A stretch of DNA of 64,000 nucleotides, taken from Candidatus Eiseniibacteriota bacterium. Its GTDB lineage: Bacteria; Eisenbacteria; RBG-16-71-46; CAIMUX01; VGJL01. Positions within the stretch are counted from its first letter, which is position 1; every line of letters begins with the position of its first letter. The stretch covers positions 103,084-167,083 of the forward strand of contig JBHGAY010000006.1 in assembly GCA_041946735.1 (NCBI GenBank), read 5' to 3'. The translations under genes were made by a program, and so were the position numbers. The notes beneath the pieces are model-generated. The model saw nothing but the letters and a program-made list of their open reading frames with translations. It had not been told where the DNA came from and did not search any database. This document shows, one piece after another, positions 1-64,000 of the stretch.

Positions 1-2
1 CG

Positions 3-332
3 GGACTCGCCGGCGTGGTCGAGATCCGCAACGAGGACGCGCGCGCGGCGATCGAGCGCCTCGATCCCGCCGCCCCCTTCGGCCTGATCCTCCAGGACGG
101 CGGCAAGGACGATTACCTCCCGATGCTCGAGCCCCTCCTCGCGCTGCTCCCTCCCGGCGGCCTGCTCGTCTCCGACGACGTCCTCTTCCCCGTGATGGAC
201 CTGCCGGAGCGGGCGCGGCCCTGGGCGCGGGCGATCGACGCCTACAACGTCCGTCTTCGCGATCTGCCCGGACTGCGCACCGTCTGGCTCCCGATCGGCG
301 ACGGCATCGCGATCAGCTACAAGGAGCGCTGA
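3..332 (+). CDS. O-methyltransferase (class I SAM-dependent, YrrM/CCoAOMT-like), 5'-truncated by window edge
   Basis: Frame is open from the window start. FGLILQDGGKDDY, PGGLLVSDDVLF and LPIGDGIAIS match the C-terminal half of O-methyltransferase family 3 proteins. Confidence 0.8.
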   Translation, partial: GLAGVVEIRNEDARAAIERLDPAAPFGLILQDGGKDDYLPMLEPLLALLPPGGLLVSDDVLFPVMDLPERARPWARAIDAYNVRLRDLPGLRTVWLPIGDGIAISYKER

Positions 333-496
333 GCCAGCCCGATCGACGTCCGCCCCTCCTCCGTTCGCTCTCCGCTTCGCCGCGTGCGCATTCCGGCCCG
401 CCCTTCGTTCCCCTTCGTTGGAGGAATCGGGAAGCGGGCCGCTCAGAACCGGCGGCCGAGACGCAGCCGCGGACACGCGACGAAGGAGGACGACCG

Positions 497-3400
497 ATGA
501 AGAACGCGAAGCGGACGAACGAAACGACGGGAGCCGCGCAGCGCGCGAAGCCGGCCGGGCGGTGGCACGCCGCCCGCGCGCTTCTTCCGCCTCTTCTCCT
601 CGCGCTGGTGGCGGGCCTTCTCGCCGCGCCCGCGGGCGCGACCGCTCCCGATCCGGCGCCCGACTGGAGCGCGAGCGGAGAAATCACGCACGCGTGGTTC
701 GGGAGCGCGGTCTCGACGACCGGCGACGTCAACGGGGACGGACTCAGCGATCTGATCGTCGGAGCGGGGAACTACGGTTCCCAGCGGGGGCGGATCCGGA
801 TCTACTACGGCGCGGCCGCAGGCATGGACTCGCTCGCCGACTGGACGCGCAACGGCGCCCAGGGGAATCAAGGGCTCGGCGTCTCGGTCTCGACGGCCGG
901 GGACGTCAACGGGGACGGCTATGACGACTTCCTCGCTGGATCCCCGTACTTCACCGGAACGAACGCAGAGGAAGGAAAGCTGCACCTCTACTTCGGCTCG
1001 CCGGGCGGGCCGGTCGAAGCGGCGGAGTACACGCAAGGCCAGCTCTACGCTCACCTGGGAATGTCGGTCGCGGGCGGGGGCGACTTCGACGGGGACGGCT
1101 ACGACGACTTCGCCGTCGGGGCCCCGCTGCTCGAGAACAGCCAGCTCGACGAAGGCGGCGTGCTCGTCTTCTACGGCCGTGCGAACCAGGCTCCAGCGAC
1201 CTACGAGCAGTGGCTGCAACCGAACATCGCGTCCGCTTCCTTCGGGGCATCCGTGTCGGTGGCCGGCGACGTGAACGGAGACGGCTACGACGACCTGATC
1301 GTCGGCGCCCCGAAGTACGCCGGCGCGGGAACGGAACGCGGGGCGGCGTTCGTCTATCTCGGAGGCCCCAACGGGCTCGGGCCGAATCCGCTTTGGACGA
1401 AGGTCGCGGCGCAGGACGGGAGCCACCTCGGCGCCTCCGTCGCGGGAGCGGGCGACGTCAACGGCGACGGCTATGCCGATGTCCTGGTCGGCGGGCCGGA
1501 CGCGGGCAATCTCCAGCAGGGACAGGCATGGCTCTATCGGGGCGGCGCGGCCGGACCCGAGGTGGATCCCTTCTGGATTGGGACGGTGAGCCAGGCGTCC
1601 GCGCACTTCGGCGCCGCGGTGGCGACGGCCGGCGACTTCGACGGGGACGGCTACGCGGACGTCGTCGTCGGCGCGCCGGGCTACAACGGCGCGGGCGGAG
1701 CGGACGAAGGGCTCGCCCGGCTCTATCGCGGCTCGATCGGCGGGCTCGTCCTCGTACGCGAGCACACCTGCGGGCAGCCGGTCGCCGGCTTCGGCGTGGC
1801 GGTCGCGACCGGGGGCGACGTGGACGGCGACGGCTTCAGCGACCTGTTGATCGGCGCGGGGCGCTGGGACGGATCGCAGCAGGACGAGGGGCGCGTCTTC
1901 CTCTATCGCGGCCACGCGCGCACGCTCGCCGGCAATCCCGAATGGTCGTGGAACGGACAGCCGGCTTCGTATGTCTACGACCGCCAGCCCCCTTCGTCCT
2001 GCTCGGGAGACTGGAACGGCGACGGGCGGAGCGACATCGCGATCGGCGATCCGCACGCTCCCGAGCAGGTCGGCCGCGTCGACGTCTTCTACGGCAGCAG
2101 CGCCGGACCGTCCGGCGCGCCGGGCTGGAGCTTCGTCGGCGACTCCTACCACGTCCATCTCGGCCGCAGCGTCGCGGCCGGCGACCTGGACGGCGACGGC
2201 TACGACGAGCTGCTCGTCTCCGCCCCCGGCTCGCTCTACGAGAACGCGGGGCCGGGCCGCGTCTTCGTCTTTCGCGGAGGTCCGAGCGGACTGTCCGGCT
2301 CGCCGGACCTGGTCCTCGAAGGAGAGCAGGACGGCTCGCTCTTCGGGCACGGCCTCGCCTGGGCGGGGGACGTCGACGGCGACGGCTACGGAGACGTAGT
2401 CGTCGGGGCCCCGCGGCACGGATCGGTCGACGCGCCGAGCGGCCGGCTGCTCCTCTACCGCGGGGACCCGGATGCGCTGCTCCATCCTGCTCCGCTGGTC
2501 GCCGACGGAGCGCCCGGCGAAAGGCTGGGCCACACGATCTCGGCCCCGTGCGACTTCGACGGCGACGGCTATGGCGACTGGGCGGTCGGCTCGCCGGATG
2601 CGCGCGACTTTGGCAACCGCGCCGGGAACGTGCACGTCTACTTCGGCGGTGAGAGTCCCAACCTGGTTCCGGATGTCGTCCTGCGCGGCGGCACCAATCC
2701 GACGGCGTTCGGATGGTCCGTCCTCGCGTGCGATCTGACCGGCGACGGGCGCTCGGACCTGCTGATCGGCGAGCCGTACTACGACGACGGATCGAACCAG
2801 AATCGCGGCCAGGTCATCCTCTATCTGGGGACGGCCACCGGCCTCTCGCTGTTCCCTCTCTGGGGACGGGTCGGCGAGATCGACAACGGCAACCTCGGCT
2901 ACGCGCTGGCGAGCGCCGGGGACGTCAACGGAGACGGGAGGGAGGATCTGCTCATCGGCGAGCCCGGTTACGGCAGCGATCCGTCGCAGGAGCAGGAGGG
3001 ACGGATCCACCTCTTCGTCGCTCCGCTGACGCTGCAGGGCGGGCCGGCATGGACGAAGGAGGGCGGCAAGGCGGACGCGCGCCTCGGCTCGGTGGTCGCG
3101 CGCGCCGGCGACGTGACGGGCGACGGGTTCGCGGACTTCCTGGGCGGCGGCCGGATGTCCGGACCGGGCGACGACGCATCGTTCTTCGTGCAGTTCGGCG
3201 GCGGACGGCGCGGCGTCGAGCGCCCGCTCGCGCAGAAGCGCGGCGACGGAAGCGGGATCCGGCTTCTCGGCGGCACGCGGGACGACGCCTTCCGCATCCT
3301 CTGGACGGGTCGAAGCGCGGCGGGTCGCGACCGGATCCGTCTCGAGCGGGAGATCGCGTCGTCGGGGCAGCCGTTCTCCGGGGGCGGGGAGATCGTCGCC

Positions 3401-3928
3401 GGTCCGCTCGAGGACACCGGCGCGCCGGTGCAGGGCTACGGCAGCCGCATCGTCTACGACGAGACGATCGCGGGGCAGCCGGCCGGCGGGCTTCATTGGC
3501 GGGTGCGCGTGCGGAGCCGCTCCCCCTTCTTCCCCGGTTCGCCCTGGTTCACGCTGGCCGGCAACGCGGCCGCCGAGGACGACATCCGCGTGACATTGCC
3601 TGCGGGGGCCGGCCTCGACGGCGCGAGCGGGAACGAGCGGCTCCCGGGCGCGCTGCGGATCGCGGGCGCGAACCCGTTCCGCGATGCCGCGAGCATCGCC
3701 TACACCCTCTCCACTCCCGCGCGGGTCGACCTCGCGGTCTTCGATGCAGGAGGAAGGAAGGTGGCGCAGCTCGTGGACGGGGAGCGGCCGGCCGGCCGGC
3801 ACCTCGTCGACTGGGCTGCGGGCGATGGCAGCGGCGGGCGGACGGTCCCCTCCGGGATCTACTTCGTCCGGCTCTCGGTCGGGTCCTCGGAGCCGCCGGA
3901 AGTCCTGCGAATCACGCGCGCTCGCTGA
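497..3928 (+). CDS. Secreted FG-GAP/integrin-alpha repeat protein with C-terminal FlgD-Ig/secretion-tail-like domain
   Basis: GGAGG RBS upstream and a hydrophobic signal peptide. More than 12 repeats of FG.sVa.aGDvnGDG.dD.lVGAP. C-terminus NPFRDAASIAYTL..VDLAVFDAGGRKV..PSGIYFVRL. Confidence 0.9.
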   Translation: MKNAKRTNETTGAAQRAKPAGRWHAARALLPPLLLALVAGLLAAPAGATAPDPAPDWSASGEITHAWFGSAVSTTGDVNGDGLSDLIVGAGNYGSQRGRIRIYYGAAAGMDSLADWTRNGAQGNQGLGVSVSTAGDVNGDGYDDFLAGSPYFTGTNAEEGKLHLYFGSPGGPVEAAEYTQGQLYAHLGMSVAGGGDFDGDGYDDFAVGAPLLENSQLDEGGVLVFYGRANQAPATYEQWLQPNIASASFGASVSVAGDVNGDGYDDLIVGAPKYAGAGTERGAAFVYLGGPNGLGPNPLWTKVAAQDGSHLGASVAGAGDVNGDGYADVLVGGPDAGNLQQGQAWLYRGGAAGPEVDPFWIGTVSQASAHFGAAVATAGDFDGDGYADVVVGAPGYNGAGGADEGLARLYRGSIGGLVLVREHTCGQPVAGFGVAVATGGDVDGDGFSDLLIGAGRWDGSQQDEGRVFLYRGHARTLAGNPEWSWNGQPASYVYDRQPPSSCSGDWNGDGRSDIAIGDPHAPEQVGRVDVFYGSSAGPSGAPGWSFVGDSYHVHLGRSVAAGDLDGDGYDELLVSAPGSLYENAGPGRVFVFRGGPSGLSGSPDLVLEGEQDGSLFGHGLAWAGDVDGDGYGDVVVGAPRHGSVDAPSGRLLLYRGDPDALLHPAPLVADGAPGERLGHTISAPCDFDGDGYGDWAVGSPDARDFGNRAGNVHVYFGGESPNLVPDVVLRGGTNPTAFGWSVLACDLTGDGRSDLLIGEPYYDDGSNQNRGQVILYLGTATGLSLFPLWGRVGEIDNGNLGYALASAGDVNGDGREDLLIGEPGYGSDPSQEQEGRIHLFVAPLTLQGGPAWTKEGGKADARLGSVVARAGDVTGDGFADFLGGGRMSGPGDDASFFVQFGGGRRGVERPLAQKRGDGSGIRLLGGTRDDAFRILWTGRSAAGRDRIRLEREIASSGQPFSGGGEIVAGPLEDTGAPVQGYGSRIVYDETIAGQPAGGLHWRVRVRSRSPFFPGSPWFTLAGNAAAEDDIRVTLPAGAGLDGASGNERLPGALRIAGANPFRDAASIAYTLSTPARVDLAVFDAGGRKVAQLVDGERPAGRHLVDWAAGDGSGGRTVPSGIYFVRLSVGSSEPPEVLRITRAR

Positions 3929-4123
3929 CGCGGCGGAGGGGCGTTGACTCAGCCGATCTCTACCCAGCGCGCTCCCGTTGCTTCACGCAAAGTGCTACCC
4001 GGCCGGGCAGGCTGGGGGGCAAGCATGAGGGAGCGGATCGACATGGGCAACGCGCAGGGAAGTGATCCGAGTTCTGGAGCAGCGATACCGATATGCGAAC
4101 CGGCCGGAGAAGAGCCGGATCCT

Positions 4124-4202
4124 GACGACGAGGAATTCGACCGCAATGATTCCTCGAACGCGGTTCATGAGAAACGCGCGCCACCTTGCGGACGGCGGCC
4201 GC
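4124..4202 (-). mobile_element. 79-bp remnant of DDE integrase/transposase gene (copy of 10250-10328)
   Basis: Manual alignment to 10250-10328 gives 69/79 identical bases in the same orientation. Translates RPPSARWRAFLMNRVRGIIAVEFLVV versus RPPSATWRAFLKNHVREIIAADFFVV. Confidence 0.8.
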
Positions 4203-4280
4203 AAGCGGCGAGCGATCGGGACCGTAAGAGGAAGATAGAAACGGAGAGTCTTCCGCAGAAGGCGGACGCTTCGAAACCCC

Positions 4281-5012
4281 TCACTGCCGGTACGGCAGCT
4301 CGTGCTCCCAGCACCGATGCAAGTCGGCTGCGTCTCGAATGTCGCGCACGAGCCTGCCCCGCTCGAGAACCAGAAACCGGGAGCAGGTCTGGGAGGCGAA
4401 GTCGAGATCGTGGGTGGCCACGAGCATCGCTGCTGGCAGATCGCGCAACAATCGCGCGAGGCGTCGCCGGCCGGGTGGATCCAGCCCGGCAGAGGGCTCA
4501 TCAAGAAGCAAGACCGCGGGATCAGTGACCATAGCGCCCGCAAGTGCCACGCGCTGCTTCTGGCCGTGGGAAAGATGGTGAACAGCGGATTCCGCCAGCT
4601 CGCTGATCCCGAGGGACTCGAGGATCCGCATTGCGCGCTCCGATGCCTCGCGCGACGGCAGCCCGCGACGCACCAGCCCGAACGCCACGTCCTCGATCAC
4701 CTTGGGAAAGAGCAGCTGATTCTCCGGCACATTGAAGAGAAAGCCGACTCGATTGCGGATCTCGGGCGCCGACCGCCTGGAGAGCGGAGTCCCGGTGACG
4801 AGGATCCTGCCTTCGTGCGGGACCAGTCCGACCACCGCCATGAGCGCCGTCGTCTTGCCCGATCCGTTGAGTCCGATCAACCCTACTCGTTCGCCGACCG
4901 CGACCGAGAAGGAAACGCCGGCCAACACCGACGGCGCCGCCGGCTCATATCGGACAGTGACTTCGCGGAACTCGAGGCCCGGCTCGGTTCGGCCCTGAGA
5001 CGGATCGGTCAC
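4281..5012 (-). CDS. ECF transporter ATPase (CbiO/EcfA-like)
   Basis: GTG start overlaps the TGA of the upstream gene. Walker A GLNGSGKT, signature LSHGQKQR, Walker B LLLDEP, ATHD switch. Confidence 0.9.
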   Translation of the reverse strand: MTDPSQGRTEPGLEFREVTVRYEPAAPSVLAGVSFSVAVGERVGLIGLNGSGKTTALMAVVGLVPHEGRILVTGTPLSRRSAPEIRNRVGFLFNVPENQLLFPKVIEDVAFGLVRRGLPSREASERAMRILESLGISELAESAVHHLSHGQKQRVALAGAMVTDPAVLLLDEPSAGLDPPGRRRLARLLRDLPAAMLVATHDLDFASQTCSRFLVLERGRLVRDIRDAADLHRCWEHELPYRQ

Positions 5013-5770
5013 TGCCGTATTTCCCAGCGCAGCGCTACGGCCCCTGCGAGCAGTCCGGACGCGAGTAGAAGAACAGCCACATCGCGGGCCTGCAGCCGAC
5101 GTCCATGAAAGCAAGGGATCGTGTCCTGCCCGTATCCTCGGATCTCCATCGCGGAGGCGACCTCCTCCGCCCGGACCACGACCCGAGGGATCCAGACCTG
5201 GGGAAGCGAAACGAGAATTCGCCACGCCGTCCTGCCGGAACCCGACGCCCCGCGGACCGCCATCGCAGACGCCACCTGTCGCGTCTCGTCCAGCAGCGTG
5301 CCGGCCTGATGGATGATCTGCAGCAGAATCGCGGAGACGTGGCGAGGAATCGGAAGTTGCACCAGTCCCTCGCGGAGATCGCTTGCAGTCAGGGACGTGA
5401 CGACACCCAGCATCACGAGCATGCCGCTCAACCCCCGCACGAACATGCTCCATGGGACCGCGACAGAACGCCCCCAACTCCACGCCGCACCGGCCGGCGC
5501 ATTCCGGATCAGAGGCGTCAGAATGAACGCCGGCAGCAAGAAGGAAAGCCCCAGAAGCACCACTCTTCCGATGGTTCCGAGCGGCGGACTGCAGAGAAGG
5601 AGCCAGGCCGCGGTCCCTCCCGCGACGCAGGCAAGGCCCGCCAGGCCCGTCACAGGCGCGGCCATGCAAACGGCGAAGAGCATCAGCCCGGCCAGAACGC
5701 GGGTCTGCGGCGTGAGCCGGGTGGCCGGTCCGCGCGCGCATCCCCAGAGGCCGTGCCACGAGGTGCGCAC
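5009..5770 (-). CDS. ECF transporter transmembrane T component (CbiQ/EcfT-like)
   Basis: Multi-TM N-terminal half. C-terminal AMAVRG and AMEIRG Ala/Arg-Gly coupling motifs. Adjacent to the ATPase. Confidence 0.85.
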   Translation of the reverse strand: MRTSWHGLWGCARGPATRLTPQTRVLAGLMLFAVCMAAPVTGLAGLACVAGGTAAWLLLCSPPLGTIGRVVLLGLSFLLPAFILTPLIRNAPAGAAWSWGRSVAVPWSMFVRGLSGMLVMLGVVTSLTASDLREGLVQLPIPRHVSAILLQIIHQAGTLLDETRQVASAMAVRGASGSGRTAWRILVSLPQVWIPRVVVRAEEVASAMEIRGYGQDTIPCFHGRRLQARDVAVLLLASGLLAGAVALRWEIRQ

Positions 5771-5776
5771 CGCGAC

Positions 5777-6388
5777 CTACCCGACCGGCTTGGCAGCCGA
5801 GAGAATGTAGCTGTCCGGCGTTTCAACTGCGGTTGTCACCTCGAATCCTTGCGCCGTGAAAAGGTCCGCGAGATCCTGCACCGGCGGTAAGTGATCCCGG
5901 CAGATGGCCTCACCTGCGTCCGCGTGCACCTGGTTCACGCGCTCACGCGAAATCAGGTGCCACACGTGAACCCGCCCGCCCGGTCGCAGGACGCGGCGGA
6001 GTTCGCGAGCGACATCCTTCGGATCCTCGAAGTGCGGCCAGACCGAGTAGCAGATCGCACGGTCGCACGAGCCGTCACCGAGAGGGAGGTGCTCCGCTTC
6101 GGCCAGATGCCACCGAACACGAGCGTCGGAGACTTTCCCGCGCGCCGTTTCGATCATGCGCGGCGAGATGTCGACGGCCTCGACTCGCCCGTCGGCCGAC
6201 AGATGATTGAGCAATGCCGTAGTAAGGTTGCCGGTCCCGCACCCGATATCGAGCACGGTTTCCCCGGTGCCGACGCCGAAAGCACGCAGCCCGTCGTCGA
6301 ACTTTCGCGCCAGGGATTTCAGGCATTCCCATCCGTCCCATTGCTCGGCAATACCGTCGAAGAACGCGACCTTGGAATGGTTACTCAT
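5777..6388 (-). CDS. Class I SAM-dependent methyltransferase
   Basis: VLDIGCGTG motif I, AVDISPRM, AEHLPL, RVLRPGG. Confidence 0.9.
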   Translation of the reverse strand: MSNHSKVAFFDGIAEQWDGWECLKSLARKFDDGLRAFGVGTGETVLDIGCGTGNLTTALLNHLSADGRVEAVDISPRMIETARGKVSDARVRWHLAEAEHLPLGDGSCDRAICYSVWPHFEDPKDVARELRRVLRPGGRVHVWHLISRERVNQVHADAGEAICRDHLPPVQDLADLFTAQGFEVTTAVETPDSYILSAAKPVG

Positions 6389-6926
6389 AGAGGGTTGTCT
6401 CCGATCCCGAGGCGAGTCGGACAGACCTTCGGCAAACGGTGACCAAAGGCGGGACGACCATGATCATGAGCACGATGCCGGGCCATCCGCTGAGGAGCGA
6501 GAGGCCTGCCATGAATCCCGCGGGGAGATGAATGACCAGTGAGAATGCGTAGACGAGTCCGACGTAGAGGAAGCGCCCGAAAAGCAGGACCGGAACCAGG
6601 ATCAGCCAGGCGTTCGCCCGCAGCCAATGGCGGGCGGCGATGGCGATCAACCCCGCCATCAGTGCCAGCTCGATGGCCATGAAGACCGCGACCGGCGGAT
6701 AGAACGGCGGCATACCCATCAGGGCGCCCGAAAGAAGCGGGGTCAGGAGAGCGGTGACCGCCGCGGGCCACGGACGGACAAAGAAAGGAAGCGTCACCAG
6801 GGGCAGGTACATCGGCATGAAGACGTGCCCCAGATGAACCAGGTGAAAGATCGTGGGCAAGAGCAACGCGATTGCTCCGAACATCCCGCAATAGGCCAGT
6901 TCCCTTGCAGACAGCCGCGTCCCCAT
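6381..6926 (-). CDS. ECF transporter substrate-binding S component (specificity unknown)
   Basis: 181 aa with ~5-6 TM helices and N-terminal RELAYCGMFGAIALLLP..FH, typical of ECF S components. Lies in an operon with T and A components. Confidence 0.75.
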   Translation of the reverse strand: MGTRLSARELAYCGMFGAIALLLPTIFHLVHLGHVFMPMYLPLVTLPFFVRPWPAAVTALLTPLLSGALMGMPPFYPPVAVFMAIELALMAGLIAIAARHWLRANAWLILVPVLLFGRFLYVGLVYAFSLVIHLPAGFMAGLSLLSGWPGIVLMIMVVPPLVTVCRRSVRLASGSETTLYE

Positions 6927-6947
6927 CGGATCCCGGTCCTTCCGTGA

Positions 6948-9002
6948 CTAGAAGTCGGCCTTGAGCCCGCTCATCCATACCTGCCGGGGCATCGGGTATC
7001 CTGGCCGGTACTCGTATCGTTCGCCGGTGATGTTCTCACAGGCGAGGAACAGCTCGGCTTGCGATGCGTTGATCGGCAGGCGATAGCCGAGGCGTCCATT
7101 GAGCACGAAGTGTCGTTTCACCCGAGCCGTGGGGGACTCGTAGTCGGCCGGCGCGGCGAACCGGGGATTGAGGATGAACTGCGCGTCGCACCAGGCGGCA
7201 TCGAGGCTCAGCCCGAGTGCGCGGGTCAGCCTTGAGTTGAACCCTGCAGTGACGGCCCAGTCCGGCGCGTTCGGCAGGTCCTTCGGGGTCGGATGCATGA
7301 GCGTCACTCCAGCGAAGAGCGTGGAGGAACCGGCCTCGGTGGAAAGGCTCGTCTCCACGCCACGGTTGATGTATCGCCCGTCGTTATCGAAGCGCGGAGG
7401 CTGAAAGGGAGGCGGAGGCGGAATCACAGGCGGAACCCAGTGGAGCGCCGAGCGCACCTCGTCGTAGAACGCGTTCACCTCCAAATCGCACTTCGCATAC
7501 GGACGGAACCTCAAGCCCACCTCGTTGTGGTCGAGAAGCTCCGGGCTCAGGCTCTTCCACTCGTCGGGGCGGCCCCAGCTGTCGTACATCGCCGCGACGT
7601 AGACGCCCGGCAGGTTGAAGGCGCGGCTGTGCTGGATGTTCAGGCGGGTACGTCCCCGTTCGGCGGTTACACCTCCCTGCCACCCCCAATCCGAGCCGAA
7701 GAAGCGGCTGTCGTTGTAGCGTGCGCCGATCGACGGTGTCAGATGCCAACCGCCCACGGGATCACTAGCAAGAGGAAACGTCCGGGCCAGGGCCAGATAG
7801 GGCGCTCGATTGCGGAATTGGTGCGCCGACTCGGGTTGGTCGCCTGTCGCGAGCTTGTTCCGGGTCTTGCCTCCGTAGAAGTCCTGGTCGTATCCCAGAG
7901 TCAATGCAACTGCCGCGGGCAGCGGCACCGATTCCTGGAGGTGCAAGCCGTAGTTCTGGTAATCGGTCATCGTGGTGAAACTCTGTGCGGGCGCTCCGCC
8001 GCCCGGCGAGTCCCACTGGAGCCAATCCAAGTGTCCGTCCTCGAGGTAGACCTTGACCGTGCCCGTGGCGGGCCCGATCCGATGCGCCATCGTGGCCAGA
8101 TACAGCTCGGTGTCAGTCCGGAAGGTAGGAACGCGAAATGCAGGGTCTGCGAGTGGCCACGGATCCTTGGTCGAGCCGGGATCCTCGTCCTTTCCGTCCG
8201 TGTGCTCGACTTGGAAGTTCCAGTCCCAGCCCTGCGCGATCTGGTAGCCCGCTCGGCCATAGAGTGATTCGGTTCTGCCGGCAGCGAGGTCGCGCTGGCC
8301 ATCGCTGCGGTTTCGGCCTGCGCTCAGGTAGTAGTCGAAACGGCCGGTTTGGCCACCGTGGCGGATGACCCCGGACGACGTGTTATATCGCCCGAAAGCG
8401 CCCTCGACCGAGGTTTCGTACCCCGGCGCCGTTCGGCGGAGTGGCACCAGGTTGACGGTGCCGAAGGCCATGTTGCCTTGCAGCACCGGCTGCGCGCTCT
8501 TGCGAACCTCGATGCCGCCAGACGATTCCAGGGAGAGTGCGTCCATGATCGGATGGGTCCATACGCCCACGAATCGAGGGATGCCATCGAAGAGGGTGCT
8601 GACTTCGGCGCCGGGGCGGCCGGAGCCGAGCCCCCGAATGTAGACCGCCCCTCCATCCCCACCGCCGTATCCGCCGACGAGGTCGTAGCGCGAGATCGCC
8701 ACGCCCGGAAGCCTGCGCAGCGCGGAAGGGAGATCCAGCGCGTTCATGTCGCTGATCTGCCTGGGGCCCATGATCGTCACCAGGCCGCCCAGTCGATCCA
8801 GGCGCGTGTCCTCCAGGATCGGCCGGTCTGCCGTGACCACGATCTCGGGGAGAACGATGGCCTTCTTCGGGTCCGGCCCCTTCTCCTTCGATGTTGCCGT
8901 CGAGACCGAGCCAGCGGTCGCAGGCGCTGTGACCAAGAGCATTCCAGGCAGCAAGAGCCCCAGGCCCGCGAGCGCCCTCCTCAACCGGTGAGCCAATGTC
9001 AT
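6948..9002 (-). CDS. TonB-dependent outer-membrane receptor
   Basis: Signal peptide, TonB box EIVVTA, plug motifs LRRLPGV / YIRG / DGIP / IEVRK..GTVNLV, and C-terminal ENITGERY..MPRQVWMSGLKADF. Confidence 0.92.
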   Translation of the reverse strand: MTLAHRLRRALAGLGLLLPGMLLVTAPATAGSVSTATSKEKGPDPKKAIVLPEIVVTADRPILEDTRLDRLGGLVTIMGPRQISDMNALDLPSALRRLPGVAISRYDLVGGYGGGDGGAVYIRGLGSGRPGAEVSTLFDGIPRFVGVWTHPIMDALSLESSGGIEVRKSAQPVLQGNMAFGTVNLVPLRRTAPGYETSVEGAFGRYNTSSGVIRHGGQTGRFDYYLSAGRNRSDGQRDLAAGRTESLYGRAGYQIAQGWDWNFQVEHTDGKDEDPGSTKDPWPLADPAFRVPTFRTDTELYLATMAHRIGPATGTVKVYLEDGHLDWLQWDSPGGGAPAQSFTTMTDYQNYGLHLQESVPLPAAVALTLGYDQDFYGGKTRNKLATGDQPESAHQFRNRAPYLALARTFPLASDPVGGWHLTPSIGARYNDSRFFGSDWGWQGGVTAERGRTRLNIQHSRAFNLPGVYVAAMYDSWGRPDEWKSLSPELLDHNEVGLRFRPYAKCDLEVNAFYDEVRSALHWVPPVIPPPPPFQPPRFDNDGRYINRGVETSLSTEAGSSTLFAGVTLMHPTPKDLPNAPDWAVTAGFNSRLTRALGLSLDAAWCDAQFILNPRFAAPADYESPTARVKRHFVLNGRLGYRLPINASQAELFLACENITGERYEYRPGYPMPRQVWMSGLKADF

Positions 9003-9076
9003 GCACCGCCCCTCCCTTCCCCTCCGAGTCCACTCACGAGGGCCTGCACCGCTCCGCGCGGCGAGTGCAGTCTTCT

Positions 9077-9490
9077 CTAGGTCAGTCCCTTGCCGGTCGT
9101 TGCCGGACTGAGGTTGCCACTCTTCACGCCCTTGAGCGTCGTCAGGCGGTCAGCCAGGTCCCTGACTTTCGAGGCCTTTCCCTTGACGATGACGATCTCC
9201 AGGCAGTTGTGATGATCCATGTGAACGTGCGTCGTGCTGACGATCGAAGCCTGGCAGTCATGCTGGATCTGGGTGATGCGGTTGAGGAGATTCGGCTGGT
9301 GGTGATCGTAGACCATGGTGATCACCCCCATGACGTCTGCCTTGCCACCTTGCCACTCGTCCGCGACCAGCGCGCGACGGATCAGGTCACGCACACCCTC
9401 CGACCGGTTCTCATAACCGTGGACCTCTAGGAACCGGTCGAACCGATCCAACAGACCCGCGTCCAGAGTTGCCGAGAATCGCTCCACCAT
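9077..9490 (-). CDS. nikR: Nickel-responsive transcriptional regulator NikR
   Basis: RHH N-terminus RFSATLD..NRSEGVRDLIR. Ni-site motifs YDHH, QH and THVHMDHHNCLE. Confidence 0.95.
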   Translation of the reverse strand: MVERFSATLDAGLLDRFDRFLEVHGYENRSEGVRDLIRRALVADEWQGGKADVMGVITMVYDHHQPNLLNRITQIQHDCQASIVSTTHVHMDHHNCLEIVIVKGKASKVRDLADRLTTLKGVKSGNLSPATTGKGLT

Positions 9491-9491
9491 G

Positions 9492-9518
9492 GTAATACGA
9501 ATCCTCCACCAGTAATAC
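9492..9518. promoter_or_regulatory. Putative NikR operator GTAATAC-N13-GTAATAC spanning the nikR RBS and -10 element
   Basis: Two quasi-palindromic heptamers (9492-9498 and 9512-9518) 13 bp apart, an AT-rich patch in a GC-rich background, directly upstream of the nikR ATG. Confidence 0.7.
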
Positions 9519-9542
9519 TACCGATGCTGATGCGGCTGTCAA
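9515..9542 (-). promoter_or_regulatory. sigma70-type promoter of the nikR operon
   Basis: Minus strand reads TTGACA (9542-9537), 16-bp spacer, TAGTAT (9520-9515). Confidence 0.7.
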
Positions 9543-9545
9543 GAC

Positions 9546-10600
9546 TGTCCCTCCCGAAAACCCCATCTGCGCCTCCGATTCCGATCCGCGTCGTGATCTC
9601 GCTTCGTCCGCGGTCGACTCTATTCCCGGAAACGCGCTGTGAAGCGGGTCAATCTGTCGACGAAGGGGCCAGGCGGCAGTCTGGGCTTCGCCCGTTCGTG
9701 ACCAACCTGGACAGCCTGCGGGAGCGGGGGCGAGCCGTGAGCCTCAGGCGGCGACGCGTTCGTAGCGATGATGGAGTGCTCCGACCTCGGAGATCTCCAC
9801 GATACGGCCCACTCCCGGCCCCCGGACCTCCCGATGCTCGGGAGAGTCCATCTCCAGCGCCTGATGCGTCCGCCAACGATGGTCGTAGCCGAAGTACTCG
9901 GTCAGGATCCGTTTGAGGTGCCGCTCGTTCACAACGATGCAGTGGTCGAGGCGCTCGCGTCGAATCGACCCGATCAGCCTCTCGACGAAGGGGTTCTGCG
10001 AGGGTCTTCGCGCAGCGATCAGTATCTCCTCGAATCCCAACCCGCGCACCCGCTTCCGGAACGTCTCGCGTAGATCTTGTCGCGATCGCCGAGTAGGAAC
10101 CTGGGCGGGTCCTGCCAGGGAAACGCTTCGACGAGCTGTTGCGCCGCCCATCGGGCAGTCGGGTTCGACGTCACGTTGAAGTGGAGCACTCGGCGTCGAT
10201 TGTGGGCGAGCACGAGAAAGACGAAGAGTATCTGGTTACGGACGGTCGGGACGACGAAGAAGTCGGCCGCGATGATCTCTCGCACGTGGTTCTTGAGAAA
10301 CGCGCGCCACGTTGCGGACGGCGGCCGCCTCCTCCGGATCCTGTAGCGCTCGACCGTCGACTTCGCGACCTCGATCCCGACCATCCGCAGCTCACCAACG
10401 ATTCGAGCCGACCCGCACATTGGGTTCGCAGCGGACATCTTGCGGATCAGATCTCGCACCTCTCGCGGAACCGCCGGTCGCCCGGAACGCCCCGACCGAC
10501 ACAGCTTGCGCCAGTGATCCCGGAACTTTCGTCGACGCCAGGCGAGGACCGTTTCCGGCTGAACGAAGAGAAGGGCGTCGCGCCACGCAGGCCAGAGGCT
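9546..10600 (-). mobile_element. Degenerate IS element (rve/DDE integrase, IS3/IS481-like), left part missing
   Basis: Contains the integrase pseudogene 9744-10600. Possible terminus TGTCCCTCCCGAAAACCCCATC begins at 9546 (TGT end). Confidence 0.65.
9744..10600 (-). pseudogene. Integrase core-domain transposase, frameshifted near 10070 and 5'-truncated
   Basis: One frame gives VQPETVLAW..RIVGEL..AADFFVV..GDRDKIY. A second frame continues ETFRK..QNPFVERLIGSIRRERLDH..HHRYERVAA. No N-terminus or start upstream of ~10600. Confidence 0.85.
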
Positions 10601-11001
10601 GGTACTGCTATGAGGCTGCTTCTGTCCAGTGCTGTGACAGCTACGGCAACAGTGGCGGCGATGGCCTCTGCGGCATCGACCTCGGCGGGAACTTCTCGGC
10701 CGACCCGCTCTTCTGCGATGCGCCGAACGGCGACTACACGCTCGACTGGGCCTCGCCCTGCCTCCCCGGCAACCACCCGGATGGTGTCGACTGCGGCCTG
10801 ATCGGGGCACTGGACGCCGCGTGCGGCACACCGCCGGTGACCGGCGCCTGCTGCCTCGCTGACAACTCCTGCATCGTCATCGAGGCCGAGAACTGCCCGG
10901 GCACCTACATGGGGGACGGCACGACGTGCACACCCGAGATCTGCGTGCCGACAGCCGTGGACAGGACGACGTGGGGCCGGATCCGCGGAGCGTATCGATG
11001 A
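10597..11001 (+). pseudogene. 3' remnant of a secreted Cys-rich protein (probably beta-helix type) ending in a TWGRIR motif
   Basis: GNFSADPLFC..DYTL..SPCLP..IGA, then GACCLADNSC..GDGTTC and VPTAVDRTTWGRIRGAYR*. Upstream the frame runs into antisense integrase sequence, so the native 5' part is absent. Confidence 0.7.
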
Positions 11002-11182
11002 TGTTCGAGGGGAAAGGCTATTGACCTGGGCGAGACTGGCGCTGACAGCTGGACCGGGAGGTCGGGGAGCGGGGCCGCGGGTGGACGGCGAGCGCCCCGA
11101 GGAGGTGGGAGCGGGAGCGGCAGCGGGAGCGGCAGCGGCGCAGGCGTCGTGAGCGTGAGCAGCGCGGAAGGACCGGCGGCGC

Positions 11183-14100
11183 TCACCCCCCGGTAGCGCC
11201 GCCTGCGCTGCCTTCCGCGAGGCGGAGGGCTTCCTCGAGCGGCATCGCCCGTCCGGCCGCCCAGAGAGAGACGAAGCGATCGGCGCCGAGAGCGTCGCGC
11301 AGCTCGCGGACCCGGTCGTCCCAGATCGCGCGCTCCCCTTCGCCGATCGGCAATCCCATCGCCTCGTGCTGAGCCTCCGCGGCGCCGAGGAGACGCGCCG
11401 CCCGGGCGTGCTCTCCGGAGCGGTGGTCGACGGCGCCCAGCGTCGTCAGGACGGCGAGGAGCGTGACCTGCTCCGCCGCTTCTCGCGCGAGGTGCAGCGC
11501 TTCCACCGCATGCAGGCGCGCTTCGTCCACCGCGCCGCCCGCGAGGGCGATCTCGGCCAGCGCCGAGAGCGAGGCGGCGAGCTGGCGCCTCTGTCCCGTT
11601 CGGCGAAGGACGGCCACACCTTCCTGCGCGAGACGCCGCGCGCGCGAAGCCTCTCCGAGCTGCAGGAGGCTGTAGCTCAGATTGCGACTCGTGACCGCCT
11701 GGTTCGCGTCGTCTCCGATCTCCCGCAGGATCGCGATCGCCCGCTCGTAGTGCGGGACCGCCTCCGTGTGATTGCCGAACCTCGCCTCCAGCACTCCGAG
11801 GTTGCAGGCGAGGGTCGCCATCGCGTGGAGCTGCCCGGCCGCCTCGTGCAGGGCGAACGACTCGGTGAGGAGGGCTCGCGAACCTTCCACGTCCCCTCGA
11901 AGATCGGCGAGGTAGCCGAGCAGGTTCAGCGCCTGCGCGATCGAGTCGCCCTCGCCGGTCGGGCGCAGCAGCGCCAGCGCTTCGCCGCCCAACTTCCACG
12001 CGCCGTCCAGGTCCCCGGTCGGCCAGAGGAGAGAGGAGGCTCCGACCATCGCGCGTCCGCGCAGCTCGGGCGGCGAGCCGGCGGCGGAGGCGAGCATCTC
12101 GGAGAAGTGGCGGTGCCCTTCGCGGAACGACTCGCTGCGAAACCAATAGCGGCGGAGCGAAAGGCAGAGCCGGATGCCGGCTTCGAGACGCGGCGCCTGG
12201 CCGGAGCCGCCTCCGGCTCGCGAAGCCCAGGCGATCGCGGCGCGGAAGTCGTCGGTCTCCGCTTCGATCGCGGCCATCGCTTGCGGCTCGACCGGACCGA
12301 CCATGCGGGCGTCCGCCTCGCGGGCGAATCGCAGGAACCAGGCGAGGTGGCGATCGCGGCCGCGCGCCTCCTCGCCCGCTTCGCGAAGGCGGTCGAGAGC
12401 GAAGGCGCGCACCATCTCCGGCATTCGATAGCGAGGCGGGGAAGCCTCGGAGTCGAACTGCGCGATCGAGCGGCGCACGAGACTCTCGAGAAGGCCGAGA
12501 ACCGGCTCGCCGCCAATGGTCCCGCCTTCGCTGCTCTTCTCTTCCTCGCCGGCGCCGCCTTCGTCGGCGCAAACCGCGCGCGCGGCGTCGAGCGTCCAGC
12601 CTCCCGCGAAGACGGCGGAGCGGGCGAGGCAGAGCTGCTCGGGCGGCGAGAGCAGCCGGTAGCTCCAGTCGATCGAGGCGAGCAGCGTCTGCTGCCGCGG
12701 CAGGACGGCGGCGTCGCGCACGGAGAGCAGCCGGAAGCTTTCGTCCAGGTGGTCGGCGATCTGCTCGGGGGTGAGCGCGCTCGTGCGGGCGGCGGCGAGC
12801 TCGATCGCGAGCGGGATCCCGTCGAGCCGGCGGACGATCCGCGCGATCGCCGGAGCGATCTCCGGCGTGACGGCGAAGCCGGGCCGCTGGCGGCACGTCC
12901 GGTCGACGAAGAGGCGCACCGCTTCCGCATCGAGGATCTCGAGCCCCTCGCGCTCTCCCGACCGCGCGGGCGGAAGCGGCGGAACCGAGAGGGATCGCAC
13001 GCGCATCGTCCTCTCGCCGGGATGTCCGAGCGGCTCGCGGCTCGTGGCGAGGATGCGCAGGCGTGTTTCCGTCCCGGCAGGGAGGAGGCCCGCGAGCAGC
13101 TCACGCACGCCGCCGAGCACGTGCTCGCAGTTGTCGAGCACGAGCAGCAGGGTCTTGCCGCGCGCGAACTCGAGCACCTGCTGGAGCGCGTCGCGCTGCT
13201 TCGATTCCGGAGCGCCGACGGCGGAGGCCGCCGTTTCGGCGACGAGATACGGGTCCTGCAACGGGGCGAGATCGACCCACCACACGCCGTCCGGGAGCCA
13301 GCCGGCCGCCTCCTCGGCGGCGCGATGCGCGAGCCGCGTCTTGCCGCAGCCGGCCGAGCCGGTCAACGTCACGAGCCCCGGCTCGAGCAGCAGGCGGCGC
13401 ATCTCCAGGATCTCCTCGCGACGTCCGATCAGGCGCGTCGGGAACGAGGGAAGATTGCCCGGCGCGTTCGCCGCAGGCCGGCCGGCGCCGTCGCTCTCGG
13501 TGGCCGGCGCCCCGCGCTCGTCGTCCGCCACGCCCCCCGCGTCCCCGGCGGCGACGCGGAAGTGCGCGGCCAGCTCGCGCGCCGAGCGCGGGCGATCGGC
13601 GGGATCGCGTGCAAGGCAGCGATCGATCGCGCGCGCGAGAGACGGCGGGAGGTCCGGGCGAAGCTCCCGCACCGGCAGGATCTCGCCGCGTCGGTGCTTG
13701 TCGATCAGCTCCGCCCAGCTCGACGCGGCGACCGGATGCCGCCCGGTCGCGAGCCGGTAATGGAGGCAGCCGAGCGCGTAGAGGTCGCTCGCGTGCGAGG
13801 CCGGTGCGGTCCCTTGGAGCAGCTCGGGGGCCATGACGATCGGGGTTCCTTGCGGACTGCCGTCCGGGAAGACGCGCTCGCGGCCGGTCGCCGTTCCGGC
13901 CCCGAAGTCCATGAGGATCGTGCGGCCGTCGGGATCGCGCATCGCGTTCGACGTCTTGACGTCGCCGTGGATCAGCCCGGCGTCGTGCACGGCGGCGAGG
14001 GCGGCGCAGAGATCGATGCCGATGCGGGCGACCTCCGCGGCGGGCAGCGGGCCTTCGCGCGCCAGGCGCTCCTCGAGCGTCTCGCCGCGGATGAAGTCGG

Positions 14101-14647
14101 TCCACATGCCGGCGCGACGGTCGTGCACCTCGACCCCGTGCACGGTCAGGACGTTCGGATGGCGCACGCGGGCGAGCCGTCTCGCCTCCTCGAGGTGCTC
14201 CTCGAACGCCGCCTCTTCCGCTTCGCCCGCGAAGCGTCGCAGCTTCAGAGCCACCTCCCGGTGGAGGACCGTGTCGAAGGCGCGGAAGACCTCGCCGAAG
14301 CTGCCGGACCCGAGGCGCGAGAGGACGCGAAGCGGTCCCCAGTCGAACGGAAGGCCTGCCGCCGCGGAGCCTGCCTGCGCGGGCTGCGGTCCGTCCGGCG
14401 GCGGGACCGCCTCCGCGGGCGGGATCTCGAGCGGCTGCGCGCAGGCATCGGCGACCGAACGGATCAGGCGCATCCATTGGAGCCGGCCGGCGAGGCGCGG
14501 CTCCTGCGCGGCGAGGGCATCCCAGTCCGGCTCGCGACCGTCGGCGAGACTGCGGGCGGCGGCGAGGAGGATCGGATCCGGCGAGCGACTCTCGTGCCCC
14601 GCCGCCCCCTTTCGCTTTCCCTCTCGCTTACGCGGGCCGGTAGGCAT
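11183..14647 (-). CDS. Ser/Thr protein kinase fused to STAND (NB-ARC/AfsR-like) ATPase and TPR repeats
   Basis: Kinase motifs LGSGSFGEV, VALK, HGDVKTSN, DFG, GTPIVMAPE, SDLYALG. ATPase motifs GSAGCGKT, LLVLDNCEH, ATSREPL, LDGIPLAIELAA. TPR-like C-terminus and no evident TM segment. Confidence 0.92.
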   Translation of the reverse strand: MPTGPRKREGKRKGAAGHESRSPDPILLAAARSLADGREPDWDALAAQEPRLAGRLQWMRLIRSVADACAQPLEIPPAEAVPPPDGPQPAQAGSAAAGLPFDWGPLRVLSRLGSGSFGEVFRAFDTVLHREVALKLRRFAGEAEEAAFEEHLEEARRLARVRHPNVLTVHGVEVHDRRAGMWTDFIRGETLEERLAREGPLPAAEVARIGIDLCAALAAVHDAGLIHGDVKTSNAMRDPDGRTILMDFGAGTATGRERVFPDGSPQGTPIVMAPELLQGTAPASHASDLYALGCLHYRLATGRHPVAASSWAELIDKHRRGEILPVRELRPDLPPSLARAIDRCLARDPADRPRSARELAAHFRVAAGDAGGVADDERGAPATESDGAGRPAANAPGNLPSFPTRLIGRREEILEMRRLLLEPGLVTLTGSAGCGKTRLAHRAAEEAAGWLPDGVWWVDLAPLQDPYLVAETAASAVGAPESKQRDALQQVLEFARGKTLLLVLDNCEHVLGGVRELLAGLLPAGTETRLRILATSREPLGHPGERTMRVRSLSVPPLPPARSGEREGLEILDAEAVRLFVDRTCRQRPGFAVTPEIAPAIARIVRRLDGIPLAIELAAARTSALTPEQIADHLDESFRLLSVRDAAVLPRQQTLLASIDWSYRLLSPPEQLCLARSAVFAGGWTLDAARAVCADEGGAGEEEKSSEGGTIGGEPVLGLLESLVRRSIAQFDSEASPPRYRMPEMVRAFALDRLREAGEEARGRDRHLAWFLRFAREADARMVGPVEPQAMAAIEAETDDFRAAIAWASRAGGGSGQAPRLEAGIRLCLSLRRYWFRSESFREGHRHFSEMLASAAGSPPELRGRAMVGASSLLWPTGDLDGAWKLGGEALALLRPTGEGDSIAQALNLLGYLADLRGDVEGSRALLTESFALHEAAGQLHAMATLACNLGVLEARFGNHTEAVPHYERAIAILREIGDDANQAVTSRNLSYSLLQLGEASRARRLAQEGVAVLRRTGQRRQLAASLSALAEIALAGGAVDEARLHAVEALHLAREAAEQVTLLAVLTTLGAVDHRSGEHARAARLLGAAEAQHEAMGLPIGEGERAIWDDRVRELRDALGADRFVSLWAAGRAMPLEEALRLAEGSAGGATGG

Positions 14648-15251
14648 GCATCGCTTCGGTGAGGCGGACGATGGCGCGCGCGATCTGCATCCGGACGGCG
14701 TTCGCCGACGAGCGCCCGAGGGCTTGCGCGATCTCGGGATGGCTGAAGCCGAACTCGATCCGGAGGATCACCGCCTGCCGCTGCTCGTCGCTCAAGCTCG
14801 CGAGCGCGCGGTCGTACGCCTCGAGGGCGCCGTGGCCGATCGTCCGCTCCAGCACCTGCTCGCGCGAGGCCGGCAGGTCGGTGTCGAGCGAATCGATCGG
14901 ATGGCGCTGCGCGCGCCGGATCTCGTCGCGGATCACGTTGATCAGGATCTGATGCAGGTAGGACAGAAAGGCTCCTTCGCGACCCGCCTCGAACTCGCCG
15001 ACCCGGTTCAGCGCGCGCAGCAGCGCGGTCTGCACCACGTCGTCGGTGTCCATCAGTCCCCGGGAATGAGCGGGGAGCCGCCCGTGTGCCCAGCGGCGCA
15101 GCCCCGGCAGGAAGCGCGCGATCAGACGGTTGCGCGCCTCGTCGTCGCCCGAGCGGATGCGGTCGAGGAGCACGCGCGTCGTCTCGAGGTCGGTCCTCGA
15201 ATTGTTGGATGCGGGCCGGGCGCCCTCCGCGGGCCGGCGGGGTGGATGCAC
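14628..15251 (-). CDS. ECF-type RNA polymerase sigma factor
   Basis: GTG start after GGAGG. Region 2 DTDDVVQTALLRA..FLSYLHQILINVIRD and region 4 LSDEQRQAVILRIEFGFSHPEIAQALG. Overlaps the kinase start by 20 nt. Confidence 0.9.
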   Translation of the reverse strand: MHPPRRPAEGARPASNNSRTDLETTRVLLDRIRSGDDEARNRLIARFLPGLRRWAHGRLPAHSRGLMDTDDVVQTALLRALNRVGEFEAGREGAFLSYLHQILINVIRDEIRRAQRHPIDSLDTDLPASREQVLERTIGHGALEAYDRALASLSDEQRQAVILRIEFGFSHPEIAQALGRSSANAVRMQIARAIVRLTEAMHAYRPA

Positions 15252-15469
15252 GCTGTCCGTCCTCCGAGTCTTGCGGGTACGGGATCCCCGGGATGGGGGG
15301 ATCGGGCGGCAAGAGGATCGGGGGACTATAGCATGCTCCGCGGCCGGCCGAGCTTGATTGGAGCGCGGGCGACGTGTAATGTCCTCTGCCGGTGGCCGAT
15401 CAGGCGGTCGAACGATCGGCCCCTTCTCTTCGACTGGCCGTCCGGGGTTGGAGAGCCAGGGAGATTCCG

Positions 15470-17470
15470 ATGGCGACCGCCCGCGGAATGTTCGCTCTTC
15501 CGGCGCCACGCGCGCGTTCCCGCTCGTCCATCCCGGTCCGCGCTTTCGTTGCGTCGCTCGCCCTCTTCGCACTGTCCTGCGGTGACGATGCTGAGAAGCC
15601 GACGCCCCCCGATACGACTCCTCCCGCTTCGGTGCAGAACCTGGCCGCGGTCTACGCGCCAGGCCGCGTGACTCTCGGCTGGACGGCGCCTGGCGACGAC
15701 GGCGGGGAAGGAAGAGCGAGCCTCTACGACCTGCGCTTCGCCGGCGCGCCGCCGACCGAATCCTCGTGGGACTCGGCGACGGTGGTTCCTTCCTGCCCGG
15801 AGCCGCAGGAGGCGGGCGGCGTGGAGCATGTCGATCTTCCGGCGCTCCCGGAAGGAACGTGGCACTTCGCGCTGCGAACCGCGGACGAGGTGCCGAACTG
15901 GTCGGGGCTGTCCAACGTGGTTGTCGTGACCGTGCTGCCCCCGCCCGATCTGCTGCCCCCGGACGCCGTGAGGAACCTGATCGTCTCGTCGACGACCGAC
16001 CACAGCGCGACACTTTCCTGGACCGCCTCGGGAGACGACGAGACATTCGGGACGGCGTCGGCGTACGACATCCGCTACGCGACCGCCGAGATCACGGCGG
16101 AAACCTGGGAGACGGCGACCCCGGTCGCGCAGCCACCCGTTCCGCAGCCGGCCGGGGCCACGGAGAGCTTCACGATCGACGGCCTCGAGACGGGCGCGAC
16201 GTACCACTTCGCCTTGAAGGTCGCCGACGAGCGGCCGAACTGGTCCGCGCTCTCCAACAGCGCCAGCGCCCCGATCGCCGACGTCGCGCCGCCTGCGACC
16301 GTCCGGGATCTCGCGGCGGAGCTGGGCGGACAGGGAAGCGTGACGCTGCGCTGGACTGTGCCTGGAGACGATGGACAAGCCGGGCGCGCGTCCTCGTATG
16401 ATCTCCGCTACTCGACGGTCGTCATCTACGAGGAAGTCCTCGACTGGAGCTGGGAGCGCGCGACGCCGGTACCCGATACCCCGGCGCCGGGGGAACCGGG
16501 GAGCGCCGAGACGTTCACGGTGACCGGCCTGCAGCCGGGAACGCTCTACTACTTCGCCCTGCGCGCGTTCGACGAGTCGGGCAACGGCTCGGGCCTTTCG
16601 AACGTCATCACGGGGAACGCCTTCCCCTGGTCCCTGCATCAGCTCACGAGCAGAATCGAGTCGACCTGGCTGTACGAGCCCCAGTGGTCCCCCGACGGAC
16701 AGGAGATCGCCTTTGCGCAAGGAGGGACGGGGAGTGTCGAGATCTACCGGATCTCCGCATCCGGCGGCGCTCCGGTGCAGCTCACGAGCCATCCCGGCTT
16801 CCGCAGCGGCGATCCCACCTGGTCTCCGGACGGCTCGCGCATCGCCTTCTTCTGTTCCCCGACCGAGTATCCGGAAGGGAAGAGCGGCGATCTCAGGATC
16901 ATGGACGCGGCGGATGGCGGAAACGAGAGGACCGTGATCCACGCGGACGAGGGGCTTTGGGGGTGCGCCTGGTCCCCCGACGGCGAGCGGATCGCGTACG
17001 TCGTCGGTCCCCGCTTTCTCACCATCCTGACCCCGACCCTGATTTGCGCGATTTCGCCGGAGGGAGGAGCGCCCGACACGCTGTTTCGAGGCGACTACTT
17101 GAACATTCATCCCGCGTGGTCTCCCGATGGACGTCGGATGGCGCTCGTTTCCGGCCGGGACGAATGGGCCAAGCTCTGGAACGTTCCCGCCGGAGGGGGG
17201 ATCTGGGTCTACCTGGACGGAGAGATGCGCGTGCAATGCGGGCGGCCGACGTGGTCGAGCGATGGATCGCGCATCGCCTATGATCGGCGCCACAACGACA
17301 ACCTGGACATCTGGCTGACGCGTGCGGACGGAGCGAGCGCCGTTCCCCTCATTGAAGGCCCGGCCCGCGACCTGGACGCGTCCTGGTCGCCCGACGGGAG
17401 CCGGATCGCGTTCGTGTCGGACAGGACGGGGCAGGCGGAGATCTGGATCCTCGATCTGGATCTGCGGTGA
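15470..17470 (+). CDS. Lipoprotein with three fibronectin type III-like repeats and a TolB/PD40 beta-propeller
   Basis: Lipobox LFALSC. Three repeats of W.T.pGDD..G.AS.YDlRy..y.FALr..DE..N.S.LSN. Six (P/A/S)WS.DG..IA repeats. Confidence 0.85.
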   Translation: MATARGMFALPAPRARSRSSIPVRAFVASLALFALSCGDDAEKPTPPDTTPPASVQNLAAVYAPGRVTLGWTAPGDDGGEGRASLYDLRFAGAPPTESSWDSATVVPSCPEPQEAGGVEHVDLPALPEGTWHFALRTADEVPNWSGLSNVVVVTVLPPPDLLPPDAVRNLIVSSTTDHSATLSWTASGDDETFGTASAYDIRYATAEITAETWETATPVAQPPVPQPAGATESFTIDGLETGATYHFALKVADERPNWSALSNSASAPIADVAPPATVRDLAAELGGQGSVTLRWTVPGDDGQAGRASSYDLRYSTVVIYEEVLDWSWERATPVPDTPAPGEPGSAETFTVTGLQPGTLYYFALRAFDESGNGSGLSNVITGNAFPWSLHQLTSRIESTWLYEPQWSPDGQEIAFAQGGTGSVEIYRISASGGAPVQLTSHPGFRSGDPTWSPDGSRIAFFCSPTEYPEGKSGDLRIMDAADGGNERTVIHADEGLWGCAWSPDGERIAYVVGPRFLTILTPTLICAISPEGGAPDTLFRGDYLNIHPAWSPDGRRMALVSGRDEWAKLWNVPAGGGIWVYLDGEMRVQCGRPTWSSDGSRIAYDRRHNDNLDIWLTRADGASAVPLIEGPARDLDASWSPDGSRIAFVSDRTGQAEIWILDLDLR

Positions 17471-17549
17471 CCGGGGCGCGACGAAGCGGATCCGGGCGGC
17501 GCCGTCTCGACTGCTGACCGGCGACGAAACGGGTCCCTGCTCCGCCGTC

Positions 17550-17732
17550 TCAACTGCTGACCGGCGGCTCCTTCGACCGGGTCTTCGTGATCCCGGCGAC
17601 GATCCCTATGCCGGCGAGCACCAGGGCGATCACGACCATCCATTTGTCCGAGACGTGGAGCAGGCTCGCGGCGTAGAGCACTCCTGCGATGAGGATGGCG
17701 AACCCTATCCAATAGACGAGCGTGTTCGTCAT
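17550..17732 (-). CDS. Small two-TM membrane protein
   Basis: GGAGAG RBS; 60 aa with two hydrophobic helices and a basic tail; fills the intergenic gap downstream of the IDH-family gene. Confidence 0.65.
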   Translation of the reverse strand: MTNTLVYWIGFAILIAGVLYAASLLHVSDKWMVVIALVLAGIGIVAGITKTRSKEPPVSS

Positions 17733-17907
17733 CGGCGTTCTCTCCTTCCCCCCTCGCCTCGAGACAGCCCGATCCTGCCGGGCCTTTCCCTCAGGCTACC
17801 CCGGCGGGCGCTTGACGGAGAGGAAGGAGTGCTGCGAAGAAGCGCGAACGGTCGCTCGATGCGGGGACGGGCCGTCCGCACGCACGCACGGCGGACGGGC
17901 GGGGCGA

Positions 17908-18921
17908 TCAGGATCCGAGGCGGCGCAGGACGGCCTGCGTGAACTCCCGCGTGCCGGCGCGCCCGCCGATATCGGCGGTGATCTCCTCGGGACGTCCGTC
18001 CTGCAGCACGGCGTTGTACGCCGCCTTGATGCGGTCGGCGACGTCGCGCTGGCCGATGTGGTTCAGCATCATCACGGCGGTCATGATCAGGGCGAGCGGG
18101 TTGGCCTTGCCCTTCCCCGCGATGTCCGGCGCGCTGCCGTGCACCGCCTCGAAGATCGCGCAGTCGTCCCCGATGTTCGCTCCCGGCACGACGCCGAGGC
18201 CGCCGACCAAGCCCGCGCACAGGTCGCTCACGACGTCGCCGTAGAGATTCTCGAGGAGCAGAATGTCGAAGCGGGTCGGATCGCGCACGAGCTGCATGCA
18301 GCCGTTGTCGATGATGATCTCCTCGTACTCGATCCCGTCTCCCTCGATCTCGTGGATGCGGCGGGCGCTGTCGATGAAGAGTCCATCGGACATCTTCATG
18401 ATGTTCGCCTTGTGGAAGACGGTCACCTTGCGCCGCCCGCGCTCGCGCGCGTAGCGGAACGCGAAGCGGGCGATCCGCTCGCAGGCGTCGCGCGAGGCGA
18501 TCTTCAGGCTTTCGACGACCCCCGGGACCACCTCGTGCTCGATTCCCGAGTAGAGCCCTTCGGTGTTCTCGCGGATGACGACGATCTCGACGTTCTCGTA
18601 GCGAGTGCGCACGCCGGCGAGCGAGCGGATCGGACGCACCGCCGCGTAGAGGTGGAAGCGTTTCCGGAGCTGGACGTTCACGCTCGCGAAGCCCCGCCCG
18701 ACCGGAGTCGTCACCGGACCCTTGAGCGCGAGCCGGATCTTCTCGATCGCGTCCAGGGTCTGCTTCGGCAGCACCTCGCCGTACTTCTCGGCCGCGGCCG
18801 CTCCCGCTTCCAGCCGGATCCAGTCGATCTCGGCGCCGGCCGCGCCCAGCACCTCGAGCGTCGCCTCGGTCACCTCCGGCCCGATCCCGTCTCCGGGGAG
18901 CAGGCAGACCGTCCTGCGCAT
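17908..18921 (-). CDS. Isocitrate/isopropylmalate dehydrogenase family, likely NAD-dependent isocitrate dehydrogenase
   Basis: PGDGIGPEV, SVNVQLR, RENTEGLY, HKANIMK, NLYGDVVSD, EAVHGSAPDIAGKG. GAGGA RBS. Confidence 0.9.
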   Translation of the reverse strand: MRRTVCLLPGDGIGPEVTEATLEVLGAAGAEIDWIRLEAGAAAAEKYGEVLPKQTLDAIEKIRLALKGPVTTPVGRGFASVNVQLRKRFHLYAAVRPIRSLAGVRTRYENVEIVVIRENTEGLYSGIEHEVVPGVVESLKIASRDACERIARFAFRYARERGRRKVTVFHKANIMKMSDGLFIDSARRIHEIEGDGIEYEEIIIDNGCMQLVRDPTRFDILLLENLYGDVVSDLCAGLVGGLGVVPGANIGDDCAIFEAVHGSAPDIAGKGKANPLALIMTAVMMLNHIGQRDVADRIKAAYNAVLQDGRPEEITADIGGRAGTREFTQAVLRRLGS

Positions 18922-19311
18922 GGCGTTCCTCCTCGCACGTGGCCGAGCCGCTGCGGCCACGGCCGATCTTCCGTTCGCGCCGATCGGCGACCGGGGGACG
19001 GCTGCCTGGCGCGCTCGCGCGCGGCCTCGTGCCTGCGTGCCCGCGCGAATGGCAGAGTGTAGCAGCCGGCCGCCCGGACCCGGCCCCGAACTTCCCGAGC
19101 GCGGGTAGACGCCGGCGCCTCGTGTGAGGCCGCACGCTCTCTTCAACGTTCTCTCCTCCGGCGCCGTCTGGTTGACTACGAGTCTCGCGACAGGCGGCGA
19201 GACCGGCGGAGCCTTGCGAGGGAGGCCCGCGAGGGGCCGGGGGCTCCCTTTCCCATGAGGACGACAGGCGCCCGGGCGGCAGCCGGGGCGAAAAGCCAGG
19301 AAGGAAGAACC

Positions 19312-22300
19312 ATGAAGAGGCATCGGACCCCCAGCGCAGCGCCGGCGGGCGCTCCCCACATCGCGGCCGCGTCGCGCATTGCGACCGCGCTCTGCATCGC
19401 CGCCGCCCTTTGCGTCGCGGTGGCTGCTTCCGCGGCGGCCCGCCCCGGATACCTGCGGTACCCCGACATCCGGGGAGAGACGGTCGTCTTCACGGCCGAG
19501 GGCGACCTCTGGATCGCTCCGGTCGCTGGCGGGGAGGCGCGGCGCCTCACCTCGCACCCTGGCAACGAAGTCCTTGCGAAGTTCTCGCCGGACGGGAAGT
19601 GGATCGCCTTCGCGGGCGACTACGACGGCAACCGGGATCTGTTCGTCGTGCCGGCGACGGGCGGCGAGCCGGTGCGTCTCACCTGGCACCCGGCGGCCGA
19701 CGAGCCGATGGGATGGAGCGCCGACGGCACGCAGATCTACTTCCGCAGCTATCGCCAGCAACCGAACCTCGGTTGGTTCGCCTATGCGATCCCGGCGAAG
19801 GGCGGGGATCCCGTCCCGCTCGACATCGGATGGATGGTGAACCTCGCGGTCGATCCCGCCACCGGCGCCTACGCCTTCACGCGCAACGGCGGCGGCGGCA
19901 CCTGGAAGCGCTATCGCGGCGGCACGGCCGACGACATCTGGGTCGGCGATCCCTCCCGCGCCGACTTCCGGGCGGTCACGAGCTTCCCCGGAATGGACGC
20001 CTTCCCGATGTGGTCCGGCGGCAGGATCTACTTCCTCTCGGATCAAGGCGGGACGGCGAACGTCTGGTCGATGAACCCCGACGGCAGCGGCCGGAAGCAG
20101 TGGACCGACCTCCGCGACTGGGATGCGCGCTGGCCTTCGATCGATCCCGGCAGCGGCCGGATCGTCTTCGTGGTCGCGGGCGACCTGCACCTTCTCGATC
20201 CGGCCAAAGGGACGGAGAGCGCGATCGCGATCGACCTTCCCAGCGAGAGGAGCCTGACGCGCACGCGCTACCCCGAAGCGGAGCGCTACATCACCGGCTT
20301 CGCGCTCGCGCCCGACGGAGAGCGTGTCGCGATCCAGACTCGCGGCGAGATCTTCTCGGTCCCGGCCGAGGACGGCGTGACGCTGCCGATCACGCGGGGG
20401 AGCGGCGCGCGCGAGGACCGCGTGAACTTCGATCCGAAGGGGGAGCGGGTCGCCTACGTGACCGACCAGAAGGGCGAGCAGCAGATCGTGACCGCGGACG
20501 CCTGGGGGCGCGGATCCGTCCGCGAGGTGACGAAGCCGGGCTCGAGCGCCTGGCACTTCGCGCCGATCTGGTCCCCGGACGGGAAGTGGCTCGCCTACGC
20601 CGACCAGACGCACACGCTCTTCGTCGTCGACGCGAACGGCGGAGATCCGCGCAAGGTCGACCATGCCGAGCAGGGGGAGATCTACGACTACTCCTGGAGC
20701 CCGGACGGCCGCTGGCTCGCGTACTCGAAGCCCAACGATCTCCAGTACCGCTCGATCTTCGTCTACGACACCCGCGACGGCGGGACCCATCGCATCACCG
20801 GCTGGACGACGAGCGACTCGAGTCCCGCCTGGGATCCCGAAGGGCGCTACCTCTATTTCCTCGGCGACCGGACGATCAATCCTGTCGTCGATTGGGGAGT
20901 GTGGGACTTCGAGACGATCCTGACCGCCTCGACGCGCCCCTACGCGGTCCTGCTCCGCGCCGACGTGGACAATCCAGTGGCGGAGACCGAGGGGATGCCG
21001 CCGGACGAGTCGAAGAAGGAGGAAGCGTCGTCGTCGAAGGGTGGCGAGAAGGCCAAGGGCGGCGAGAAGGCCAAGGATGGCGCGAAGTCGAAGAAGAGCG
21101 ACGACGAGGGGGCGATCGAGCCGATCGCGATCGACTTCGCCGGGATCGAGGATCGATTCGTCGAGCTGCCGGTCGAAGCGGGCCGCTACGTGGCCTTGAC
21201 GGCGACCGGCGAGAAGCTCTTCTTCCTCTCCCTGCCGCTCCGCGGATTGCTCGACGAGGGCCAGGATCAGGAGGAAGGCGGCGTCGCCGGCGACCTGCTC
21301 GCCTACGACCTCGAGAAGAAGGAAGCGAAGCCGTTCGTGAAGGGGGTGCGCAGCTATGACCTCCAGCCGAAGAGCGGCAAGATGGCCGTCCTGAAGGGAC
21401 GGAGCGAGCTTTTCGTCCTCGACGCGAACTCGCCTCCCGGCGACGACCTCTCCGAGAACCAGGTTGCCCTCGGCGGGATGGTGGTGGAGCTCGATCCCCT
21501 CGAGGAATGGCGCCAGATCTACTACGAGGGATGGCGCTACATGCGCGACTTCTACTGGGACGCGGGGATGCACGGCGTCGACTGGGAGGCGGTGCGCGAC
21601 CACTACGCGACGCTCCTGCCCCGGCTGGCCACGCGCGACGACCTGGGCGATCTGCTGGCGGAGATGATCGGCGAGCTGTCGACGTCCCACACCTACATCT
21701 GGGGCGGCGATCGGGGTGTCACCTCTCCGCAATGGCCGGCGGGACTGCTCGGCGCCGATCTCGTGCGCGAGGGATCCGCCTTCCGCGTCGAACGAATCTA
21801 TCGCGGAGACCCGGCGGACCGCGTTCGCTCGCCACTCTCCGAGCCCGAGGCGAACGTGAAGGAAGGGGAGTACGTCCTCGCCGTGAACCACCAGCCGTTC
21901 CGCGAAGGGGTGCCGTTCGAGGCGACGATGCAGAACCTCGCCGGAAAGCCGGTCGTCCTCACGGTCAACACGAAGCCGGCGATGGAGGGCGCGCGCGACG
22001 TCGTCGTGAAGCCGGCCGCCTTCGGCCCCGAGGCGGAGCTGCGCTACAAGGACTGGGTGCGGCGCAACCGCGAGTATGTCGCGGAGAAGACCGGGGGCAG
22101 AATCGGCTACGTGCACATTCCCGACATGGGCGGGCGCGGGCTGAAGGAGTTCGACACCTGGTTCTATCCGCAGCTCGACAAGGAAGGGATGGTGATCGAC
22201 AACCGCTGGAACGGCGGCGGGTTCGTCTCCCAGCTGATCGTCTCGCGCCTGTCACGTCACCTCGTCTCGTTCGATCGCTCGCGCTGGGGCGGCGTGTCGA

Positions 22301-22926
22301 CCTATCCGTGGCGCGTGCTGAACGGGCCGTTCGTCGTGCTGACGAACCAGTTCGCCGGCTCCGACGGCGACATCTTCCCGGCGGCCGTGCAGATCCAGAA
22401 GCTCGCGCCGGTGATCGGCATGCGCTCGTGGGGCGGCGTGATCGGGATTCGGGGCGGGCGGGCGTTCGTCGATCAGGGGATGCTGACGCAGCCGGAGTTC
22501 GCGTGGTTCGATCCGCAGAAGGGATGGTCGATCGAGAACCATGGCGTCGATCCGGACATCGTGGTGGAGAATCTGCCGCAGGAGCTCGCGCGCGGCGTCG
22601 ACGCGCAGCTCGACCGCGGCATCGCGGAGGTGCTGCGGCTTCGCGACGAGCGGCCGCCGATCCGGCCGCAGTTCGGGCCCGCTCCGGATCAGAGCCGGAC
22701 CGCCTACCGGCACGAGCTGAACGAGCAGGCGCCGGTGCAGAGGTCGGAGGCGGTCGGAGGGGGAAGCGGCGATGCTCCTGCGTCGGGCGATGCTCGCCCG
22801 GCAGGCGGCGTGGAGGGAGGGAGCGATGGATCGCAAGGAGATGAATCGCAAGGAGAGCATCCGGCAGTACAAGGAAACGGCCCGGCCAGCGGGAATCTTC
22901 CGAATTCGCAACACGGCAAGCGGTAG
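19312..22926 (+). CDS. Tricorn-like S41 protease (signal peptide, PD40 propellers, PDZ, S41 catalytic domain), copy 1
   Basis: GYLRYPDI..F.aEGDLW, WKRYRGG, ELSTSHTY, GYVHIPDMG, RWNGGG, FAGSDGD, ENHGVDPDI, DAQLDRGI. Confidence 0.93.
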   Translation: MKRHRTPSAAPAGAPHIAAASRIATALCIAAALCVAVAASAAARPGYLRYPDIRGETVVFTAEGDLWIAPVAGGEARRLTSHPGNEVLAKFSPDGKWIAFAGDYDGNRDLFVVPATGGEPVRLTWHPAADEPMGWSADGTQIYFRSYRQQPNLGWFAYAIPAKGGDPVPLDIGWMVNLAVDPATGAYAFTRNGGGGTWKRYRGGTADDIWVGDPSRADFRAVTSFPGMDAFPMWSGGRIYFLSDQGGTANVWSMNPDGSGRKQWTDLRDWDARWPSIDPGSGRIVFVVAGDLHLLDPAKGTESAIAIDLPSERSLTRTRYPEAERYITGFALAPDGERVAIQTRGEIFSVPAEDGVTLPITRGSGAREDRVNFDPKGERVAYVTDQKGEQQIVTADAWGRGSVREVTKPGSSAWHFAPIWSPDGKWLAYADQTHTLFVVDANGGDPRKVDHAEQGEIYDYSWSPDGRWLAYSKPNDLQYRSIFVYDTRDGGTHRITGWTTSDSSPAWDPEGRYLYFLGDRTINPVVDWGVWDFETILTASTRPYAVLLRADVDNPVAETEGMPPDESKKEEASSSKGGEKAKGGEKAKDGAKSKKSDDEGAIEPIAIDFAGIEDRFVELPVEAGRYVALTATGEKLFFLSLPLRGLLDEGQDQEEGGVAGDLLAYDLEKKEAKPFVKGVRSYDLQPKSGKMAVLKGRSELFVLDANSPPGDDLSENQVALGGMVVELDPLEEWRQIYYEGWRYMRDFYWDAGMHGVDWEAVRDHYATLLPRLATRDDLGDLLAEMIGELSTSHTYIWGGDRGVTSPQWPAGLLGADLVREGSAFRVERIYRGDPADRVRSPLSEPEANVKEGEYVLAVNHQPFREGVPFEATMQNLAGKPVVLTVNTKPAMEGARDVVVKPAAFGPEAELRYKDWVRRNREYVAEKTGGRIGYVHIPDMGGRGLKEFDTWFYPQLDKEGMVIDNRWNGGGFVSQLIVSRLSRHLVSFDRSRWGGVSTYPWRVLNGPFVVLTNQFAGSDGDIFPAAVQIQKLAPVIGMRSWGGVIGIRGGRAFVDQGMLTQPEFAWFDPQKGWSIENHGVDPDIVVENLPQELARGVDAQLDRGIAEVLRLRDERPPIRPQFGPAPDQSRTAYRHELNEQAPVQRSEAVGGGSGDAPASGDARPAGGVEGGSDGSQGDESQGEHPAVQGNGPASGNLPNSQHGKR

Positions 22927-23203
22927 ATCGCTGGTCGGATCGAGCCCGAACCTGCCGGCGATCCTGAATCGCCAGCGCTTCCAGCTCGAGAACGGCTCGC
23001 ATCCCGACAAGGAGCTTCAGGCGGACTATTCGGCGCTCGGCGCCGGCTCCTTCGAGTTCGAGGAGCTGGACCGGCTCGCGGTTCCCGAGGACCAGCCGGA
23101 TTACGATCCGACGGAGGACCTGCGAGTCCTGAAGGATCTGTGGCTCGAGCGATTGACGGACGCCGGGGTCGATCTCTATCCGCAGTCGCGGTGGCGCGCA
23201 TAG
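22826..23203 (+). CDS. Small GIY-YIG nuclease-superfamily protein
   Basis: GGAG RBS. YKETARPAGIFRIRN..VGSSPNL..NRQRFQL..GSH..LQAD..FEFEEL fits the standalone GIY-YIG (LuxR-associated-like) subfamily. Overlaps the tricorn 3' end. Confidence 0.75.
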   Translation: MDRKEMNRKESIRQYKETARPAGIFRIRNTASGRSLVGSSPNLPAILNRQRFQLENGSHPDKELQADYSALGAGSFEFEELDRLAVPEDQPDYDPTEDLRVLKDLWLERLTDAGVDLYPQSRWRA

Positions 23204-23246
23204 AGACCGGCGCGAGGCGAGGCGAGGCGAGGAAGGACGGCGATCC

Positions 23247-24245
23247 TCAGTCCATCGCGCCGGCGAGCCAGCGCAGCTCGTTCAGGGCGAACTGCTGGTT
23301 GTCGATGCCGGCCTGGTTCATCCCGAATTTGAAGGGCTCTCTCCCCGGGGCGAGGATCACCTGTGCGGACAACATCGCCGCCTCCCCCTGGATGACCACG
23401 CGGCCCTTGCCGGCGCGTAGCGCGACCGCCATCGAGCGGCCCCTCGCCGGCTGGGCCATCGCCATCATCGCCTTGGGGTCCTCGCGCGCCTGCAACGCGG
23501 CTAGCGGCAGGTCGAACGCGTCGTTGGAGAGGAGCAGGAACGGAGTGGATCCGGCGGGACCGAGAAGCGACTGCCCGGTGAAGGCGATGACGCGGCCGAC
23601 CCGCTCCTTCTCGTTCCGTCCCTCGAGGATCGGGTGGTCGCCGAGCGAGCCGCGCTCCCGAGTGAACGCGATGTTCGTGACGCTGCCCTCGGCCTGCAGG
23701 CTGTCGCCCGTGTAGCCCTTGCTCATCTGCACGCCGAAGCGCTCGCCGAGCGCGGCGGCCGCCGAGCCGAACGGCGCGTGGTCGGCGATCAGCAGGAGCG
23801 CCCCCCCGTCCTTCACCCACCGGTAGACGGCCTCGATCTCGTCCGGCTGGAATGCGGGGAGGGCGGCGGCGGAATCGCCGCCGGAATCCCAATCTCCGCC
23901 CAAGGCGTTCGCGATCACGAGGACGTCGCTCCCTTTCAGCGTCTCGGCGCGGAACGGCTCCCGGTTGGGCGCCACTTCGAATCCGTCCGCCCGCATGAGC
24001 TCCCCGAACGCGGCGTAGCGGCCGTCGAGGGTGTGGAAGTTGTGATGAGCTTCGTCGAAGAGGATCTTCGGGTGGCGGGTCGTGAAGGCGGGATCGCCGA
24101 CGACCGGGTGGAACGTCGAGTCGGCCCTCTGCTTGACCTGCGCGGCTGCGGGCGGCGCGGCGAGCACGGCGCCGGCGAGCGCGAGCCACGGAAGCACGAC
24201 GAGGATGCTGCGGCAGCGGCGGGATCGAGCGACTCGAGCGATCAT
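23247..24245 (-). CDS. Secreted DUF4350/class I glutamine-amidotransferase-like protein
   Basis: Signal peptide ending AAA-Q; ILFDEAHHNFHT, DVLVIANA, WVKDGGALLLIADH, GKGRVV, DNQQFALN..WL. Confidence 0.7.
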   Translation of the reverse strand: MIARVARSRRCRSILVVLPWLALAGAVLAAPPAAAQVKQRADSTFHPVVGDPAFTTRHPKILFDEAHHNFHTLDGRYAAFGELMRADGFEVAPNREPFRAETLKGSDVLVIANALGGDWDSGGDSAAALPAFQPDEIEAVYRWVKDGGALLLIADHAPFGSAAAALGERFGVQMSKGYTGDSLQAEGSVTNIAFTRERGSLGDHPILEGRNEKERVGRVIAFTGQSLLGPAGSTPFLLLSNDAFDLPLAALQAREDPKAMMAMAQPARGRSMAVALRAGKGRVVIQGEAAMLSAQVILAPGREPFKFGMNQAGIDNQQFALNELRWLAGAMD

Positions 24246-24322
24246 TTCACACCCCCTCTTCCGGACTCCGGCCCTCGGACTCGGGCTCTCCGACTCCGAC
24301 TTTGCGCCTCCGGGTCCGGCGG

Positions 24323-25228
24323 TCAGAAGCTGAACGAGAAGCCGGCCTGGATCGCGTCGTACGTGAGCGGCGGCGCCGTGTCGAACGGCCAGTTCATGTC
24401 GGACTTCCGCAGCTCGTAGAGGCCGTAGCCGATCGCGTTCTTCAGGAAGAAGCCGACGATAGGCGCCGCGCCCGGGCTTCCGTTCGCGACCGCGTCGACG
24501 AACTCGTCGACGCCGGCTTGCGCGGCCCGCTCGATCCCGGCCGACCCGAGCCACTTCCAGAACAGGTGCCGCGGGAAGACGATCGACCGCTGATAGGAGA
24601 CTTCGATCGCGACCTTGTCGCTGGGGAACGCGGTCACGCCTCCCTCCCAGGACGAGCCGAAGCGATAGGAGCCGTCGAAGGCGCGCAGGCGCACATCGTC
24701 CTCTCGAGGAGGGTCGAGCTCGAAGCGGGTCCATCCGATCCCGGTGCCCGAGTAGGGGACGAGCGCGGAACGTCCCGTGCCCAGGGTGTAGGCGAGCGCG
24801 ACGCGATCGACGAAGCCGAACCGCCACATCTTCGACTCGGCCTCGCCGGACTCGGGAGATTCCAGCGCGGCATCGGAGGAGCCGAGGCCGACCCGGACGC
24901 CGTCGAAGTTCCACCGGATCAGCATCGTATCCGGCTCGACCGGCGTCAGCTTCACGTATCCCGCCTGCACTTCGGCCGTCCCGTTCGCGGCGAGGTCGTA
25001 GGCCAGATCCTTGCGATCGACGGCCGCTTCCCCGTAGCGGATCGAGAGGAAGGGGCGCGTGACGGAGAGTGTGTCCGGCAACGGGCCGAACTCGACCACT
25101 TCGAGGAAGCGGCGGGCCGAGCAGTCTGCCGGACTGAGCAAGCTCGCGGCGACAGCCGCAACGGCGCAAAGAACGAAGACGAGTGCGATCGGGGCGGTGC
25201 GGCCTCGCTCCCGGTGATCTGGCTTCAT
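24323..25228 (-). CDS. Outer-membrane beta-barrel protein
   Basis: Hydrophobic signal region, amphipathic beta-strands, C-terminal AGFSFSF beta-signal. Confidence 0.7.
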   Translation of the reverse strand: MKPDHRERGRTAPIALVFVLCAVAAVAASLLSPADCSARRFLEVVEFGPLPDTLSVTRPFLSIRYGEAAVDRKDLAYDLAANGTAEVQAGYVKLTPVEPDTMLIRWNFDGVRVGLGSSDAALESPESGEAESKMWRFGFVDRVALAYTLGTGRSALVPYSGTGIGWTRFELDPPREDDVRLRAFDGSYRFGSSWEGGVTAFPSDKVAIEVSYQRSIVFPRHLFWKWLGSAGIERAAQAGVDEFVDAVANGSPGAAPIVGFFLKNAIGYGLYELRKSDMNWPFDTAPPLTYDAIQAGFSFSF

Positions 25229-25303
25229 CGACGAAGCTCCTTCCTCCCCGGCGGGGATCGCGAAGGACGGCGGCTGTGCGGCCAACCCGCACGGCAATCC
25301 CGG

Positions 25304-25340
25304 AGGATTGTAGGAGCGGCCGCGGTGACCCTACAATCCT
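25304..25340. promoter_or_regulatory. Perfect 11-bp inverted repeat AGGATTGTAGG-N15-CCTACAATCCT between divergent genes; each arm holds an outward-facing TACAAT
   Basis: Read directly from the sequence; lies between the starts at 25228 (-) and 25405 (+). Confidence 0.6.
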
Positions 25341-25404
25341 GCGATCGCGTGTTTCGAGCGCGGTCCATCGGCGGTCAGGAGGGAAGGGAAGGAGGGAGGT
25401 CGCG

Positions 25405-26550
25405 ATGCACAACCCAGGGCACTCGAGATGGCACGGAAGGCGGGGGTCGCTCTCGATCCTCCTCGCGATCGGACTCGTCGCAGCGGCGCTTACCGCGCCG
25501 CTCTCGATCGCGACGGTGGCGAGGGCGCAGGAGGGCGGCGGGGCCGGGGATGCCGCGGCTGCGGCTGCGGCCGCCGCGAGCGGCGACAGCGCTCGCGTGG
25601 TCGTCGTCGGACAGTGGGTCCCGACATTGGAGGCCGGCCTCAACATCGCTCAAAGCTCCTACACGTCGAACTGGCGAGGCGGCGAGCAGGGCTCGATCGT
25701 CTGGGTCTTCCTCGTCAACGGCACCCTCGAGAACCAGATCCATCCAAAGGTCGACTGGCTGAACACGCTGAAGCTCTCCTACGGCCAGACGCACCAGCAG
25801 GTGCGGGCGGGGGACGATCGGTCTCGCGACTGGGACAAGCCGGAGAAGTCGACCGACCTGATCGACTTCGAGTCGATCGCCCGCTTCACGCTCGGAGGCT
25901 TCGTCGACCCGTTCTTGTCCGGGCGGATCGAGAGCCAGTTCCAGGACGTGTCCGATCCGGCCGGCCGGACCCTCGCCTTCACGCCGATCCGCTTCCAGGA
26001 GTCGGCCGGGATCACGCGGCGCTTCATCGACCAGAAGGACCGCCTCGTGCAGTCGAGGCTCGGCTTCACGTTCCGCCAGAACTCGCGGCGCACCTTCATC
26101 GAGCCGCCCCCTTCGACCAAGACCAGCACGGAGGGGACCAACGACGGCGGTCTCGAATGGGTGAACGACGCGAAGATGAACATCGTGGGGGACCGGATCT
26201 CGTGGACCTCGAAGTTCTCCGCCTTCCTCCCCGTCTTCTACTCCGGCCGGGACGACTTGAAGAACCTGAGGGGGCTGGATCTGTCGGTGGTCGGTCTGCC
26301 CGACGACATCGAGGACTACCCGATGGCCGTCGACCTCGACTGGGAGAACGTCTTCACCTCCCAGATCACGAAGGTGCTGTCGGTCAACCTCTACACGCGA
26401 TGGCTCTACGACAAGTACGACAACAGCGTGAAGCCGATTCCGCTGGCTGGTTATGGACTCTCGAACCCCGACGACGTGCGCCGCGCGGTTCGCAAGGCCG
26501 GCCAGTTCAAGCAGACGCTCGCGATCGGGCTCACCTACCGGATCCTGTGA
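25405..26550 (+). CDS. DUF3078-like outer-membrane beta-barrel protein
   Basis: GGAGG RBS and signal peptide; LNIAQSSYTSNWRGGE, WLNTLKLSYG, KSTDLIDFES; C-terminus QFKQTLAIGLTYRIL. Confidence 0.75.
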   Translation: MHNPGHSRWHGRRGSLSILLAIGLVAAALTAPLSIATVARAQEGGGAGDAAAAAAAAASGDSARVVVVGQWVPTLEAGLNIAQSSYTSNWRGGEQGSIVWVFLVNGTLENQIHPKVDWLNTLKLSYGQTHQQVRAGDDRSRDWDKPEKSTDLIDFESIARFTLGGFVDPFLSGRIESQFQDVSDPAGRTLAFTPIRFQESAGITRRFIDQKDRLVQSRLGFTFRQNSRRTFIEPPPSTKTSTEGTNDGGLEWVNDAKMNIVGDRISWTSKFSAFLPVFYSGRDDLKNLRGLDLSVVGLPDDIEDYPMAVDLDWENVFTSQITKVLSVNLYTRWLYDKYDNSVKPIPLAGYGLSNPDDVRRAVRKAGQFKQTLAIGLTYRIL

Positions 26551-26762
26551 TCCGGTAGGCTGCCGGCCGGGCGAGTCCCGGGCATCGGGCGCTGGGGAGC
26601 GCGGCGTGCGTGCGACGCGCTCCCCCTCGCACCTTCTCCCCTCCTTTCTCTCTCCTCGCGCTTCATAGGATCTTCAAACCTCTGCCCGATGCTCCCCCTG
26701 TCCCAAGCGCCGCACGCGCGCCAGGCGCGCGCGCGCGATGGCGCAACGAAAGGGGAGCGAGC

Positions 26763-28322
26763 GTGGTACGTCCAGGCCATGGCCGTCATCGAGACAAGCG
26801 GATCGCGATCCTGGTCGTCCTGCTGGTCCTTACCGCCGCCTCCGAGGCGGCGGCCCAAGGAGTCCCGTTCAACCAGAGGGACGATCGCTATCCGTTGCTC
26901 GGGCTTCGCCGAGCGAAGGAGGCGTACGAAGTTGCGCGAGAGGATCTCGAGCGCCGGCGGACGCTTCACGAGCAGGGACTGATCTCCAAGGCGGACCTCG
27001 AGCGAGCGGAGAACGCATTCTCCGACGCGGAGGTGAACTACCAGCAGTCGCTGCTCGCCGTCCTGTTCGAGGAGCAGGTGGTCACGGTCTCCTCGGCGGT
27101 CAAGCGCCAGGCGCGGGACGGCACGAAGCGGGTGCGCCTGCTCGTCGCGAACGCCTCCGGAGCGAGCCCGGAGCTGCAGGAGCTGCTCGGGATCGACGAT
27201 CCGATCTTCCGCTCCCTGCAGCCCGACCGGATCCGCGATGTCTACGTCTCGCTCTCGAACGACGAGGGAGCGATCGTGAGCGAGCCGTACGAGTCGAAGA
27301 TCGAGGAGCTGCGCTACGGCAGCCCCGAGGCGATCGAGTTCACCCTGCTGCAGGATCTCGACGTCGTCACGGTGAACCTCTTCTACGGCAACGGCAGCTC
27401 CCGCTCGATGAAGATCTATCTCCAGAAGGATGCGTCGGCCAACCGGGTCGTCGTGCAGGCCGAGCCGTTCTCGCAGGAGATCGAGCTCGGCTCCTCGGCC
27501 ACCTACGATCTGACGCTCGAGCTGTTCTCCAGCGAGGCGCGGACCTTCCGCCTGGAGACGCGAAACCTTCCGCCGCAGATCGACCGGTACTTCACCGACC
27601 CCGCGACCGGGGCGCGCCTCTCGCAGTTCCGATTCCTGCAGAGCGCGAACACGCGGCGCGCGGCGCTGCAGGTCTCCCTTCCCGACCGCGCGACGGCGGA
27701 GATCCCGATCGACCGCTCGATCCCGTTCTACGTCCTCGTCATTCCGGAGGGGCAGGAGCGGGGCGATGCGGCGCCCGGGTCCACGCCGGCTTCCGCGCCG
27801 GCGGCGTCCTCGGAGAGCGCTCGGACGATGAGCGAGGAGGAGATCGCAGCCCTCGGCGTCGGCTACGCGCGCCTGGAGCTGGTCCCCCGCGGCAACGGGA
27901 TCCTGACCGTCAACGCTCCGCAGCTCTTCCACAGGATCCGCGCGAACGAGAGCGTAACGGTCGACATCGATCTGTCCAACGAAGGGACGCGCCGGCTCGA
28001 CAACGTCTCGATGGAGGTCGACGCGCCGCTGCGCTGGTCTCACGAAGTCGCACCCTCGATCGTTCCGGCGCTCGCGGTCGGCGAGGAGAAGCGCGTCCGC
28101 CTGTCCCTGATGCCCGATCGCGGGACCTCGCCCGGGCGATACGAGGTCCGCCTCCGCACGCGGGGGCTGTCCGAGAACCGACCGATCCATGCGGAGGACA
28201 AGGTGATCACGGTGGAGATCTCTCCCGGCTCTCCGATCCTGGCGACGGTCCTGCTCTCCGTCCTGATTCTCGGCCTCGTGACGGGCGTCGTCTGGCTCGG
28301 GATCCGGCTGTCGCGTCGTTGA
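26763..28322 (+). CDS. Membrane-anchored extracytoplasmic protein with N-terminal helical hairpin and NEW3/Ig-like domains
   Basis: Signal peptide; helical AKEAYEVAREDLERRRTLHEQGLISKADLERAE; NEGTRRLDNV..P..W..PG.YEV Ig/NEW3-like domain; C-terminal TM followed by RR. Start uncertain. Confidence 0.7.
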   Translation: MVRPGHGRHRDKRIAILVVLLVLTAASEAAAQGVPFNQRDDRYPLLGLRRAKEAYEVAREDLERRRTLHEQGLISKADLERAENAFSDAEVNYQQSLLAVLFEEQVVTVSSAVKRQARDGTKRVRLLVANASGASPELQELLGIDDPIFRSLQPDRIRDVYVSLSNDEGAIVSEPYESKIEELRYGSPEAIEFTLLQDLDVVTVNLFYGNGSSRSMKIYLQKDASANRVVVQAEPFSQEIELGSSATYDLTLELFSSEARTFRLETRNLPPQIDRYFTDPATGARLSQFRFLQSANTRRAALQVSLPDRATAEIPIDRSIPFYVLVIPEGQERGDAAPGSTPASAPAASSESARTMSEEEIAALGVGYARLELVPRGNGILTVNAPQLFHRIRANESVTVDIDLSNEGTRRLDNVSMEVDAPLRWSHEVAPSIVPALAVGEEKRVRLSLMPDRGTSPGRYEVRLRTRGLSENRPIHAEDKVITVEISPGSPILATVLLSVLILGLVTGVVWLGIRLSRR

Positions 28323-28367
28323 GCCGGCGGACGCGCGGGAAGCGCGGCATCGAAAGCCGGAGGAAGC

Positions 28368-29222
28368 ATGAAACGAGAGGAGGAGGCAGGACCCATGCAG
28401 CAGCAGTCGCAGTCGCGGCAGCAGTCCCCGCGGGACGAAGACGGCCGGCCGGGCGCCGCGAGGCCGGTGCTGGAAGCGATCGGCCTGACGAAGCGATACG
28501 AGGACTCGGTCCTCGCTCTCGATCACGTGTCGTTCTCCGTCCTGCCGGGGCAGATCTTCGCGATGCTCGGCGGTAACGGAGCGGGCAAGACGACAACGAT
28601 CCATCTCTTCCTCGACTTCCTGAGGCCGACGGAGGGGATGGCGCGCATCGACGGGATCGACGTGCATGCCGATCCTCTCGCTGCGAAGGAACGTGTCGCC
28701 TACGTCTCGGAGAACGTGATGCTCTACGGCAACTTCACGGCCGTCGAGAACCTCGCCTACTTCGCCCGCCTCGGCGGCCGAGCGATCACGCGTGACGATT
28801 GCCGCGCGGTCCTGCTACGCGTCGGCCTGCAGCAGGAAGCGCACGACCGCAAGCTCCGCGGCTTCTCGAAAGGGATGCGCCAGAAGTGCGGGATCGCGAT
28901 CGCCATCGCGAAGGACGCGCCGGCGATCCTGCTCGATGAGCCGACCTCCGGCCTCGATCCGCGCGCCGGGCACGAGTTCCTCGGCCTGCTGCGGTCGTTG
29001 CGCGACGAAGGGAAGGCGATCCTGATGTCGACGCACGACATCTTTCGAGCGAAGGAGTCGGCCAACGTGGTCGCGATCCTCGATCGCGGGCGGATCGTCC
29101 TGCAGCGGCGGCGCGAGGAGCTGGAGCACGAGGACCTCGAAGCGCTCTACCTGCGCTATATCGCCGGGGGAGGCGCCGTCCGTACGGAGGAGGGGAGGCT
29201 CGATGTTCCGGCTCTTGGTTGA
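28368..29222 (+). CDS. ABC transporter ATP-binding protein (ABC-2 type)
   Basis: GGNGAGKT, FSKGMRQK, LLDEPTSGLD, STHD. Confidence 0.93.
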   Translation: MKREEEAGPMQQQSQSRQQSPRDEDGRPGAARPVLEAIGLTKRYEDSVLALDHVSFSVLPGQIFAMLGGNGAGKTTTIHLFLDFLRPTEGMARIDGIDVHADPLAAKERVAYVSENVMLYGNFTAVENLAYFARLGGRAITRDDCRAVLLRVGLQQEAHDRKLRGFSKGMRQKCGIAIAIAKDAPAILLDEPTSGLDPRAGHEFLGLLRSLRDEGKAILMSTHDIFRAKESANVVAILDRGRIVLQRRREELEHEDLEALYLRYIAGGGAVRTEEGRLDVPALG

Positions 29223-30615
29223 GAAGGAGCTGCGCGACGCGATCGGCTCGCCGAAGTTCGTCGCGACGTTCGTCGCCTCGGCCGTCTTGATCCTGCTCGC
29301 TTTCTTCTTCGGGGCACGCGGCTATCAGATCGAGTCGCGACGCTACGATGCGGCGAAGGCGGAGAACCTGCGGCAGCTGGAGGGGATGACCGACTGGCTG
29401 CAGGTGCAGGACCTCCGGATCTTCCTGCCGCCGCAACCGCTCGCCTTCCTGGTCCCAGGGATCGCGAACGACATCGGGCGCACCGTCTCGATCGCTGGCA
29501 GCGGGGATCTGCCGGCGGACGGCAGCCGCTATGGCGAGGAGCCGGTGCTCGCGGTCTTCCGCATGCTCGATCTGGACTTCCTTTTCCAGGTCGTGCTCAC
29601 GCTCTTCGCGATCGTCTTGGCCCACGATGCGGTCTGCGGCGAGAAGGAGAGAGGGACGCTGCGGCTCGCGATGTCGAACGCGATCCCGCGCCGCCGCTTC
29701 CTCCTCGGCAAGATCGTCGGTACGCTCGTGGCGCTCCTCCTGCCGCTTTCCGTGCCGCTGCTGCTCGGCTGCCTGATGCTGCCGCTTCTCGGAGTCCCGA
29801 TGACGGCCGGGGAGTGGCTCCGCCTCGCGCTGATCCTGGGGTCCGGGCTTGCGCTCCTCGCCGGGACGATCGTCCTTTCCGTGCTCGTGTCGGCGGCGAC
29901 GCGCCGCTCCTCGAGCGCGTTTCTGATCCTGCTCGCGATCTGGATCGCCTCGGTCGCGATCGTGCCGCGCGCCTCGGTGCTGTTTGCCGGCCGGGCGGTC
30001 GCGGTCCCCTCGGTGGATGAGATCGCCGCACAACAGGAGCGCTTGCGGGGCCAGCTCTGGACGGAAGACCGCCGGAAGATGGCTTCGTTCCAGCCCGCCC
30101 ACCTCGGCGATCCTCAGGCGATGGTGGCCGAGCTTCAGGACTTCCTGCAGAAGATCCGCGATGAGCGGGAGCGAAAGGTGTCGGAGTTGACCCACCGGCT
30201 CGAGGAGGAGCGGCGCAACCGGCAGGAGCGTCAAAGCACCTTCGCCTTCGCGCTCGCCCGGATCTCGCCGGGCGCCGTCTTCTCGCTCGCCGCCGCGAAA
30301 CTGGCCGGCACTTCTCTCGATCTGCCGCGCCGTCTGCAAGAGCAGGCGCTCGCCTACCAGGCCTCCTATGCGCGCTTTCTGCTCGAGAAGACCGGCATGA
30401 ACCCGGGAGCGGGGACGGTCGTGATCCGGATGAACGACGACGGCAGGCAGCCGGAGCCGATCGATCCGCGGGAGCTGCCCGAGTTCCAGTACCGCAGCGA
30501 GACGCTCGCGGAGGTCCTTCCCGGAGCGTCGCCCGACCTGGCCCTCCTCGCGCTGTTCCCGGTCCTGTTCCTCGCGGTCGCGGTCGCGCTCTTCCACCGT
30601 TACGACGTCCGCTGA
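29203..30615 (+). CDS. ABC-2 type permease with large extracytoplasmic loops
   Basis: MFRLLVEKEL, DAVCGEKERGTLRL, multiple TMs, ends RYDVR. Confidence 0.88.
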   Translation: MFRLLVEKELRDAIGSPKFVATFVASAVLILLAFFFGARGYQIESRRYDAAKAENLRQLEGMTDWLQVQDLRIFLPPQPLAFLVPGIANDIGRTVSIAGSGDLPADGSRYGEEPVLAVFRMLDLDFLFQVVLTLFAIVLAHDAVCGEKERGTLRLAMSNAIPRRRFLLGKIVGTLVALLLPLSVPLLLGCLMLPLLGVPMTAGEWLRLALILGSGLALLAGTIVLSVLVSAATRRSSSAFLILLAIWIASVAIVPRASVLFAGRAVAVPSVDEIAAQQERLRGQLWTEDRRKMASFQPAHLGDPQAMVAELQDFLQKIRDERERKVSELTHRLEEERRNRQERQSTFAFALARISPGAVFSLAAAKLAGTSLDLPRRLQEQALAYQASYARFLLEKTGMNPGAGTVVIRMNDDGRQPEPIDPRELPEFQYRSETLAEVLPGASPDLALLALFPVLFLAVAVALFHRYDVR

Positions 30616-30637
30616 GAAGAAGGGGAGGACTCACTCC

Positions 30638-32095
30638 ATGTTGCGAGCGATGATCGGCAGGGAGCTGCGGGCGATCCTGCGCAGCCCGAAGTTCGCGGGA
30701 AGCTTCGCCGTCGGGGCGGCGCTCATCGTCCTTTCCGTCTTCCTCGGGATTCAGGAATACCGGGCCGCGACCCGCCAGTACGAGACGGCCACCACCCTCG
30801 CCTCGCAGCAGCTCCGCGAGGAGACCACCTGGATGCGGATGGGGACGCGCGCGTTTCGCCGTCCCGAGCCGATGCAGATCTTCGTCTCCGGGGTCGGCAA
30901 CGACATCGGCCGCCTTTCGCCGATCGCCGCCTCGACCCCGGTCGAGCTGCGCCACAGCCCTTACGCGGACGACCCGATCTTCGCCTTCTTCCGGATGCTC
31001 GATCTCGTCTTCCTCGTCGGGGTCGTCCTCTCGCTCTTCGCGATCCTCTTCACCTACGACGCGATCAGCGGCGAGCGGCAGGACGGGACGCTCAAGCTCG
31101 CGCTCGCCAACCGCGTGCCGCGCGCCCGCTACCTGATCGCGAAGGGGGTCGGCTCGTGGCTCGCGCTCGTCGTGCCGCTTGCGATCCCGGTGGCGCTGTC
31201 GATGCTGCTGCTCGTCGTCTATCGCGTCCCGATGGACGGAGAACGGTGGATGCGCCTCGGGCTGCTCCTCGCCGCCTCCCTTCTCTACTTCACCTTCTTC
31301 CTCGCCCTCGGTCTCCTCGTCTCCGCGCTGACGCGGCGGCCGAGCCACTCCTTCCTGATCGCTCTGCTTCTCTGGGTGATGCTGGTGCTGATCATCCCGC
31401 GCGCCGGGATCGCCATCTCCTCGCAGATCGTGCCGGTGCCCGGTGTCGCGGAGATCGAAGGACGGCGTGCGGAGTTCGCGCGCGACGCGTGGGCGGAGCA
31501 TTACGGCCGGATGGAGGCGCGGCTGCGCGAGGAGCGGAACGCGCACGGCGGTCCCGATCGCGAGCCGCCCGGCGAGAAGGAGACACAGACACGCGCGCGC
31601 GAGCAGGAGGCGGCCCGCCGGGAGACGCTGGAGAAGATCGACGCCTATGGCGAGCGGCTCGAGGAGGACCTGGCGGCGCGTCGGCACGAGCAGGAGAGGC
31701 TCGGCTTCGCGCTCGCGCGCTTCTCGCCGGCCGCCGCCTATCAGCTGGCGGTAATGAACCTGGCCGACACGGACACCGGGCTCCGACGGCGGACCGAGGA
31801 CGCGATGCGCACGTTCCGCTCCGACTTCCTGGCCTTCGTCCGGAAGAAGCAGGAGCAGACCGGCGAGACCGGCGGGATGCAGATCCGCATCGACAGCGAA
31901 AGAGGGGTCCGGATCGGGACTGCGGGGAGCGACCAGCCGATCGACATGACCGGCCTGCCCGCCTACGACCCGCCGGCCCGCAGGCCTGCCGAGCCCCTCG
32001 CCGCTTCGGTCGCGGACCTCACGTGGATCGCCGTCGCGGCACTGGGGGCATTCTCGGCCGCGTTTGCGCGGTTCCTTCGCTATGACGTCCGATGA
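30638..32095 (+). CDS. ABC-2 type permease (paralogue of 29203-30615)
   Basis: DAISGERQDGTLKL, multiple TMs, ends RYDVR. Confidence 0.88.
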   Translation: MLRAMIGRELRAILRSPKFAGSFAVGAALIVLSVFLGIQEYRAATRQYETATTLASQQLREETTWMRMGTRAFRRPEPMQIFVSGVGNDIGRLSPIAASTPVELRHSPYADDPIFAFFRMLDLVFLVGVVLSLFAILFTYDAISGERQDGTLKLALANRVPRARYLIAKGVGSWLALVVPLAIPVALSMLLLVVYRVPMDGERWMRLGLLLAASLLYFTFFLALGLLVSALTRRPSHSFLIALLLWVMLVLIIPRAGIAISSQIVPVPGVAEIEGRRAEFARDAWAEHYGRMEARLREERNAHGGPDREPPGEKETQTRAREQEAARRETLEKIDAYGERLEEDLAARRHEQERLGFALARFSPAAAYQLAVMNLADTDTGLRRRTEDAMRTFRSDFLAFVRKKQEQTGETGGMQIRIDSERGVRIGTAGSDQPIDMTGLPAYDPPARRPAEPLAASVADLTWIAVAALGAFSAAFARFLRYDVR

Positions 32096-32889
32096 CGTCC
32101 GCTGAGAGCAAGTCGGCTAGACTCGGTGGGACGCAAAGCCGAGCGGGAGGGTGCCGGGTGGCCTCGAGCAGGCGCAGGATCCTCGTGATCGAGGACGACC
32201 GCAAGACCGCCGCGACGGTCCGGCTCTATCTGGAGCACGAAGGCTTCGAGACCGTCGTTCTTCACGATGGCCGGCGCGGCCTCGAGGAGGCGCTCGCCTC
32301 CCGCTACGACCTGATCGTCCTCGACCTGATGCTCCCCGGTGTGGACGGCCAGAGGATCTGCCGGTCGATCCGCGAGGAGATGGAGGTGCCGATCGTGATG
32401 CTCACGGCGCGCACGACCGAGGAGGATCGCGTGCGCGGACTCGACATCGGCGCCGACGACTACGTCACGAAGCCGTTCAGTCCGCGCGAGCTGGTGGCGC
32501 GCGTGCGGGCGGTGCTGCGGCGCACCGATCCGCGGGAGACGCCCGGTCCGACCCGCTTCGAGTTCCCGAGCCTCTCGGTCGACCTGGCGACGCGCGAGGT
32601 GCGCGCGGGCGGCCGCGCCGTCTCGCTCACGCCGACCGAGTTCGCCATCCTGCAGGCGTTCGTTCGCGCGCCCCAGCGCGTCTTCACGCGCGAGGAGCTG
32701 ATCGAGCGGGCGCTGGGTCCCGACTACGAGGGCTTCGACCGGACGGTCGACGCCCACGTGATGAACCTTCGCAGGAAGATCGAGCCGGATCGCGTCCGCC
32801 CGACCTACATCCAGACCGTCTTCGGGGTCGGGTATCGATTCGCTCCGGCCGCCTCCGCCGGCGGCGATCGCGACTCCAATGATCCATAG
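32092..32889 (+). CDS. OmpR/PhoB-family response regulator
   Basis: ILVIEDD, LDLMLP, MLTAR, GADDYVTKPFS, winged-helix RTVDAHVMNLRRK..TVFGVGY. The true start may be GTG 32158. Confidence 0.93.
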   Translation: MTSAESKSARLGGTQSRAGGCRVASSRRRILVIEDDRKTAATVRLYLEHEGFETVVLHDGRRGLEEALASRYDLIVLDLMLPGVDGQRICRSIREEMEVPIVMLTARTTEEDRVRGLDIGADDYVTKPFSPRELVARVRAVLRRTDPRETPGPTRFEFPSLSVDLATREVRAGGRAVSLTPTEFAILQAFVRAPQRVFTREELIERALGPDYEGFDRTVDAHVMNLRRKIEPDRVRPTYIQTVFGVGYRFAPAASAGGDRDSNDP

Positions 32890-34384
32890 CATCCGTTTCC
32901 GCCTGCTCCTGACCGTCGGCCTCGTCGTGGTCGCCGCGCTCCTCGCCGTGGGGCTCGTGACGAGCCGGGCGACCCGCACCGAGTTCGACCGTTTCCTGGC
33001 GCTCGAGATGCCGATGCACGGCCCAAACCTGCCTCCCGAGGCGCAGGCGCGCCTCGAGGAGTACTACCGCCAGCACGGGAGCTGGCTCGGCGTCGGGGGC
33101 GTGCTCCGCGAGCTTGCGGACTCCGTCGGAAGCGGCGGCCGCGCGGCTGGCATCATCGTCCTCGACTCGACCGGCGCCGTCGCGAGCGACGGGGTCTCCC
33201 CCGGGCTGACCCAGCTGAAGGTGCGGGTCGAGGCGGACAGCAGCTACGAGGTCACGGTCATCCGGAAGGAGGACGACGGTGACGCCACGAGGCGCGAGGA
33301 GATCCGTGTCAGGCGCGTCGGCGTGCCGTTGCTCGGGTCGGAGGGAAAGGCGATCGGGCGGATGCTGCTCGTCCCGGCGCCGCCGAGCGCGTTTCCTCCG
33401 CGTCGCGACTTCCTCCACTCGGTGAACCGCTGGTTGCTCGGCGCGGTCCTCGGGGCTGGGCTGCTCGCGCTCGCGTCGACCGCCTGGATGGCCCGCAGGA
33501 TGCTCCATCCGATCGAGGAGCTGACATCCATCGCGCGCGAGATGGAGCGCGGCGATCTCTCGCGACGGGCCTCGGTGCGCACGAAGGACGAGATCGGAGA
33601 GCTGGCGCGCAGCTGGAACGCAATGGCGGACGGCCTCGCGCGGATCGAGCGTCTCCGCCGCGGAATGGTCGAGGACGTCGCCCACGAGCTGCGGACGCCG
33701 CTGACCCGCATCCGCGGCCAGCTCGAGTCGGTGCAGGACGGCCTGCTTCCCGCCGATCGCGATCTGATCGATTCGCTGCACGAGGAGGTGATGGGGCTCT
33801 CCCACCTGGTCTCGAACCTGCAGGATCTCGCCCTGGCCGAGGCGGGCCAGCTCCGGCTCGTGCCGCGCCTCATCTCGATTGCCGAGGAGGTGGAGCGCGT
33901 CCTGCGGAGCCTTCCGCCGCCGGCCTCGGGGATGGCCTCGGTAGAGGGCCCGCCTGCGCCGATCGTCCTCGACCTTCCCGCGGAAGGACTGCCCGGCGCA
34001 CACGTAGACCCAGAGCGCTTTCGCCAGATCGTCCGAAACCTCGTCGAGAACGCGCTTGCCCACACCCCGCCGGGGGGGAGGATCACGATCACCGCCCGGC
34101 AAGCCCAAGATGGGGAGATCGACGGCCGCCGTGCGATCGAGATCGAGGTTGCCGATACGGGGGAAGGCATCCCCGCCGAGGACCTCCCGTTCGTCTTCGA
34201 GCGCTTCTACCGGGCGGATCCGTCGCGCCAGCGAGCGACCGGGGGTGCCGGGCTCGGTCTCGCGATTGCACGCCAGCTCGTCGAGGCGCACGGCGGATCG
34301 ATCCGGGCGTGGAGCGAGCCCGGAGCGGGAGCGCGGTTTCTCTTTACCGTCCCGGCGGCGGCCTCTGCGTCCGCGTCCGCCTGA
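32879..34384 (+). CDS. HAMP sensor histidine kinase (BaeS-like)
   Basis: Two TMs, HAMP domain, H-box DVAHELRTPL, NLVENA, DTGEGI, FERFYR, GAGLGLAI. Confidence 0.93.
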   Translation: MIHSIRFRLLLTVGLVVVAALLAVGLVTSRATRTEFDRFLALEMPMHGPNLPPEAQARLEEYYRQHGSWLGVGGVLRELADSVGSGGRAAGIIVLDSTGAVASDGVSPGLTQLKVRVEADSSYEVTVIRKEDDGDATRREEIRVRRVGVPLLGSEGKAIGRMLLVPAPPSAFPPRRDFLHSVNRWLLGAVLGAGLLALASTAWMARRMLHPIEELTSIAREMERGDLSRRASVRTKDEIGELARSWNAMADGLARIERLRRGMVEDVAHELRTPLTRIRGQLESVQDGLLPADRDLIDSLHEEVMGLSHLVSNLQDLALAEAGQLRLVPRLISIAEEVERVLRSLPPPASGMASVEGPPAPIVLDLPAEGLPGAHVDPERFRQIVRNLVENALAHTPPGGRITITARQAQDGEIDGRRAIEIEVADTGEGIPAEDLPFVFERFYRADPSRQRATGGAGLGLAIARQLVEAHGGSIRAWSEPGAGARFLFTVPAAASASASA

Positions 34385-34557
34385 AGGCTCCTGAGGTTCG
34401 CGTCCGAGGCGCGTCCACCTCCTCACGAGACTGCCAACATGCGATTAGCGTCATGAAGCGTTCGAAAGTAGGTACCGGCCGGCCGCACTTCTAAAATCGC
34501 CGGGAGCGACTCGCGTCTCGTCGCCTCCGACTAGCCGACCGTCGCCGCCGTTCCGGC

Positions 34558-34622
34558 AGGCCCCCTGAAAACGGGGAAAGGCCGCTGAAAGCGGCGAACA
34601 GGCCGATGAAAACTGGGAAAGG
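34558..34622 (+). repeat. Three 21-bp degenerate tandem repeats (AGGCC..TGAAA..GG.GAA) just upstream of a start codon
   Basis: Units start at 34558, 34579 and 34600; unit 2 is the perfect hairpin GCCGC-TGAAA-GCGGC. Confidence 0.6.
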
Positions 34623-34629
34623 AACATCC

Positions 34630-36846
34630 ATGGCGTCATCTTGCTGCGCGCCGCCGCGCCTGCCCCAGCGGCGGTCCGTTCTCGCTTCTCGCGTGACCCT
34701 ACCGCTCCTGATGCTTGCGCTGGCCGCGCTCCTGTCCGCGCTCCCCGCGCATGCAGCGTGGCAGCAGTGGAACGGCCCGGAGGCCCCGGCCGTCTACGGT
34801 TTGGCGCGTTCCGGATCCGTCCTCCTGCTAGGCAGCAACGAAGGAGACGCGGGCGACGTCTACCGATCGACCGACGGCGGGACGAGCTGGGTCAACGCCG
34901 GCCTGCCCAACGCGGGGATCACCTTCCTCTATCCGCACCTCGGGAATGTCTATGCCGGCACCTATCTGGACGGCTTGTACCGCACGCGGGATGCCGGCAC
35001 GACGTGGGAAAAAGTCGGACAGGGGATGCCGCCCTCCGAGATCGTGAGCGCGATGGTTTCGATCGGCGGCTCGGTCCTGCTCGTCGGGTTCGACTCGGCC
35101 ATGGGGCGGAAGCTCTACCGGTCGGCGGACGCAGGCGAGAGCTGGGCGGAGGTCGCCGGCTCTCCGACCGTTCACGTCCGGTCGATGGTGGTCTCGGGCC
35201 ACGCGTTCCTCGGCACGGACGGGGATGGTCTCTTCCGATCGAGCGACAGCGGCGTCACGTGGTGGCCCTGGGGAGCGGGCCTGCCGGAGTTGTCGCGGAT
35301 CGACGCGCTGACTTCGTCCAACGGAATTCTCTATGCGGCTTTGACGAAGAACGGAGCCCCCGAGGTCGCCGGCATCTACCGGTCCGTCGACGCCGGCTCC
35401 ACCTGGACGCGCGTGAGCGCGGACCTTCCCGACGTCACCCTCTACTACTTCTCTTTCCTCGTAGGCAACGGAGGCGCCCTCTACACGGGGATCGTGAGCG
35501 ACTTCGGCGGGGCCGGAGTCTACCGCTCGGTCGATGGGGGGGCGCACTGGACTCGCATCACCGAAGGGATCGCGCCTGAGACGCAGCCGTACTGCTTGTT
35601 GCCGTCCGGGGGCGTGCTGTTCGCCGGGACGGACGCGGGGTTGTGGAAGACGGCCGACGTCGGTCAGACGTGGAGCTACGCGGGCCGCGGCACGGCGGCA
35701 ATCCGCGGCGTGGGGGCGCTGCTCAAGAGCGGCGGCGCGCTGCATGTCGGGCTTTCGGCGGCCGACGGATCCGGGCGCGGCATCTGGCGCACGTTCGACG
35801 ACGGCGCCACGTGGGAATTGGCCGATGGCAACTTCCCGAACTACACGACGGCGCTCGACCTGCTCGACGGCGGCTCCTATCTGCTTGCCGCGCTCTTCGG
35901 GCTGCAGCGAGGGGTCTTTCGATCGACCGATGGGGGGCTCACCTGGATCCCTTCGTCCGACGGGATCCCATCGGACGCGCTGCTCGGGTGCCTCGCGAAA
36001 GGGAGCGGGTTCGTTCTCGCTGGCGGCTACGACGCCCTGTATCGCTCGACGGATGACGGCGTCCATTGGGGGACGGTCCCAGGCGTCGCCTACGTCAACG
36101 CCATCGCCGCCCAAGGCTCGGACCTCTTTGCCGGCACCGGCGACCGCGGTGTGATCCGCTCCACCGACATGGGGCTGACGTGGTTCGACGAATCGCAGGG
36201 CCTGGACAGTCCCGAGGCGCGATATGTGAACGCTCTCGCCCTCGCGAACGGGAGAATGTTCGCCGCGACGCAGGGCGCCGGCGTGTACGCCTTCGATGCG
36301 GGGCGTTGGGTGCCGGCGGGACTCGATGGCGAGGACGTGCACGATGTGACGGCCGCCGGGACCGTCCTGCTTGCCGGCACGTCGGGCGGGAAGATCTACT
36401 ACACGGCGAACGGCGGGCATAGCTGGGTCGACTTCGGAGACGGATACGCGGGCGGGGACCTCTACGAGTTGTACGGGGATGGCGAATGGATCTACGCCGG
36501 CACGACCACCCACGCTCTCTGGGCGCGGCCCGCTGGGGAGTTGGACCCCGCGTCGGTCGGGACGGAGGACGCGCTCGCCCCGCTCGGCCTCGAGCCCGCC
36601 CGCGCCTTCCCCAATCCGTTCTCGGCGACGACGCGCCTCTCGCTCCGCATTCCGCCGGGCGAGGAAGGCTCGCTTGAGGTCTTCGACGTGGGCGGCCGCG
36701 CGGTCGCGCGAGTCTCGATCCCTGCGGGCGGCGATGGGGAGCGCTCGATCCTGTTCGACGGGTCCGCGCTGCCGGCCGGCGTCTATCTCTGCCGCCTGCG
36801 CGCTGCCGGAGCGGAGAGGACGAGCCGGCTCGTGATCGGGCGATGA
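34630..36846 (+). CDS. Secreted BNR/Asp-box (VPS10/YCF48-like) repeat protein with C-terminal secretion-tail domain
   Basis: Signal peptide AHA; many yRS.DgG.tW repeats; FPNPFSATT..VFDVGGR..LPAGVYLCRL. Confidence 0.88.
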   Translation: MASSCCAPPRLPQRRSVLASRVTLPLLMLALAALLSALPAHAAWQQWNGPEAPAVYGLARSGSVLLLGSNEGDAGDVYRSTDGGTSWVNAGLPNAGITFLYPHLGNVYAGTYLDGLYRTRDAGTTWEKVGQGMPPSEIVSAMVSIGGSVLLVGFDSAMGRKLYRSADAGESWAEVAGSPTVHVRSMVVSGHAFLGTDGDGLFRSSDSGVTWWPWGAGLPELSRIDALTSSNGILYAALTKNGAPEVAGIYRSVDAGSTWTRVSADLPDVTLYYFSFLVGNGGALYTGIVSDFGGAGVYRSVDGGAHWTRITEGIAPETQPYCLLPSGGVLFAGTDAGLWKTADVGQTWSYAGRGTAAIRGVGALLKSGGALHVGLSAADGSGRGIWRTFDDGATWELADGNFPNYTTALDLLDGGSYLLAALFGLQRGVFRSTDGGLTWIPSSDGIPSDALLGCLAKGSGFVLAGGYDALYRSTDDGVHWGTVPGVAYVNAIAAQGSDLFAGTGDRGVIRSTDMGLTWFDESQGLDSPEARYVNALALANGRMFAATQGAGVYAFDAGRWVPAGLDGEDVHDVTAAGTVLLAGTSGGKIYYTANGGHSWVDFGDGYAGGDLYELYGDGEWIYAGTTTHALWARPAGELDPASVGTEDALAPLGLEPARAFPNPFSATTRLSLRIPPGEEGSLEVFDVGGRAVARVSIPAGGDGERSILFDGSALPAGVYLCRLRAAGAERTSRLVIGR

Positions 36847-36917
36847 GTGGCGGCGGACGGGGAGGCTCCTCTCTCCTTTCGAAGCGGAGGCGCCCCGGCC
36901 CGGGCTAGACTGTCGGC

Positions 36918-37370
36918 ATGACGCAAGACCACTTCCTCACCCGTTGCCCTTCGTGCGGAGCGGCGAACAAGATCCCGGTCGCCCGCGTCGGCCAGCAGGC
37001 GCGATGCGGGCGCTGCAAGACCGCGCTGCCGAAGGAGGATCTCGGCGCGAGCGCGCCGATCGCGGTGACCGACGGGCAGTTCGACGCGGTGACGCGCCAC
37101 TCCTCCCTGCCGGTGCTCGTCGACTTCTGGGCCGCCTGGTGCAGCCCGTGCCGCTCGCTCGCCCCGGAGCTGGAGAGGCTGGCGGCCGATCTGGCCGGAC
37201 GTCTGATCATCCTCAAGATGGACACGGAGGCGGAGCCGTTCACTCCGAGCCGGTTCGGGGTGCAGGCGATTCCGACGATGGTGCTGCTGCGCCGGGGAAT
37301 CGAGGTCGAGCGATTGACCGGGGCGATGCCGGCCGAGGCGATCCGGTCGAGGGTCGAGCGCTTCCTGTAG
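36918..37370 (+). CDS. trxC: Thioredoxin 2 with N-terminal zinc finger
   Basis: CPSC..CGRC zinc finger; VDFWAAWCSPC active site; AIPT. Confidence 0.9.
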   Translation: MTQDHFLTRCPSCGAANKIPVARVGQQARCGRCKTALPKEDLGASAPIAVTDGQFDAVTRHSSLPVLVDFWAAWCSPCRSLAPELERLAADLAGRLIILKMDTEAEPFTPSRFGVQAIPTMVLLRRGIEVERLTGAMPAEAIRSRVERFL

Positions 37371-37403
37371 CGGCTATCCCGCAAGCGGCCATCCCACTCG
37401 CGG

Positions 37404-38207
37404 CTATTCCACGATCGCGAAGCGGCGCCGCGTCTCCTCCTTGGGGAAGGCGTCGAAGTGCCACCATTCGATCGCGAGCGCGCGAAATCCCGCATCGGTC
37501 ATGACGCTGCGAAGCAAGCGCCGGCGCGCGACCTGCTCGCGCGTGAGGCGTCCCGCGCGTAGCAGTCGGTCCTCCTCGCGCGGCGCGGCGAGGATCGTGA
37601 AGTCGTCCAGCGGGGTCCCCATGTCGAGCTGCCGGCCGGTCGAGGCGTCGATCAGGGTGACGTCCACCGCGGCGCCGTAGTTGTGCATCGATCCGCGGGA
37701 GGGAGAGGCGACGTAGCGCTGCCGCGGCGTTCCCCGTACAGCGGCCCACATCCTCTCCTGGATCCTGCGCGGTCGCGCCCCGTCGGCGACCAAGATCCGT
37801 AGGCCAGGAGCGCGCTGCTTCAGGATCGCGTGCGCGCGCGCGAGCATGCGAGCGGCCTCCGGCTGCAGGTAACACTTCTGGAGCGAGCCGTAGAGGTTCC
37901 GGCCGAGGAAGTTGTCCGTACGGGCGTAGGTGAGATCGATGACGAGCGTCGAGTCGAGGGTCGACACGTCGACGAGGCCGCCCTCGAGGAGCGCGCGTTC
38001 GAGGGGACCGGGGAACTGATCGGATCGGGCAGGACGGGAAGCGACTTCGGAGGCCGCCCGAGCGCCCGGCCACCCGGCGCCTGCCAGCAGGACCAGGAGG
38101 GCGGCCGGGCCCAGAATCGCGCGAAACCGGCGAGTCCCCGAGCCCGAGCCGTTATGGTACAGTCCGACTCTTGTGAACCGGGACGCTGCCGGAGGTTCCC
38201 GGAGCAA
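37404..38207 (-). CDS. D-alanyl-D-alanine dipeptidase, M15 (VanX/DdpX family), probably exported
   Basis: YARTDNFLG, DGARP, SMHNYGAAVD (SxHxxGxAxD), EWWHF. Start uncertain (TTG 38207 chosen); hydrophobic stretch near the N-terminus. Confidence 0.85.
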   Translation of the reverse strand: MLREPPAASRFTRVGLYHNGSGSGTRRFRAILGPAALLVLLAGAGWPGARAASEVASRPARSDQFPGPLERALLEGGLVDVSTLDSTLVIDLTYARTDNFLGRNLYGSLQKCYLQPEAARMLARAHAILKQRAPGLRILVADGARPRRIQERMWAAVRGTPRQRYVASPSRGSMHNYGAAVDVTLIDASTGRQLDMGTPLDDFTILAAPREEDRLLRAGRLTREQVARRRLLRSVMTDAGFRALAIEWWHFDAFPKEETRRRFAIVE

Positions 38208-38382
38208 GCGGTCCAGGCCCGCAGGCCGTTCGTCGACTTCCGGGCGAGTCTCCGTGGGAATACCGCCCGGATTGCCAGCCGGGGTCCTCGACCGAGTCGA
38301 AGCTGAAGTCCCAGCCGGAATCCCCGCAGGAGTCGGGGCCGGAGTCCCAGAGAGAGTCCCAGCAGGAATTCCAGGAGGTCTC

Positions 38383-40875
<2,493 letters not shown>

Positions 40876-40908
40876 GGCGGATCGCCTCGACAATCGCTTC
40901 GTTCATGC

Positions 40909-40938
40909 GCGGGCGGGTCGGTCTACCGGCCCGCCCGT
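40909..40938. terminator. GC-rich hairpin between convergent hppA and NTPase genes
   Basis: GCGGGCGGGTCGGT..ACCGGCCCGCCCGT stem with G-U pairs; weak U-tract. Confidence 0.5.
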
Positions 40939-40969
40939 CTTCCTCGGAAGCTGGATCGTCGTCCGCCAG

Positions 40970-41500
40970 CTAGACCCCTTCGGGAAAGAGGCGTGAGACG
41001 ATCTCGCCCGGCAGCCGGTCACGATTGCGATGATCGATCTCGATCGTCTCGATCTCGCTCCCTTTGCCGGCTCCCATCGCGCGAGCCTCCTCGGGAAAGC
41101 CGGGAGCGCGTGCGCCGACGGTCGCGACGACCGGCGTGGGGCCGGACAGCAGCGCGCGCATGGCGGTCACGAAGTCCTGCGAGAGGCATTCCATCTTCCC
41201 GACCTCGTCGACCAGGTACAGGTCGCACGGCCGAGCCAGCTCCGGGACTGCCAGGGCCTCGAACATCGGGACGTCGACGCCATAGCGCCCGACCCGCGCC
41301 GATCCGCGGAAATCCACATGCGCGATCGTCGCCTCGTCCCCGGCGAAGGTCACCAGACGAAAGCCGACTCGCGCGCCGCCCGCCGCGCGCACTTCCTCCG
41401 TATAGAAGCCGGCGAGCGAGCGGTCGGCGAGGAGGGCCGCGAGCTTCACGAGCACCGTCGTCTTTCCGATGCCGGGAGGTCCTACCAACAGGATCTTCAT
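40970..41500 (-). CDS. NTPase_1 (THEP1/HCR-NTPase-like) nucleoside-triphosphatase
   Basis: GPPGIGKTT, GFYTEEVR..RVGF, VGRYGVD, VDEVGKME, NRDRLP. Confidence 0.88.
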   Translation of the reverse strand: MKILLVGPPGIGKTTVLVKLAALLADRSLAGFYTEEVRAAGGARVGFRLVTFAGDEATIAHVDFRGSARVGRYGVDVPMFEALAVPELARPCDLYLVDEVGKMECLSQDFVTAMRALLSGPTPVVATVGARAPGFPEEARAMGAGKGSEIETIEIDHRNRDRLPGEIVSRLFPEGV

Positions 41501-41752
41501 GATGACTCCCTTCGAGCCGGCCGGCGCACGAATAGCGGGCGACCTCTCCCACCATGAAAGCAGATCCGGTATACTGTTACCGCTCGGATGCACCTGGAAC
41601 CACAACAGGGCGATCTCCGCGACCGGCCGGTTCGCGCTCTTCGTTCGCGCTCCAACTCGCCATCACGACCAGGCATGGCGGTTCCCGCACGGTGAGAGGA
41701 GCGATCGCAGCCGATCGAGCGTGCGGAGCATCGTCCCGAGGAGGATTCGCTC

Positions 41753-43426
41753 ATGCGCCCGCTCCCGCCAGCTTCTGTCACCTCCCGCGGCTCCCGCGCC
41801 TCCCGCGGCCTGAGTCCGTCCCGCCCCCCATGGATCGCTCTAGCCACCCTCGCTGCGCTTTGCGCGATCGCTCCGGCGGCTCATGCAGACACGGAGCTGC
41901 TCTGGTCCGTCCAGGCGAACGGGAACATGCAGTCGATCGCGACCGTCCCCGACATCGACGGCGATGGCCTCCCCGACGTGGCGTTCGAGGGATATGGCAA
42001 CGGCCCGTCCAACGTCGATCACGTCTTCGCGATTCGCGGAGCCTCGGTCGGTCAGGGAGAGGTGCTGTGGTCGAGCCGGCCGTTAGGCGGCGCCAGCAAC
42101 GGCGGCGGTGATGGAGACGATTGCCTGCGCCTCGGTCCCGACCTCGACGGAGACGGCTTCCCGGAGCTTCTGCTCGGCACGGCTTGGGGCGGCCGCACCG
42201 CCTACGCCCTTCACGGCAACACGGGGGAGGTCCTCTGGGGCTTCGACACCTATGCGGAGTATGGCGATTCCTATTCCGGATGGATTTACTCGATGGACTC
42301 GCTCGGTCAAGATCTGGACGAAGACGGGATCCCGGAGATCGTCTTCGCGAGCGGAAGCTCCAACGACCGGGTGCATTGCGTGAGCGGAGCCAGCGGCGGT
42401 CTCGTCTGGGTCTACTACGGCGGGGACGCCTTCCGCGACGTCCATTCCTGCGTGGACATCGACGGGGACCAGGTGCGCGACGTCATCGTCTCGCTCGGCG
42501 ATCAGACCCCGATCTCGCCGCGCGTCGTTGCCCTCTCGGGCGTCGACGGACATCGCATTTGGGAGACGCCGGTGGGCGGGGCGATCTGGAACATCGTCTT
42601 CCTGAGCGACTTGACCGGCGACGGGATTCCGGAGATCACGCTCTCGCAATGGAGCAACTCTCTCGTCTGCTTGAACGGCGACACCGGCGCGGTCGTCTGG
42701 TCCGTCCCCGTTCCGGCGCAGCAGCGGGTCGCCGCTCTCGACGACGTCGACGGCGACGGCAAGCGGGACGTCGCGGTGGGATGCAACACGACGAGCATCT
42801 GCCAGGTGCGGAGCGGCGCCGACGGCGAGCTCGTATGGAACGTCGCGACATCCGACTGGACCTGGGCGATCGACAGGATGCCCGACGTCAGCGGCGACGG
42901 GATCAACGACGTCGTCGTGGGGGACTTCGACGGGTGGGTGCGACTCCTGGACGGCGCAAGCGGAGCGGAGATCTGGTCGTGGCTCAATCCCACGGGCGAC
43001 AAGATCAAGACGATCCGCGGCACCGCCGACCTGAACGGCAACGGCGCGCCGGACGTCGTCGCCGGCACGCAGCTTCTCTACGGCGGGTCGGGCGGCGACG
43101 TGTACGCCCTCGAGGGGAACCCGAATGCGATGGGCGTCGCCGAAGGGCTTCCCTCGACGGGCGCTCGCCTCGGGCCGGGATTCCCGAATCCGAGCTTCGC
43201 GGGCGTTCGCTGGTCGATCGCTCCCGGCGTTGCGCCCGGCGCGGAGCTTTCGATCTTCGCCGTCGACGGCCGCCGCGTCCGCACGCTGGCAGCGCGCGCG
43301 GGAACGATCGCATGGGATGGACGGGACGAGCGAGGAAGGGACGTGCCGGCCGGCGTCTACCGGGCGAGGCTGGCGGGCGGCGAAGGAGCTTTCGAGGAGT
43401 CGAAGCCGATCGTCCTGATCCGTTAG
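41753..43426 (+). CDS. Secreted FG-GAP/PQQ-like beta-propeller protein with C-terminal FlgD-Ig domain
   Basis: Signal peptide AHA; repeats D.DGDG.PDv and G.tG.v.W; FPNPS..WDGRDERGRDVPAGVYRARL. Confidence 0.85.
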   Translation: MRPLPPASVTSRGSRASRGLSPSRPPWIALATLAALCAIAPAAHADTELLWSVQANGNMQSIATVPDIDGDGLPDVAFEGYGNGPSNVDHVFAIRGASVGQGEVLWSSRPLGGASNGGGDGDDCLRLGPDLDGDGFPELLLGTAWGGRTAYALHGNTGEVLWGFDTYAEYGDSYSGWIYSMDSLGQDLDEDGIPEIVFASGSSNDRVHCVSGASGGLVWVYYGGDAFRDVHSCVDIDGDQVRDVIVSLGDQTPISPRVVALSGVDGHRIWETPVGGAIWNIVFLSDLTGDGIPEITLSQWSNSLVCLNGDTGAVVWSVPVPAQQRVAALDDVDGDGKRDVAVGCNTTSICQVRSGADGELVWNVATSDWTWAIDRMPDVSGDGINDVVVGDFDGWVRLLDGASGAEIWSWLNPTGDKIKTIRGTADLNGNGAPDVVAGTQLLYGGSGGDVYALEGNPNAMGVAEGLPSTGARLGPGFPNPSFAGVRWSIAPGVAPGAELSIFAVDGRRVRTLAARAGTIAWDGRDERGRDVPAGVYRARLAGGEGAFEESKPIVLIR

Positions 43427-43583
43427 GTCTGCCTGGCAGCGTCCGGGATCTCGTGCACGCGCCCAGGGACTCGCCGACTCGCCGGTTCCTGGGCGCTCGC
43501 GCGCTCTCCGCGCTTCTCACTCTCGCGCGCGTGAGACGCGCCGCTCGCGCCCCCTGCTATAGTCCGGATATGCAGGAGTTCGC

Positions 43584-44432
43584 ATGACACCATCCTCGAG
43601 CGGCAATCCCGCCGATTCCGATCCACCCGCCGATCGTCCGGTTCAGCGCCCCGGCGAAGTGCAGCTCGTGCGCACGTTGCACGATCCGCTGTCGGTCCTG
43701 GTGACGTCGGGGGATTTCGGTCCTCTCTTCGCTGCATGGGAGCGCCACGCCGAGCTGTGGCAGGAGGCGCCCGATTCGTTGTCGACCGTCCTCATGCGGC
43801 AAGGGCTCGCCGCGGCGACGCTGCATCTCGCGAACCGCCCGCGCGACGAGGTCGTCGCCTGGACGCTGAACCTGCGGCAACCGCCGACGAACGTCTTTCT
43901 CACCGGCGAGGCGCGCCAGGGGATCGTCACCGGGCGGGTCTATACCGAAGGCGTGCGCACCTATGAAACGAGCCGCTTCTACGTCCAGACGATCCGTGGG
44001 CACCGGGAGCCGGTCGTCTCGGCGATCGAGGTGGAGGGCTTCGACCTCCTCGACATCTTCGAGCAGTACTACGAGCGGTCCGAGCAGAGCCCCGCTCGCT
44101 TCTTCGAGGGGGACGGGGATCGCTTCCTGATGGTTCTCGGCCTGCCGGGCGTCGATCGCCAGTGGCTCGAAGCGCTCGATCCGCGCGCCGCGGCGGAGAT
44201 CGACGGCTCGCAACGGACGCTCGAGGAGCGCGCCTTCCGCCTCGAATGCGGATGCAGCCCCGCGAAGATGCTCCGCGCCTTGCGGACGATCTTCGCCGAG
44301 CAGCCGGAAGAGCTGTTCCAGGGGGACGAGCGTGTCGAGACGTCGTGCCCGCGATGCGGCCGGCGGTGGTGGGTGACGCGCGAGCAGTTCGAGGCGTCGG
44401 CCTCCGGAGGCGAAGGGACGGCCGAGGCGTAA
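43584..44432 (+). CDS. hslO: Hsp33-family redox-regulated chaperone (divergent)
   Basis: YYERSEQSP motif and C-terminal zinc switch CGCS..CPRC. Confidence 0.75.
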   Translation: MTPSSSGNPADSDPPADRPVQRPGEVQLVRTLHDPLSVLVTSGDFGPLFAAWERHAELWQEAPDSLSTVLMRQGLAAATLHLANRPRDEVVAWTLNLRQPPTNVFLTGEARQGIVTGRVYTEGVRTYETSRFYVQTIRGHREPVVSAIEVEGFDLLDIFEQYYERSEQSPARFFEGDGDRFLMVLGLPGVDRQWLEALDPRAAAEIDGSQRTLEERAFRLECGCSPAKMLRALRTIFAEQPEELFQGDERVETSCPRCGRRWWVTREQFEASASGGEGTAEA

Positions 44433-44521
44433 GGGAGCCCGGCGGAAGCGCCGTTCGCACGGCGCCGGCGCTCGCACTGCCGCCGCACGACGTTCGCTCG
44501 CCGCGCGATCCCGCGATCCCG

Positions 44522-45133
44522 TTAGTCGGCGCGCGGCTTGCGGCCGCTTCTCTCGTCGACCAGGAATTTCCGTCCCCGCACCGTCGCCATCTCGATCTCG
44601 GGATGCCGGCGCGTCACGTACTCGTACAGCACGATCGAGCACGAGATGTTGACGTTCAAGCACGGGACGAGGCCGAACTGAGGAATCATCACCCTCCGCT
44701 CGCAAGCGGCGAGCAGCCGCTCATCGAGCCCATGGAGCTCGTTGCCGACGACGAAGAGGGGCCTCTCGGGGAATTCGAAGCGATCGAGCCTCTCCGCCTC
44801 CGGCGTGATCTCGACGGCGATGCTCGTGTAGCCCGAGCTGGGGAGCCAGGCGAGGAAGGCGTCCCGGTCGGGGAAATGCCGGATCCTCTCGTACCGTTCG
44901 ACGCCGTTGCTGCCGCTCGCCTGGTAGCTGGCCGATCCGATCAGGACCAGCTCCCCGCAAAGGAAGCTGTGCGCGGTCCGGATCAGGTTCCCGATGTTCA
45001 TCTGCTTGTCGGGATTGTCCACGGCGACGGCATAGGGGAGCCGCCGCGCATCGAGGCTCCGTTTCAGCTCGGCCCTTCGCGGGTTCAGCGATTGGAGGAA
45101 GTCCTCCTGGCGCTTCGGATCGAATCGCGGCAT
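44522..45133 (-). CDS. SpoU/TrmH-family RNA methyltransferase
   Basis: DNPDKQMNIGNLIRTA, VVGNELHG, IPQFGLVPCLNV (SPOUT motifs 1-3). Confidence 0.88.
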   Translation of the reverse strand: MPRFDPKRQEDFLQSLNPRRAELKRSLDARRLPYAVAVDNPDKQMNIGNLIRTAHSFLCGELVLIGSASYQASGSNGVERYERIRHFPDRDAFLAWLPSSGYTSIAVEITPEAERLDRFEFPERPLFVVGNELHGLDERLLAACERRVMIPQFGLVPCLNVNISCSIVLYEYVTRRHPEIEMATVRGRKFLVDERSGRKPRAD

Positions 45134-45311
45134 GCGGTGTACCCCTCCGTGACTCCAGGCCTCGGGTCCCATTCGCCCGCCGCGCTATGATAACGTCGAT
45201 CCGCGGAGAAACGGCAGGAGCGAGCTTGCCGGCGCTTGCCCGGCCGCTTGGCCGACCGGCCGCTCAGGCGGCGCCGCGCCGCGCCCCCCGAATTCCGTCG
45301 AGGAGGTTCGT

Positions 45312-46421
45312 ATGCCGATCCGGATGAAACGAGGAGGTAGCCGGGAAGCGCCCGATGCCCGGTTCTACGAGGTCGAGCCGGACGGCCGGCTTCTCTGCAC
45401 CCTCTGTCCCCGCTACTGTCGCCTATCGGACGGCCAGGCCGGATTCTGCTTCATCCGCCAGAACCAGGGCGGAACGATGAAGAGCCTCGGCTACGGGCGG
45501 CCGACCGGCTTCGCGATCGACCCGGTCGAGAAGAAGCCGCTGAACCATTTCCTCCCCGGGACGCCGATTCTCTCGTTCGGAACGGCCGGCTGCAATCTCG
45601 GCTGCCAGTTCTGTCAGAACTGGGACATGAGCAAAGCGCGAATCGATACGCTGCAGAGCTACGAGGTGACGCCCGAGGAGGTGGTCGATCTCGCCATCCG
45701 GGAAGGTTGCCCCTCGATCGCGTTCACCTACAACGACCCGGTCATCTTCGCCGAGTTCGTGATCGACGTCTCCCGGATCGCGCGCGAGCGCGGCGTGAAA
45801 TCGGTCCTCGTGACTGCGGGCTACGTCACGCCGGAAGCGCGGCCGGAGTTGTACCGCTACGCCGACGCCGCCAACGTCGACTTGAAGGCCTTCACCGAGG
45901 AGTTCTACCGGAAGGCGACCTTGTCCCACCTCGCTCCGGTGCTCGATACGCTGGTCTGGCTGCGCAAGGAGACGGAGGTGTGGACCGAGATCACGACGCT
46001 CCTCATTCCTGGCAAGAACGACGGCGACGAGGAGATCCAGCGCGAGTGCGCCTGGATCGTCGAGAACCTGGGCGAAGATCAGCCGATCCACTTCACCGCG
46101 TTTCATCCCGACTACCGGATGACCGGGATTCCGGGGACGCCCGCGGCCACCGTGCGTCGCGCCCGCGCGATCGCGCGAGCCGAAGGACTGAAGTACGTCT
46201 ACGTCGGAAACGTCCACGATTCGGAAGGACAGACGACGTGGTGCCCGAACCCGAGCTGCGGCGAGGCGCTGATCGTCCGCGACTGGCAGTCGGTCCGCCA
46301 CTACCATCTCCAGGCGGGCGGCCGGTGCCCGTCGTGCGGCGCGACCGTCCCGGGAATCTTCGAGAGCGGTGCCGCGACGACCGCTCGCCGCGGCATCCTT
46401 CCCTCGCGCGTGACGCCGTAG
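45312..46421 (+). CDS. amrS: AmmeMemoRadiSam system radical SAM enzyme
   Basis: CTLCPRYC..GFC, DPVEKKPLNHF.PG, GCNLGCQFCQNW, AFTYNDP, HFTAFHPDY, YVYVGNV. Confidence 0.92.
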   Translation: MPIRMKRGGSREAPDARFYEVEPDGRLLCTLCPRYCRLSDGQAGFCFIRQNQGGTMKSLGYGRPTGFAIDPVEKKPLNHFLPGTPILSFGTAGCNLGCQFCQNWDMSKARIDTLQSYEVTPEEVVDLAIREGCPSIAFTYNDPVIFAEFVIDVSRIARERGVKSVLVTAGYVTPEARPELYRYADAANVDLKAFTEEFYRKATLSHLAPVLDTLVWLRKETEVWTEITTLLIPGKNDGDEEIQRECAWIVENLGEDQPIHFTAFHPDYRMTGIPGTPAATVRRARAIARAEGLKYVYVGNVHDSEGQTTWCPNPSCGEALIVRDWQSVRHYHLQAGGRCPSCGATVPGIFESGAATTARRGILPSRVTP

Positions 46422-46427
46422 CGGGAT

Positions 46428-46463
46428 CTTTCAGCTCCGATCCGAGCCTTTCAGCTCCGATCC
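46428..46463 (+). repeat. 16-bp direct repeat CTTTCAGCTCCGATCC (period 20) over the stop codon of the Cys-rich gene
   Basis: Copies at 46428-46443 and 46448-46463. Confidence 0.7.
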
Positions 46464-46684
46464 TTGAGGCCGTGGACTCCCTGCATGTTCGCGCAGTTGA
46501 CGCAGCAGTAGATCGAGCCGTCCGCCTCCACCCCGTGCCCGACGATCTTGCAGCTGCAGTGCGCGCAGACCGGAGCCAGAGCGTGGATCGCGCACTCGAA
46601 GCTGTCGAAGACATGGCGGCGTCCTGCCTTGGTCACTTCGAAGGACTTGTCATAGTCGTTTCCACAGACCTCGCACGTTGCCAT
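46451..46684 (-). CDS. Small Cys/His-rich metal-binding protein (prokaryotic metallothionein-like, tandem TRASH-like motifs)
   Basis: GGAGGA RBS; 77 aa with 9 Cys and 5 His: CEVC..FDSFEC and CAHC.C..YCC..C. Confidence 0.8.
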   Translation of the reverse strand: MATCEVCGNDYDKSFEVTKAGRRHVFDSFECAIHALAPVCAHCSCKIVGHGVEADGSIYCCVNCANMQGVHGLKDRS

Positions 46685-46847
46685 GTGCGCTCCTCCTGTT
46701 CCCATGCGGTCGGCGACCGCCGTTCGCTGTCACGTTCGCGCTCCCACTCGCGCGGATTCGCGCGGCCTTCGTTCGTCCAAGGTACGCAAAGCGCTCCCGG
46801 TGAGGAATCCGAACGGGCGGCCGGCCGGCTGCTCCGAACGTACCTGC

Positions 46848-49532
46848 CTACCAGGCGAACCACTTGCTGATCTTGATCAGGAAGATGTTGCGGGGATGGA
46901 TGTCGAAAAGGTCCTCGACGTCGTCACGGAGCGAGAAGCCTCCGGACGGCGTGGATCCCGCCCGTCCCTGGCTCCAGACCAGATAGAGGGTCGAGCCCGC
47001 CTCGTATTCCCAGCGAAGCACCAGATTGGAGTGGAACTCCTTGTAGTTGAAGTCGGGATCGGAGAACGAGTAGTCGGCCGTCCCGTCCCGGTCCTCGTCG
47101 ACGACGTAGCGGTCCGCGTCCGCGTCGAAGGCAATCTCGTTCGCAGCCGGGTCGAAGACGTGGAAGCGGTCGGCGTAACGGCCGGCGTCGGGGTTCGTGA
47201 TCCTTTTGAAGCTGCCGTAACGGCCGGCGGAAACGAACGGCTGCGCATAGTACTGGACCGTCAGGTTCGGGCTGAGGCAGGCGTCGACGCGCATCGTGAA
47301 GACCGCGGTCTTCTGCCGGATCCGCCCAAAGAGAAAGCGGTCCGCGCCGCCTGCGTCCGCCTGGCCGATGTACTGGAGGTCCGACCACGAGTGACTCCAT
47401 TCCGGATTGGCGCTCAGCTGGACTCCGTTCGCCACCCGCCAGTCCAGTTCGATCTCCGCGGAGCCGCCGAAGTCGCCTCCCTCGTCGCCCGCTTCGATGG
47501 ATCCGGCGATCGCTCCATGGACCGGCAGGCGCGCGTCCGAAGAGACGTTGGACTCGATGCTCCAGGAACCGGGGAGCAGCATCGACGGCCCGCCGCGCAG
47601 AGCGGAGTTCGATCGCGCCTCGAGCGTGCGCGTGATGCCGGCGTAGTACTCCCATCGGTTGCGCAGCGTCGCGTGCGTGTTCACATTGGATTGGCGGAGC
47701 AGGTTGTTGCCGCCGAAGTCCCAGTAGAGCCACTCGTTGGCGTTGACCTCCATGCGATGGAAGATTCCGAACGGCTGGTTGAGGTAATAGCCGGCCCATG
47801 TCGAATGGTTGATCTCGTCGGCGGTGCGCATGTAGCCGAGATCGTTCAGCTCGAAGCCAGGGGAGCGCCAGGCTAGGCCTCCCTGAAACCTCCACCGGCC
47901 GTTCTGCTTCCCGGCGTAGATCGAGCCGGCGTGTCCGGAGAGGGACGTGGCTGTCGAATCGACGGAGACATGGTGCGCGTCGGGCCGCTGGAAATAATGA
48001 GCCGACGACGTCTGCGTACGCACCAGCGCTTCCTTCTCTCCGCGGACGCTGCTCGCCAGGATCTTGAACAGGACGGAGTACGCCCGGTCGTGGAAGCGAT
48101 GCTCGAGATCCAGTCCGCCGACGTAGGCGGCCGAGTGCAGGAAGCGCACCTCCTGAGGCGAGACGTCACGGTGGGTCGAGGTCAGCATCCCGCCGATCTG
48201 AGTCTGGCCGTCCCGCAGGTCCTTCTGCACGCGCCCCACGAAGTAGTTCGTCGCCGGCTCGACGACCTGCCCTCGCCCGCCCTGGAAGCCGTCGATGCTC
48301 GCGCGCTCCCGCGCTGTCACCGCGTCCAGCACTCCGACCGACAGCCCTCGCGCCGTCTTCCCCGAGAGCTTCGCCGCGCCGAGGATGCTCGTCGAATTCG
48401 GCACGCTGGCGAACTCGCCGTCCTCGAGCGAGGGCGATCCCTGGGGTTCCCGTCCGACGCGGCGCGAATAGAAGAGGCGGTCTTGGGTGAAGTTCCCGCC
48501 CGTGATCGCGTTGGCGACCTCGTAACGGAAGATGTCGCTCCCCTCGATGAAGAACGGGCGCTTCTCGCCGAAGAATGTCTCGAACGCGGTCAGGTTCACC
48601 TCGGCCGGATCGGCCTCGACCTGCCCGAAGTCGGGATTGATCGAGGCGTCGAGGATCAGGCCGCTTCCGATCCCAAGCTTGGCGTCGACTCCGCTGTCGA
48701 GATGCTGGTCCGTCCCGTCTGCAAACGGATCTCCGGAGATCTTCTCGGAGCGCTCGAGATCGCCCACGAAGTAGGGTGCGACCTCGAGCTGCCTCTGCAG
48801 CGGAAGCTCGCGCAAGCCGCGCAGCTCGCCGAAACGGCTCACCCATCCTTCGTCGTCACGCGAAATGAATTGCCAGACGGAACGCTCCTCCTTGCGAAAG
48901 AGCCGGCGCTGCACCTGGATCCCCCAGGCTTGCTCCCCGGCCGGCGAATAGCGGAGCTGACTGAAGGGGATGCGGATCTCGGCGGTCCATCCGTGGTCGT
49001 CGACTGCCGTGGTGTTGGTCCAGACCGGGTCCCACGAGGAGTCCCAGTCGTTGCCGTCCTCCGACACGTACTCGTCGCCGCGGACGCCGCTGGCGCTTGC
49101 CGTGAAGGAGAACGCGGTCCGTCCGTCCCGACGGCTGTCGATGTTGATCTCGACCCAGTCGCCGGGGAACCAGTCACGCCGCGCGAGCATGTGTTCGACC
49201 CGAGAAGGCTCCGGGTCCCAAGCGCGATAGGCGACGTAAAGCGCGTGTTCGTCGTAGAGGATCTTGAATGCCGTCGAGCAGGAAGGCGCCACGCCCTCCA
49301 CTGGGTCCCGCTGCGTGAAGCCCCCCGACCAGGGCACGGCGTCCCAGGCCGGCTCGTCGGGCCGGCCGTCGAGTAACGGGGACGTCCCTTCGATGCGGTG
49401 AGTGACATAAATGCGCCGGCCACCCTCCTCTCCAGTGGACGGTGGAGGCTGCGCGCGGGACGGCGACGAAAGGACGAGCGCCAGACCGGCGACGATAGGC
49501 AGAGCGAGCAGGAAGTTCCGGCCGCCTCTCAC
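46848..49532 (-). CDS. CBM9-like + DUF5916-like outer-membrane protein
   Basis: GTG overlaps the tricorn TGA; signal peptide; DG.pDEpaW, GWTAEIRIPFSQLRY, INPDFGQVEADP, EKRPFFIEG, LFYSRRVG; ends FLIKISKWFAW. Confidence 0.8.
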   Translation of the reverse strand: MRGGRNFLLALPIVAGLALVLSSPSRAQPPPSTGEEGGRRIYVTHRIEGTSPLLDGRPDEPAWDAVPWSGGFTQRDPVEGVAPSCSTAFKILYDEHALYVAYRAWDPEPSRVEHMLARRDWFPGDWVEINIDSRRDGRTAFSFTASASGVRGDEYVSEDGNDWDSSWDPVWTNTTAVDDHGWTAEIRIPFSQLRYSPAGEQAWGIQVQRRLFRKEERSVWQFISRDDEGWVSRFGELRGLRELPLQRQLEVAPYFVGDLERSEKISGDPFADGTDQHLDSGVDAKLGIGSGLILDASINPDFGQVEADPAEVNLTAFETFFGEKRPFFIEGSDIFRYEVANAITGGNFTQDRLFYSRRVGREPQGSPSLEDGEFASVPNSTSILGAAKLSGKTARGLSVGVLDAVTARERASIDGFQGGRGQVVEPATNYFVGRVQKDLRDGQTQIGGMLTSTHRDVSPQEVRFLHSAAYVGGLDLEHRFHDRAYSVLFKILASSVRGEKEALVRTQTSSAHYFQRPDAHHVSVDSTATSLSGHAGSIYAGKQNGRWRFQGGLAWRSPGFELNDLGYMRTADEINHSTWAGYYLNQPFGIFHRMEVNANEWLYWDFGGNNLLRQSNVNTHATLRNRWEYYAGITRTLEARSNSALRGGPSMLLPGSWSIESNVSSDARLPVHGAIAGSIEAGDEGGDFGGSAEIELDWRVANGVQLSANPEWSHSWSDLQYIGQADAGGADRFLFGRIRQKTAVFTMRVDACLSPNLTVQYYAQPFVSAGRYGSFKRITNPDAGRYADRFHVFDPAANEIAFDADADRYVVDEDRDGTADYSFSDPDFNYKEFHSNLVLRWEYEAGSTLYLVWSQGRAGSTPSGGFSLRDDVEDLFDIHPRNIFLIKISKWFAW

Positions 49533-52500
49533 GAGCCGGCGATCTCCTTGCCGAACGCCTCGCGCGTCCGAGGCCGAGCCGGGCCGAAGTCCGGTTCCTG
49601 CGCCGGCGTCGCCGCTAGTGCCCGCATCACTTCCTCGATCCCCCGGTCGAGCTGCGCGTCGACGCCGCGCGCGACCTCCTGCGGCAGGTCGTCGACCACG
49701 ATGTCCGGGTCGACGCCATGGTTTTCGATGCTCCAGCCGTGCGCATCCCACCAGGCCGACTGCGGCTGCGTCTCGAGCCCGTTGTCGACGAGAGGGCGCA
49801 GTCCGCTGATCCCGACGACGCCGCCCCACGTGCGCACTCCGATCACCGGCGCGAGCTTCTCCATCTGGACGACGGCAGGGAAGATGTCGCCGTCGGAGCC
49901 GGCGAACTGGTTCGTCAGCACGACGAACGGACCGTTCAGGACTCGATCGGGATAGGTAGCGACGCCGCTCCAGCGGCCGCGGTTGAAGCTCACCAGGCGC
50001 CGGCGAAGGCGCTCGACGATCTGCTGGGAGACGGCGCCGCCTCCGTTCCAGCGCGCGTCGACGATCATCCCTTCCTTGTCAAGCTGCGGGTAGAACCAGG
50101 TGTTGAACTCGATCAGGCCGTGCTGCCACATGTCCGGAATGTGCACGTAGCCGATTCTTCCGCCCGTCTTCTCCGAGACGTACTCCCGATTCCGTCGCAC
50201 CCAATCGGAATAGCGCAGGTCCCCCTCGTCCGCTACGGGGACGACCACCACCTCGCGCGCTCCCTGCGCGGCCGGCTTCTCGTTGACAGTCAGCGCGGCC
50301 GGACGGCCCGCGAGGTTCTCGAAGTACGACTCGAATGCGCGGGTGTCCGCGAACGGCTGGTGGTTCACCTGCAGGATGTACATCCCCTCGGCAAGGTTGA
50401 CCCCAGGCGCCGCGAGCGGAGAGACGACTTGATCGGCGGGCGCGCCGCGATAGATGCGCGTCACCTTGTAGGCGCTTCCCTCCCGGTGCACGTCGGCTCC
50501 GAGGAGCCCGACCGAGACGGACCGGGGCTGCACGCCCGGGTCGCCGCCCCAGAGGTAGGTGTGCGAGGTGTTCAGCTCGCCGATCAGCTCTCCCATCAGA
50601 TCGGAGAGATCGGCACGGGAAGAGAGGCGCGGCAGGAGCGTCGCGTATTGCTCTCCGATCTTCCTCCAGTCGAGGCCGGCCATCTCGGCATCCCAATAGA
50701 AGTCCCGCTGGTTCCGCCATCCCTCGTAGAAGATCTGCGCCCACTCCTCGCGCGGGTCGAGATCGATCACGACGTCCGCGATCGAGACTTTCCCTTCCTC
50801 GAGATCGGGCTCTTCGCCGTTCGCGTCGACGACGTAGAAGTCTCCCTTGTCCTTCATGAGGGCGATCTTCTCCGCGTCTGCCGCCAGCCGGTAGTCGGCC
50901 ACCCCTTCGACGAACGGCTCCGCCTCCATCTCGTCCAGGTCGAAGACCATGAGGTCGCTTTGCGGGCCGGGTTCCTCGAACAGACCCTCCATCTCGGCGA
51001 ACCCACGCAGCGGAGCGGAGAGGTAGAACACCCGCTTGGCGGTTGCGGAGATCTGTGAATAGCCGCCTCGCTCGATGTCGAGCGGCACCACGCGCTCCGC
51101 GAGTCCGTCGAAGTCGATCGCGACCGGCTCCGGCGGCGCCTTCTCGCCCTTCTCGCCGTTCTCGCCATCGCTTTCGTTGCCGCTCTCGCGTCCGTTCTTC
51201 GCTTTGCCGTCGTCGTTCCTCGACGCGCCGTCGCCATGCGGCGGCATCCCTTCGCGGGCGGCGAACGGATTCTCGACGTCCTTGCGGAGGAGCGCCAGGT
51301 AGAGGAGGCCGCGCTTCGCCTCGACGTTGTCCCAGTCCTGGTTGCCGAGGATCGGATTCGTCGCGCGTTCGCTGACGAAGTAGAGGTAGCGCCCTTCCGG
51401 ATCCCAGCACGGGCCATGGTCGTCGGTCGTGCCGTCGCTCATCGGATGCACCTCGCCGCTCTTCATGTCGTAGATGCAGAGCGTGCTGTAGCCGGTGAAC
51501 GCCCGCTTGCCGTAGGCGAGCCACCGGCCGTCGGGGCTCCAGGCGTAGTCGTGAATCTCGTCCGCCTCGGCCTGGTCCACGCGATGGGGTGGCGAGCCGC
51601 CGTCCGCGGCGACGACGAAGAGCGTCTGCGTCATGTCGCTGTAGGCGATCCACCTTCCATCCGGAGAGAAGAGCGGGGCGGCGTTCCAACCGCCCGATTC
51701 GCCGGCCGGCTTGACGACGACCGGCTTGCCGCGTCCCCAGGCGTCGATCACGCGGATCTCCTCTTCGCGCGGCTCGTCGGTCACGTAGACGATCCGTTCC
51801 CCCTTCGGATCGAAGCTCGCCCAGTTCTCGCGGGCGCCGCTGCCCCGTGTGATCGGGAGCGTCACTCCGTCCTCCACGGGGACGGAGAAGATCTCGCCGC
51901 GCGCGGTGAGCGCCAAGCGGCCGCCGTCCGGGGAGATGTCGAAGCAGGTCACGTAGGGAGCGGCGTCGGGGTAGCGCACCCGCGTGAGCACGCGGTCGCT
52001 CGGAAGATCGATGTCGACCTTGCGGGCTTCTCCGCTCGCCGGGTCGTAGATCCAGGCGTCGGCAGCGAGCGTGAAGACGATCCGCCCGTCGGGGCCGATC
52101 GACGCCTGCCGCGCGTCCCACTCCTGGAAGTCGGTCAACCGGCGGGCGCCAGCGCCGTCGGGCTTCATCGACCAGAGGTTCATCGTTCCGCCGCGATCGC
52201 TGAGGAAGTAGAGGAGGCCGCCGTTCCACATCGGATACGAGTCGGTGCCCTCGAAGTCGGTCACCTTCCTGAAGTCCGCCTTCGACGGATCGCCCACCCA
52301 GATGTCGGGGGCGGTGCCGCCGCGATAGCGCTTCCAGGTGGCGAACTCGGTGGAGTTACGGACGAACGCGTACAGTCCCGTCTGCGGATCGATATCGATG
52401 CGCCCGGCGTAGCCGATCGGGAGAAGCTCGGCGTCTCCCCCCTCGACCGGGACCGCGAAAATGTCTTCATTGTGGTTCGGTTCCCAGCGCGCGCTTCGAA

Positions 52501-52942
52501 AGAGGATCTTCGATCCGTCCGGCGTCCAGCCGACGACTTCGTCGGGACCCGGATGCCAGGTGAGACGGCGTGGCTCGCCGCCGGAGGCCGGAATCACGTA
52601 GACGTCTACGTCTCCGTCGTACTGGCCCGAGAAGGCGATCGACTTGCCATCGGGGGAGAACTGCGGAAAGAACTCCGCGCCTGGATGGGTCGTCAGGCGG
52701 CGCGCCTCGCCCCCGGCATCCGAGACGAGCCAGAGATCCGACTCAGCGGCGAAGACGATCGAACCGCCGTGGATGTCCGGGTAGAGGTAGTAGGCCGGCG
52801 CGGCGAACGCCGGCGCGGGCGCAGACGCGATCGCGAGTGCGAGTGCGAGGAGCGCGAACATGCTTGCGCCACCGAGGATCAGCGAAGCTGATGCACGGGG
52901 GACGGCGACGACCGGCCAGAGCGAACGGAGCGACGGACGCAT
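49529..52942 (-). CDS. Tricorn-like S41 protease, copy 2
   Basis: Signal peptide AFA; WKRYRGG, ELNTSHTY, GYVHIPDM, FAGSDGD, ENHGVDPDI. Confidence 0.93.
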   Translation of the reverse strand: MRPSLRSLWPVVAVPRASASLILGGASMFALLALALAIASAPAPAFAAPAYYLYPDIHGGSIVFAAESDLWLVSDAGGEARRLTTHPGAEFFPQFSPDGKSIAFSGQYDGDVDVYVIPASGGEPRRLTWHPGPDEVVGWTPDGSKILFRSARWEPNHNEDIFAVPVEGGDAELLPIGYAGRIDIDPQTGLYAFVRNSTEFATWKRYRGGTAPDIWVGDPSKADFRKVTDFEGTDSYPMWNGGLLYFLSDRGGTMNLWSMKPDGAGARRLTDFQEWDARQASIGPDGRIVFTLAADAWIYDPASGEARKVDIDLPSDRVLTRVRYPDAAPYVTCFDISPDGGRLALTARGEIFSVPVEDGVTLPITRGSGARENWASFDPKGERIVYVTDEPREEEIRVIDAWGRGKPVVVKPAGESGGWNAAPLFSPDGRWIAYSDMTQTLFVVAADGGSPPHRVDQAEADEIHDYAWSPDGRWLAYGKRAFTGYSTLCIYDMKSGEVHPMSDGTTDDHGPCWDPEGRYLYFVSERATNPILGNQDWDNVEAKRGLLYLALLRKDVENPFAAREGMPPHGDGASRNDDGKAKNGRESGNESDGENGEKGEKAPPEPVAIDFDGLAERVVPLDIERGGYSQISATAKRVFYLSAPLRGFAEMEGLFEEPGPQSDLMVFDLDEMEAEPFVEGVADYRLAADAEKIALMKDKGDFYVVDANGEEPDLEEGKVSIADVVIDLDPREEWAQIFYEGWRNQRDFYWDAEMAGLDWRKIGEQYATLLPRLSSRADLSDLMGELIGELNTSHTYLWGGDPGVQPRSVSVGLLGADVHREGSAYKVTRIYRGAPADQVVSPLAAPGVNLAEGMYILQVNHQPFADTRAFESYFENLAGRPAALTVNEKPAAQGAREVVVVPVADEGDLRYSDWVRRNREYVSEKTGGRIGYVHIPDMWQHGLIEFNTWFYPQLDKEGMIVDARWNGGGAVSQQIVERLRRRLVSFNRGRWSGVATYPDRVLNGPFVVLTNQFAGSDGDIFPAVVQMEKLAPVIGVRTWGGVVGISGLRPLVDNGLETQPQSAWWDAHGWSIENHGVDPDIVVDDLPQEVARGVDAQLDRGIEEVMRALAATPAQEPDFGPARPRTREAFGKEIAGS

Positions 52943-53145
52943 CTCGGATTCCTCTCTTTTCCTGCAGGCAGGCGGCCGGGAACGGGTTCCGCGGCCACCG
53001 GCCGCGGAGCACGGAGAGAGTACGGGGCGCCCATCCTCTCGAACAAGGGCGGGGCTGCTATCCTCGGGAGCACCGGCCTGGGGGCCGGCGAGGTAGGCGG
53101 GGCGCGCGATTCGGCAGGCATTGCAGGCGGGCACAGGAGGTTCGA

Positions 53146-54123
53146 ATGTCCGAAGTTCTCAAGGATCCGGTCACCTGGCTCTATCCCGAGATCGAGCCGT
53201 ACCACACCGAGCGGCTGGCCGTCTCGCAGCTTCACGAGATCTACTACGAGGAGAGCGGCAATCCTGCGGGCAAGCCGGTCGTCTTCCTGCACGGCGGACC
53301 CGGAGGCGGCTCGGAGCCAAAGCAGCGAAGGTTCTTCGATCCGCGCCGCTACCGGATCGTCAACTTCGACCAGCGCGGTTGCGGCAAGAGCACGCCGCAC
53401 GCGGAGCTGGCGGAGAACACCACCTGGGACCTCGTCGACGATGTCGAGAAGCTGCGAGAGCATCTGGGCATCGAGAAGTGGCAGGTGTTCGGCGGAAGCT
53501 GGGGCTCGACGCTCGCCCTCGCCTATGCCGAGGCGCATCCGGATCGGGTGGCGGAGATCGTCCTGCGGGGGATCTTCCTGCTGCGTCGCAAGGAACTGGA
53601 ATGGTTCTACCAGGGCGGAGCCTCGGAGCTGTTCCCCGACGCCTGGGAGCCGTATTGGAATCACATCCCGGAAGCCGAGCGCGGCGACATGATGGCCGCC
53701 TATTACCGGCGCCTCACCTCGGAAGACCCCGACGTGCGCCTCTCGGCGGCCAAGGCGTGGAGCACGTGGGAGGCCGCGACGTCGAAGCTCCTGCCCGATC
53801 CCTCGCTCGTGAGTCACTTCTCGGGAGACGAGTTCGCGCTCGCGTTCGCGAGGATCGAGGCGCACTACTTCGTCCACGGCGGCTTCCTTGAACACGAGGA
53901 TCAGCTGCTCCGCGACGTCGGCCGGATCCGCCACATCCCCGCCGTGATCGTTCAGGGGCGCTACGACGTCGTTTGCCCGATGGAAAGCGCCTGGGCGCTC
54001 CATCGAGCATGGCCGGAAGCGGATCTGATCATCTCTCCGGACGCCGGACACAGCGCCTTCGAGCCGGCCAACAGCCGCGCTCTGGTCGCCGCGACCGACC
54101 GCTTCGGGATGGTTCAGGTCTAG
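53146..54123 (+). CDS. pip: Proline iminopeptidase (S33)
   Basis: AGGAGG RBS; HGGPGGG, DQRGCGKS, GGSWGS nucleophile elbow, GRYDVVCP, DAGHS. Confidence 0.95.
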   Translation: MSEVLKDPVTWLYPEIEPYHTERLAVSQLHEIYYEESGNPAGKPVVFLHGGPGGGSEPKQRRFFDPRRYRIVNFDQRGCGKSTPHAELAENTTWDLVDDVEKLREHLGIEKWQVFGGSWGSTLALAYAEAHPDRVAEIVLRGIFLLRRKELEWFYQGGASELFPDAWEPYWNHIPEAERGDMMAAYYRRLTSEDPDVRLSAAKAWSTWEAATSKLLPDPSLVSHFSGDEFALAFARIEAHYFVHGGFLEHEDQLLRDVGRIRHIPAVIVQGRYDVVCPMESAWALHRAWPEADLIISPDAGHSAFEPANSRALVAATDRFGMVQV

Positions 54124-54135
54124 CGCAAGGAAGGT

Positions 54136-54190
54136 TTGACACGCGCAGGCCTGCTTGCGTAGCTTCTCCGCACTAGACCAATCGGTCTAG
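54136..54190 (+). promoter_or_regulatory. sigma70-like promoter followed by palindromic operator CTAGACC-AATC-GGTCTAG
   Basis: TTGACA 54136-54141, 18-bp spacer, TAGCTT 54160-54165; perfect 7-bp-arm palindrome at 54173-54190. Confidence 0.65.
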
Positions 54191-54225
54191 ATCCCACAGC
54201 GCTCCGATTCGGAAAGGAGGCGATC

Positions 54226-54588
54226 GTGAGCGACGATGACGCCGTCCATCGTTCGGAGAGCACCGTGAAGAGTCTCTGGCAGGAATATCGCGTCTACGGA
54301 GACCGCGTGGAATTCGACACTCTGTTCGGCACGCTCTCGGTCCCCTTCGATGAAGTCGAACGAGTCGAGGTGTCCGAGTCGGAGGTGCGGGGACTGCTCC
54401 GCGGCGACCTGCACCTGAAGGGATTCCGGCCCGCCCTGAAGCTCGACTGGGCCAATTTCCTCGAGCACGTCGTCCTCGACAAGAACGAGGGCAGCGTACG
54501 CCGGCTGCTGTTCACTCCGCAGGACCCGGCGGCATTCAAGAAGGCGATGGACGCGGCGCTCGAGCGGTATCGTTCGCGCCGTCCCTGA
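54226..54588 (+). CDS. Hypothetical protein (possible bacterial PH-like fold)
   Basis: AAGGAGG RBS and GTG start; beta-rich with C-terminal TPQDPAAFKKAM helix, as in bPH domains. Confidence 0.65.
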   Translation: MSDDDAVHRSESTVKSLWQEYRVYGDRVEFDTLFGTLSVPFDEVERVEVSESEVRGLLRGDLHLKGFRPALKLDWANFLEHVVLDKNEGSVRRLLFTPQDPAAFKKAMDAALERYRSRRP

Positions 54589-54875
54589 GGTCAGGCGCGC
54601 CGCGAGACCGCCACGAACCGGCGGAACGGTCGTCGGGCTGAGGCCTCGCCGCCTCAGGTCTCACCGGTACGCCGGGATTCCGTTCGCGCCTCCCGGCGTC
54701 TGTACGTGGATCCCTTCTCCAAGAGGATCGTGAAAGCGCGTGCGCCGCCTCTCCCCGGAGTGCGCGCGAGCGCGGCTGTGCAAGAATGGGCACCGGGCCG
54801 CTACGTCTTCCATCTCTCGTGAACCACGCGAGTCTCGCGCTCGAGCGAGCGTGCGCCCGCCACCGGAGGAGTTCG

Positions 54876-57551
54876 ATGATCGAGATCCGCTGTCCCGCCG
54901 GCCGCACCGATCCCATGAACCAGGACGCAGCGCAGCTGTCGCGAGCGGCGGCGCTGGCGCGCTTCATCGTCCCCGCTCTGCTTTCCTTCGTCCTCGCCTC
55001 CGCCGCCTTCACGATTCGCGCTTCCGCAGAAACGGAGACGATCCGCCCCGCGTCGCAGCAAGAGGGCGGCGGCGCCCCGACGCGGAAGAGCATCGACAGG
55101 CTCGCCGAAGACCAGAAAGACGAGGAGGAGCAGGAGGGCCGGGAAGGCCAGGAAGGCCTGAAGGACCAGGAAGAGCAGGAAGAAGCGAACCACCAGCGCG
55201 AGTACTTCCAGCGCTGGTATGGACAGATGAGTCCGGAGAACTTCGAGCGGATGTGGGGCGAAGTCCTGGCGATGCCGTCGGAGCCGCCGGTCCAGGGCGC
55301 GCCGACCTCGGTCAACTCCTGGCAGCTCCTCGGACCGCTTTACAGCGTCAATCCCGGCGGCGGGCAGATGACCGGCCGCGTCCGGGACATCGACGCCGCG
55401 AACTACCGCGTTCTCGCCGCGAGTGGAGGCCTCTGGCGCTTCTACTTCGGGCCTGTGCCGATGACGGAGCACGTTCCGGCGAGCTGGTTCGGCAGCTTCG
55501 CGTCGAACCCGGCCGACGCGAACGTGATCCTCCTCGCCACCGGCGAGTACGGTGTCGGCTACGGCACCGGCTTGTACAAGACGACCGACGGCGGATCCGT
55601 CTGGAGCAAGGAATCGATCGGCTCCTCTCCGGACTGGTTCTCCCGCGTCCGCTGGAACGCCACGGGAACCGTCGCCTACGCCGCCTCGGACTACGGCGTC
55701 TACGTGTCGACGAACGGAGGCGGCAGTTGGCAACGCACGCTGAACGGCGACGCGACCGACGTGGCGCCCGTCCCCGACGCGTTCTATCCCAACCTGGCGT
55801 ACGTGACGATCAACGACCAGGGGCTCTGGAGGACGACCGACGCCGGGACGACGTGGACGCAGATGACCACCGGAGGGATTCCGTCCTCGGCGACCGGCCA
55901 CGGCGCCGTCTCGGTGATGTATCCGGGACAGAATCAAGGCGTGACGATCTACGCCTCCTTCGCCACCGCCGGCGTCTGGCGCACCTTTGACGGTGGCCTC
56001 AACTGGACGAACATCACGCCGAACCCCGACGTGAATCGGTTCTGGTACTGCAACGTGATCGCGGTCAGCCCGTACGACCAGTACACGGTGTTCCTTGGAG
56101 GCGTCGGCGCGCGCTACTCGCACAACGGCGGCAACACGTGGAACCCAATGGTCACTCCGCACCTGCACGCCGACTATCACGCCTTCGCGTTCGATCCGGG
56201 TGGCGCGGGCGTCTGGGCGGGCAACGACGGGGGATGGTCCCACTCGACCGATGGCGGCGCGACGTGGGACACCTCGTTCAACGTGATGCCGATCACCCAG
56301 TTCTACGACGTCGCGTGCGAGCGGGGCGAAATCGGGATGATGATCGGCACGTCGCAGGATAACAACGTCGAGTACACCCCGAACGAATCGCTGATCTGGA
56401 ACCTCCCCGCCATCGGCTCGACCGAGGGCGACGGGACTGGCGGGGCGGTCGACCAGTTCGTGCCCGAGCGGATGTGGGCCGTGCAGGGAGTGTACGGCGG
56501 CAACTACAGCTACCAGCGGCAGCGCACGACGGATGGCGGTCTGTCATGGCAGGAGATCGACAACGGAATCGATCCGAACACGCACGGGGGGCGGATCCGC
56601 CAGGACGGCGTGTACAACCCGACCCTCTACGCGAGCGCCGGCCCTTGGGTCTACGAGTCGACGAACCTCGGGTCGAATTGGAGCAAGGCGAATGTCTACG
56701 AGTTCCCGGGAACGGTGGCGGAGCTGACCGCCTCGGCTCGCGCCACTCCGGGCTCGGTCCTCTACGCATGCATCGCGAGCAACACGACGGGGGAGCGACT
56801 CTACGTTCGCGACAGCGGCGTCTGGCTCCAGCGCGACTTCGGCCTTCCGGCAGGAGTCTCGGTTCACACGGTCGCGACGCATCCCTTCACCGGGAACTAC
56901 ACGGACGAAGGATGGGCGCTCATGAACGGAACGGGCACGCCCGGCCAGAAGGTCTTCCACACGACCAGCCGAGGGGTGGGCTGGACCAACATCACGGGAA
57001 ACTTGCCTGACATACCGATGGGCGATCTCGTCGCCGATCCATGGAACTCGGACCGGCTCTTCCTCGGCACGGCTCTCGGCTGCTTCAAGTCCACGGACGG
57101 CGGTGCCACGTGGGTCCGGTGGAACAACGGGCTGAGCGACGCGGTCATCGTCACGGTGATGACCTCGATCGACACTCGCGGCTCGGGCGGACCGCTCTAC
57201 ATCGTCGCGGGGACGTACGGCCGGCCGGTCTGGATGCGCGACGCGACCGGGGACGATCCGGCCGCCGTCCCTCAGAAGGATCTCGCGGGTGGGCCGCGGC
57301 TGTTCGACGTGTCGCCGAACCCGCTCTCCGCGCAGGCGAGCCTGAGTTTCGTGCTGCGCAAGGACGGCCGGGTGCGGGTGAACGTCTACGACACCGGCGG
57401 CAGGCTCGTCGACACGCCGGTCGACCAGGATCTGGCGGCCGGGGCGCATCTGCTGAAGGTCGACGAGGGGCGCCTTCCCGCGGGCACGTACTTCTTCCTG
57501 ATCGAGGGAGATGGCGGGGTATCGGCACGGACGGTGACCGTGGTTCGATAG
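54876..57551 (+). CDS. Secreted BNR/VPS10-like repeat protein with C-terminal secretion-tail domain
   Basis: GGAGGA RBS; signal peptide; W..lGP, GRVRDI, ASGGLW, HADYH, GNDGG, many TDGG.tW repeats; PNPLS..YDTGGRLV..LPAGTYF. The start could instead be 54915. Confidence 0.85.
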   Translation: MIEIRCPAGRTDPMNQDAAQLSRAAALARFIVPALLSFVLASAAFTIRASAETETIRPASQQEGGGAPTRKSIDRLAEDQKDEEEQEGREGQEGLKDQEEQEEANHQREYFQRWYGQMSPENFERMWGEVLAMPSEPPVQGAPTSVNSWQLLGPLYSVNPGGGQMTGRVRDIDAANYRVLAASGGLWRFYFGPVPMTEHVPASWFGSFASNPADANVILLATGEYGVGYGTGLYKTTDGGSVWSKESIGSSPDWFSRVRWNATGTVAYAASDYGVYVSTNGGGSWQRTLNGDATDVAPVPDAFYPNLAYVTINDQGLWRTTDAGTTWTQMTTGGIPSSATGHGAVSVMYPGQNQGVTIYASFATAGVWRTFDGGLNWTNITPNPDVNRFWYCNVIAVSPYDQYTVFLGGVGARYSHNGGNTWNPMVTPHLHADYHAFAFDPGGAGVWAGNDGGWSHSTDGGATWDTSFNVMPITQFYDVACERGEIGMMIGTSQDNNVEYTPNESLIWNLPAIGSTEGDGTGGAVDQFVPERMWAVQGVYGGNYSYQRQRTTDGGLSWQEIDNGIDPNTHGGRIRQDGVYNPTLYASAGPWVYESTNLGSNWSKANVYEFPGTVAELTASARATPGSVLYACIASNTTGERLYVRDSGVWLQRDFGLPAGVSVHTVATHPFTGNYTDEGWALMNGTGTPGQKVFHTTSRGVGWTNITGNLPDIPMGDLVADPWNSDRLFLGTALGCFKSTDGGATWVRWNNGLSDAVIVTVMTSIDTRGSGGPLYIVAGTYGRPVWMRDATGDDPAAVPQKDLAGGPRLFDVSPNPLSAQASLSFVLRKDGRVRVNVYDTGGRLVDTPVDQDLAAGAHLLKVDEGRLPAGTYFFLIEGDGGVSARTVTVVR

Positions 57552-57566
57552 TCCGCGCCTGCAACG

Positions 57567-57598
57567 AGGCCGGGGAGGATCGCTCCTCCCCGGCCTTT
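57567..57598. terminator. Intrinsic terminator-like hairpin between convergent genes
   Basis: Perfect 13-bp stem AGGCCGGGGAGGA-TCGC-TCCTCCCCGGCCT followed by TT. Confidence 0.65.
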
Positions 57599-57632
57599 CG
57601 CCGCCCGATCGATCCGAGCCATCGGAATGGAA

Positions 57633-59315
57633 TCAGCGAGTCATGGTCACTCGACTCGTGCGCAGGCCGGTCGGCGACGCCAACTTCAGATAGTAGGTGC
57701 CTGCCGGGAGCTTGCGGCCGAAGTCGTCGCGCCCGTCCCACACGGTCTGATGCATCCCGGACGGATACGAGACATTGGTGATCGTCCGGACCTCGCGACC
57801 GGAGACGTCGAACGCTCCGATCCGCACAGGCCCTGACTGCGGCAGGGAGAAGGACACCATCGCCTCCCCCGAGGTCAGCGACGGATTCGCTCGCAGCCAA
57901 AGGGTGGCTGCCGGGCCCCGCGCCTGCACCGCGACCGGCCCGAAACGCTCTCCGGCTCCGGACGGCTGCACGATCTCGATCTCGTACGAGTAGCCGGTCC
58001 CCGCCTCGACGTCGTGGTCCAAGTACCGGTACACGCCCCCGTCGGGCTCGACCGGCACCGGGTTGATCCGCTGCGCGGGCGCTCCGTCATGCGAGCGGTA
58101 GACGTCGAACGCGAGCGGTCCGATGTCGGAGTACATGCTCCATGTGAGGAGCACTCCGTCCTCCTCGCTGCTGGCCTCGAACGAGGCGAGCATGACAGGC
58201 GTCGGTTCCTCGATGCTCTCGATCTTGGCGAAGAGTCCGTGATCCTCGACCTCGCCGCCTCCCGAGATCCCGGCCGTCACATACAGCGTGTTCGTCGCCC
58301 CACCGTTACCGCCGTTACCGAAGATCAGGCCCCAGAGTCCCTCCGTGACGAGATCCGCTCCGAGAGAATCGGCCAGCGTGCCCTGGAAGGCGCCGGTTCC
58401 TGGGTCGAAGGCGTTGATCCGCCCGTCGCCGAAGTTGCCAACGAGCAGGTCGTTGCTGAACTGGCCGAAGTCGGCGGGGGCGCGCGCGAGCCCCCAAGGG
58501 GAGTTGAGCTGCCCTTGAGTGATCAGCCGCTGCATCAAGCCGCCATCGAGATCGAAGACGTCGACGAGGCCGTTCCCCGGACCCGGGACATCGTCATGAC
58601 CATCCGCATCCGCCACCGCGAACGTCACGATCAGCACGCCACCGATCGCATGGATGTTGAACGGCGCGAAGCCCGCCGGCAAGTTCGGGTCGGCGAAGGT
58701 CCCCGGGAGGAGGACGGGATCGAAGTTCGTGTCGAAGGCGTCGATCCGCCCATTGTGGAAGTCCGCGGCATAGAGCGTCGGGTTGCCGGCGCGGGAAGCG
58801 AGAGCGAGACCTTTGTACACGGCGTCGGCGGCCGAGTTGTCCACCATGAGAATCGCGCGAGTCGGGTCGACCCCAGGGCTCCATCCCGAGATCGTGCCGT
58901 CCTCGGTCGCGAAGAGAAACCTCGCCGGATTGCCTGCACCCAGCTCGAAGCCTCCGGTGTCGTTGAAGACGATACCGGTCGGCGTGGACGGGCCGACCTC
59001 CCCAGCCGCCGGAGGGACGGTGACGACGAGCGCCTGGATCTGGCCGGCTCCGTCGTAGACCGTCGAGAGCCCCGTTCCGTTGTCCGACACCCAGAACGGC
59101 CCGGTCGCGCTGTACGCGACTCCCCACGGATTCACGAGGTTCGAGTCGGTGACCGCGGCCTCTCCCGGGATGTCCGAGACGAGCTTGGCCATCCGGTAGG
59201 CGGACGCGATTGCCGGGGATGTCGTGAGCGTTCCGGCGACGACGAACGCCGGCAAGAGCGACGCCCATAGGATCGTCCGGCGTCCGAGCTTCTGATTCAC
59301 GGGATTCCTATCCAT
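57633..59315 (-). CDS. TIGR03118-family secreted protein with Ig-like linker and FlgD-Ig C-terminal domain
   Basis: LVSD, DSNLVNPWG, WVSDNGTG, PTGIVFN, FATEDGTISGW, AVYKGLA, FAPFNI, LNSPWG, GNFGDGRINAF; then PVMLASF.. and WDGRDDFGRKLPAGTYYLKL. Confidence 0.88.
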   Translation of the reverse strand: MDRNPVNQKLGRRTILWASLLPAFVVAGTLTTSPAIASAYRMAKLVSDIPGEAAVTDSNLVNPWGVAYSATGPFWVSDNGTGLSTVYDGAGQIQALVVTVPPAAGEVGPSTPTGIVFNDTGGFELGAGNPARFLFATEDGTISGWSPGVDPTRAILMVDNSAADAVYKGLALASRAGNPTLYAADFHNGRIDAFDTNFDPVLLPGTFADPNLPAGFAPFNIHAIGGVLIVTFAVADADGHDDVPGPGNGLVDVFDLDGGLMQRLITQGQLNSPWGLARAPADFGQFSNDLLVGNFGDGRINAFDPGTGAFQGTLADSLGADLVTEGLWGLIFGNGGNGGATNTLYVTAGISGGGEVEDHGLFAKIESIEEPTPVMLASFEASSEEDGVLLTWSMYSDIGPLAFDVYRSHDGAPAQRINPVPVEPDGGVYRYLDHDVEAGTGYSYEIEIVQPSGAGERFGPVAVQARGPAATLWLRANPSLTSGEAMVSFSLPQSGPVRIGAFDVSGREVRTITNVSYPSGMHQTVWDGRDDFGRKLPAGTYYLKLASPTGLRTSRVTMTR

Positions 59316-59653
59316 ACTCCCTCCGTTGAAAGGGCAGCGATGCTCACTGTCGTGTGACTCTCCGATTCCGAGGAGGGAAACGCGTCGGCGTTCGTATCGT
59401 GGGCGACGCGGACGCCCTGGCTCTCGCCTTACACACTTCTGCGGGGAAGCGCTCCCTTCGCGGGCTTGGGTGAACGGCGGATCCTACGCCGTGCCTCGCG
59501 AGCTCCCAACGGTCCAGATGGCGGCAGGCGTATCGGGTCCCGTATGGCGAACATCGCTACGTCGTATGGCGAAGCGCTCGAAGTTCCTGCTATTCTCTCC
59601 CGGTCCCAAGGATAGGGCTACGTCCCCCCGAGGAGTCGGGAGGAGACACGCAA

Positions 59654-61402
59654 GTGATCTCGGACCGCATGAACAGTGACGGATCAGGGCGAAGGCGGCT
59701 GCCAATCCGGGGGGGGGGACGAATTCGTCTCCCGCTGGTCCTGCTGCTGCTCGGGATCCTCTGGATCGCGACACGCCCCGCCTATCACATCGAGGCGCAA
59801 CAGCACGATCCGTACTACCGCACTCTGCCGCTTGGAATCGATGGCCGCGCCTACCATGAGTGGGGTCTGCTGATTTCTCACGGCGATTGGCTGGCCCGAT
59901 CGAACGGGAACGGAACCGAGTACGACGATTGGATCTCGAAGCCGGACGGCGTCCTGACGAGGGCTCCTCTCTACGCATACTTTCTCGCTTTTCTCTACCG
60001 CGTCTTCGGCGCCGGCTTCGGCGTGGTGTATCTCGCGCAGCAGCTCCTCGGATTGTCCACGGCGGTGCTGCTCTTCCTCATAGGACGGCGGTTGTTCTCG
60101 CCCGTCGTGGGCCTGGTCGCAGGTTCGCTCTGGCTCCTCTTCGGAACCGGGATGCTCTACGAGATGCGCGTGGGCGTCGAAAGCCTCCTGGCGCTGCTCA
60201 CGGCGGCATCCGTGTACTTCGTCATCCGCTCGCAGCAAGAGGATCGACCGGCCGACTGGATTCTCGCCGGGGTGATCATCGGCCTCACCGCTCTTACCCG
60301 GCCGAACTGGTTCCCCTACGCCATTCTCCTCCTTCCTTTGGAGATCCTCCGTCGTGGAAGGCGCCGGTGGCGGACGGGTGCGACGAACTGGTGCCTCCTG
60401 ATGACAGGGGCCCTTCTCGTGATCCTGCCCTTCACCCTTCGCAATCTGCTCCTTGGCCACCGGCTCGTCCTGATTTCCGCGAACGGTGGATTGAACTTCT
60501 TCTTCGGCAACAACAACCAGACCAAGGGCGACTTCGGCCTGACTCGCCAGTACTACGATCTCGTGGCGCAGTACCCGCCGGGGGAGGTGCCGTGGATGCG
60601 GATCGCACTACGGGAGATCACTGCCGAGCCTCTGACATGGATCGCCTACACGGTCCGCAAAGCGGTCCTCTTCTGGAAACCGACCGAGATCCCGAACAAT
60701 ATCAGCGAGGAGTACGCGCGCCACTATTCTCCGTTCCTGCGTCTGCCGTGGATCTCCTACGGCGCGCTGTCGCTCCTTGCGATGCTCGGCGCCGTGACGG
60801 GCTGGAGGCGATGGCGGGAGCGCGGTGGCCTCTATCTCGCGGTCGCCGTGCTCTGGATCACGATCACGATGCTCTACGTCGTCAACCGCTTCCGCCTTCC
60901 CGTTGCGCCGCTTCTAGCGGTTCTCGCGGCGGCCGGGATCGCCTGGCTGGTCGACGGCGTCTACCGCCGACGCTTCCGAACAGTCGCGGCCGCCGTTGCC
61001 GGACTCGCGACCGTCGCCTGCATGATGCTTCCCGTTCGGGCCTACGACAGGAGGACGACCGACGGCGTCTGGGCGCGAAACTACGCAGCCGTTCTCGCCG
61101 ACGAGGGACGCTACGAGGAGGCGGTGCGCGAAGGAGAGAGGGCGCGCGATCTAGGTATGGCCAAGGCAGCGGACCTCGCCATCCTTGCGCAGTCGTATTA
61201 CAACATCGGTGATAGAGGCAGAGCTGCAGACGCGATCTGTACCGCCATTCAGGCGAACGCTGACGACCCGGGCGTCCAGTCTACTGCGGGCGCCTTTTAC
61301 ACCCGGTCCATCGAGGACCGTGAACTCGCCGACGCCCTGAAGAGCGCGGCTCTGCGTCTCAGTCCGACGAGACCGCCGGCGGCGGCAGGCGCGCAGCGCT
61401 GA
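59654..61402 (+). CDS. GT-C (ArnT/PMT, GT39-like) integral membrane glycosyltransferase with C-terminal TPR
   Basis: DGRAY, APLYAYFLA, ALTRPN, PFTLRN, NGGLNFFFGNN, RFRLPV; many TMs; helical TPR-like tail. The start may be ATG 59669. Confidence 0.82.
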   Translation: MISDRMNSDGSGRRRLPIRGGGRIRLPLVLLLLGILWIATRPAYHIEAQQHDPYYRTLPLGIDGRAYHEWGLLISHGDWLARSNGNGTEYDDWISKPDGVLTRAPLYAYFLAFLYRVFGAGFGVVYLAQQLLGLSTAVLLFLIGRRLFSPVVGLVAGSLWLLFGTGMLYEMRVGVESLLALLTAASVYFVIRSQQEDRPADWILAGVIIGLTALTRPNWFPYAILLLPLEILRRGRRRWRTGATNWCLLMTGALLVILPFTLRNLLLGHRLVLISANGGLNFFFGNNNQTKGDFGLTRQYYDLVAQYPPGEVPWMRIALREITAEPLTWIAYTVRKAVLFWKPTEIPNNISEEYARHYSPFLRLPWISYGALSLLAMLGAVTGWRRWRERGGLYLAVAVLWITITMLYVVNRFRLPVAPLLAVLAAAGIAWLVDGVYRRRFRTVAAAVAGLATVACMMLPVRAYDRRTTDGVWARNYAAVLADEGRYEEAVREGERARDLGMAKAADLAILAQSYYNIGDRGRAADAICTAIQANADDPGVQSTAGAFYTRSIEDRELADALKSAALRLSPTRPPAAAGAQR

Positions 61403-61406
61403 TGGG

Positions 61407-61441
61407 GAGGCGGCCGTCCTCCAAGGGGGAACGGCCGCCTC
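61407..61441. terminator. Hairpin between convergent genes
   Basis: 11-bp inverted repeat GAGGCGGCCGT..ACGGCCGCCTC. Confidence 0.55.
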
Positions 61442-61469
61442 GTCAACGATCGAGGGATCGATCGAAGCG

Positions 61470-63683
61470 CTACTGAATCTTCAGCACCGGCTGGGCGATC
61501 GACCGTCCTTCGAAGGAGGCGCGCACGTAGTAGACGCCCGCCGGAGCGGATCCCGCGCCCGACCAGTGCAGCTCGAGACCGCCGGCGCCCGCCCAGCCAT
61601 CATGCAGGGTAGCGAGCCGGCGCCCAGCCACGTCGTAGACGCCAACCGTGAGCAGTCCCGCCCGGGCGAGCTGCACGCGGACCTTGCCCTCGTCGCCTAC
61701 CGGGTTCGATGCGAGGATCCGCAGCGCCGCAGCGCCGCCGTCGACCGCGCTCCCTTCGATCCCTGCCGCGGTCGGTCCAAGAACGAGGAACGATCCGCCG
61801 CCCGAGAGATAGACATAGCAGTCACGGATCGCGAGCCAGCCGCCCGAGCCGTCCCCCGTCCCGACCTCGACCGGGTCGCTCGGCATGGAGACGTCGTACA
61901 CGCGCACGCCCGGATCGGCCGCCGCGAAGAGGCGGTCGCCGGCGAGCTGCAGTCCGTTGAGCCACCCGGGGAGCTGGATCTCGCGGATCGAGCGAGGCGC
62001 GTCGGGATTCGTCACGTCGTAGACGCCGAGCCGGTTGTGCCCCAGGTCGGCGTAGACATAGGAGCCGTTGGTGACGACGTGGTACATCCAGTCGAATGTG
62101 TCGACGGAGCCGCGCATGAAGGGCTGCGCCGGATCGGAGATGTCGACGACGACCAGTCCGACGTTGCTGTTGCCGATGTAAGCGAAGTTTCCGTGGACGC
62201 ACACCTCCCATGCCCAGCGCGGGACCGTGCAACCGCCGAGAATGACCGGATTCGCGGGATCGTGAATGTCCACCGTCGTGAAGCGCTCGTCCTTGACGAT
62301 GTACGCGCGGTCGCCGGCGATCGCGATGCCACTGACCGGCAGGTCGAGATGGGCGACCAGCTCGGGATTCGCGAGGTCGCCGACGTCCACGACGTCCAGT
62401 CCCGCATCGCGATTGCCCAGGAATGCGTACTCGCCGGAGAGAGCGATCGCCTGTGGGTGGATCGCGAGCGGAAGCCAGGAGATCTGCTCGGGACGGAGCG
62501 CATCGGCGATGTCCACGATATGGAGCCCGGAGTAGGCGTCCGCGACGTAGGCGGCGCGGTCGTCGACTGCGACGCCGCGGAGCCAGCCGGACTCCCAGTA
62601 GCTGCCCAGCGGCTGCGGCTCGGCGGGATCGCTCACGTCCAGGGTCGTCAGGCCCGTGTAGCCGTTGGCCACGTAGGCGACGTCGCCTGCAAAGTCGAGA
62701 TCGTTCGAGTCGCCTTCGGTGACCATGTGGCCGACGACCACAGGGTTGGCGGGATCGGAGAAGTCGAGGATCACTGCGCAACCATCGCCGTCCGTGACAT
62801 AGGCGAGCCCACCATGGAAGAAGATCTCACGCGACCACTCGGTCCCCCGGTACTCGCCGAGGAAGACCGGATTGGTGGGGTCGGCAAGGTCGTAGACCAT
62901 GATGCCGCTCTCGTCGCGCAGCCCGCCGGCGCCAAAGGCCGCTACTCCGCCGGCGCCAAAGGCCGCGCCTCCGTCCGCCCCGCCGCCGTCCTGCTTCTTC
63001 TCGCCGCTCGTCCAGAGGCAGTACGCGCGGTTGCCGTCGACGCGGAGCCCCATGAAGGAGAAGAAGTCCCAGCGAGCGACCAGGTGCGGATCGTCCGGCT
63101 GAGAGACGTCGATGACGCAGGTGCCTTCGTGATAGCCGGGCATGTAGACATACTTGCCGGCGACGGCGATGTTGAACCCGTAGGCCGGGCAGGAGCCGAG
63201 CAGAACAGGGGCGGCCGGATTGCTGAAGTCCACGATCTGGAGGACACTCTCACCGTCCCAGCACGCCACGTAGGCGAGGTTCTTCGTGATCGCGAAGTCG
63301 ACCATCTCTTCGGCCTGATAGCAGCCGACCTCGGTCGGATGCTTCGGATCATGGACGTCGATGATCCGGATCCCGTTGTCCCTGCCGACGAACGCGTACG
63401 GCCAGGAGACTTCGACCCGGTGGTTGCCGCCGTAGGCGTAGGTGCGCCCCAAGAGCAACGGATTGGCCGGATCGCTCACGTCGAAGACGGCGAACCCGCT
63501 CCCGTACACCACGTACGCCTTGCCGTCGACGACGCGGACGCTGTTCGCGCCATGCCAGAGCGAGGAGGACAAGAAGCTCGGTGCATCGGGCGGGACGGCG
63601 AGGGCGCTCGTTGGAATCGAGACCGACGCGGTCGATAAGACGAGCAGAACTGCGAGCGGAAGCAACATGCGGCCCATGATCAC
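61470..63683 (-). CDS. Secreted LVIVD-repeat protein with C-terminal secretion-tail domain
   Basis: Signal peptide; more than 10 repeats of aYVa....Gl.i.DvSdPa.P..lG; NPV..VYDVAGRRL..PAGVYYVRA. Confidence 0.88.
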   Translation of the reverse strand: MIMGRMLLPLAVLLVLSTASVSIPTSALAVPPDAPSFLSSSLWHGANSVRVVDGKAYVVYGSGFAVFDVSDPANPLLLGRTYAYGGNHRVEVSWPYAFVGRDNGIRIIDVHDPKHPTEVGCYQAEEMVDFAITKNLAYVACWDGESVLQIVDFSNPAAPVLLGSCPAYGFNIAVAGKYVYMPGYHEGTCVIDVSQPDDPHLVARWDFFSFMGLRVDGNRAYCLWTSGEKKQDGGGADGGAAFGAGGVAAFGAGGLRDESGIMVYDLADPTNPVFLGEYRGTEWSREIFFHGGLAYVTDGDGCAVILDFSDPANPVVVGHMVTEGDSNDLDFAGDVAYVANGYTGLTTLDVSDPAEPQPLGSYWESGWLRGVAVDDRAAYVADAYSGLHIVDIADALRPEQISWLPLAIHPQAIALSGEYAFLGNRDAGLDVVDVGDLANPELVAHLDLPVSGIAIAGDRAYIVKDERFTTVDIHDPANPVILGGCTVPRWAWEVCVHGNFAYIGNSNVGLVVVDISDPAQPFMRGSVDTFDWMYHVVTNGSYVYADLGHNRLGVYDVTNPDAPRSIREIQLPGWLNGLQLAGDRLFAAADPGVRVYDVSMPSDPVEVGTGDGSGGWLAIRDCYVYLSGGGSFLVLGPTAAGIEGSAVDGGAAALRILASNPVGDEGKVRVQLARAGLLTVGVYDVAGRRLATLHDGWAGAGGLELHWSGAGSAPAGVYYVRASFEGRSIAQPVLKIQ

Positions 63684-64000
63684 TCCCTTCTTGATGGACG
63701 TTTGCGAGGCAGCGCAATTCTAGTGCCCGAAGGGGGGAGAGTCCAGGAAGGGCCGTCCCCGGACGGGGCAATCCGGGAGGAGGAAGAGGCTCGAGCGGGA
63801 GCCGCGTCCTATGCTTCTGCATTACGCGACACGGACATACGGTTACCAGGATGCGGGCGAACACCCTCTCCGGTCTCGCTGAAGAGATCCTGCTCCGCGC
63901 CCTGCTCGTCGCGTTCCTCGCAGCCGGAATCGACTCTCAGTCCCCGATGCTCTATCCTCGATCTGCCTCGAAGTACGAGGCCCCCGAACGCCCACGGGCC

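Follow-up and report, generated by a model that had tools for sequence, protein, structure and literature searches.

A NikR-associated ECF transport operon with a methyltransferase paired to its S component

Hydrogenases, CO dehydrogenase, urease and the nickel-pincer cofactor all depend on a supply of nickel. Within the 64-kb window (the whole stretch of DNA that was analysed), one operon combines a nickel-responsive repressor and a TonB-dependent receptor with an ECF transporter, and the gene next to the S component encodes a methyltransferase. What does such an operon import, and what would a methyltransferase do there? We read our results best as an uptake route that spans both membranes and is induced by nickel starvation, and we hold it fairly probable that the operon serves nickel acquisition with the methyltransferase functionally coupled to S.

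The operon and its transporter

The six genes are co-oriented on the minus strand (Table 1). The ORF listing and translation bear out the tight packing with two overlaps described in the first-pass annotation: S and the methyltransferase gene overlap by 8 nt (6381-6388) and T and A by 4 nt (5009-5012), and the remaining intergenic gaps are 74, 21 and 6 nt. Nearly all of 160 related loci show the same order S-methyltransferase-T-A, so the arrangement is not due to chance. The operon is bracketed by both copies of a 79-nt direct repeat, and it looks horizontally acquired in the host genome.

Table 1. Features of the operon and its surroundings (window coordinates).
Feature	Coordinates	Strand	Basis or remark
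79-nt direct repeat, right copy	10250..10328	.	87% identical to left copy
Integrase-core remnant	9744-10151		rve_3, 30.7 bits
Promoter-like site TTGACA-16 nt-TAGTAT, upstream of nikR	9515..9542	-	sigma-70-like
Candidate NikR operator GTATTAC-N13-GTATTAC	9492..9518	-	likeness to published consensus
nikR, nickel-responsive repressor, 137 aa	9077..9490	-	NF003381
TonB-dependent outer-membrane receptor, 684 aa	6948..9002	-	Plug domain
ECF S component, unnamed family, 181 aa	6381..6926	-	AF2 model and structural matches
Class I SAM-dependent methyltransferase, partner of S, 203 aa	5777..6388	-	Methyltransf_11
ECF T component, 253 aa	5009..5770	-	CbiQ
ECF A component, ABC ATPase, 243 aa, GTG start	4281..5012	-	ABC_tran
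Terminator-like hairpin 3' of the A gene	4241..4256	-	weak: region has 4 such sites vs 3.8 expected
79-nt direct repeat, left copy, within transposase-like remnant	4124..4202	.	87% identical to 10250-10328

Together, S, T and A form an ECF module of the dedicated (group I) type. T matches CbiQ (PF02361) with 49.3 bits, where the cut-off is 25, and its translation shows two xRG motifs (AVRG and EIRG), while A matches ABC_tran (PF00005, 106 bits), with cbiO, ECF_ATPase_1 and ECF_ATPase_2 as its best NCBIfam matches, all below the equivalog cut-offs. The receptor carries a Plug domain (47.6 bits). Its barrel is predicted from its length and from partial, sub-threshold matches to NCBIfam TonB receptor models over residues 48-572; the barrel model did not match the window receptor at E <= 0.01 and was matched by the receptors of two related loci (L011 and L048), which are of another type.

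The S component lies inside no characterised family in Pfam or NCBIfam, as the profile search returned no family at E <= 0.01 and no cut-off was reached. Its score against PF12822 (ECF_trnsprt, the generic vitamin-type S components) is 14.7 bits (E 0.031), compared with a gathering cut-off of 30.7 bits, and 56 of the 68 S-family members match this model at E <= 1 (best E 6.5e-6). Judged by these profiles, S is a distant relative of PF12822 and a non-member by the curated threshold. The N-terminus MH(I/V)..G of NikM and CbiM is a metal-binding feature. S begins with MGTRLSAREL, without MH..G, and does not match PF01891 (NikM/CbiM) at E <= 0.01, which confirms its earlier placement outside that family. 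The AF2 model of S (pLDDT 88.7, pTM 0.82) has the six-helix vitamin-type S fold, in agreement with the resemblance first proposed from the sequence: each of the 18 best Foldseek matches is an S component (TM 0.43-0.65, E >= 0.011), and RibU, FolT, ThiT, BioY and PanT are the closest structures.

A His/Met-rich loop had also been pointed out in S. It is present at residues 27-39 (FHLVHLGHVFMPM), but in the family alignment H28, M39 and Y40 alone are invariant, with M37 close to it, and position 31 is H or R and position 34 is H, R or A. The pocket is likely formed by the conserved H28, M39, Y40, M72, M83, E86 and R118 in the outer half of the protein. A Met-rich pocket with a conserved Arg is unusual for bare Ni(II) and diagnostic of no ligand, which counts against our reading.

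Nickel control and distribution

The repressor is a NikR by profile (176 bits for NF003381, whose cut-off is 105), with Pyrococcus NikR 2bj1 as its best solved match (E 1e-40). Its motif QH...HVHMDHHNCLE aligns with the solved NikRs 2bj1, 2ca9 and 1q5v, and the nickel-site residues are intact. For delta-proteobacterial NikR, the portion of the published work used here gives the consensus GTGTTAC-N13/14-GTAACAC and predicts this operator type for the nik(MN)QO nickel importers (PMC545781). The candidate operator in Table 1 is the sole such site in the window, where 0.01 would be expected by chance. It shares bases with the -10 hexamer and stops 1 nt short of the nikR ATG, and its second half-site is 2 bases off the consensus. 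The promoter-like site is the only sigma-70-like site in 3900-9800 (mean of 0.6 in shuffles).

We compared 80 genome loci and 80 metagenome loci, the latter including distant S relatives. Operator-like sites lie at the same place as in the window in two of the loci (L045 and L076). The genome loci hold 37 consensus sites at <=2 mismatches, compared with 6-15 in 20 shuffles; 12 sites match the NikR consensus perfectly, and most lie just before the first gene of the operon. In the metagenome loci, 35 sites were found at <=1 mismatch, compared with 0-2 in shuffles. The proposed NikR control is therefore supported, as predicted operator sites, in the window and in many related loci. Two observations count against our reading: nikR, found in 25 of 78 genome loci and 23 of 80 metagenome loci, is missing in about 70% of the loci fetched, and where the upstream sequence is long enough, about half the loci show no match to our operator pattern.

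The S family spans many phyla at 55-88% identity. It has 818 relatives, its profile is matched by 1308 representatives at 50% identity, and a relative is encoded in 340 of 368 candidate stretches from one-genome-per-species GTDB contigs. Record titles of the S-bearing contigs name only uncultured, mostly anaerobic lineages. The module is repeated in hundreds of uncultured bacteria and is apparently undescribed; we found no published description of it in the literature.

Nickel demand in the host genome is represented by two NiFe hydrogenase large subunits and LarC. Elsewhere, the same genome encodes a canonical NikL-like/NikM/O operon that includes a separate nikR and whose NikM matches PF01891 with 188.5 bits and begins with (M)HVPDG. 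This canonical operon leaves the need for a second system unexplained and counts against our reading.

The methyltransferase and its possible role

The methyltransferase has a Rossmann-type class I SAM-dependent fold (Methyltransf_11 PF08241, 89 bits; structural matches with E down to 8e-12). It reaches no NCBIfam cut-off and, in profile and structure matches, resembles generic small-molecule enzymes only. Against the DVU_1556 family (NF045667) it scores 81.6 bits, below the cut-off of 155, with a best E of 4.4e-25 across 68 family members. The SAM motif GCGTGNLT fits GxGxG, and in the family alignment G49, G51, G53 and D73 are invariant and D47 nearly so. Two histidines, H119 and H155, are likewise invariant, while H141, H144 and C113 vary only rarely.

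The gene directly follows S in 74 of the 78 usable genome loci (two of the 80 are cut off at S). In one further locus (L021) it lies 5 kb away from S, and three (L009, L026 and L038) lack the gene and have T directly behind S, so the transporter may work without the methyltransferase, which counts against our reading. In the metagenome set a script found it in 61 of 67 loci with room for it, and the gene is visible in 3 of the 6 misses. In 5 of 76 loci the two genes are joined into a single reading frame, with the methyltransferase C-terminal to S, and methyltransferase domains are present in 59 of the 61 longer database proteins. On a quick tree, fused and unfused states require 16 changes, and well-supported branches make at least 5 of them unavoidable. 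In a set of 40 relatives, matches to the methyltransferase above 300 bits were found only in the 2 genomes that also hold S, where they adjoin it. The gene-neighbourhood search proposed in the first-pass annotation thus finds the methyltransferase conserved in homologous loci and, beyond that, fused to S. A model of the fusion has a pTM of 0.55 and a disordered linker, and hence predicts no fixed interface.

From its operator, the operon would be shut off as a whole, including nikR, when nickel-bound NikR sits over the -10 hexamer. When nickel is scarce, the TonB-dependent receptor, judged by its family, would bring a nickel species into the periplasm. S would then capture the cargo, the dedicated T and an A dimer would power import as in other ECF transporters, and the methyltransferase would act on the delivered cargo at the cytoplasmic face of S. 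Constant adjacency, repeated fusion and conserved SAM and active-site residues point to a step at S, and the chemistry of that step can be proposed as follows. In the version that we prefer, although only tentatively, the cargo would be nickel on a small organic ligand, and methylation of the ligand would release or trap the metal. The first-pass annotation had similarly suggested a chelated Ni or a metallo-cofactor as the possible substrate, with the SAM-binding protein perhaps modifying the ligand or releasing the metal. Equally tentatively, S might hand the nickel-ligand complex to the tethered methyltransferase, where methylation of a donor atom would strip or trap the nickel. Tethering a cytoplasmic receiver to the carrier may then be a principle shared by the wider S family, members of which retain the signature residues and are fused to TM1506/DUF1893 or FmdE domains.

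It is also conceivable, although we judge it unlikely, that free Ni2+ is imported and that the methyltransferase-fold protein acts through its conserved histidines as a cytoplasmic nickel acceptor or transporter-gating sensor, rather than modifying cargo. The invariant and nearly invariant residues H119, H155, H141, H144 and C113 fit this role, and H119, H144 and H155 persist in distant fused forms. Some distant relatives of S that keep its signature residues carry, as fusion partners, other small cytoplasmic domains with Cys/His motifs, namely TM1506/DUF1893 (P0306 and P0330) and FmdE (P0325), as would suit a hand-off partner. However, the conserved SAM motif and D73 argue for a working enzyme, and a bare cation would be an odd match for a pocket in S that has a conserved Arg. 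For TonB-dependent receptors the usual cargo is a chelate or a larger molecule and not a bare ion, which also speaks against this alternative.

An organic nutrient needed in nickel shortage (nickel sparing), converted or trapped on entry by the methyltransferase in the manner of vitamin-trapping kinases, appears improbable as the cargo. Both the vitamin-type fold of S and its Met-rich pocket with an Arg would suit such a cargo, and NikR is predicted to repress a non-transport gene as well, that of Fe-only hydrogenase, but the operator here is of the type predicted for nikMNQO nickel importers (PMC545781, in the portion considered). Furthermore, nikR itself lies within many of these operons, no conserved biosynthetic or catabolic genes adjoin the module in the neighbourhood survey, and no riboswitch was found on the operon strand in 10 loci scanned.

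Handling of another metal or metalloid (cobalt, copper, arsenic or selenium), which the methyltransferase would detoxify or volatilise, is very unlikely. The loops of S, rich in Met and His, are reminiscent of copper(I) sites, and arsenite methyltransferase models match below threshold (59 bits against a cut-off of 263), but these matches are generic to class I enzymes and far below the cut-offs. Arsenite methyltransferases use a set of conserved cysteines for catalysis. The window methyltransferase has 4 cysteines and its family keeps only C50 (in the SAM motif) and C113, so there is no conserved catalytic-type set. In addition, the regulator is a NikR with intact nickel-site residues, and high-affinity import of a toxic element across two membranes makes little sense. 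Finally, a passenger methyltransferase gene, functionally unlinked to the transporter, would fit the three loci in which T directly follows S, but is hardly credible given its constant position across phyla, the recurring fusion and the strict co-occurrence with S among relatives.

A 2009 survey of nickel and cobalt transporters covers NikABCDE, Nik/CbiMNQO, NiCoT, UreH, HupE/UreJ and some cobalt-only carriers; the word 'TonB' occurs 0 times in it, and in the portion considered here the only methyltransferases mentioned are B12-dependent enzymes (PMC2667541). The module would add a widespread nickel uptake route. In addition, it links an enzyme in a physical way to the substrate-binding subunit of an ECF transporter, a new coupling of which we found no report in the literature. 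If the methyltransferase processes the cargo, the module offers a testable mechanism for nickel release from chelators, a ready-made S-enzyme fusion for structural work and a marker of nickel limitation in anoxic habitats. Methylation-coupled import, if true, would be the first methylation-driven group translocation and a new answer to the problem of freeing a redox-inert metal from a tight chelator.

Comparison with known systems

The Helicobacter receptors FrpB4 and FecA3 are NikR-controlled TonB-dependent outer-membrane receptors for nickel, as is proposed for the receptor here. They feed NixA or NiuBDE and not an ECF module, and to our knowledge no methyltransferase takes part in that route. 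Uptake of B12 by BtuB with ECF-CbrT, or with the solitary S-like BtuM, also combines a TonB receptor and a vitamin-type S component for a metal-containing cargo, and BtuM chemically modifies its cargo. In contrast, the operon described here is under predicted NikR regulation, has no cobalamin riboswitch on its strand, and its receptor scores 37 bits against the TonB-B12 model, which has a cut-off of 600. PnuC with NadR and other transport-plus-trapping pairs resemble the proposed route in that a cytoplasmic enzyme modifies the arriving cargo, although their chemistry is phosphorylation rather than methylation and their carriers are not ECF S components.

In the staphylopine and pseudopaline (Cnt) systems nickel enters bound to a small organic ligand, and the Pseudomonas route includes a TonB receptor, both as in the route proposed here (PMC5719457, in the part considered). 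They differ in that their inner-membrane carriers are of other types and no Cnt biosynthesis genes are linked to our operon. The host has a nicotianamine-synthase-like gene which does not co-occur with S, being present in 1 of 3 S-bearing genomes and 1 of 38 without S; Staph_opine_DH was not found in the host genome, and the same search had no match in any control genome either.

The group I ECF transporters for Ni2+ and Co2+ (NikMNQO/NikKMLQO and CbiMNQO) share with this operon a dedicated CbiQ-type T and a single CbiO-type A encoded together with S, and nik(MN)QO shares the NikR control through the same predicted operator type (PMC545781, in the portion considered). Unlike in these transporters, the S component here is not NikM/CbiM and has a predicted vitamin-type fold, subunits N, K and L are lacking, an outer-membrane receptor is encoded in the operon, and a methyltransferase adjoins or is fused to S.

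Gene order and proposed nickel control of the operon

The first-pass annotation had described six co-oriented, tightly packed genes in the order nikR, TonB-dependent receptor, S component, methyltransferase, T component and A component, with two overlaps, and our open reading frames and translations confirm this arrangement. The genes lie head to tail, with overlaps of 8 nt between S and the methyltransferase and 4 nt between T and A, and the remaining intergenic gaps are 74, 21 and 6 nt. A database copy of S (P0002, 167 aa) begins at Met15 (start region 6885-6926). Family members hardly vary over residues 8-14 (R8, L10, A11, C13, G14), which favors the upstream ATG at 6926 as the start.

Features of the operon and its borders (window positions)
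Feature	Position	Strand	Length	Properties
nikR	9077-9490	minus	137 aa	NF003381 (equivalog), 176 bits vs. cut-off 105
TonB-dependent receptor	6948-9002	minus	684 aa	Plug domain
S component	6381-6926	minus	181 aa	No Pfam or NCBIfam match at E <= 0.01
Methyltransferase	5777-6388	minus	203 aa	Class I SAM enzyme; Methyltransf_11, 89 bits
T component	5009-5770	minus	253 aa	CbiQ-type
A component	4281-5012	minus	243 aa	GTG start; ABC_tran; best NCBIfam matches are cbiO/ECF ATPase models
Sigma-70-like site	9542-9515	minus		TTGACA-16-TAGTAT; the only one in 3900-9800
Candidate operator	9518-9492	minus		GTATTAC-N13-GTATTAC, inverted-repeat-like
Direct repeat, copy 1	4124-4202		79 nt	87% identical to copy 2
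Direct repeat, copy 2	10250-10328		79 nt	
Transposase-like remnant	3995-4543			Holds direct repeat copy 1
Integrase-core remnant	9744-10151			rve_3; upstream of the operon

The candidate operator overlaps the -10 hexamer, stops 1 base short of the nikR ATG, and is the sole site of this kind within the 64-kb window, where 0.01 would be expected by chance. The window NikR lines up with NikRs of known structure (Pyrococcus, Helicobacter, E. coli) and retains the nickel-site motif QH...HVHMDHHNCLE.

Candidate NikR operators were also sought in a first set of 80 fetched loci encoding S relatives and in a second set of 80 independent metagenome loci seeded with a distant S-family member. The scan used the delta-proteobacterial consensus GTGTTAC-[N13/14]-GTAACAC, which Rodionov and co-workers predict before nik(MN)QO (PMC545781). 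With up to 2 mismatches, the first set holds 37 sites in 898 kb vs. 6-15 in 20 shuffles, and 12 of its sites, including one in L028, are perfect; with up to 1 mismatch, the second holds 35 in 543 kb vs. 0-2 in shuffles. Scored by script, 20 of the 63 first-set loci with room have a site between -300 and +60 nt relative to the leading gene of the lipoprotein/receptor/S block, and several further sites were counted as misses only because open reading frame starts are over-extended in high-GC loci. The site lies immediately before nikR in L045 and L076, like in the window. A position weight matrix had been trained on the very sites it then retrieved; its hits are used here as a catalogue, not to test the pattern. 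The operator pattern was not seen in many loci. An Rfam scan of 10 operator-less loci returned only two cobalamin riboswitches, both in L030 (4784-4955 and 5478-5663, minus strand). These were rejected as regulators of the operon, as they lie on the opposite strand and point outward from the locus. A neighboring B12-regulated operon is their probable target.

Class and probable binding site of the S component

The AlphaFold2 model of S, with 27 relatives in the alignment, is confident (pLDDT 88.7, pTM 0.82). The 18 top-ranked PDB structures found by Foldseek are without exception ECF S components (RibU, FolT, ThiT, BioY, PanT), with TM-scores of 0.43-0.65 and E-values never below 0.011. PF12822, a generic model of S components, spans the whole protein at 14.7 bits vs. 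a cut-off of 30.7, and is matched at E <= 1 by 56 of 68 family members. No match to PF01891 (NikM/CbiM) was found in the window S, and its N-terminus reads MGTRLSAREL. Therefore, S is a divergent vitamin-type S component outside NikM/CbiM, which upholds the earlier observation that it lacks the NikM/CbiM N-terminal motif and resembles vitamin-type proteins. The S profile found zero matches among the sequences of solved structures.

Judged from sequence comparisons, the S family is large and its conservation unusually high. At E <= 0.001, 818 proteins of similar length match the window S, the best 120 of them with 64-88% identity, and an S relative is encoded in 340 of 368 candidate stretches from one-genome-per-species GTDB contigs. 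The S profile retrieves 1308 representatives (clustered at 50% identity) at E <= 0.001, 518 at E <= 1e-10 and 41 at E <= 1e-30. Even in distant relatives, H28, G33, P38, M39, P42, P63, S66, M72, P73, P78, P149 and G150 are fixed, and M83, E86 and R118 nearly so. By the topology of the model, the fixed residues lie mostly in two outer loops and the outer helix halves, which is where S components bind their cargo. A putative pocket of one His, several Met, a Glu and an Arg would appear better suited to a small nickel complex than to a bare ion.

Conservation of the module and the tie between methyltransferase and S

The first set of loci, all from metagenome bins, covers by record title Myxococcota/Polyangia, Acidobacteriota/Aminicenantes, Planctomycetota, Verrucomicrobiota, Kiritimatiellia, Lentisphaerae, Fibrobacterota-like groups, Bdellovibrionota and Raymondbacteria. 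Two loci end at S, leaving 78 for gene order. The methyltransferase gene was expected to be conserved in homologous loci, and this held in both sets: it immediately follows S in 74/78 loci of the first and, by script, in 61/67 of the second, where 3 of the 6 misses do have the gene. It lies 5 kb from S in one of the 78 loci (L021), and T immediately follows S in three (L009, L026, L038). The receptor gene is immediately upstream in 49 of the 64 loci that extend far enough, and nikR is present anywhere in 25/78. The second set has the same layout, with the receptor upstream in 30/44 loci and nikR in 23/80.

In 34 of the 59 loci with room, the receptor gene comes after a pair of small genes for cysteine-rich lipoproteins (e.g., L011 4050-5059, L048 4096-5105, L037 3801-4992, and about 31 others). 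One product contains NHQGPCPPEGV and the other has the C-terminal end DMEQDFSVPGPYGH; neither matched a family in Pfam or NCBIfam. The lipoproteins may work with the receptor as surface partners. Homologues (lipA/lipB) are absent from the window, and two queries from L037 found none in its genome (94.8% complete). Genes outside the module in homologous loci encode regulators, Znu-type transporters and unrelated enzymes, none of them conserved. The two genes flanking the operon in the window are unrelated to it. One (497-3928, plus strand) encodes a 1143-aa FG-GAP repeat protein that gives a weak, sub-threshold FlgD-Ig-like match close to its C-terminus; the other (11183-14647, minus strand) encodes a serine/threonine kinase of 1154 aa with an NTPase domain (AAA_22), TPR repeats, and NACHT and NB-ARC matches below cut-off.

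The methyltransferase and S form a single reading frame in 5/76 loci (L004, L017, L049, L073, L077), three of which were confirmed by translation. Of the 61 S-matching proteins above 317 aa in length, 59 (about 330-440 aa) also have methyltransferase domains, and the distant relatives P0192, P0207, P0211 and P0278 are fused likewise. A quick maximum-likelihood tree was built from 130 S sequences, 73 unfused and 57 fused. The fused state requires 16 changes on it, and branches with SH-aLRT >= 95 impose at least 5 of these; the tree reflects the quick search only, and several of its long branches are not reliable. S was found in two of the 40 relatives of the window's genome, both of another family of the same order. 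Methyltransferase hits exceeding 300 bits are confined to these two and the window's genome, always beside S.

Invariant residues of the methyltransferase are G49, G51, G53 and D73, which keep the SAM motif, together with P118, H119 and H155; W17, K85, D88, R90, D109, R110, C113, H141, H144, R148, N152 and D165 are nearly invariant. Both sequence and fold resemble only generic small-molecule enzymes (phosphoethanolamine N-methyltransferases, RebM/AtmM, Coq5/UbiG and Aquifex 3dh0). H119 aligns opposite a His of the plant enzymes, a probable catalytic residue of their family. All members of the methyltransferase family stay below the NCBIfam cut-offs; the nearest model is the DVU_1556 family (81.6 bits vs. 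155). The closest relatives in S-less genomes (148-161 bits; G015 and G019, loci L163 and L162) have selB on one side and genes for large PMT_2/TPR membrane proteins on the other; one adjoins a ZnuA-like gene, and these neighborhoods gave no hint of a substrate. In an AlphaFold2 model of a natural fusion, both domains are confident, residues 168-178 form a disordered linker, the pTM is 0.55 and no interface can be read. Because of this linker and pTM, the methyltransferase looks tethered to S rather than docked. A complex prediction of the separate proteins (score 0.00, mark 0.32) weighs neither way on binding.

Origin, cargo and comparison with known transporters

The G+C content of the operon is 63-67% vs. 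71-74% in the flanks, about 7 points lower, and the direct repeat brackets it on both sides, with both copies inside transposase-like remnants. Together with the integrase-core remnant, this suggests acquisition on a mobile element, and the operon was probably acquired horizontally in this genome. S was found in 0/5 same-family genomes searched.

The genome needs nickel, as it encodes two NiFe hydrogenases and LarC; urease alpha was not found in it. It also encodes a true NikM (188.5 bits, N-terminus (M)HVPDG) in an operon on contig C45 (locus L081, about 3813-6991) with a NikL-like gene, an ATPase, a second nikR paralogue and an unassigned open reading frame at the position expected for the Q component. 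As a canonical nickel ECF importer is already present, the window operon would fit a second system for a different nickel species. A gene resembling nicotianamine synthase (PF03059, 53.7 bits) lies behind a class I tRNA synthetase gene close to an end of contig C9 (locus L165, 6919-7731). It was rejected as a partner because it shows no co-occurrence with S among relatives; the surrounding 8.5 kb yielded no NikR box.

Taken together, the parts appear to fit an uptake route across both membranes that is induced by nickel starvation. The cargo would pass the receptor and then the ECF module with its new S family, and the methyltransferase would act on the cytoplasmic side of S. Methylation of the ligand might free or trap the metal, which we propose tentatively.

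Uptake of free Ni2+, with the methyltransferase-fold protein as an acceptor or gate, is unlikely. It draws some support from distant S relatives (P0306, P0330, P0325, P0204, P0205, P0225) that retain the signature residues and are fused to TM1506/DUF1893, FmdE or the ABC ATPase in place of the methyltransferase. It is quite improbable that the cargo is a nickel-sparing organic compound, and very improbable that it is another metal or metalloid. That the methyltransferase is a passenger gene is practically excluded because of its fusions to S.

Full-text literature searches, with subscription journals mostly outside their reach, found no description of the module. In a survey from 2009 that covers transporters for nickel and cobalt (PMC2667541), the term "TonB" has 0 occurrences, and the methyltransferases mentioned in the accessible portion are B12-dependent enzymes only.

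Follow-up and report, generated by a model that had tools for sequence, protein, structure and literature searches.

A soluble STAND-TPR kinase encoded with an ECF sigma factor in Candidatus Eiseniibacteriota, and its probable control of that factor by phosphorylation

Two overlapping genes of Candidatus Eiseniibacteriota bacterium encode an ECF sigma factor and a Hanks-type kinase that carries a STAND-TPR module. They lie within the stretch of DNA that we analyzed, 64,000 nucleotides in length and here called the window (GCA_041946735.1 JBHGAY010000006.1:103084-167083). Our analysis suggests that they probably form a two-gene unit in which the kinase controls its sigma factor by phosphorylation, with the STAND-TPR part acting as a cytoplasmic sensor. 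Judged by sequence, the sigma factor belongs to a large kinase-linked family with an invariant threonine in the motif [DE]-T-x-D.

The sigma factor gene (14628..15251, minus strand) encodes 207 amino acids, from a GTG start at 15251, with GGAGGA 8–9 nt upstream, to a TAA stop at 14628-14630. The product scored above the cut-offs for the Pfam families Sigma70_r2 (46.8 vs. 24), Sigma70_r4_2 (44.2 vs. 25.7), and PF07638 (34.2 vs. 21.1) and for TIGR02937 (74.1 vs. 42.9), and is an ECF (group 4) sigma-70 factor. Its best NCBIfam match, the planctomycete subfamily TIGR02984 (Sig-70_plancto1), reached 82.4 bits where 183.75 are required, which rules out membership of that family. The kinase gene begins with an ATG at 14645-14647, and the two genes overlap by 20 nt (14628..14647, minus strand), which probably couples their translation. 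An earlier note on this DNA had described the overlap along with other features of the two genes, and all of them are present in the sequence.

The kinase gene (11183-14647, minus strand, ATG start) encodes 1154 amino acids, in which the same note had recognized a non-RD kinase fused to an NLR-like ATPase and TPRs, with no evident transmembrane segment; each of these points held up. Residues 1–100 (14348..14647, minus strand) form an N-terminal extension with a conserved A..ADG..(V)DW motif, here LADGREPDW (residues 34–42; 14522-14548, minus strand), in which A31, D36, and W42 each reach 90% conservation or more across 54 family kinases. The Hanks-type Ser/Thr kinase domain (residues 108–362; 13562..14326, minus strand; Pkinase, E 2.2e-36) has PknE (2h34; E 2.5e-32) as its best solved relative. 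It contains the glycine-rich loop (GSGSFG, 113–118), the VAIK lysine (VALK, 132–135), the alpha-C glutamate (E154), the HxD motif in its non-RD form HGD (227–229; 13961-13969, minus strand), DFG (247–249), and APE (273–275). Residues K135, E154, H227, D229, N234, D247, P274, and E275 are invariant in family kinases, and 66 of 72 share the glycine of H-G-D. With all catalytic residues intact, the kinase is predicted to be active.

The C-terminal module is, by sequence and fold, a STAND NTPase of the NB-ARC (AP-ATPase) kind followed by TPRs. The NTPase, with its helical and winged-helix parts (residues 396–760; 12368..13462, minus strand), contains Walker A GSAGCGKT (430–437; 13337-13360), Walker B LLLVLDNCEH (500–509; 13121-13150), and a motif at 12791-12826 with GIPLA at residues 610–614, all on the minus strand. 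Pfam AAA_22 scored 32.7 against a cut-off of 27; NB-ARC, at 21.2, fell just under its cut-off of 23.5, as did NACHT, and NB-ARC scored 24.4 to 31.9 in five relatives (L052 31.9, L012 27.5, L013 26.3, L073 25.4, and L080 24.4). An AF2 model of the STAND-TPR part, starting at protein residue 396 (pLDDT 92.3), matched the STAND-TPR protein 6mfv_A best (E 4.2e-15), followed by Apaf-1 (1z6t, 1.4e-9, and 3sfz) and plant NLRs. The TPR sensor array (residues 761–1154; 11186..12367, minus strand) scored 48.9 for TPR_12 against a cut-off of 30.1 and also matched TPR_MalT, and the model shows helical repeats from model residue 365 to its end. No membrane segment was found in the window kinase, where the highest 19-residue hydropathy mean was 1.43 compared with 1.7, the level of the membrane helix in relatives.

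Region 2.2 of the sigma factor reads MDTDDVVQ (residues 67–74; 15030..15053, minus strand), as the earlier note had it, with Thr69 encoded at 15045-15047. The note had made its proposal depend on conservation of this threonine, which proved invariant within [DE]-T-x-D, occurring in all 120 database homologs and all 80 related loci (DTDD in 56, ETDD in 14, and other [DE]-T-x-D in 10). Within the window's genome, all three kinase-linked sigma factors have threonine at this position, compared with none of 20 other sigma region-2 matches. A second threonine, T25, lies in the N-terminal motif L-E-[ST]-T-x-x-L-L (residues 22–29; 15165..15188, minus strand) and is shared by 118 of the 120 homologs. 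Alignment to E. coli sigma-E and to other ECFs of the window's genome established the positions within the DAED motif. The window's DTDD aligns to D-V-P-D of sigma-E, which places Thr69 at the second position, replacing the alanine of D-A-E-D, with the three acidic residues kept. The earlier note had likened Thr69 to the phosphorylated threonine of ECF43 sigma factors; this comparison misplaces it, as the ECF43 phospho-threonine occupies the third position according to the published accounts (PMC8999054, PMC13147305). Thr69 could also have a structural role.

Kinase-linked sigma factors of this general kind are known. Two studies describe phosphorylation of the ECF43 sigma factors EcfP of Vibrio parahaemolyticus by PknT and EcfK of Xanthomonas citri by PknS (PMC8999054, PMC13147305), with the kinase gene directly downstream and no anti-sigma factor, as in the window. 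Further likenesses to ECF43 are that the window sigma factor is of the PF07638 type (PMC7826278), that a conserved threonine lies early in its region 2.2, and that its kinase, like PknS with 83 residues ahead of the kinase domain (PMC13147305), has an N-terminal extension. In contrast to [DE]-T-D-D, with threonine second and aspartate third, ECF43 proteins are described as having exchanged the acidic DAED for uncharged Ser/Thr (consensus QTTA; STTA in EcfP and QATE in EcfK). ECF43 kinases are described as having one membrane helix and extracytoplasmic TPRs, whereas the window kinase is soluble with its TPR array after a cytoplasmic ATPase, and ECF43 as published is proteobacterial, whereas the window's family is found mainly in Eisenbacteria and Acidobacteriota. 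The window pair shares with ECF43 a kinase at +1 without an anti-sigma factor, but neither the uncharged region 2.2 nor the membrane helix with TPRs. Because acidic residues are kept at positions 1, 3, and 4, the ECF43 charge switch is not simply transferable, and since the motif keeps its negative charges, activation by adding charge is not a given. With its acidic region 2.2 retained, the window sigma factor may be able to bind core RNA polymerase as it is, and the scheme known from ECF43 may not hold here.

The retained acidic motif is shared with other groups. A kinase also replaces the anti-sigma factor in ECF59, ECF61, ECF62, ECF217 (planctomycete), and ECF283 (Casas-Pastor et al. 2021; Jogler et al. 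2012 cited there), all of which keep a DAED-like motif, with Ser/Thr in or near it proposed as targets (PMC8999054). Unlike the soluble window kinase, their kinases are described as membrane-bound, with one to six helices and WD40, TPR, or zinc finger domains. In the window, no anti-sigma domain (ZAS, RskA, FecR, and the like) was found in 21 neighboring ORFs (Pfam, E up to 0.001), and the divergent neighbor is a lipoprotein, which bears out the earlier note's view that an anti-sigma gene is lacking. Its description of a kinase "instead of an anti-sigma factor" stands for this locus, but a kinase in that place is already a hallmark of several kinase-linked ECF groups (PMC7826278) and represents no new principle.

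An arrangement that we consider unlikely, though with evidence in its favor, is that the sigma factor is intrinsically active and is held back by the kinase, which either binds it in the manner of an anti-sigma factor through the N-terminal extension or phosphorylates Thr69 to switch it off, until a signal releases it. The acidic [DE]-T-D-D and the roughly 100-residue extension with its conserved motif would both suit such an arrangement. The extension is also missing from P0148, a single natural sigma-kinase-STAND-TPR chain that shares 48% identity with the window kinase across 1043 residues, as would be expected of a docking element made unnecessary by covalent fusion; we note that P0148 is one metagenomic record and could reflect an assembly or frame error. 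Prediction of a complex between the sigma factor and kinase residues 1–380, which the earlier note had proposed, gave a score of 0.57 compared with 0.00 for the best control, with at least 59% of contacts agreeing between runs and a partner pLDDT of at least 65. Among 157 solved complexes, 116 attain the mark set for such scores, as do 2 among 215 mismatched pairs; scores of 0.60 or less, however, include only 18 of the 157 along with both mismatches that passed. The prediction thus lends weak support to a stable complex and gives no contacts. Additionally, EcfK T51A is still functional, and phosphorylation of region 2.2 is not always the switch (PMC13147305). Against restraint by binding, the kinase has no Pfam match to an anti-sigma domain at E up to 0.01, and against inhibition more generally, the only precedents studied activate by phosphorylation. 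The invariance of every catalytic residue also speaks for a role of catalysis.

The pairing of the two genes recurs across relatives. A proposed survey of the sigma-kinase pairing had a clear outcome: a homologous kinase domain lies directly downstream of the sigma gene, on the same strand, in 75 of 80 related loci, with pairs in Eisenbacteria, Acidobacteriota, Krumholzibacteriota, a Gemmatimonadota-labelled MAG, and Gammaproteobacteria. Two of the other five loci (L011 and L018) end just past the sigma gene, one (L022) has a divergent kinase upstream of it, and two (L036 and L087) showed no kinase match. The kinases linked to sigma genes group in a single clade (SH-aLRT 100) apart from an outgroup of four other kinases of the window's genome, two of which (C12 and C34) are kinase-STAND proteins without an adjoining sigma gene. 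So regular an association of the sigma gene with one kinase clade is not due to chance. Short overlaps are the rule, with start-minus-stop offsets, computed from the first start codon in frame, of −13 in 19 of the 75 loci, −3 in 9, −16 in 6, −10 in 6, and −19 in 5. Distance matrices of sigma factors and kinases were correlated (Mantel r 0.715, a value reached by 0 of 1000 permutations), as is expected for any two linked genes with a shared history. The three paralogous sigma/kinase pairs of the window's genome also co-diverge, with sigma identities of 66%, 49%, and 52% and kinase identities of 61%, 52%, and 54%. Together, these results support the view that sigma factor and kinase, with no anti-sigma factor, are conserved as a pair, diverge together, and are coupled in translation.

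These patterns make it improbable that the two genes are merely co-transcribed, with the sigma factor driving or accompanying expression of a kinase whose substrates lie elsewhere, and itself regulated by other means. In the window's genome, 22 kinases and 23 sigma region-2 matches were counted, and most of the kinases do not sit beside a sigma gene, as such a separation of roles would allow. Six further kinase-STAND-TPR stretches match the window protein at E ≤ 3.9e-39 (on C34, C12, C2, and C43, and two on C23), and tblastn with the kinase and STAND domains supported five of them as full kinase-STAND paralogs without an adjoining sigma gene, as far as close homologs of the window sigma factor are concerned. 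However, most of the 75 loci retain the gene overlap, the kinases beside sigma genes stand as a clade of their own, the invariant threonine is confined in this genome to kinase-linked sigma factors, a natural fusion exists, and neither an anti-sigma factor nor another regulator lies nearby.

Genes for secreted proteins and lipoproteins neighbor the pair. The divergent neighbor (15392..17470, plus strand; probable start at the ATG at 15470) encodes a lipoprotein with the lipobox LSC, read from its N-terminus, that combines a PD40 beta-propeller with three fn3-like domains (Pfam PD40, fn3). The same fn3-PD40 architecture occurs 2 kb upstream of the sigma gene in L052, and the lipoprotein is a candidate target gene of the sigma factor, rather than an anti-sigma factor. 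Co-directional with it is a gene for a Tricorn-like protease (19255..22926, plus strand; Pfam PD40, Tricorn_C1, PDZ_Tricorn, and Peptidase_S41). The earlier note had left the choice between defense islands and secreted proteins to a neighborhood survey, and secreted proteins were found: the window and nine other STAND-type loci are flanked by large secreted FlgD_ig, FG-GAP, or fn3-PD40 proteins and by housekeeping genes. No conserved ECF-type promoter motif was found near the sigma genes or their neighbors, so the membership of the regulon is a guess.

A phage input, which the note had also raised, is unsupported, and an Avs-like sensor whose STAND-TPR part recognizes a phage protein so that the kinase triggers defensive transcription is the least probable reading, with only a slim chance of being correct: the NB-ARC fold of the window protein also occurs in Apaf-1 and plant NLRs, and PADLOC models such as PD-T4-6 and mad6 hit its kinase domain, but the best 25 of the 33 PADLOC families matched are all generic kinase-domain models with no Avs or STAND model among them, the sigma factor, fn3-PD40 lipoprotein, 17722-19062 ORF, and tricorn-like protease had no PADLOC match, the neighbors are as described above, each genome has three paralogous pairs, and the nearest relatives of the STAND-TPR module serve in regulators, joined to SARP, adenylate cyclase, LuxR, and XRE domains. 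On these PADLOC matches and this gene context, assignment to Avs or another catalogued defense system is not supported.

MalT and M. tuberculosis PknK are STAND-TPR regulators. At least 7601 relatives of residues 400–1154 are fused to SARP/BTAD, class 3 cyclase, LuxR, XRE, TIR, or kinase domains, and AfsR-type SARP-NB-ARC-TPR proteins, adenylate cyclase-ATPase-TPR proteins, and 6mfv have the same P-loop, GxP, and TPR module as the window protein. The output of STAND-TPR regulators binds DNA or makes cAMP, whereas here it is a kinase of a clade dedicated to sigma factors, encoded by a gene that overlaps its sigma gene.

Control of the sigma factor by its kinase, which we favor, draws on the conserved and co-diverging pair, the invariant threonine, the intact catalytic residues, the fold of the STAND-TPR part, the natural fusion P0148, and the precedent of EcfP and EcfK, and weakly on the predicted complex. 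Under such control, an intracellular ligand or protein would bind the TPR array, the STAND module would exchange nucleotide and oligomerize, and the kinase domains would be brought together and become active. The sigma factor would then be phosphorylated, with Thr69 in region 2.2, Thr25, and the linker as candidate sites. Its use by RNA polymerase would change, and its regulon, probably including the neighboring secreted and lipoprotein genes, would be transcribed.

The soluble NLR-like kinase form that the earlier note described is present in the window, but within the family it is a minority variant, found in 7 of 60 complete partner kinases. Most partner kinases are one-pass membrane proteins with DUF4384, TPR, or FG-GAP ectodomains, and an ECF43-like form, with one membrane helix and TPR_12/TPR_10 repeats, accounts for 7 of the 60. 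Two paralogous pairs of the window's genome likewise have STAND and TPR where other partners have a membrane helix and an ectodomain. Sensor modules are interchangeable in this sigma-kinase family, and the soluble STAND kinase is one among several. What is new here is that, in a known type of gene switch, the usual membrane sensor has been swapped for an internal NLR-like ATPase switch.

The ECF sigma factor gene of the window (14628-15251, minus strand) encodes 207 residues, from a GTG at 15251, with GGAGGA 8-9 nt upstream, to a TAA at 14628-14630. Directly downstream is an open reading frame for a 1154-residue kinase-STAND-TPR protein (11183-14647, minus strand; ATG at 14645-14647). Our reading of the sequence bore out the 20-nt overlap described in the earlier note, with the sigma TAA lying inside the kinase gene. 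The window belongs to contig C56 of a genome (G000) of 4.9 Mb and 72 contigs, and the closest public relatives carry the label Candidatus Eisenbacteria. The sigma factor scored over the Pfam cut-offs for Sigma70_r2, Sigma70_r4_2 and PF07638 and also passed TIGR02937. Its top NCBIfam subfamily was TIGR02984, yet the score of 82.4 was far under the cut-off of 183.75.

The kinase protein begins with an N-terminal extension of ~100 residues, which leads into a Hanks kinase domain (residues 108-362; Pkinase E 2.2e-36), a P-loop NTPase (AAA_22 above cut-off, NB-ARC and NACHT slightly below) and a TPR array (TPR_12, TPR_MalT). Kinase motifs (GSGSFG, VALK, the non-RD HGD, DFG and APE) and STAND motifs (Walker A GSAGCGKT, Walker B LLLVLDNCEH and GIPLA) were located in it. 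A model of the STAND-TPR portion (residues 396-1154), made from 46 aligned sequences, had a pLDDT of 92.3 and a pTM of 0.90. Its top structural match was 6mfv_A, a solved STAND-TPR protein (E 4.2e-15, TM 0.50/0.57), followed by Apaf-1 (1z6t, 3sfz), CED-4 and plant NLR resistosomes, and given these matches we consider "NLR-like" a fair description at the level of the fold. Domain matches, motifs and fold matches agree with the earlier claim that an NLR-like ATPase and TPRs are fused to the kinase. As had also been noted, the protein lacks a membrane segment, with a maximum 19-residue hydropathy mean of 1.43, short of the 1.7 that relatives reach in their membrane helix.

The pairing of this sigma factor with a kinase was kept in most of the related loci compared. 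We found 805 sigma relatives at E<=0.001 among 2618 candidates, and the best 120 of these, excluding the window's own protein, were 52-76% identical to it. Loci came from a pattern scan in which each species was represented by one genome; in 75 of the best 80 of 225 relatives, a homologous kinase domain was encoded directly downstream on the same strand. Among the five exceptions, two (L011, L018) stop 200-310 nt past the sigma gene, one (L022) has a divergent kinase upstream of the sigma gene, and two (L036, L087) showed no kinase match within 6 kb, their flanks being listed by ORF coordinates. The sigma gene of L087, on the Marinicella sp. W31 chromosome (5989-6555), encodes a family member with ETDD, and the next downstream ORFs of at least 120 aa are on the opposite strand; this sigma may be an orphan or have its kinase elsewhere. 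The start-minus-stop offset, measured from the first start codon of each frame, was most often -13 (19 of the 75 paired loci), -3 (9), -16 (6), -10 (6) or -19 (5), and as these commonest values are small and negative, short gene overlaps are the rule in the relatives. Long open frames around two sigma genes (L093, L096), considered as sigma-kinase fusions, were instead explained by high-GC read-through upstream of genes that overlap but remain separate.

The sigma-linked kinases formed a single clade (SH-aLRT 100), apart from four other kinases of G000, two of which (on contigs C12 and C34) are kinase-STAND proteins without an adjoining sigma gene; one of the 75 paired loci (L060) carries a kinase of a different clade. 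Sigma and kinase distances were correlated (Mantel r 0.715, with 0 of 1000 permutations as high), which is expected anyway for linked genes sharing a history. G000 contains 23 sigma region-2 matches and 22 kinase domains. Exactly three sigmas of the family were found in it (on C56, C6 and C15), each overlapping or abutting a kinase-STAND-TPR gene, and the three pairs diverged together, with sigma identities of 66, 49 and 52% against kinase identities of 61, 52 and 54%. A sigma relative at E<=1e-35 was present in 86 of the 151 genomes sampled from the window's phylum. Both the genome of the window and an unpublished one (G015) are counted in that tally, and G015 supports nothing else stated in this text.

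Region 2.2 of the sigma factor, in which the acidic motif DAED is replaced by DTDD, carries a threonine that was invariant among close relatives. As the earlier note would predict, Thr69 was conserved in 120 of 120 sequences (the best 120 of 805 homologs). The same set had an acidic residue (Asp or Glu) at position 68 and Asp at position 71 throughout (120 each), with Asp at position 70 in 110. Of the 80 loci, 56 carried DTDD and 14 ETDD, and the other 10 had some different [DE]-T-x-D form. In alignment to E. coli sigma-E, D-T-D-D falls opposite D-V-P-D, and in alignment to the other sigmas of G000 the Thr column is mostly Ala in those others, with Thr in all three kinase-linked sigmas and in none of the other 20. 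These alignments place Thr69 as the second residue of DAED. A second threonine, T25, was near-invariant (118 of the same 120 sequences) and lies inside an N-terminal L-E-[ST]-T-x-x-L-L motif.

The comparison with ECF43, a known kinase-linked sigma group, separates the two systems at this site. That PknT (Vibrio parahaemolyticus) and PknS (Xanthomonas citri) directly phosphorylate their ECF43 sigma factors is established in the portions of PMC8999054 and PMC13147305 covered here. According to the parts of these papers and of PMC7826278 that we covered, the acidic motif is lost in ECF43 (STTA in EcfP, QATE in EcfK, consensus QTTA), its third residue being the Thr that is phosphorylated. The earlier note had set the region-2.2 Thr of the window sigma beside that of these pairs, but the positions differ: the window family has Asp at the third residue. 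The covered part of PMC8999054 states that kinase-linked groups besides ECF43 retain a DAED-like motif and may act differently, and names a Ser or Thr in or near that motif as a possible target.

Kinase architecture was the other feature that failed in the comparison. The covered part of PMC7826278 catalogues kinase-linked groups without an anti-sigma factor (ECF43, 59, 61, 62, 217 and 283), plus ECF267 with a FecR-like protein, and describes all of them with membrane kinases. Our literature search, which took in part of the supplement of PMC7826278 and an incomplete set of ECF43 surveys, returned no description of an ECF sigma paired with a soluble NB-ARC/STAND kinase. The terms "NB-ARC" and "soluble protein kinase" do not occur in the covered part of that supplementary text, and a mention elsewhere in it is still possible. 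The sole literature match was to r4_2-NB-ARC-TPR proteins of cyanobacteria (PMC11119718). The unit would work like a kinase-gated sigma of the ECF43 type, through putative phosphorylation, but departs from ECF43 in its region-2.2 motif and its kinase architecture. What the earlier note had observed was confirmed, and its interpretation is supported in part only.

Structure prediction was applied to the sigma factor with kinase residues 1-380, using alignments for both and three runs. The median score was 0.57 and the best control scored 0.00. Of 157 solved complexes 116 passed the mark, and so did 2 of 215 mismatched pairs; only 18 of the 157, along with both passing mismatches, account for scores of 0.60 or below. 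Contact agreement among runs was at least 59% and partner pLDDT at least 65, in predictor output that came without contacts. Together these values lend weak support to the predicted sigma-kinase complex.

The kinase end of the family was conserved, and the region following it was variable. Gly in H-G-D was found in 66 of 72 family kinases, making the non-RD state a family trait, and the catalytic residues were all invariant across 54 aligned kinases. In the same 54, A31, D36 and W42 of an A..ADG..(V)DW motif in the N-terminal extension were at least 90% conserved. We surveyed what follows the kinase domain in all partner kinases that were complete and 500 aa or longer, 60 in number. DUF4384 alone was found in 36, TPR in 7 (4 with DUF4384, 3 without), TPR_12/TPR_10 in 7, FG-GAP in 2 and no match in 1, and a P-loop ATPase with TPRs, as in the window, in 7 (L012, L013, L026, L052, L072, L073, L080). 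Of these 60, 52 had a hydrophobic segment after the kinase domain, and STAND types made up 6 of the remaining 8; the segment in L073, one of the 52, lies inside the ATPase and is probably a false call. In L014 (6548-9888), the STAND-type partner kinase is split, with the kinase domain in two frames and the STAND part in a separate frame, through either a frameshift or a sequencing error.

Most STAND forms branch near the base of the kinase clade, where their placement is unresolved. Four changes of the STAND label were needed on the tree and well-supported branches force only one of them, so the STAND form may have arisen once or more than once. The module itself is widespread: residues 400-1154 had at least 7601 relatives among 8000 scored candidates, and its fusion partners included SARP/BTAD, class 3 adenylate cyclase, LuxR, XRE, TIR and kinase. 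One metagenomic record (P0148) joins sigma (DTDD), kinase, STAND and TPR in a single 1237-aa chain, 48% identical to the window protein over 1043 residues and without the N-terminal extension of the kinase. Six more kinase-STAND-TPR stretches occur in G000 (C34, C12, two on C23, C2 and C43; E<=3.9e-39 against the window protein), five of which a kinase-domain/STAND tblastn supports as full kinase-STAND paralogs that have no close homolog of this sigma adjoining. Among the PDB relatives of the kinase, no PknS structure was recognisable by name.

The neighbourhood of the pair held no anti-sigma gene, consistent with the earlier note: a Pfam scan of 21 neighbouring ORFs found no anti-sigma domain. 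The divergent gene (15392-17470, plus strand; probable start ATG 15470) encodes a lipoprotein (lipobox LSC) with three fn3-like domains and a PD40 propeller, and its lipoprotein signal and absence of a cytoplasmic domain rule it out as an anti-sigma factor. A tricorn-like protease gene (19255-22926, plus strand; Pfam) comes after it. What is left of a frameshifted integrase-type transposase lies downstream of the kinase gene at 9517-11183, along with a secreted-protein tail, and this 1.6-kb stretch contains no intact gene. The integrase-core (rve-like) transposase, in two adjoining ORFs split by a frameshift, and the secreted-protein fragment occupy 9744-10831 (minus strand) and 10312-11001 (plus strand). 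Pfam gave no match on these ORFs and the family names were read from the translations; the fragment is the C-terminus of a Cys-rich secreted protein with a WGRIRGAYR-type tail. Beyond lies a nickel/cobalt uptake cluster (5009-9490, minus strand) with NikR (9077-9490), a TonB-dependent receptor with Plug (6948-9002), a methyltransferase and CbiQ; a sigma-70-like promoter match, TTGACA-16-TAGTAT, is at 9542-9515 ahead of nikR. Positions 2-3928 (plus strand) encode at least 1308 aa of an FG-GAP repeat protein with 12 repeats and a weak FlgD_ig tail, which extends past the window start. Rfam found no RNA family anywhere in the window.

Searches for a conserved promoter motif found none. Spaced-dyad enumeration in 79 upstream regions found nothing above shuffles, and the aligned upstream regions of the window, L012 and L011 shared no motif. 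Dyads from a first pass on whole loci reflected only coding conservation of the sigma gene, and the best dyad with sigma and kinase masked (GAACA-N17-AACA, 20 of 83 sequences) fell within the protein-coding part of a neighbouring gene that is itself conserved. A -10-like hexamer (at least 5/6 to TATAAT) was present upstream of 20 of 79 sigma genes versus 4.4 +/- 1.8 for random segments, an excess from which we draw nothing firm since non-coding DNA is more AT-rich anyway.

Large secreted proteins lie beside STAND-type pairs, namely an FG-GAP protein in L012, FlgD_ig-tailed proteins flanking L013, L073, L080 and the C6 and C15 pairs, and an fn3-PD40 protein flanking the pair in L052 and the window. 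This adjacency is weak evidence because such proteins are very common in G000, where at least 150 proteins (150 of 249 candidates scored) have a C-terminal FlgD_ig domain. Eleven of 22 Ser/Thr kinase genes in G000 lie within 6 kb of a FlgD_ig protein, against 6.0 +/- 2.1 at random (39 of 2000 simulations had as many); the window pair is outside the 11, and we regard this proximity as suggestive only. A phage protein, which the earlier note had listed among possible inputs, is not supported, as PADLOC matched the generic kinase domain only and the neighbourhood had no sign of a defence island.

The window sigma is best filed in a kinase-linked ECF family with [DE]-T-D-D that has so far gone undescribed; its partner kinase here carries a cytoplasmic NB-ARC-TPR switch in place of the membrane sensor. 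A fuller joint reading, which we think rather unlikely as a whole, would make the [DE]-T-D-D sigmas a separate undescribed group with a phospho-switch unlike that of ECF43, at Thr69 beside an Asp already mimicking the ECF43 phospho-site. Phosphorylation might then tune or even block core binding, and in the STAND branch a cytoplasmic ligand would set off the kinase by driving apoptosome- or resistosome-like oligomerisation. If true, the joint reading would describe a direct bacterial pathway from an NLR to RNA polymerase, in three parallel copies in G000.

These results do not amount to a new principle. Kinase-gated ECF sigmas have so far meant two studied proteobacterial pairs, each with a membrane receptor kinase; the locus shows that this sigma-kinase build is widespread among phyla that have had little study. 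It also offers a clean test case for control of a sigma by phosphorylation in region 2.2 when the acidic residues that bind core are retained. At its sensor end the kinase can be refitted, the cytoplasmic NB-ARC-TPR switch being one variant, and with such a sensor an "extracytoplasmic function" sigma would read an intracellular cue.
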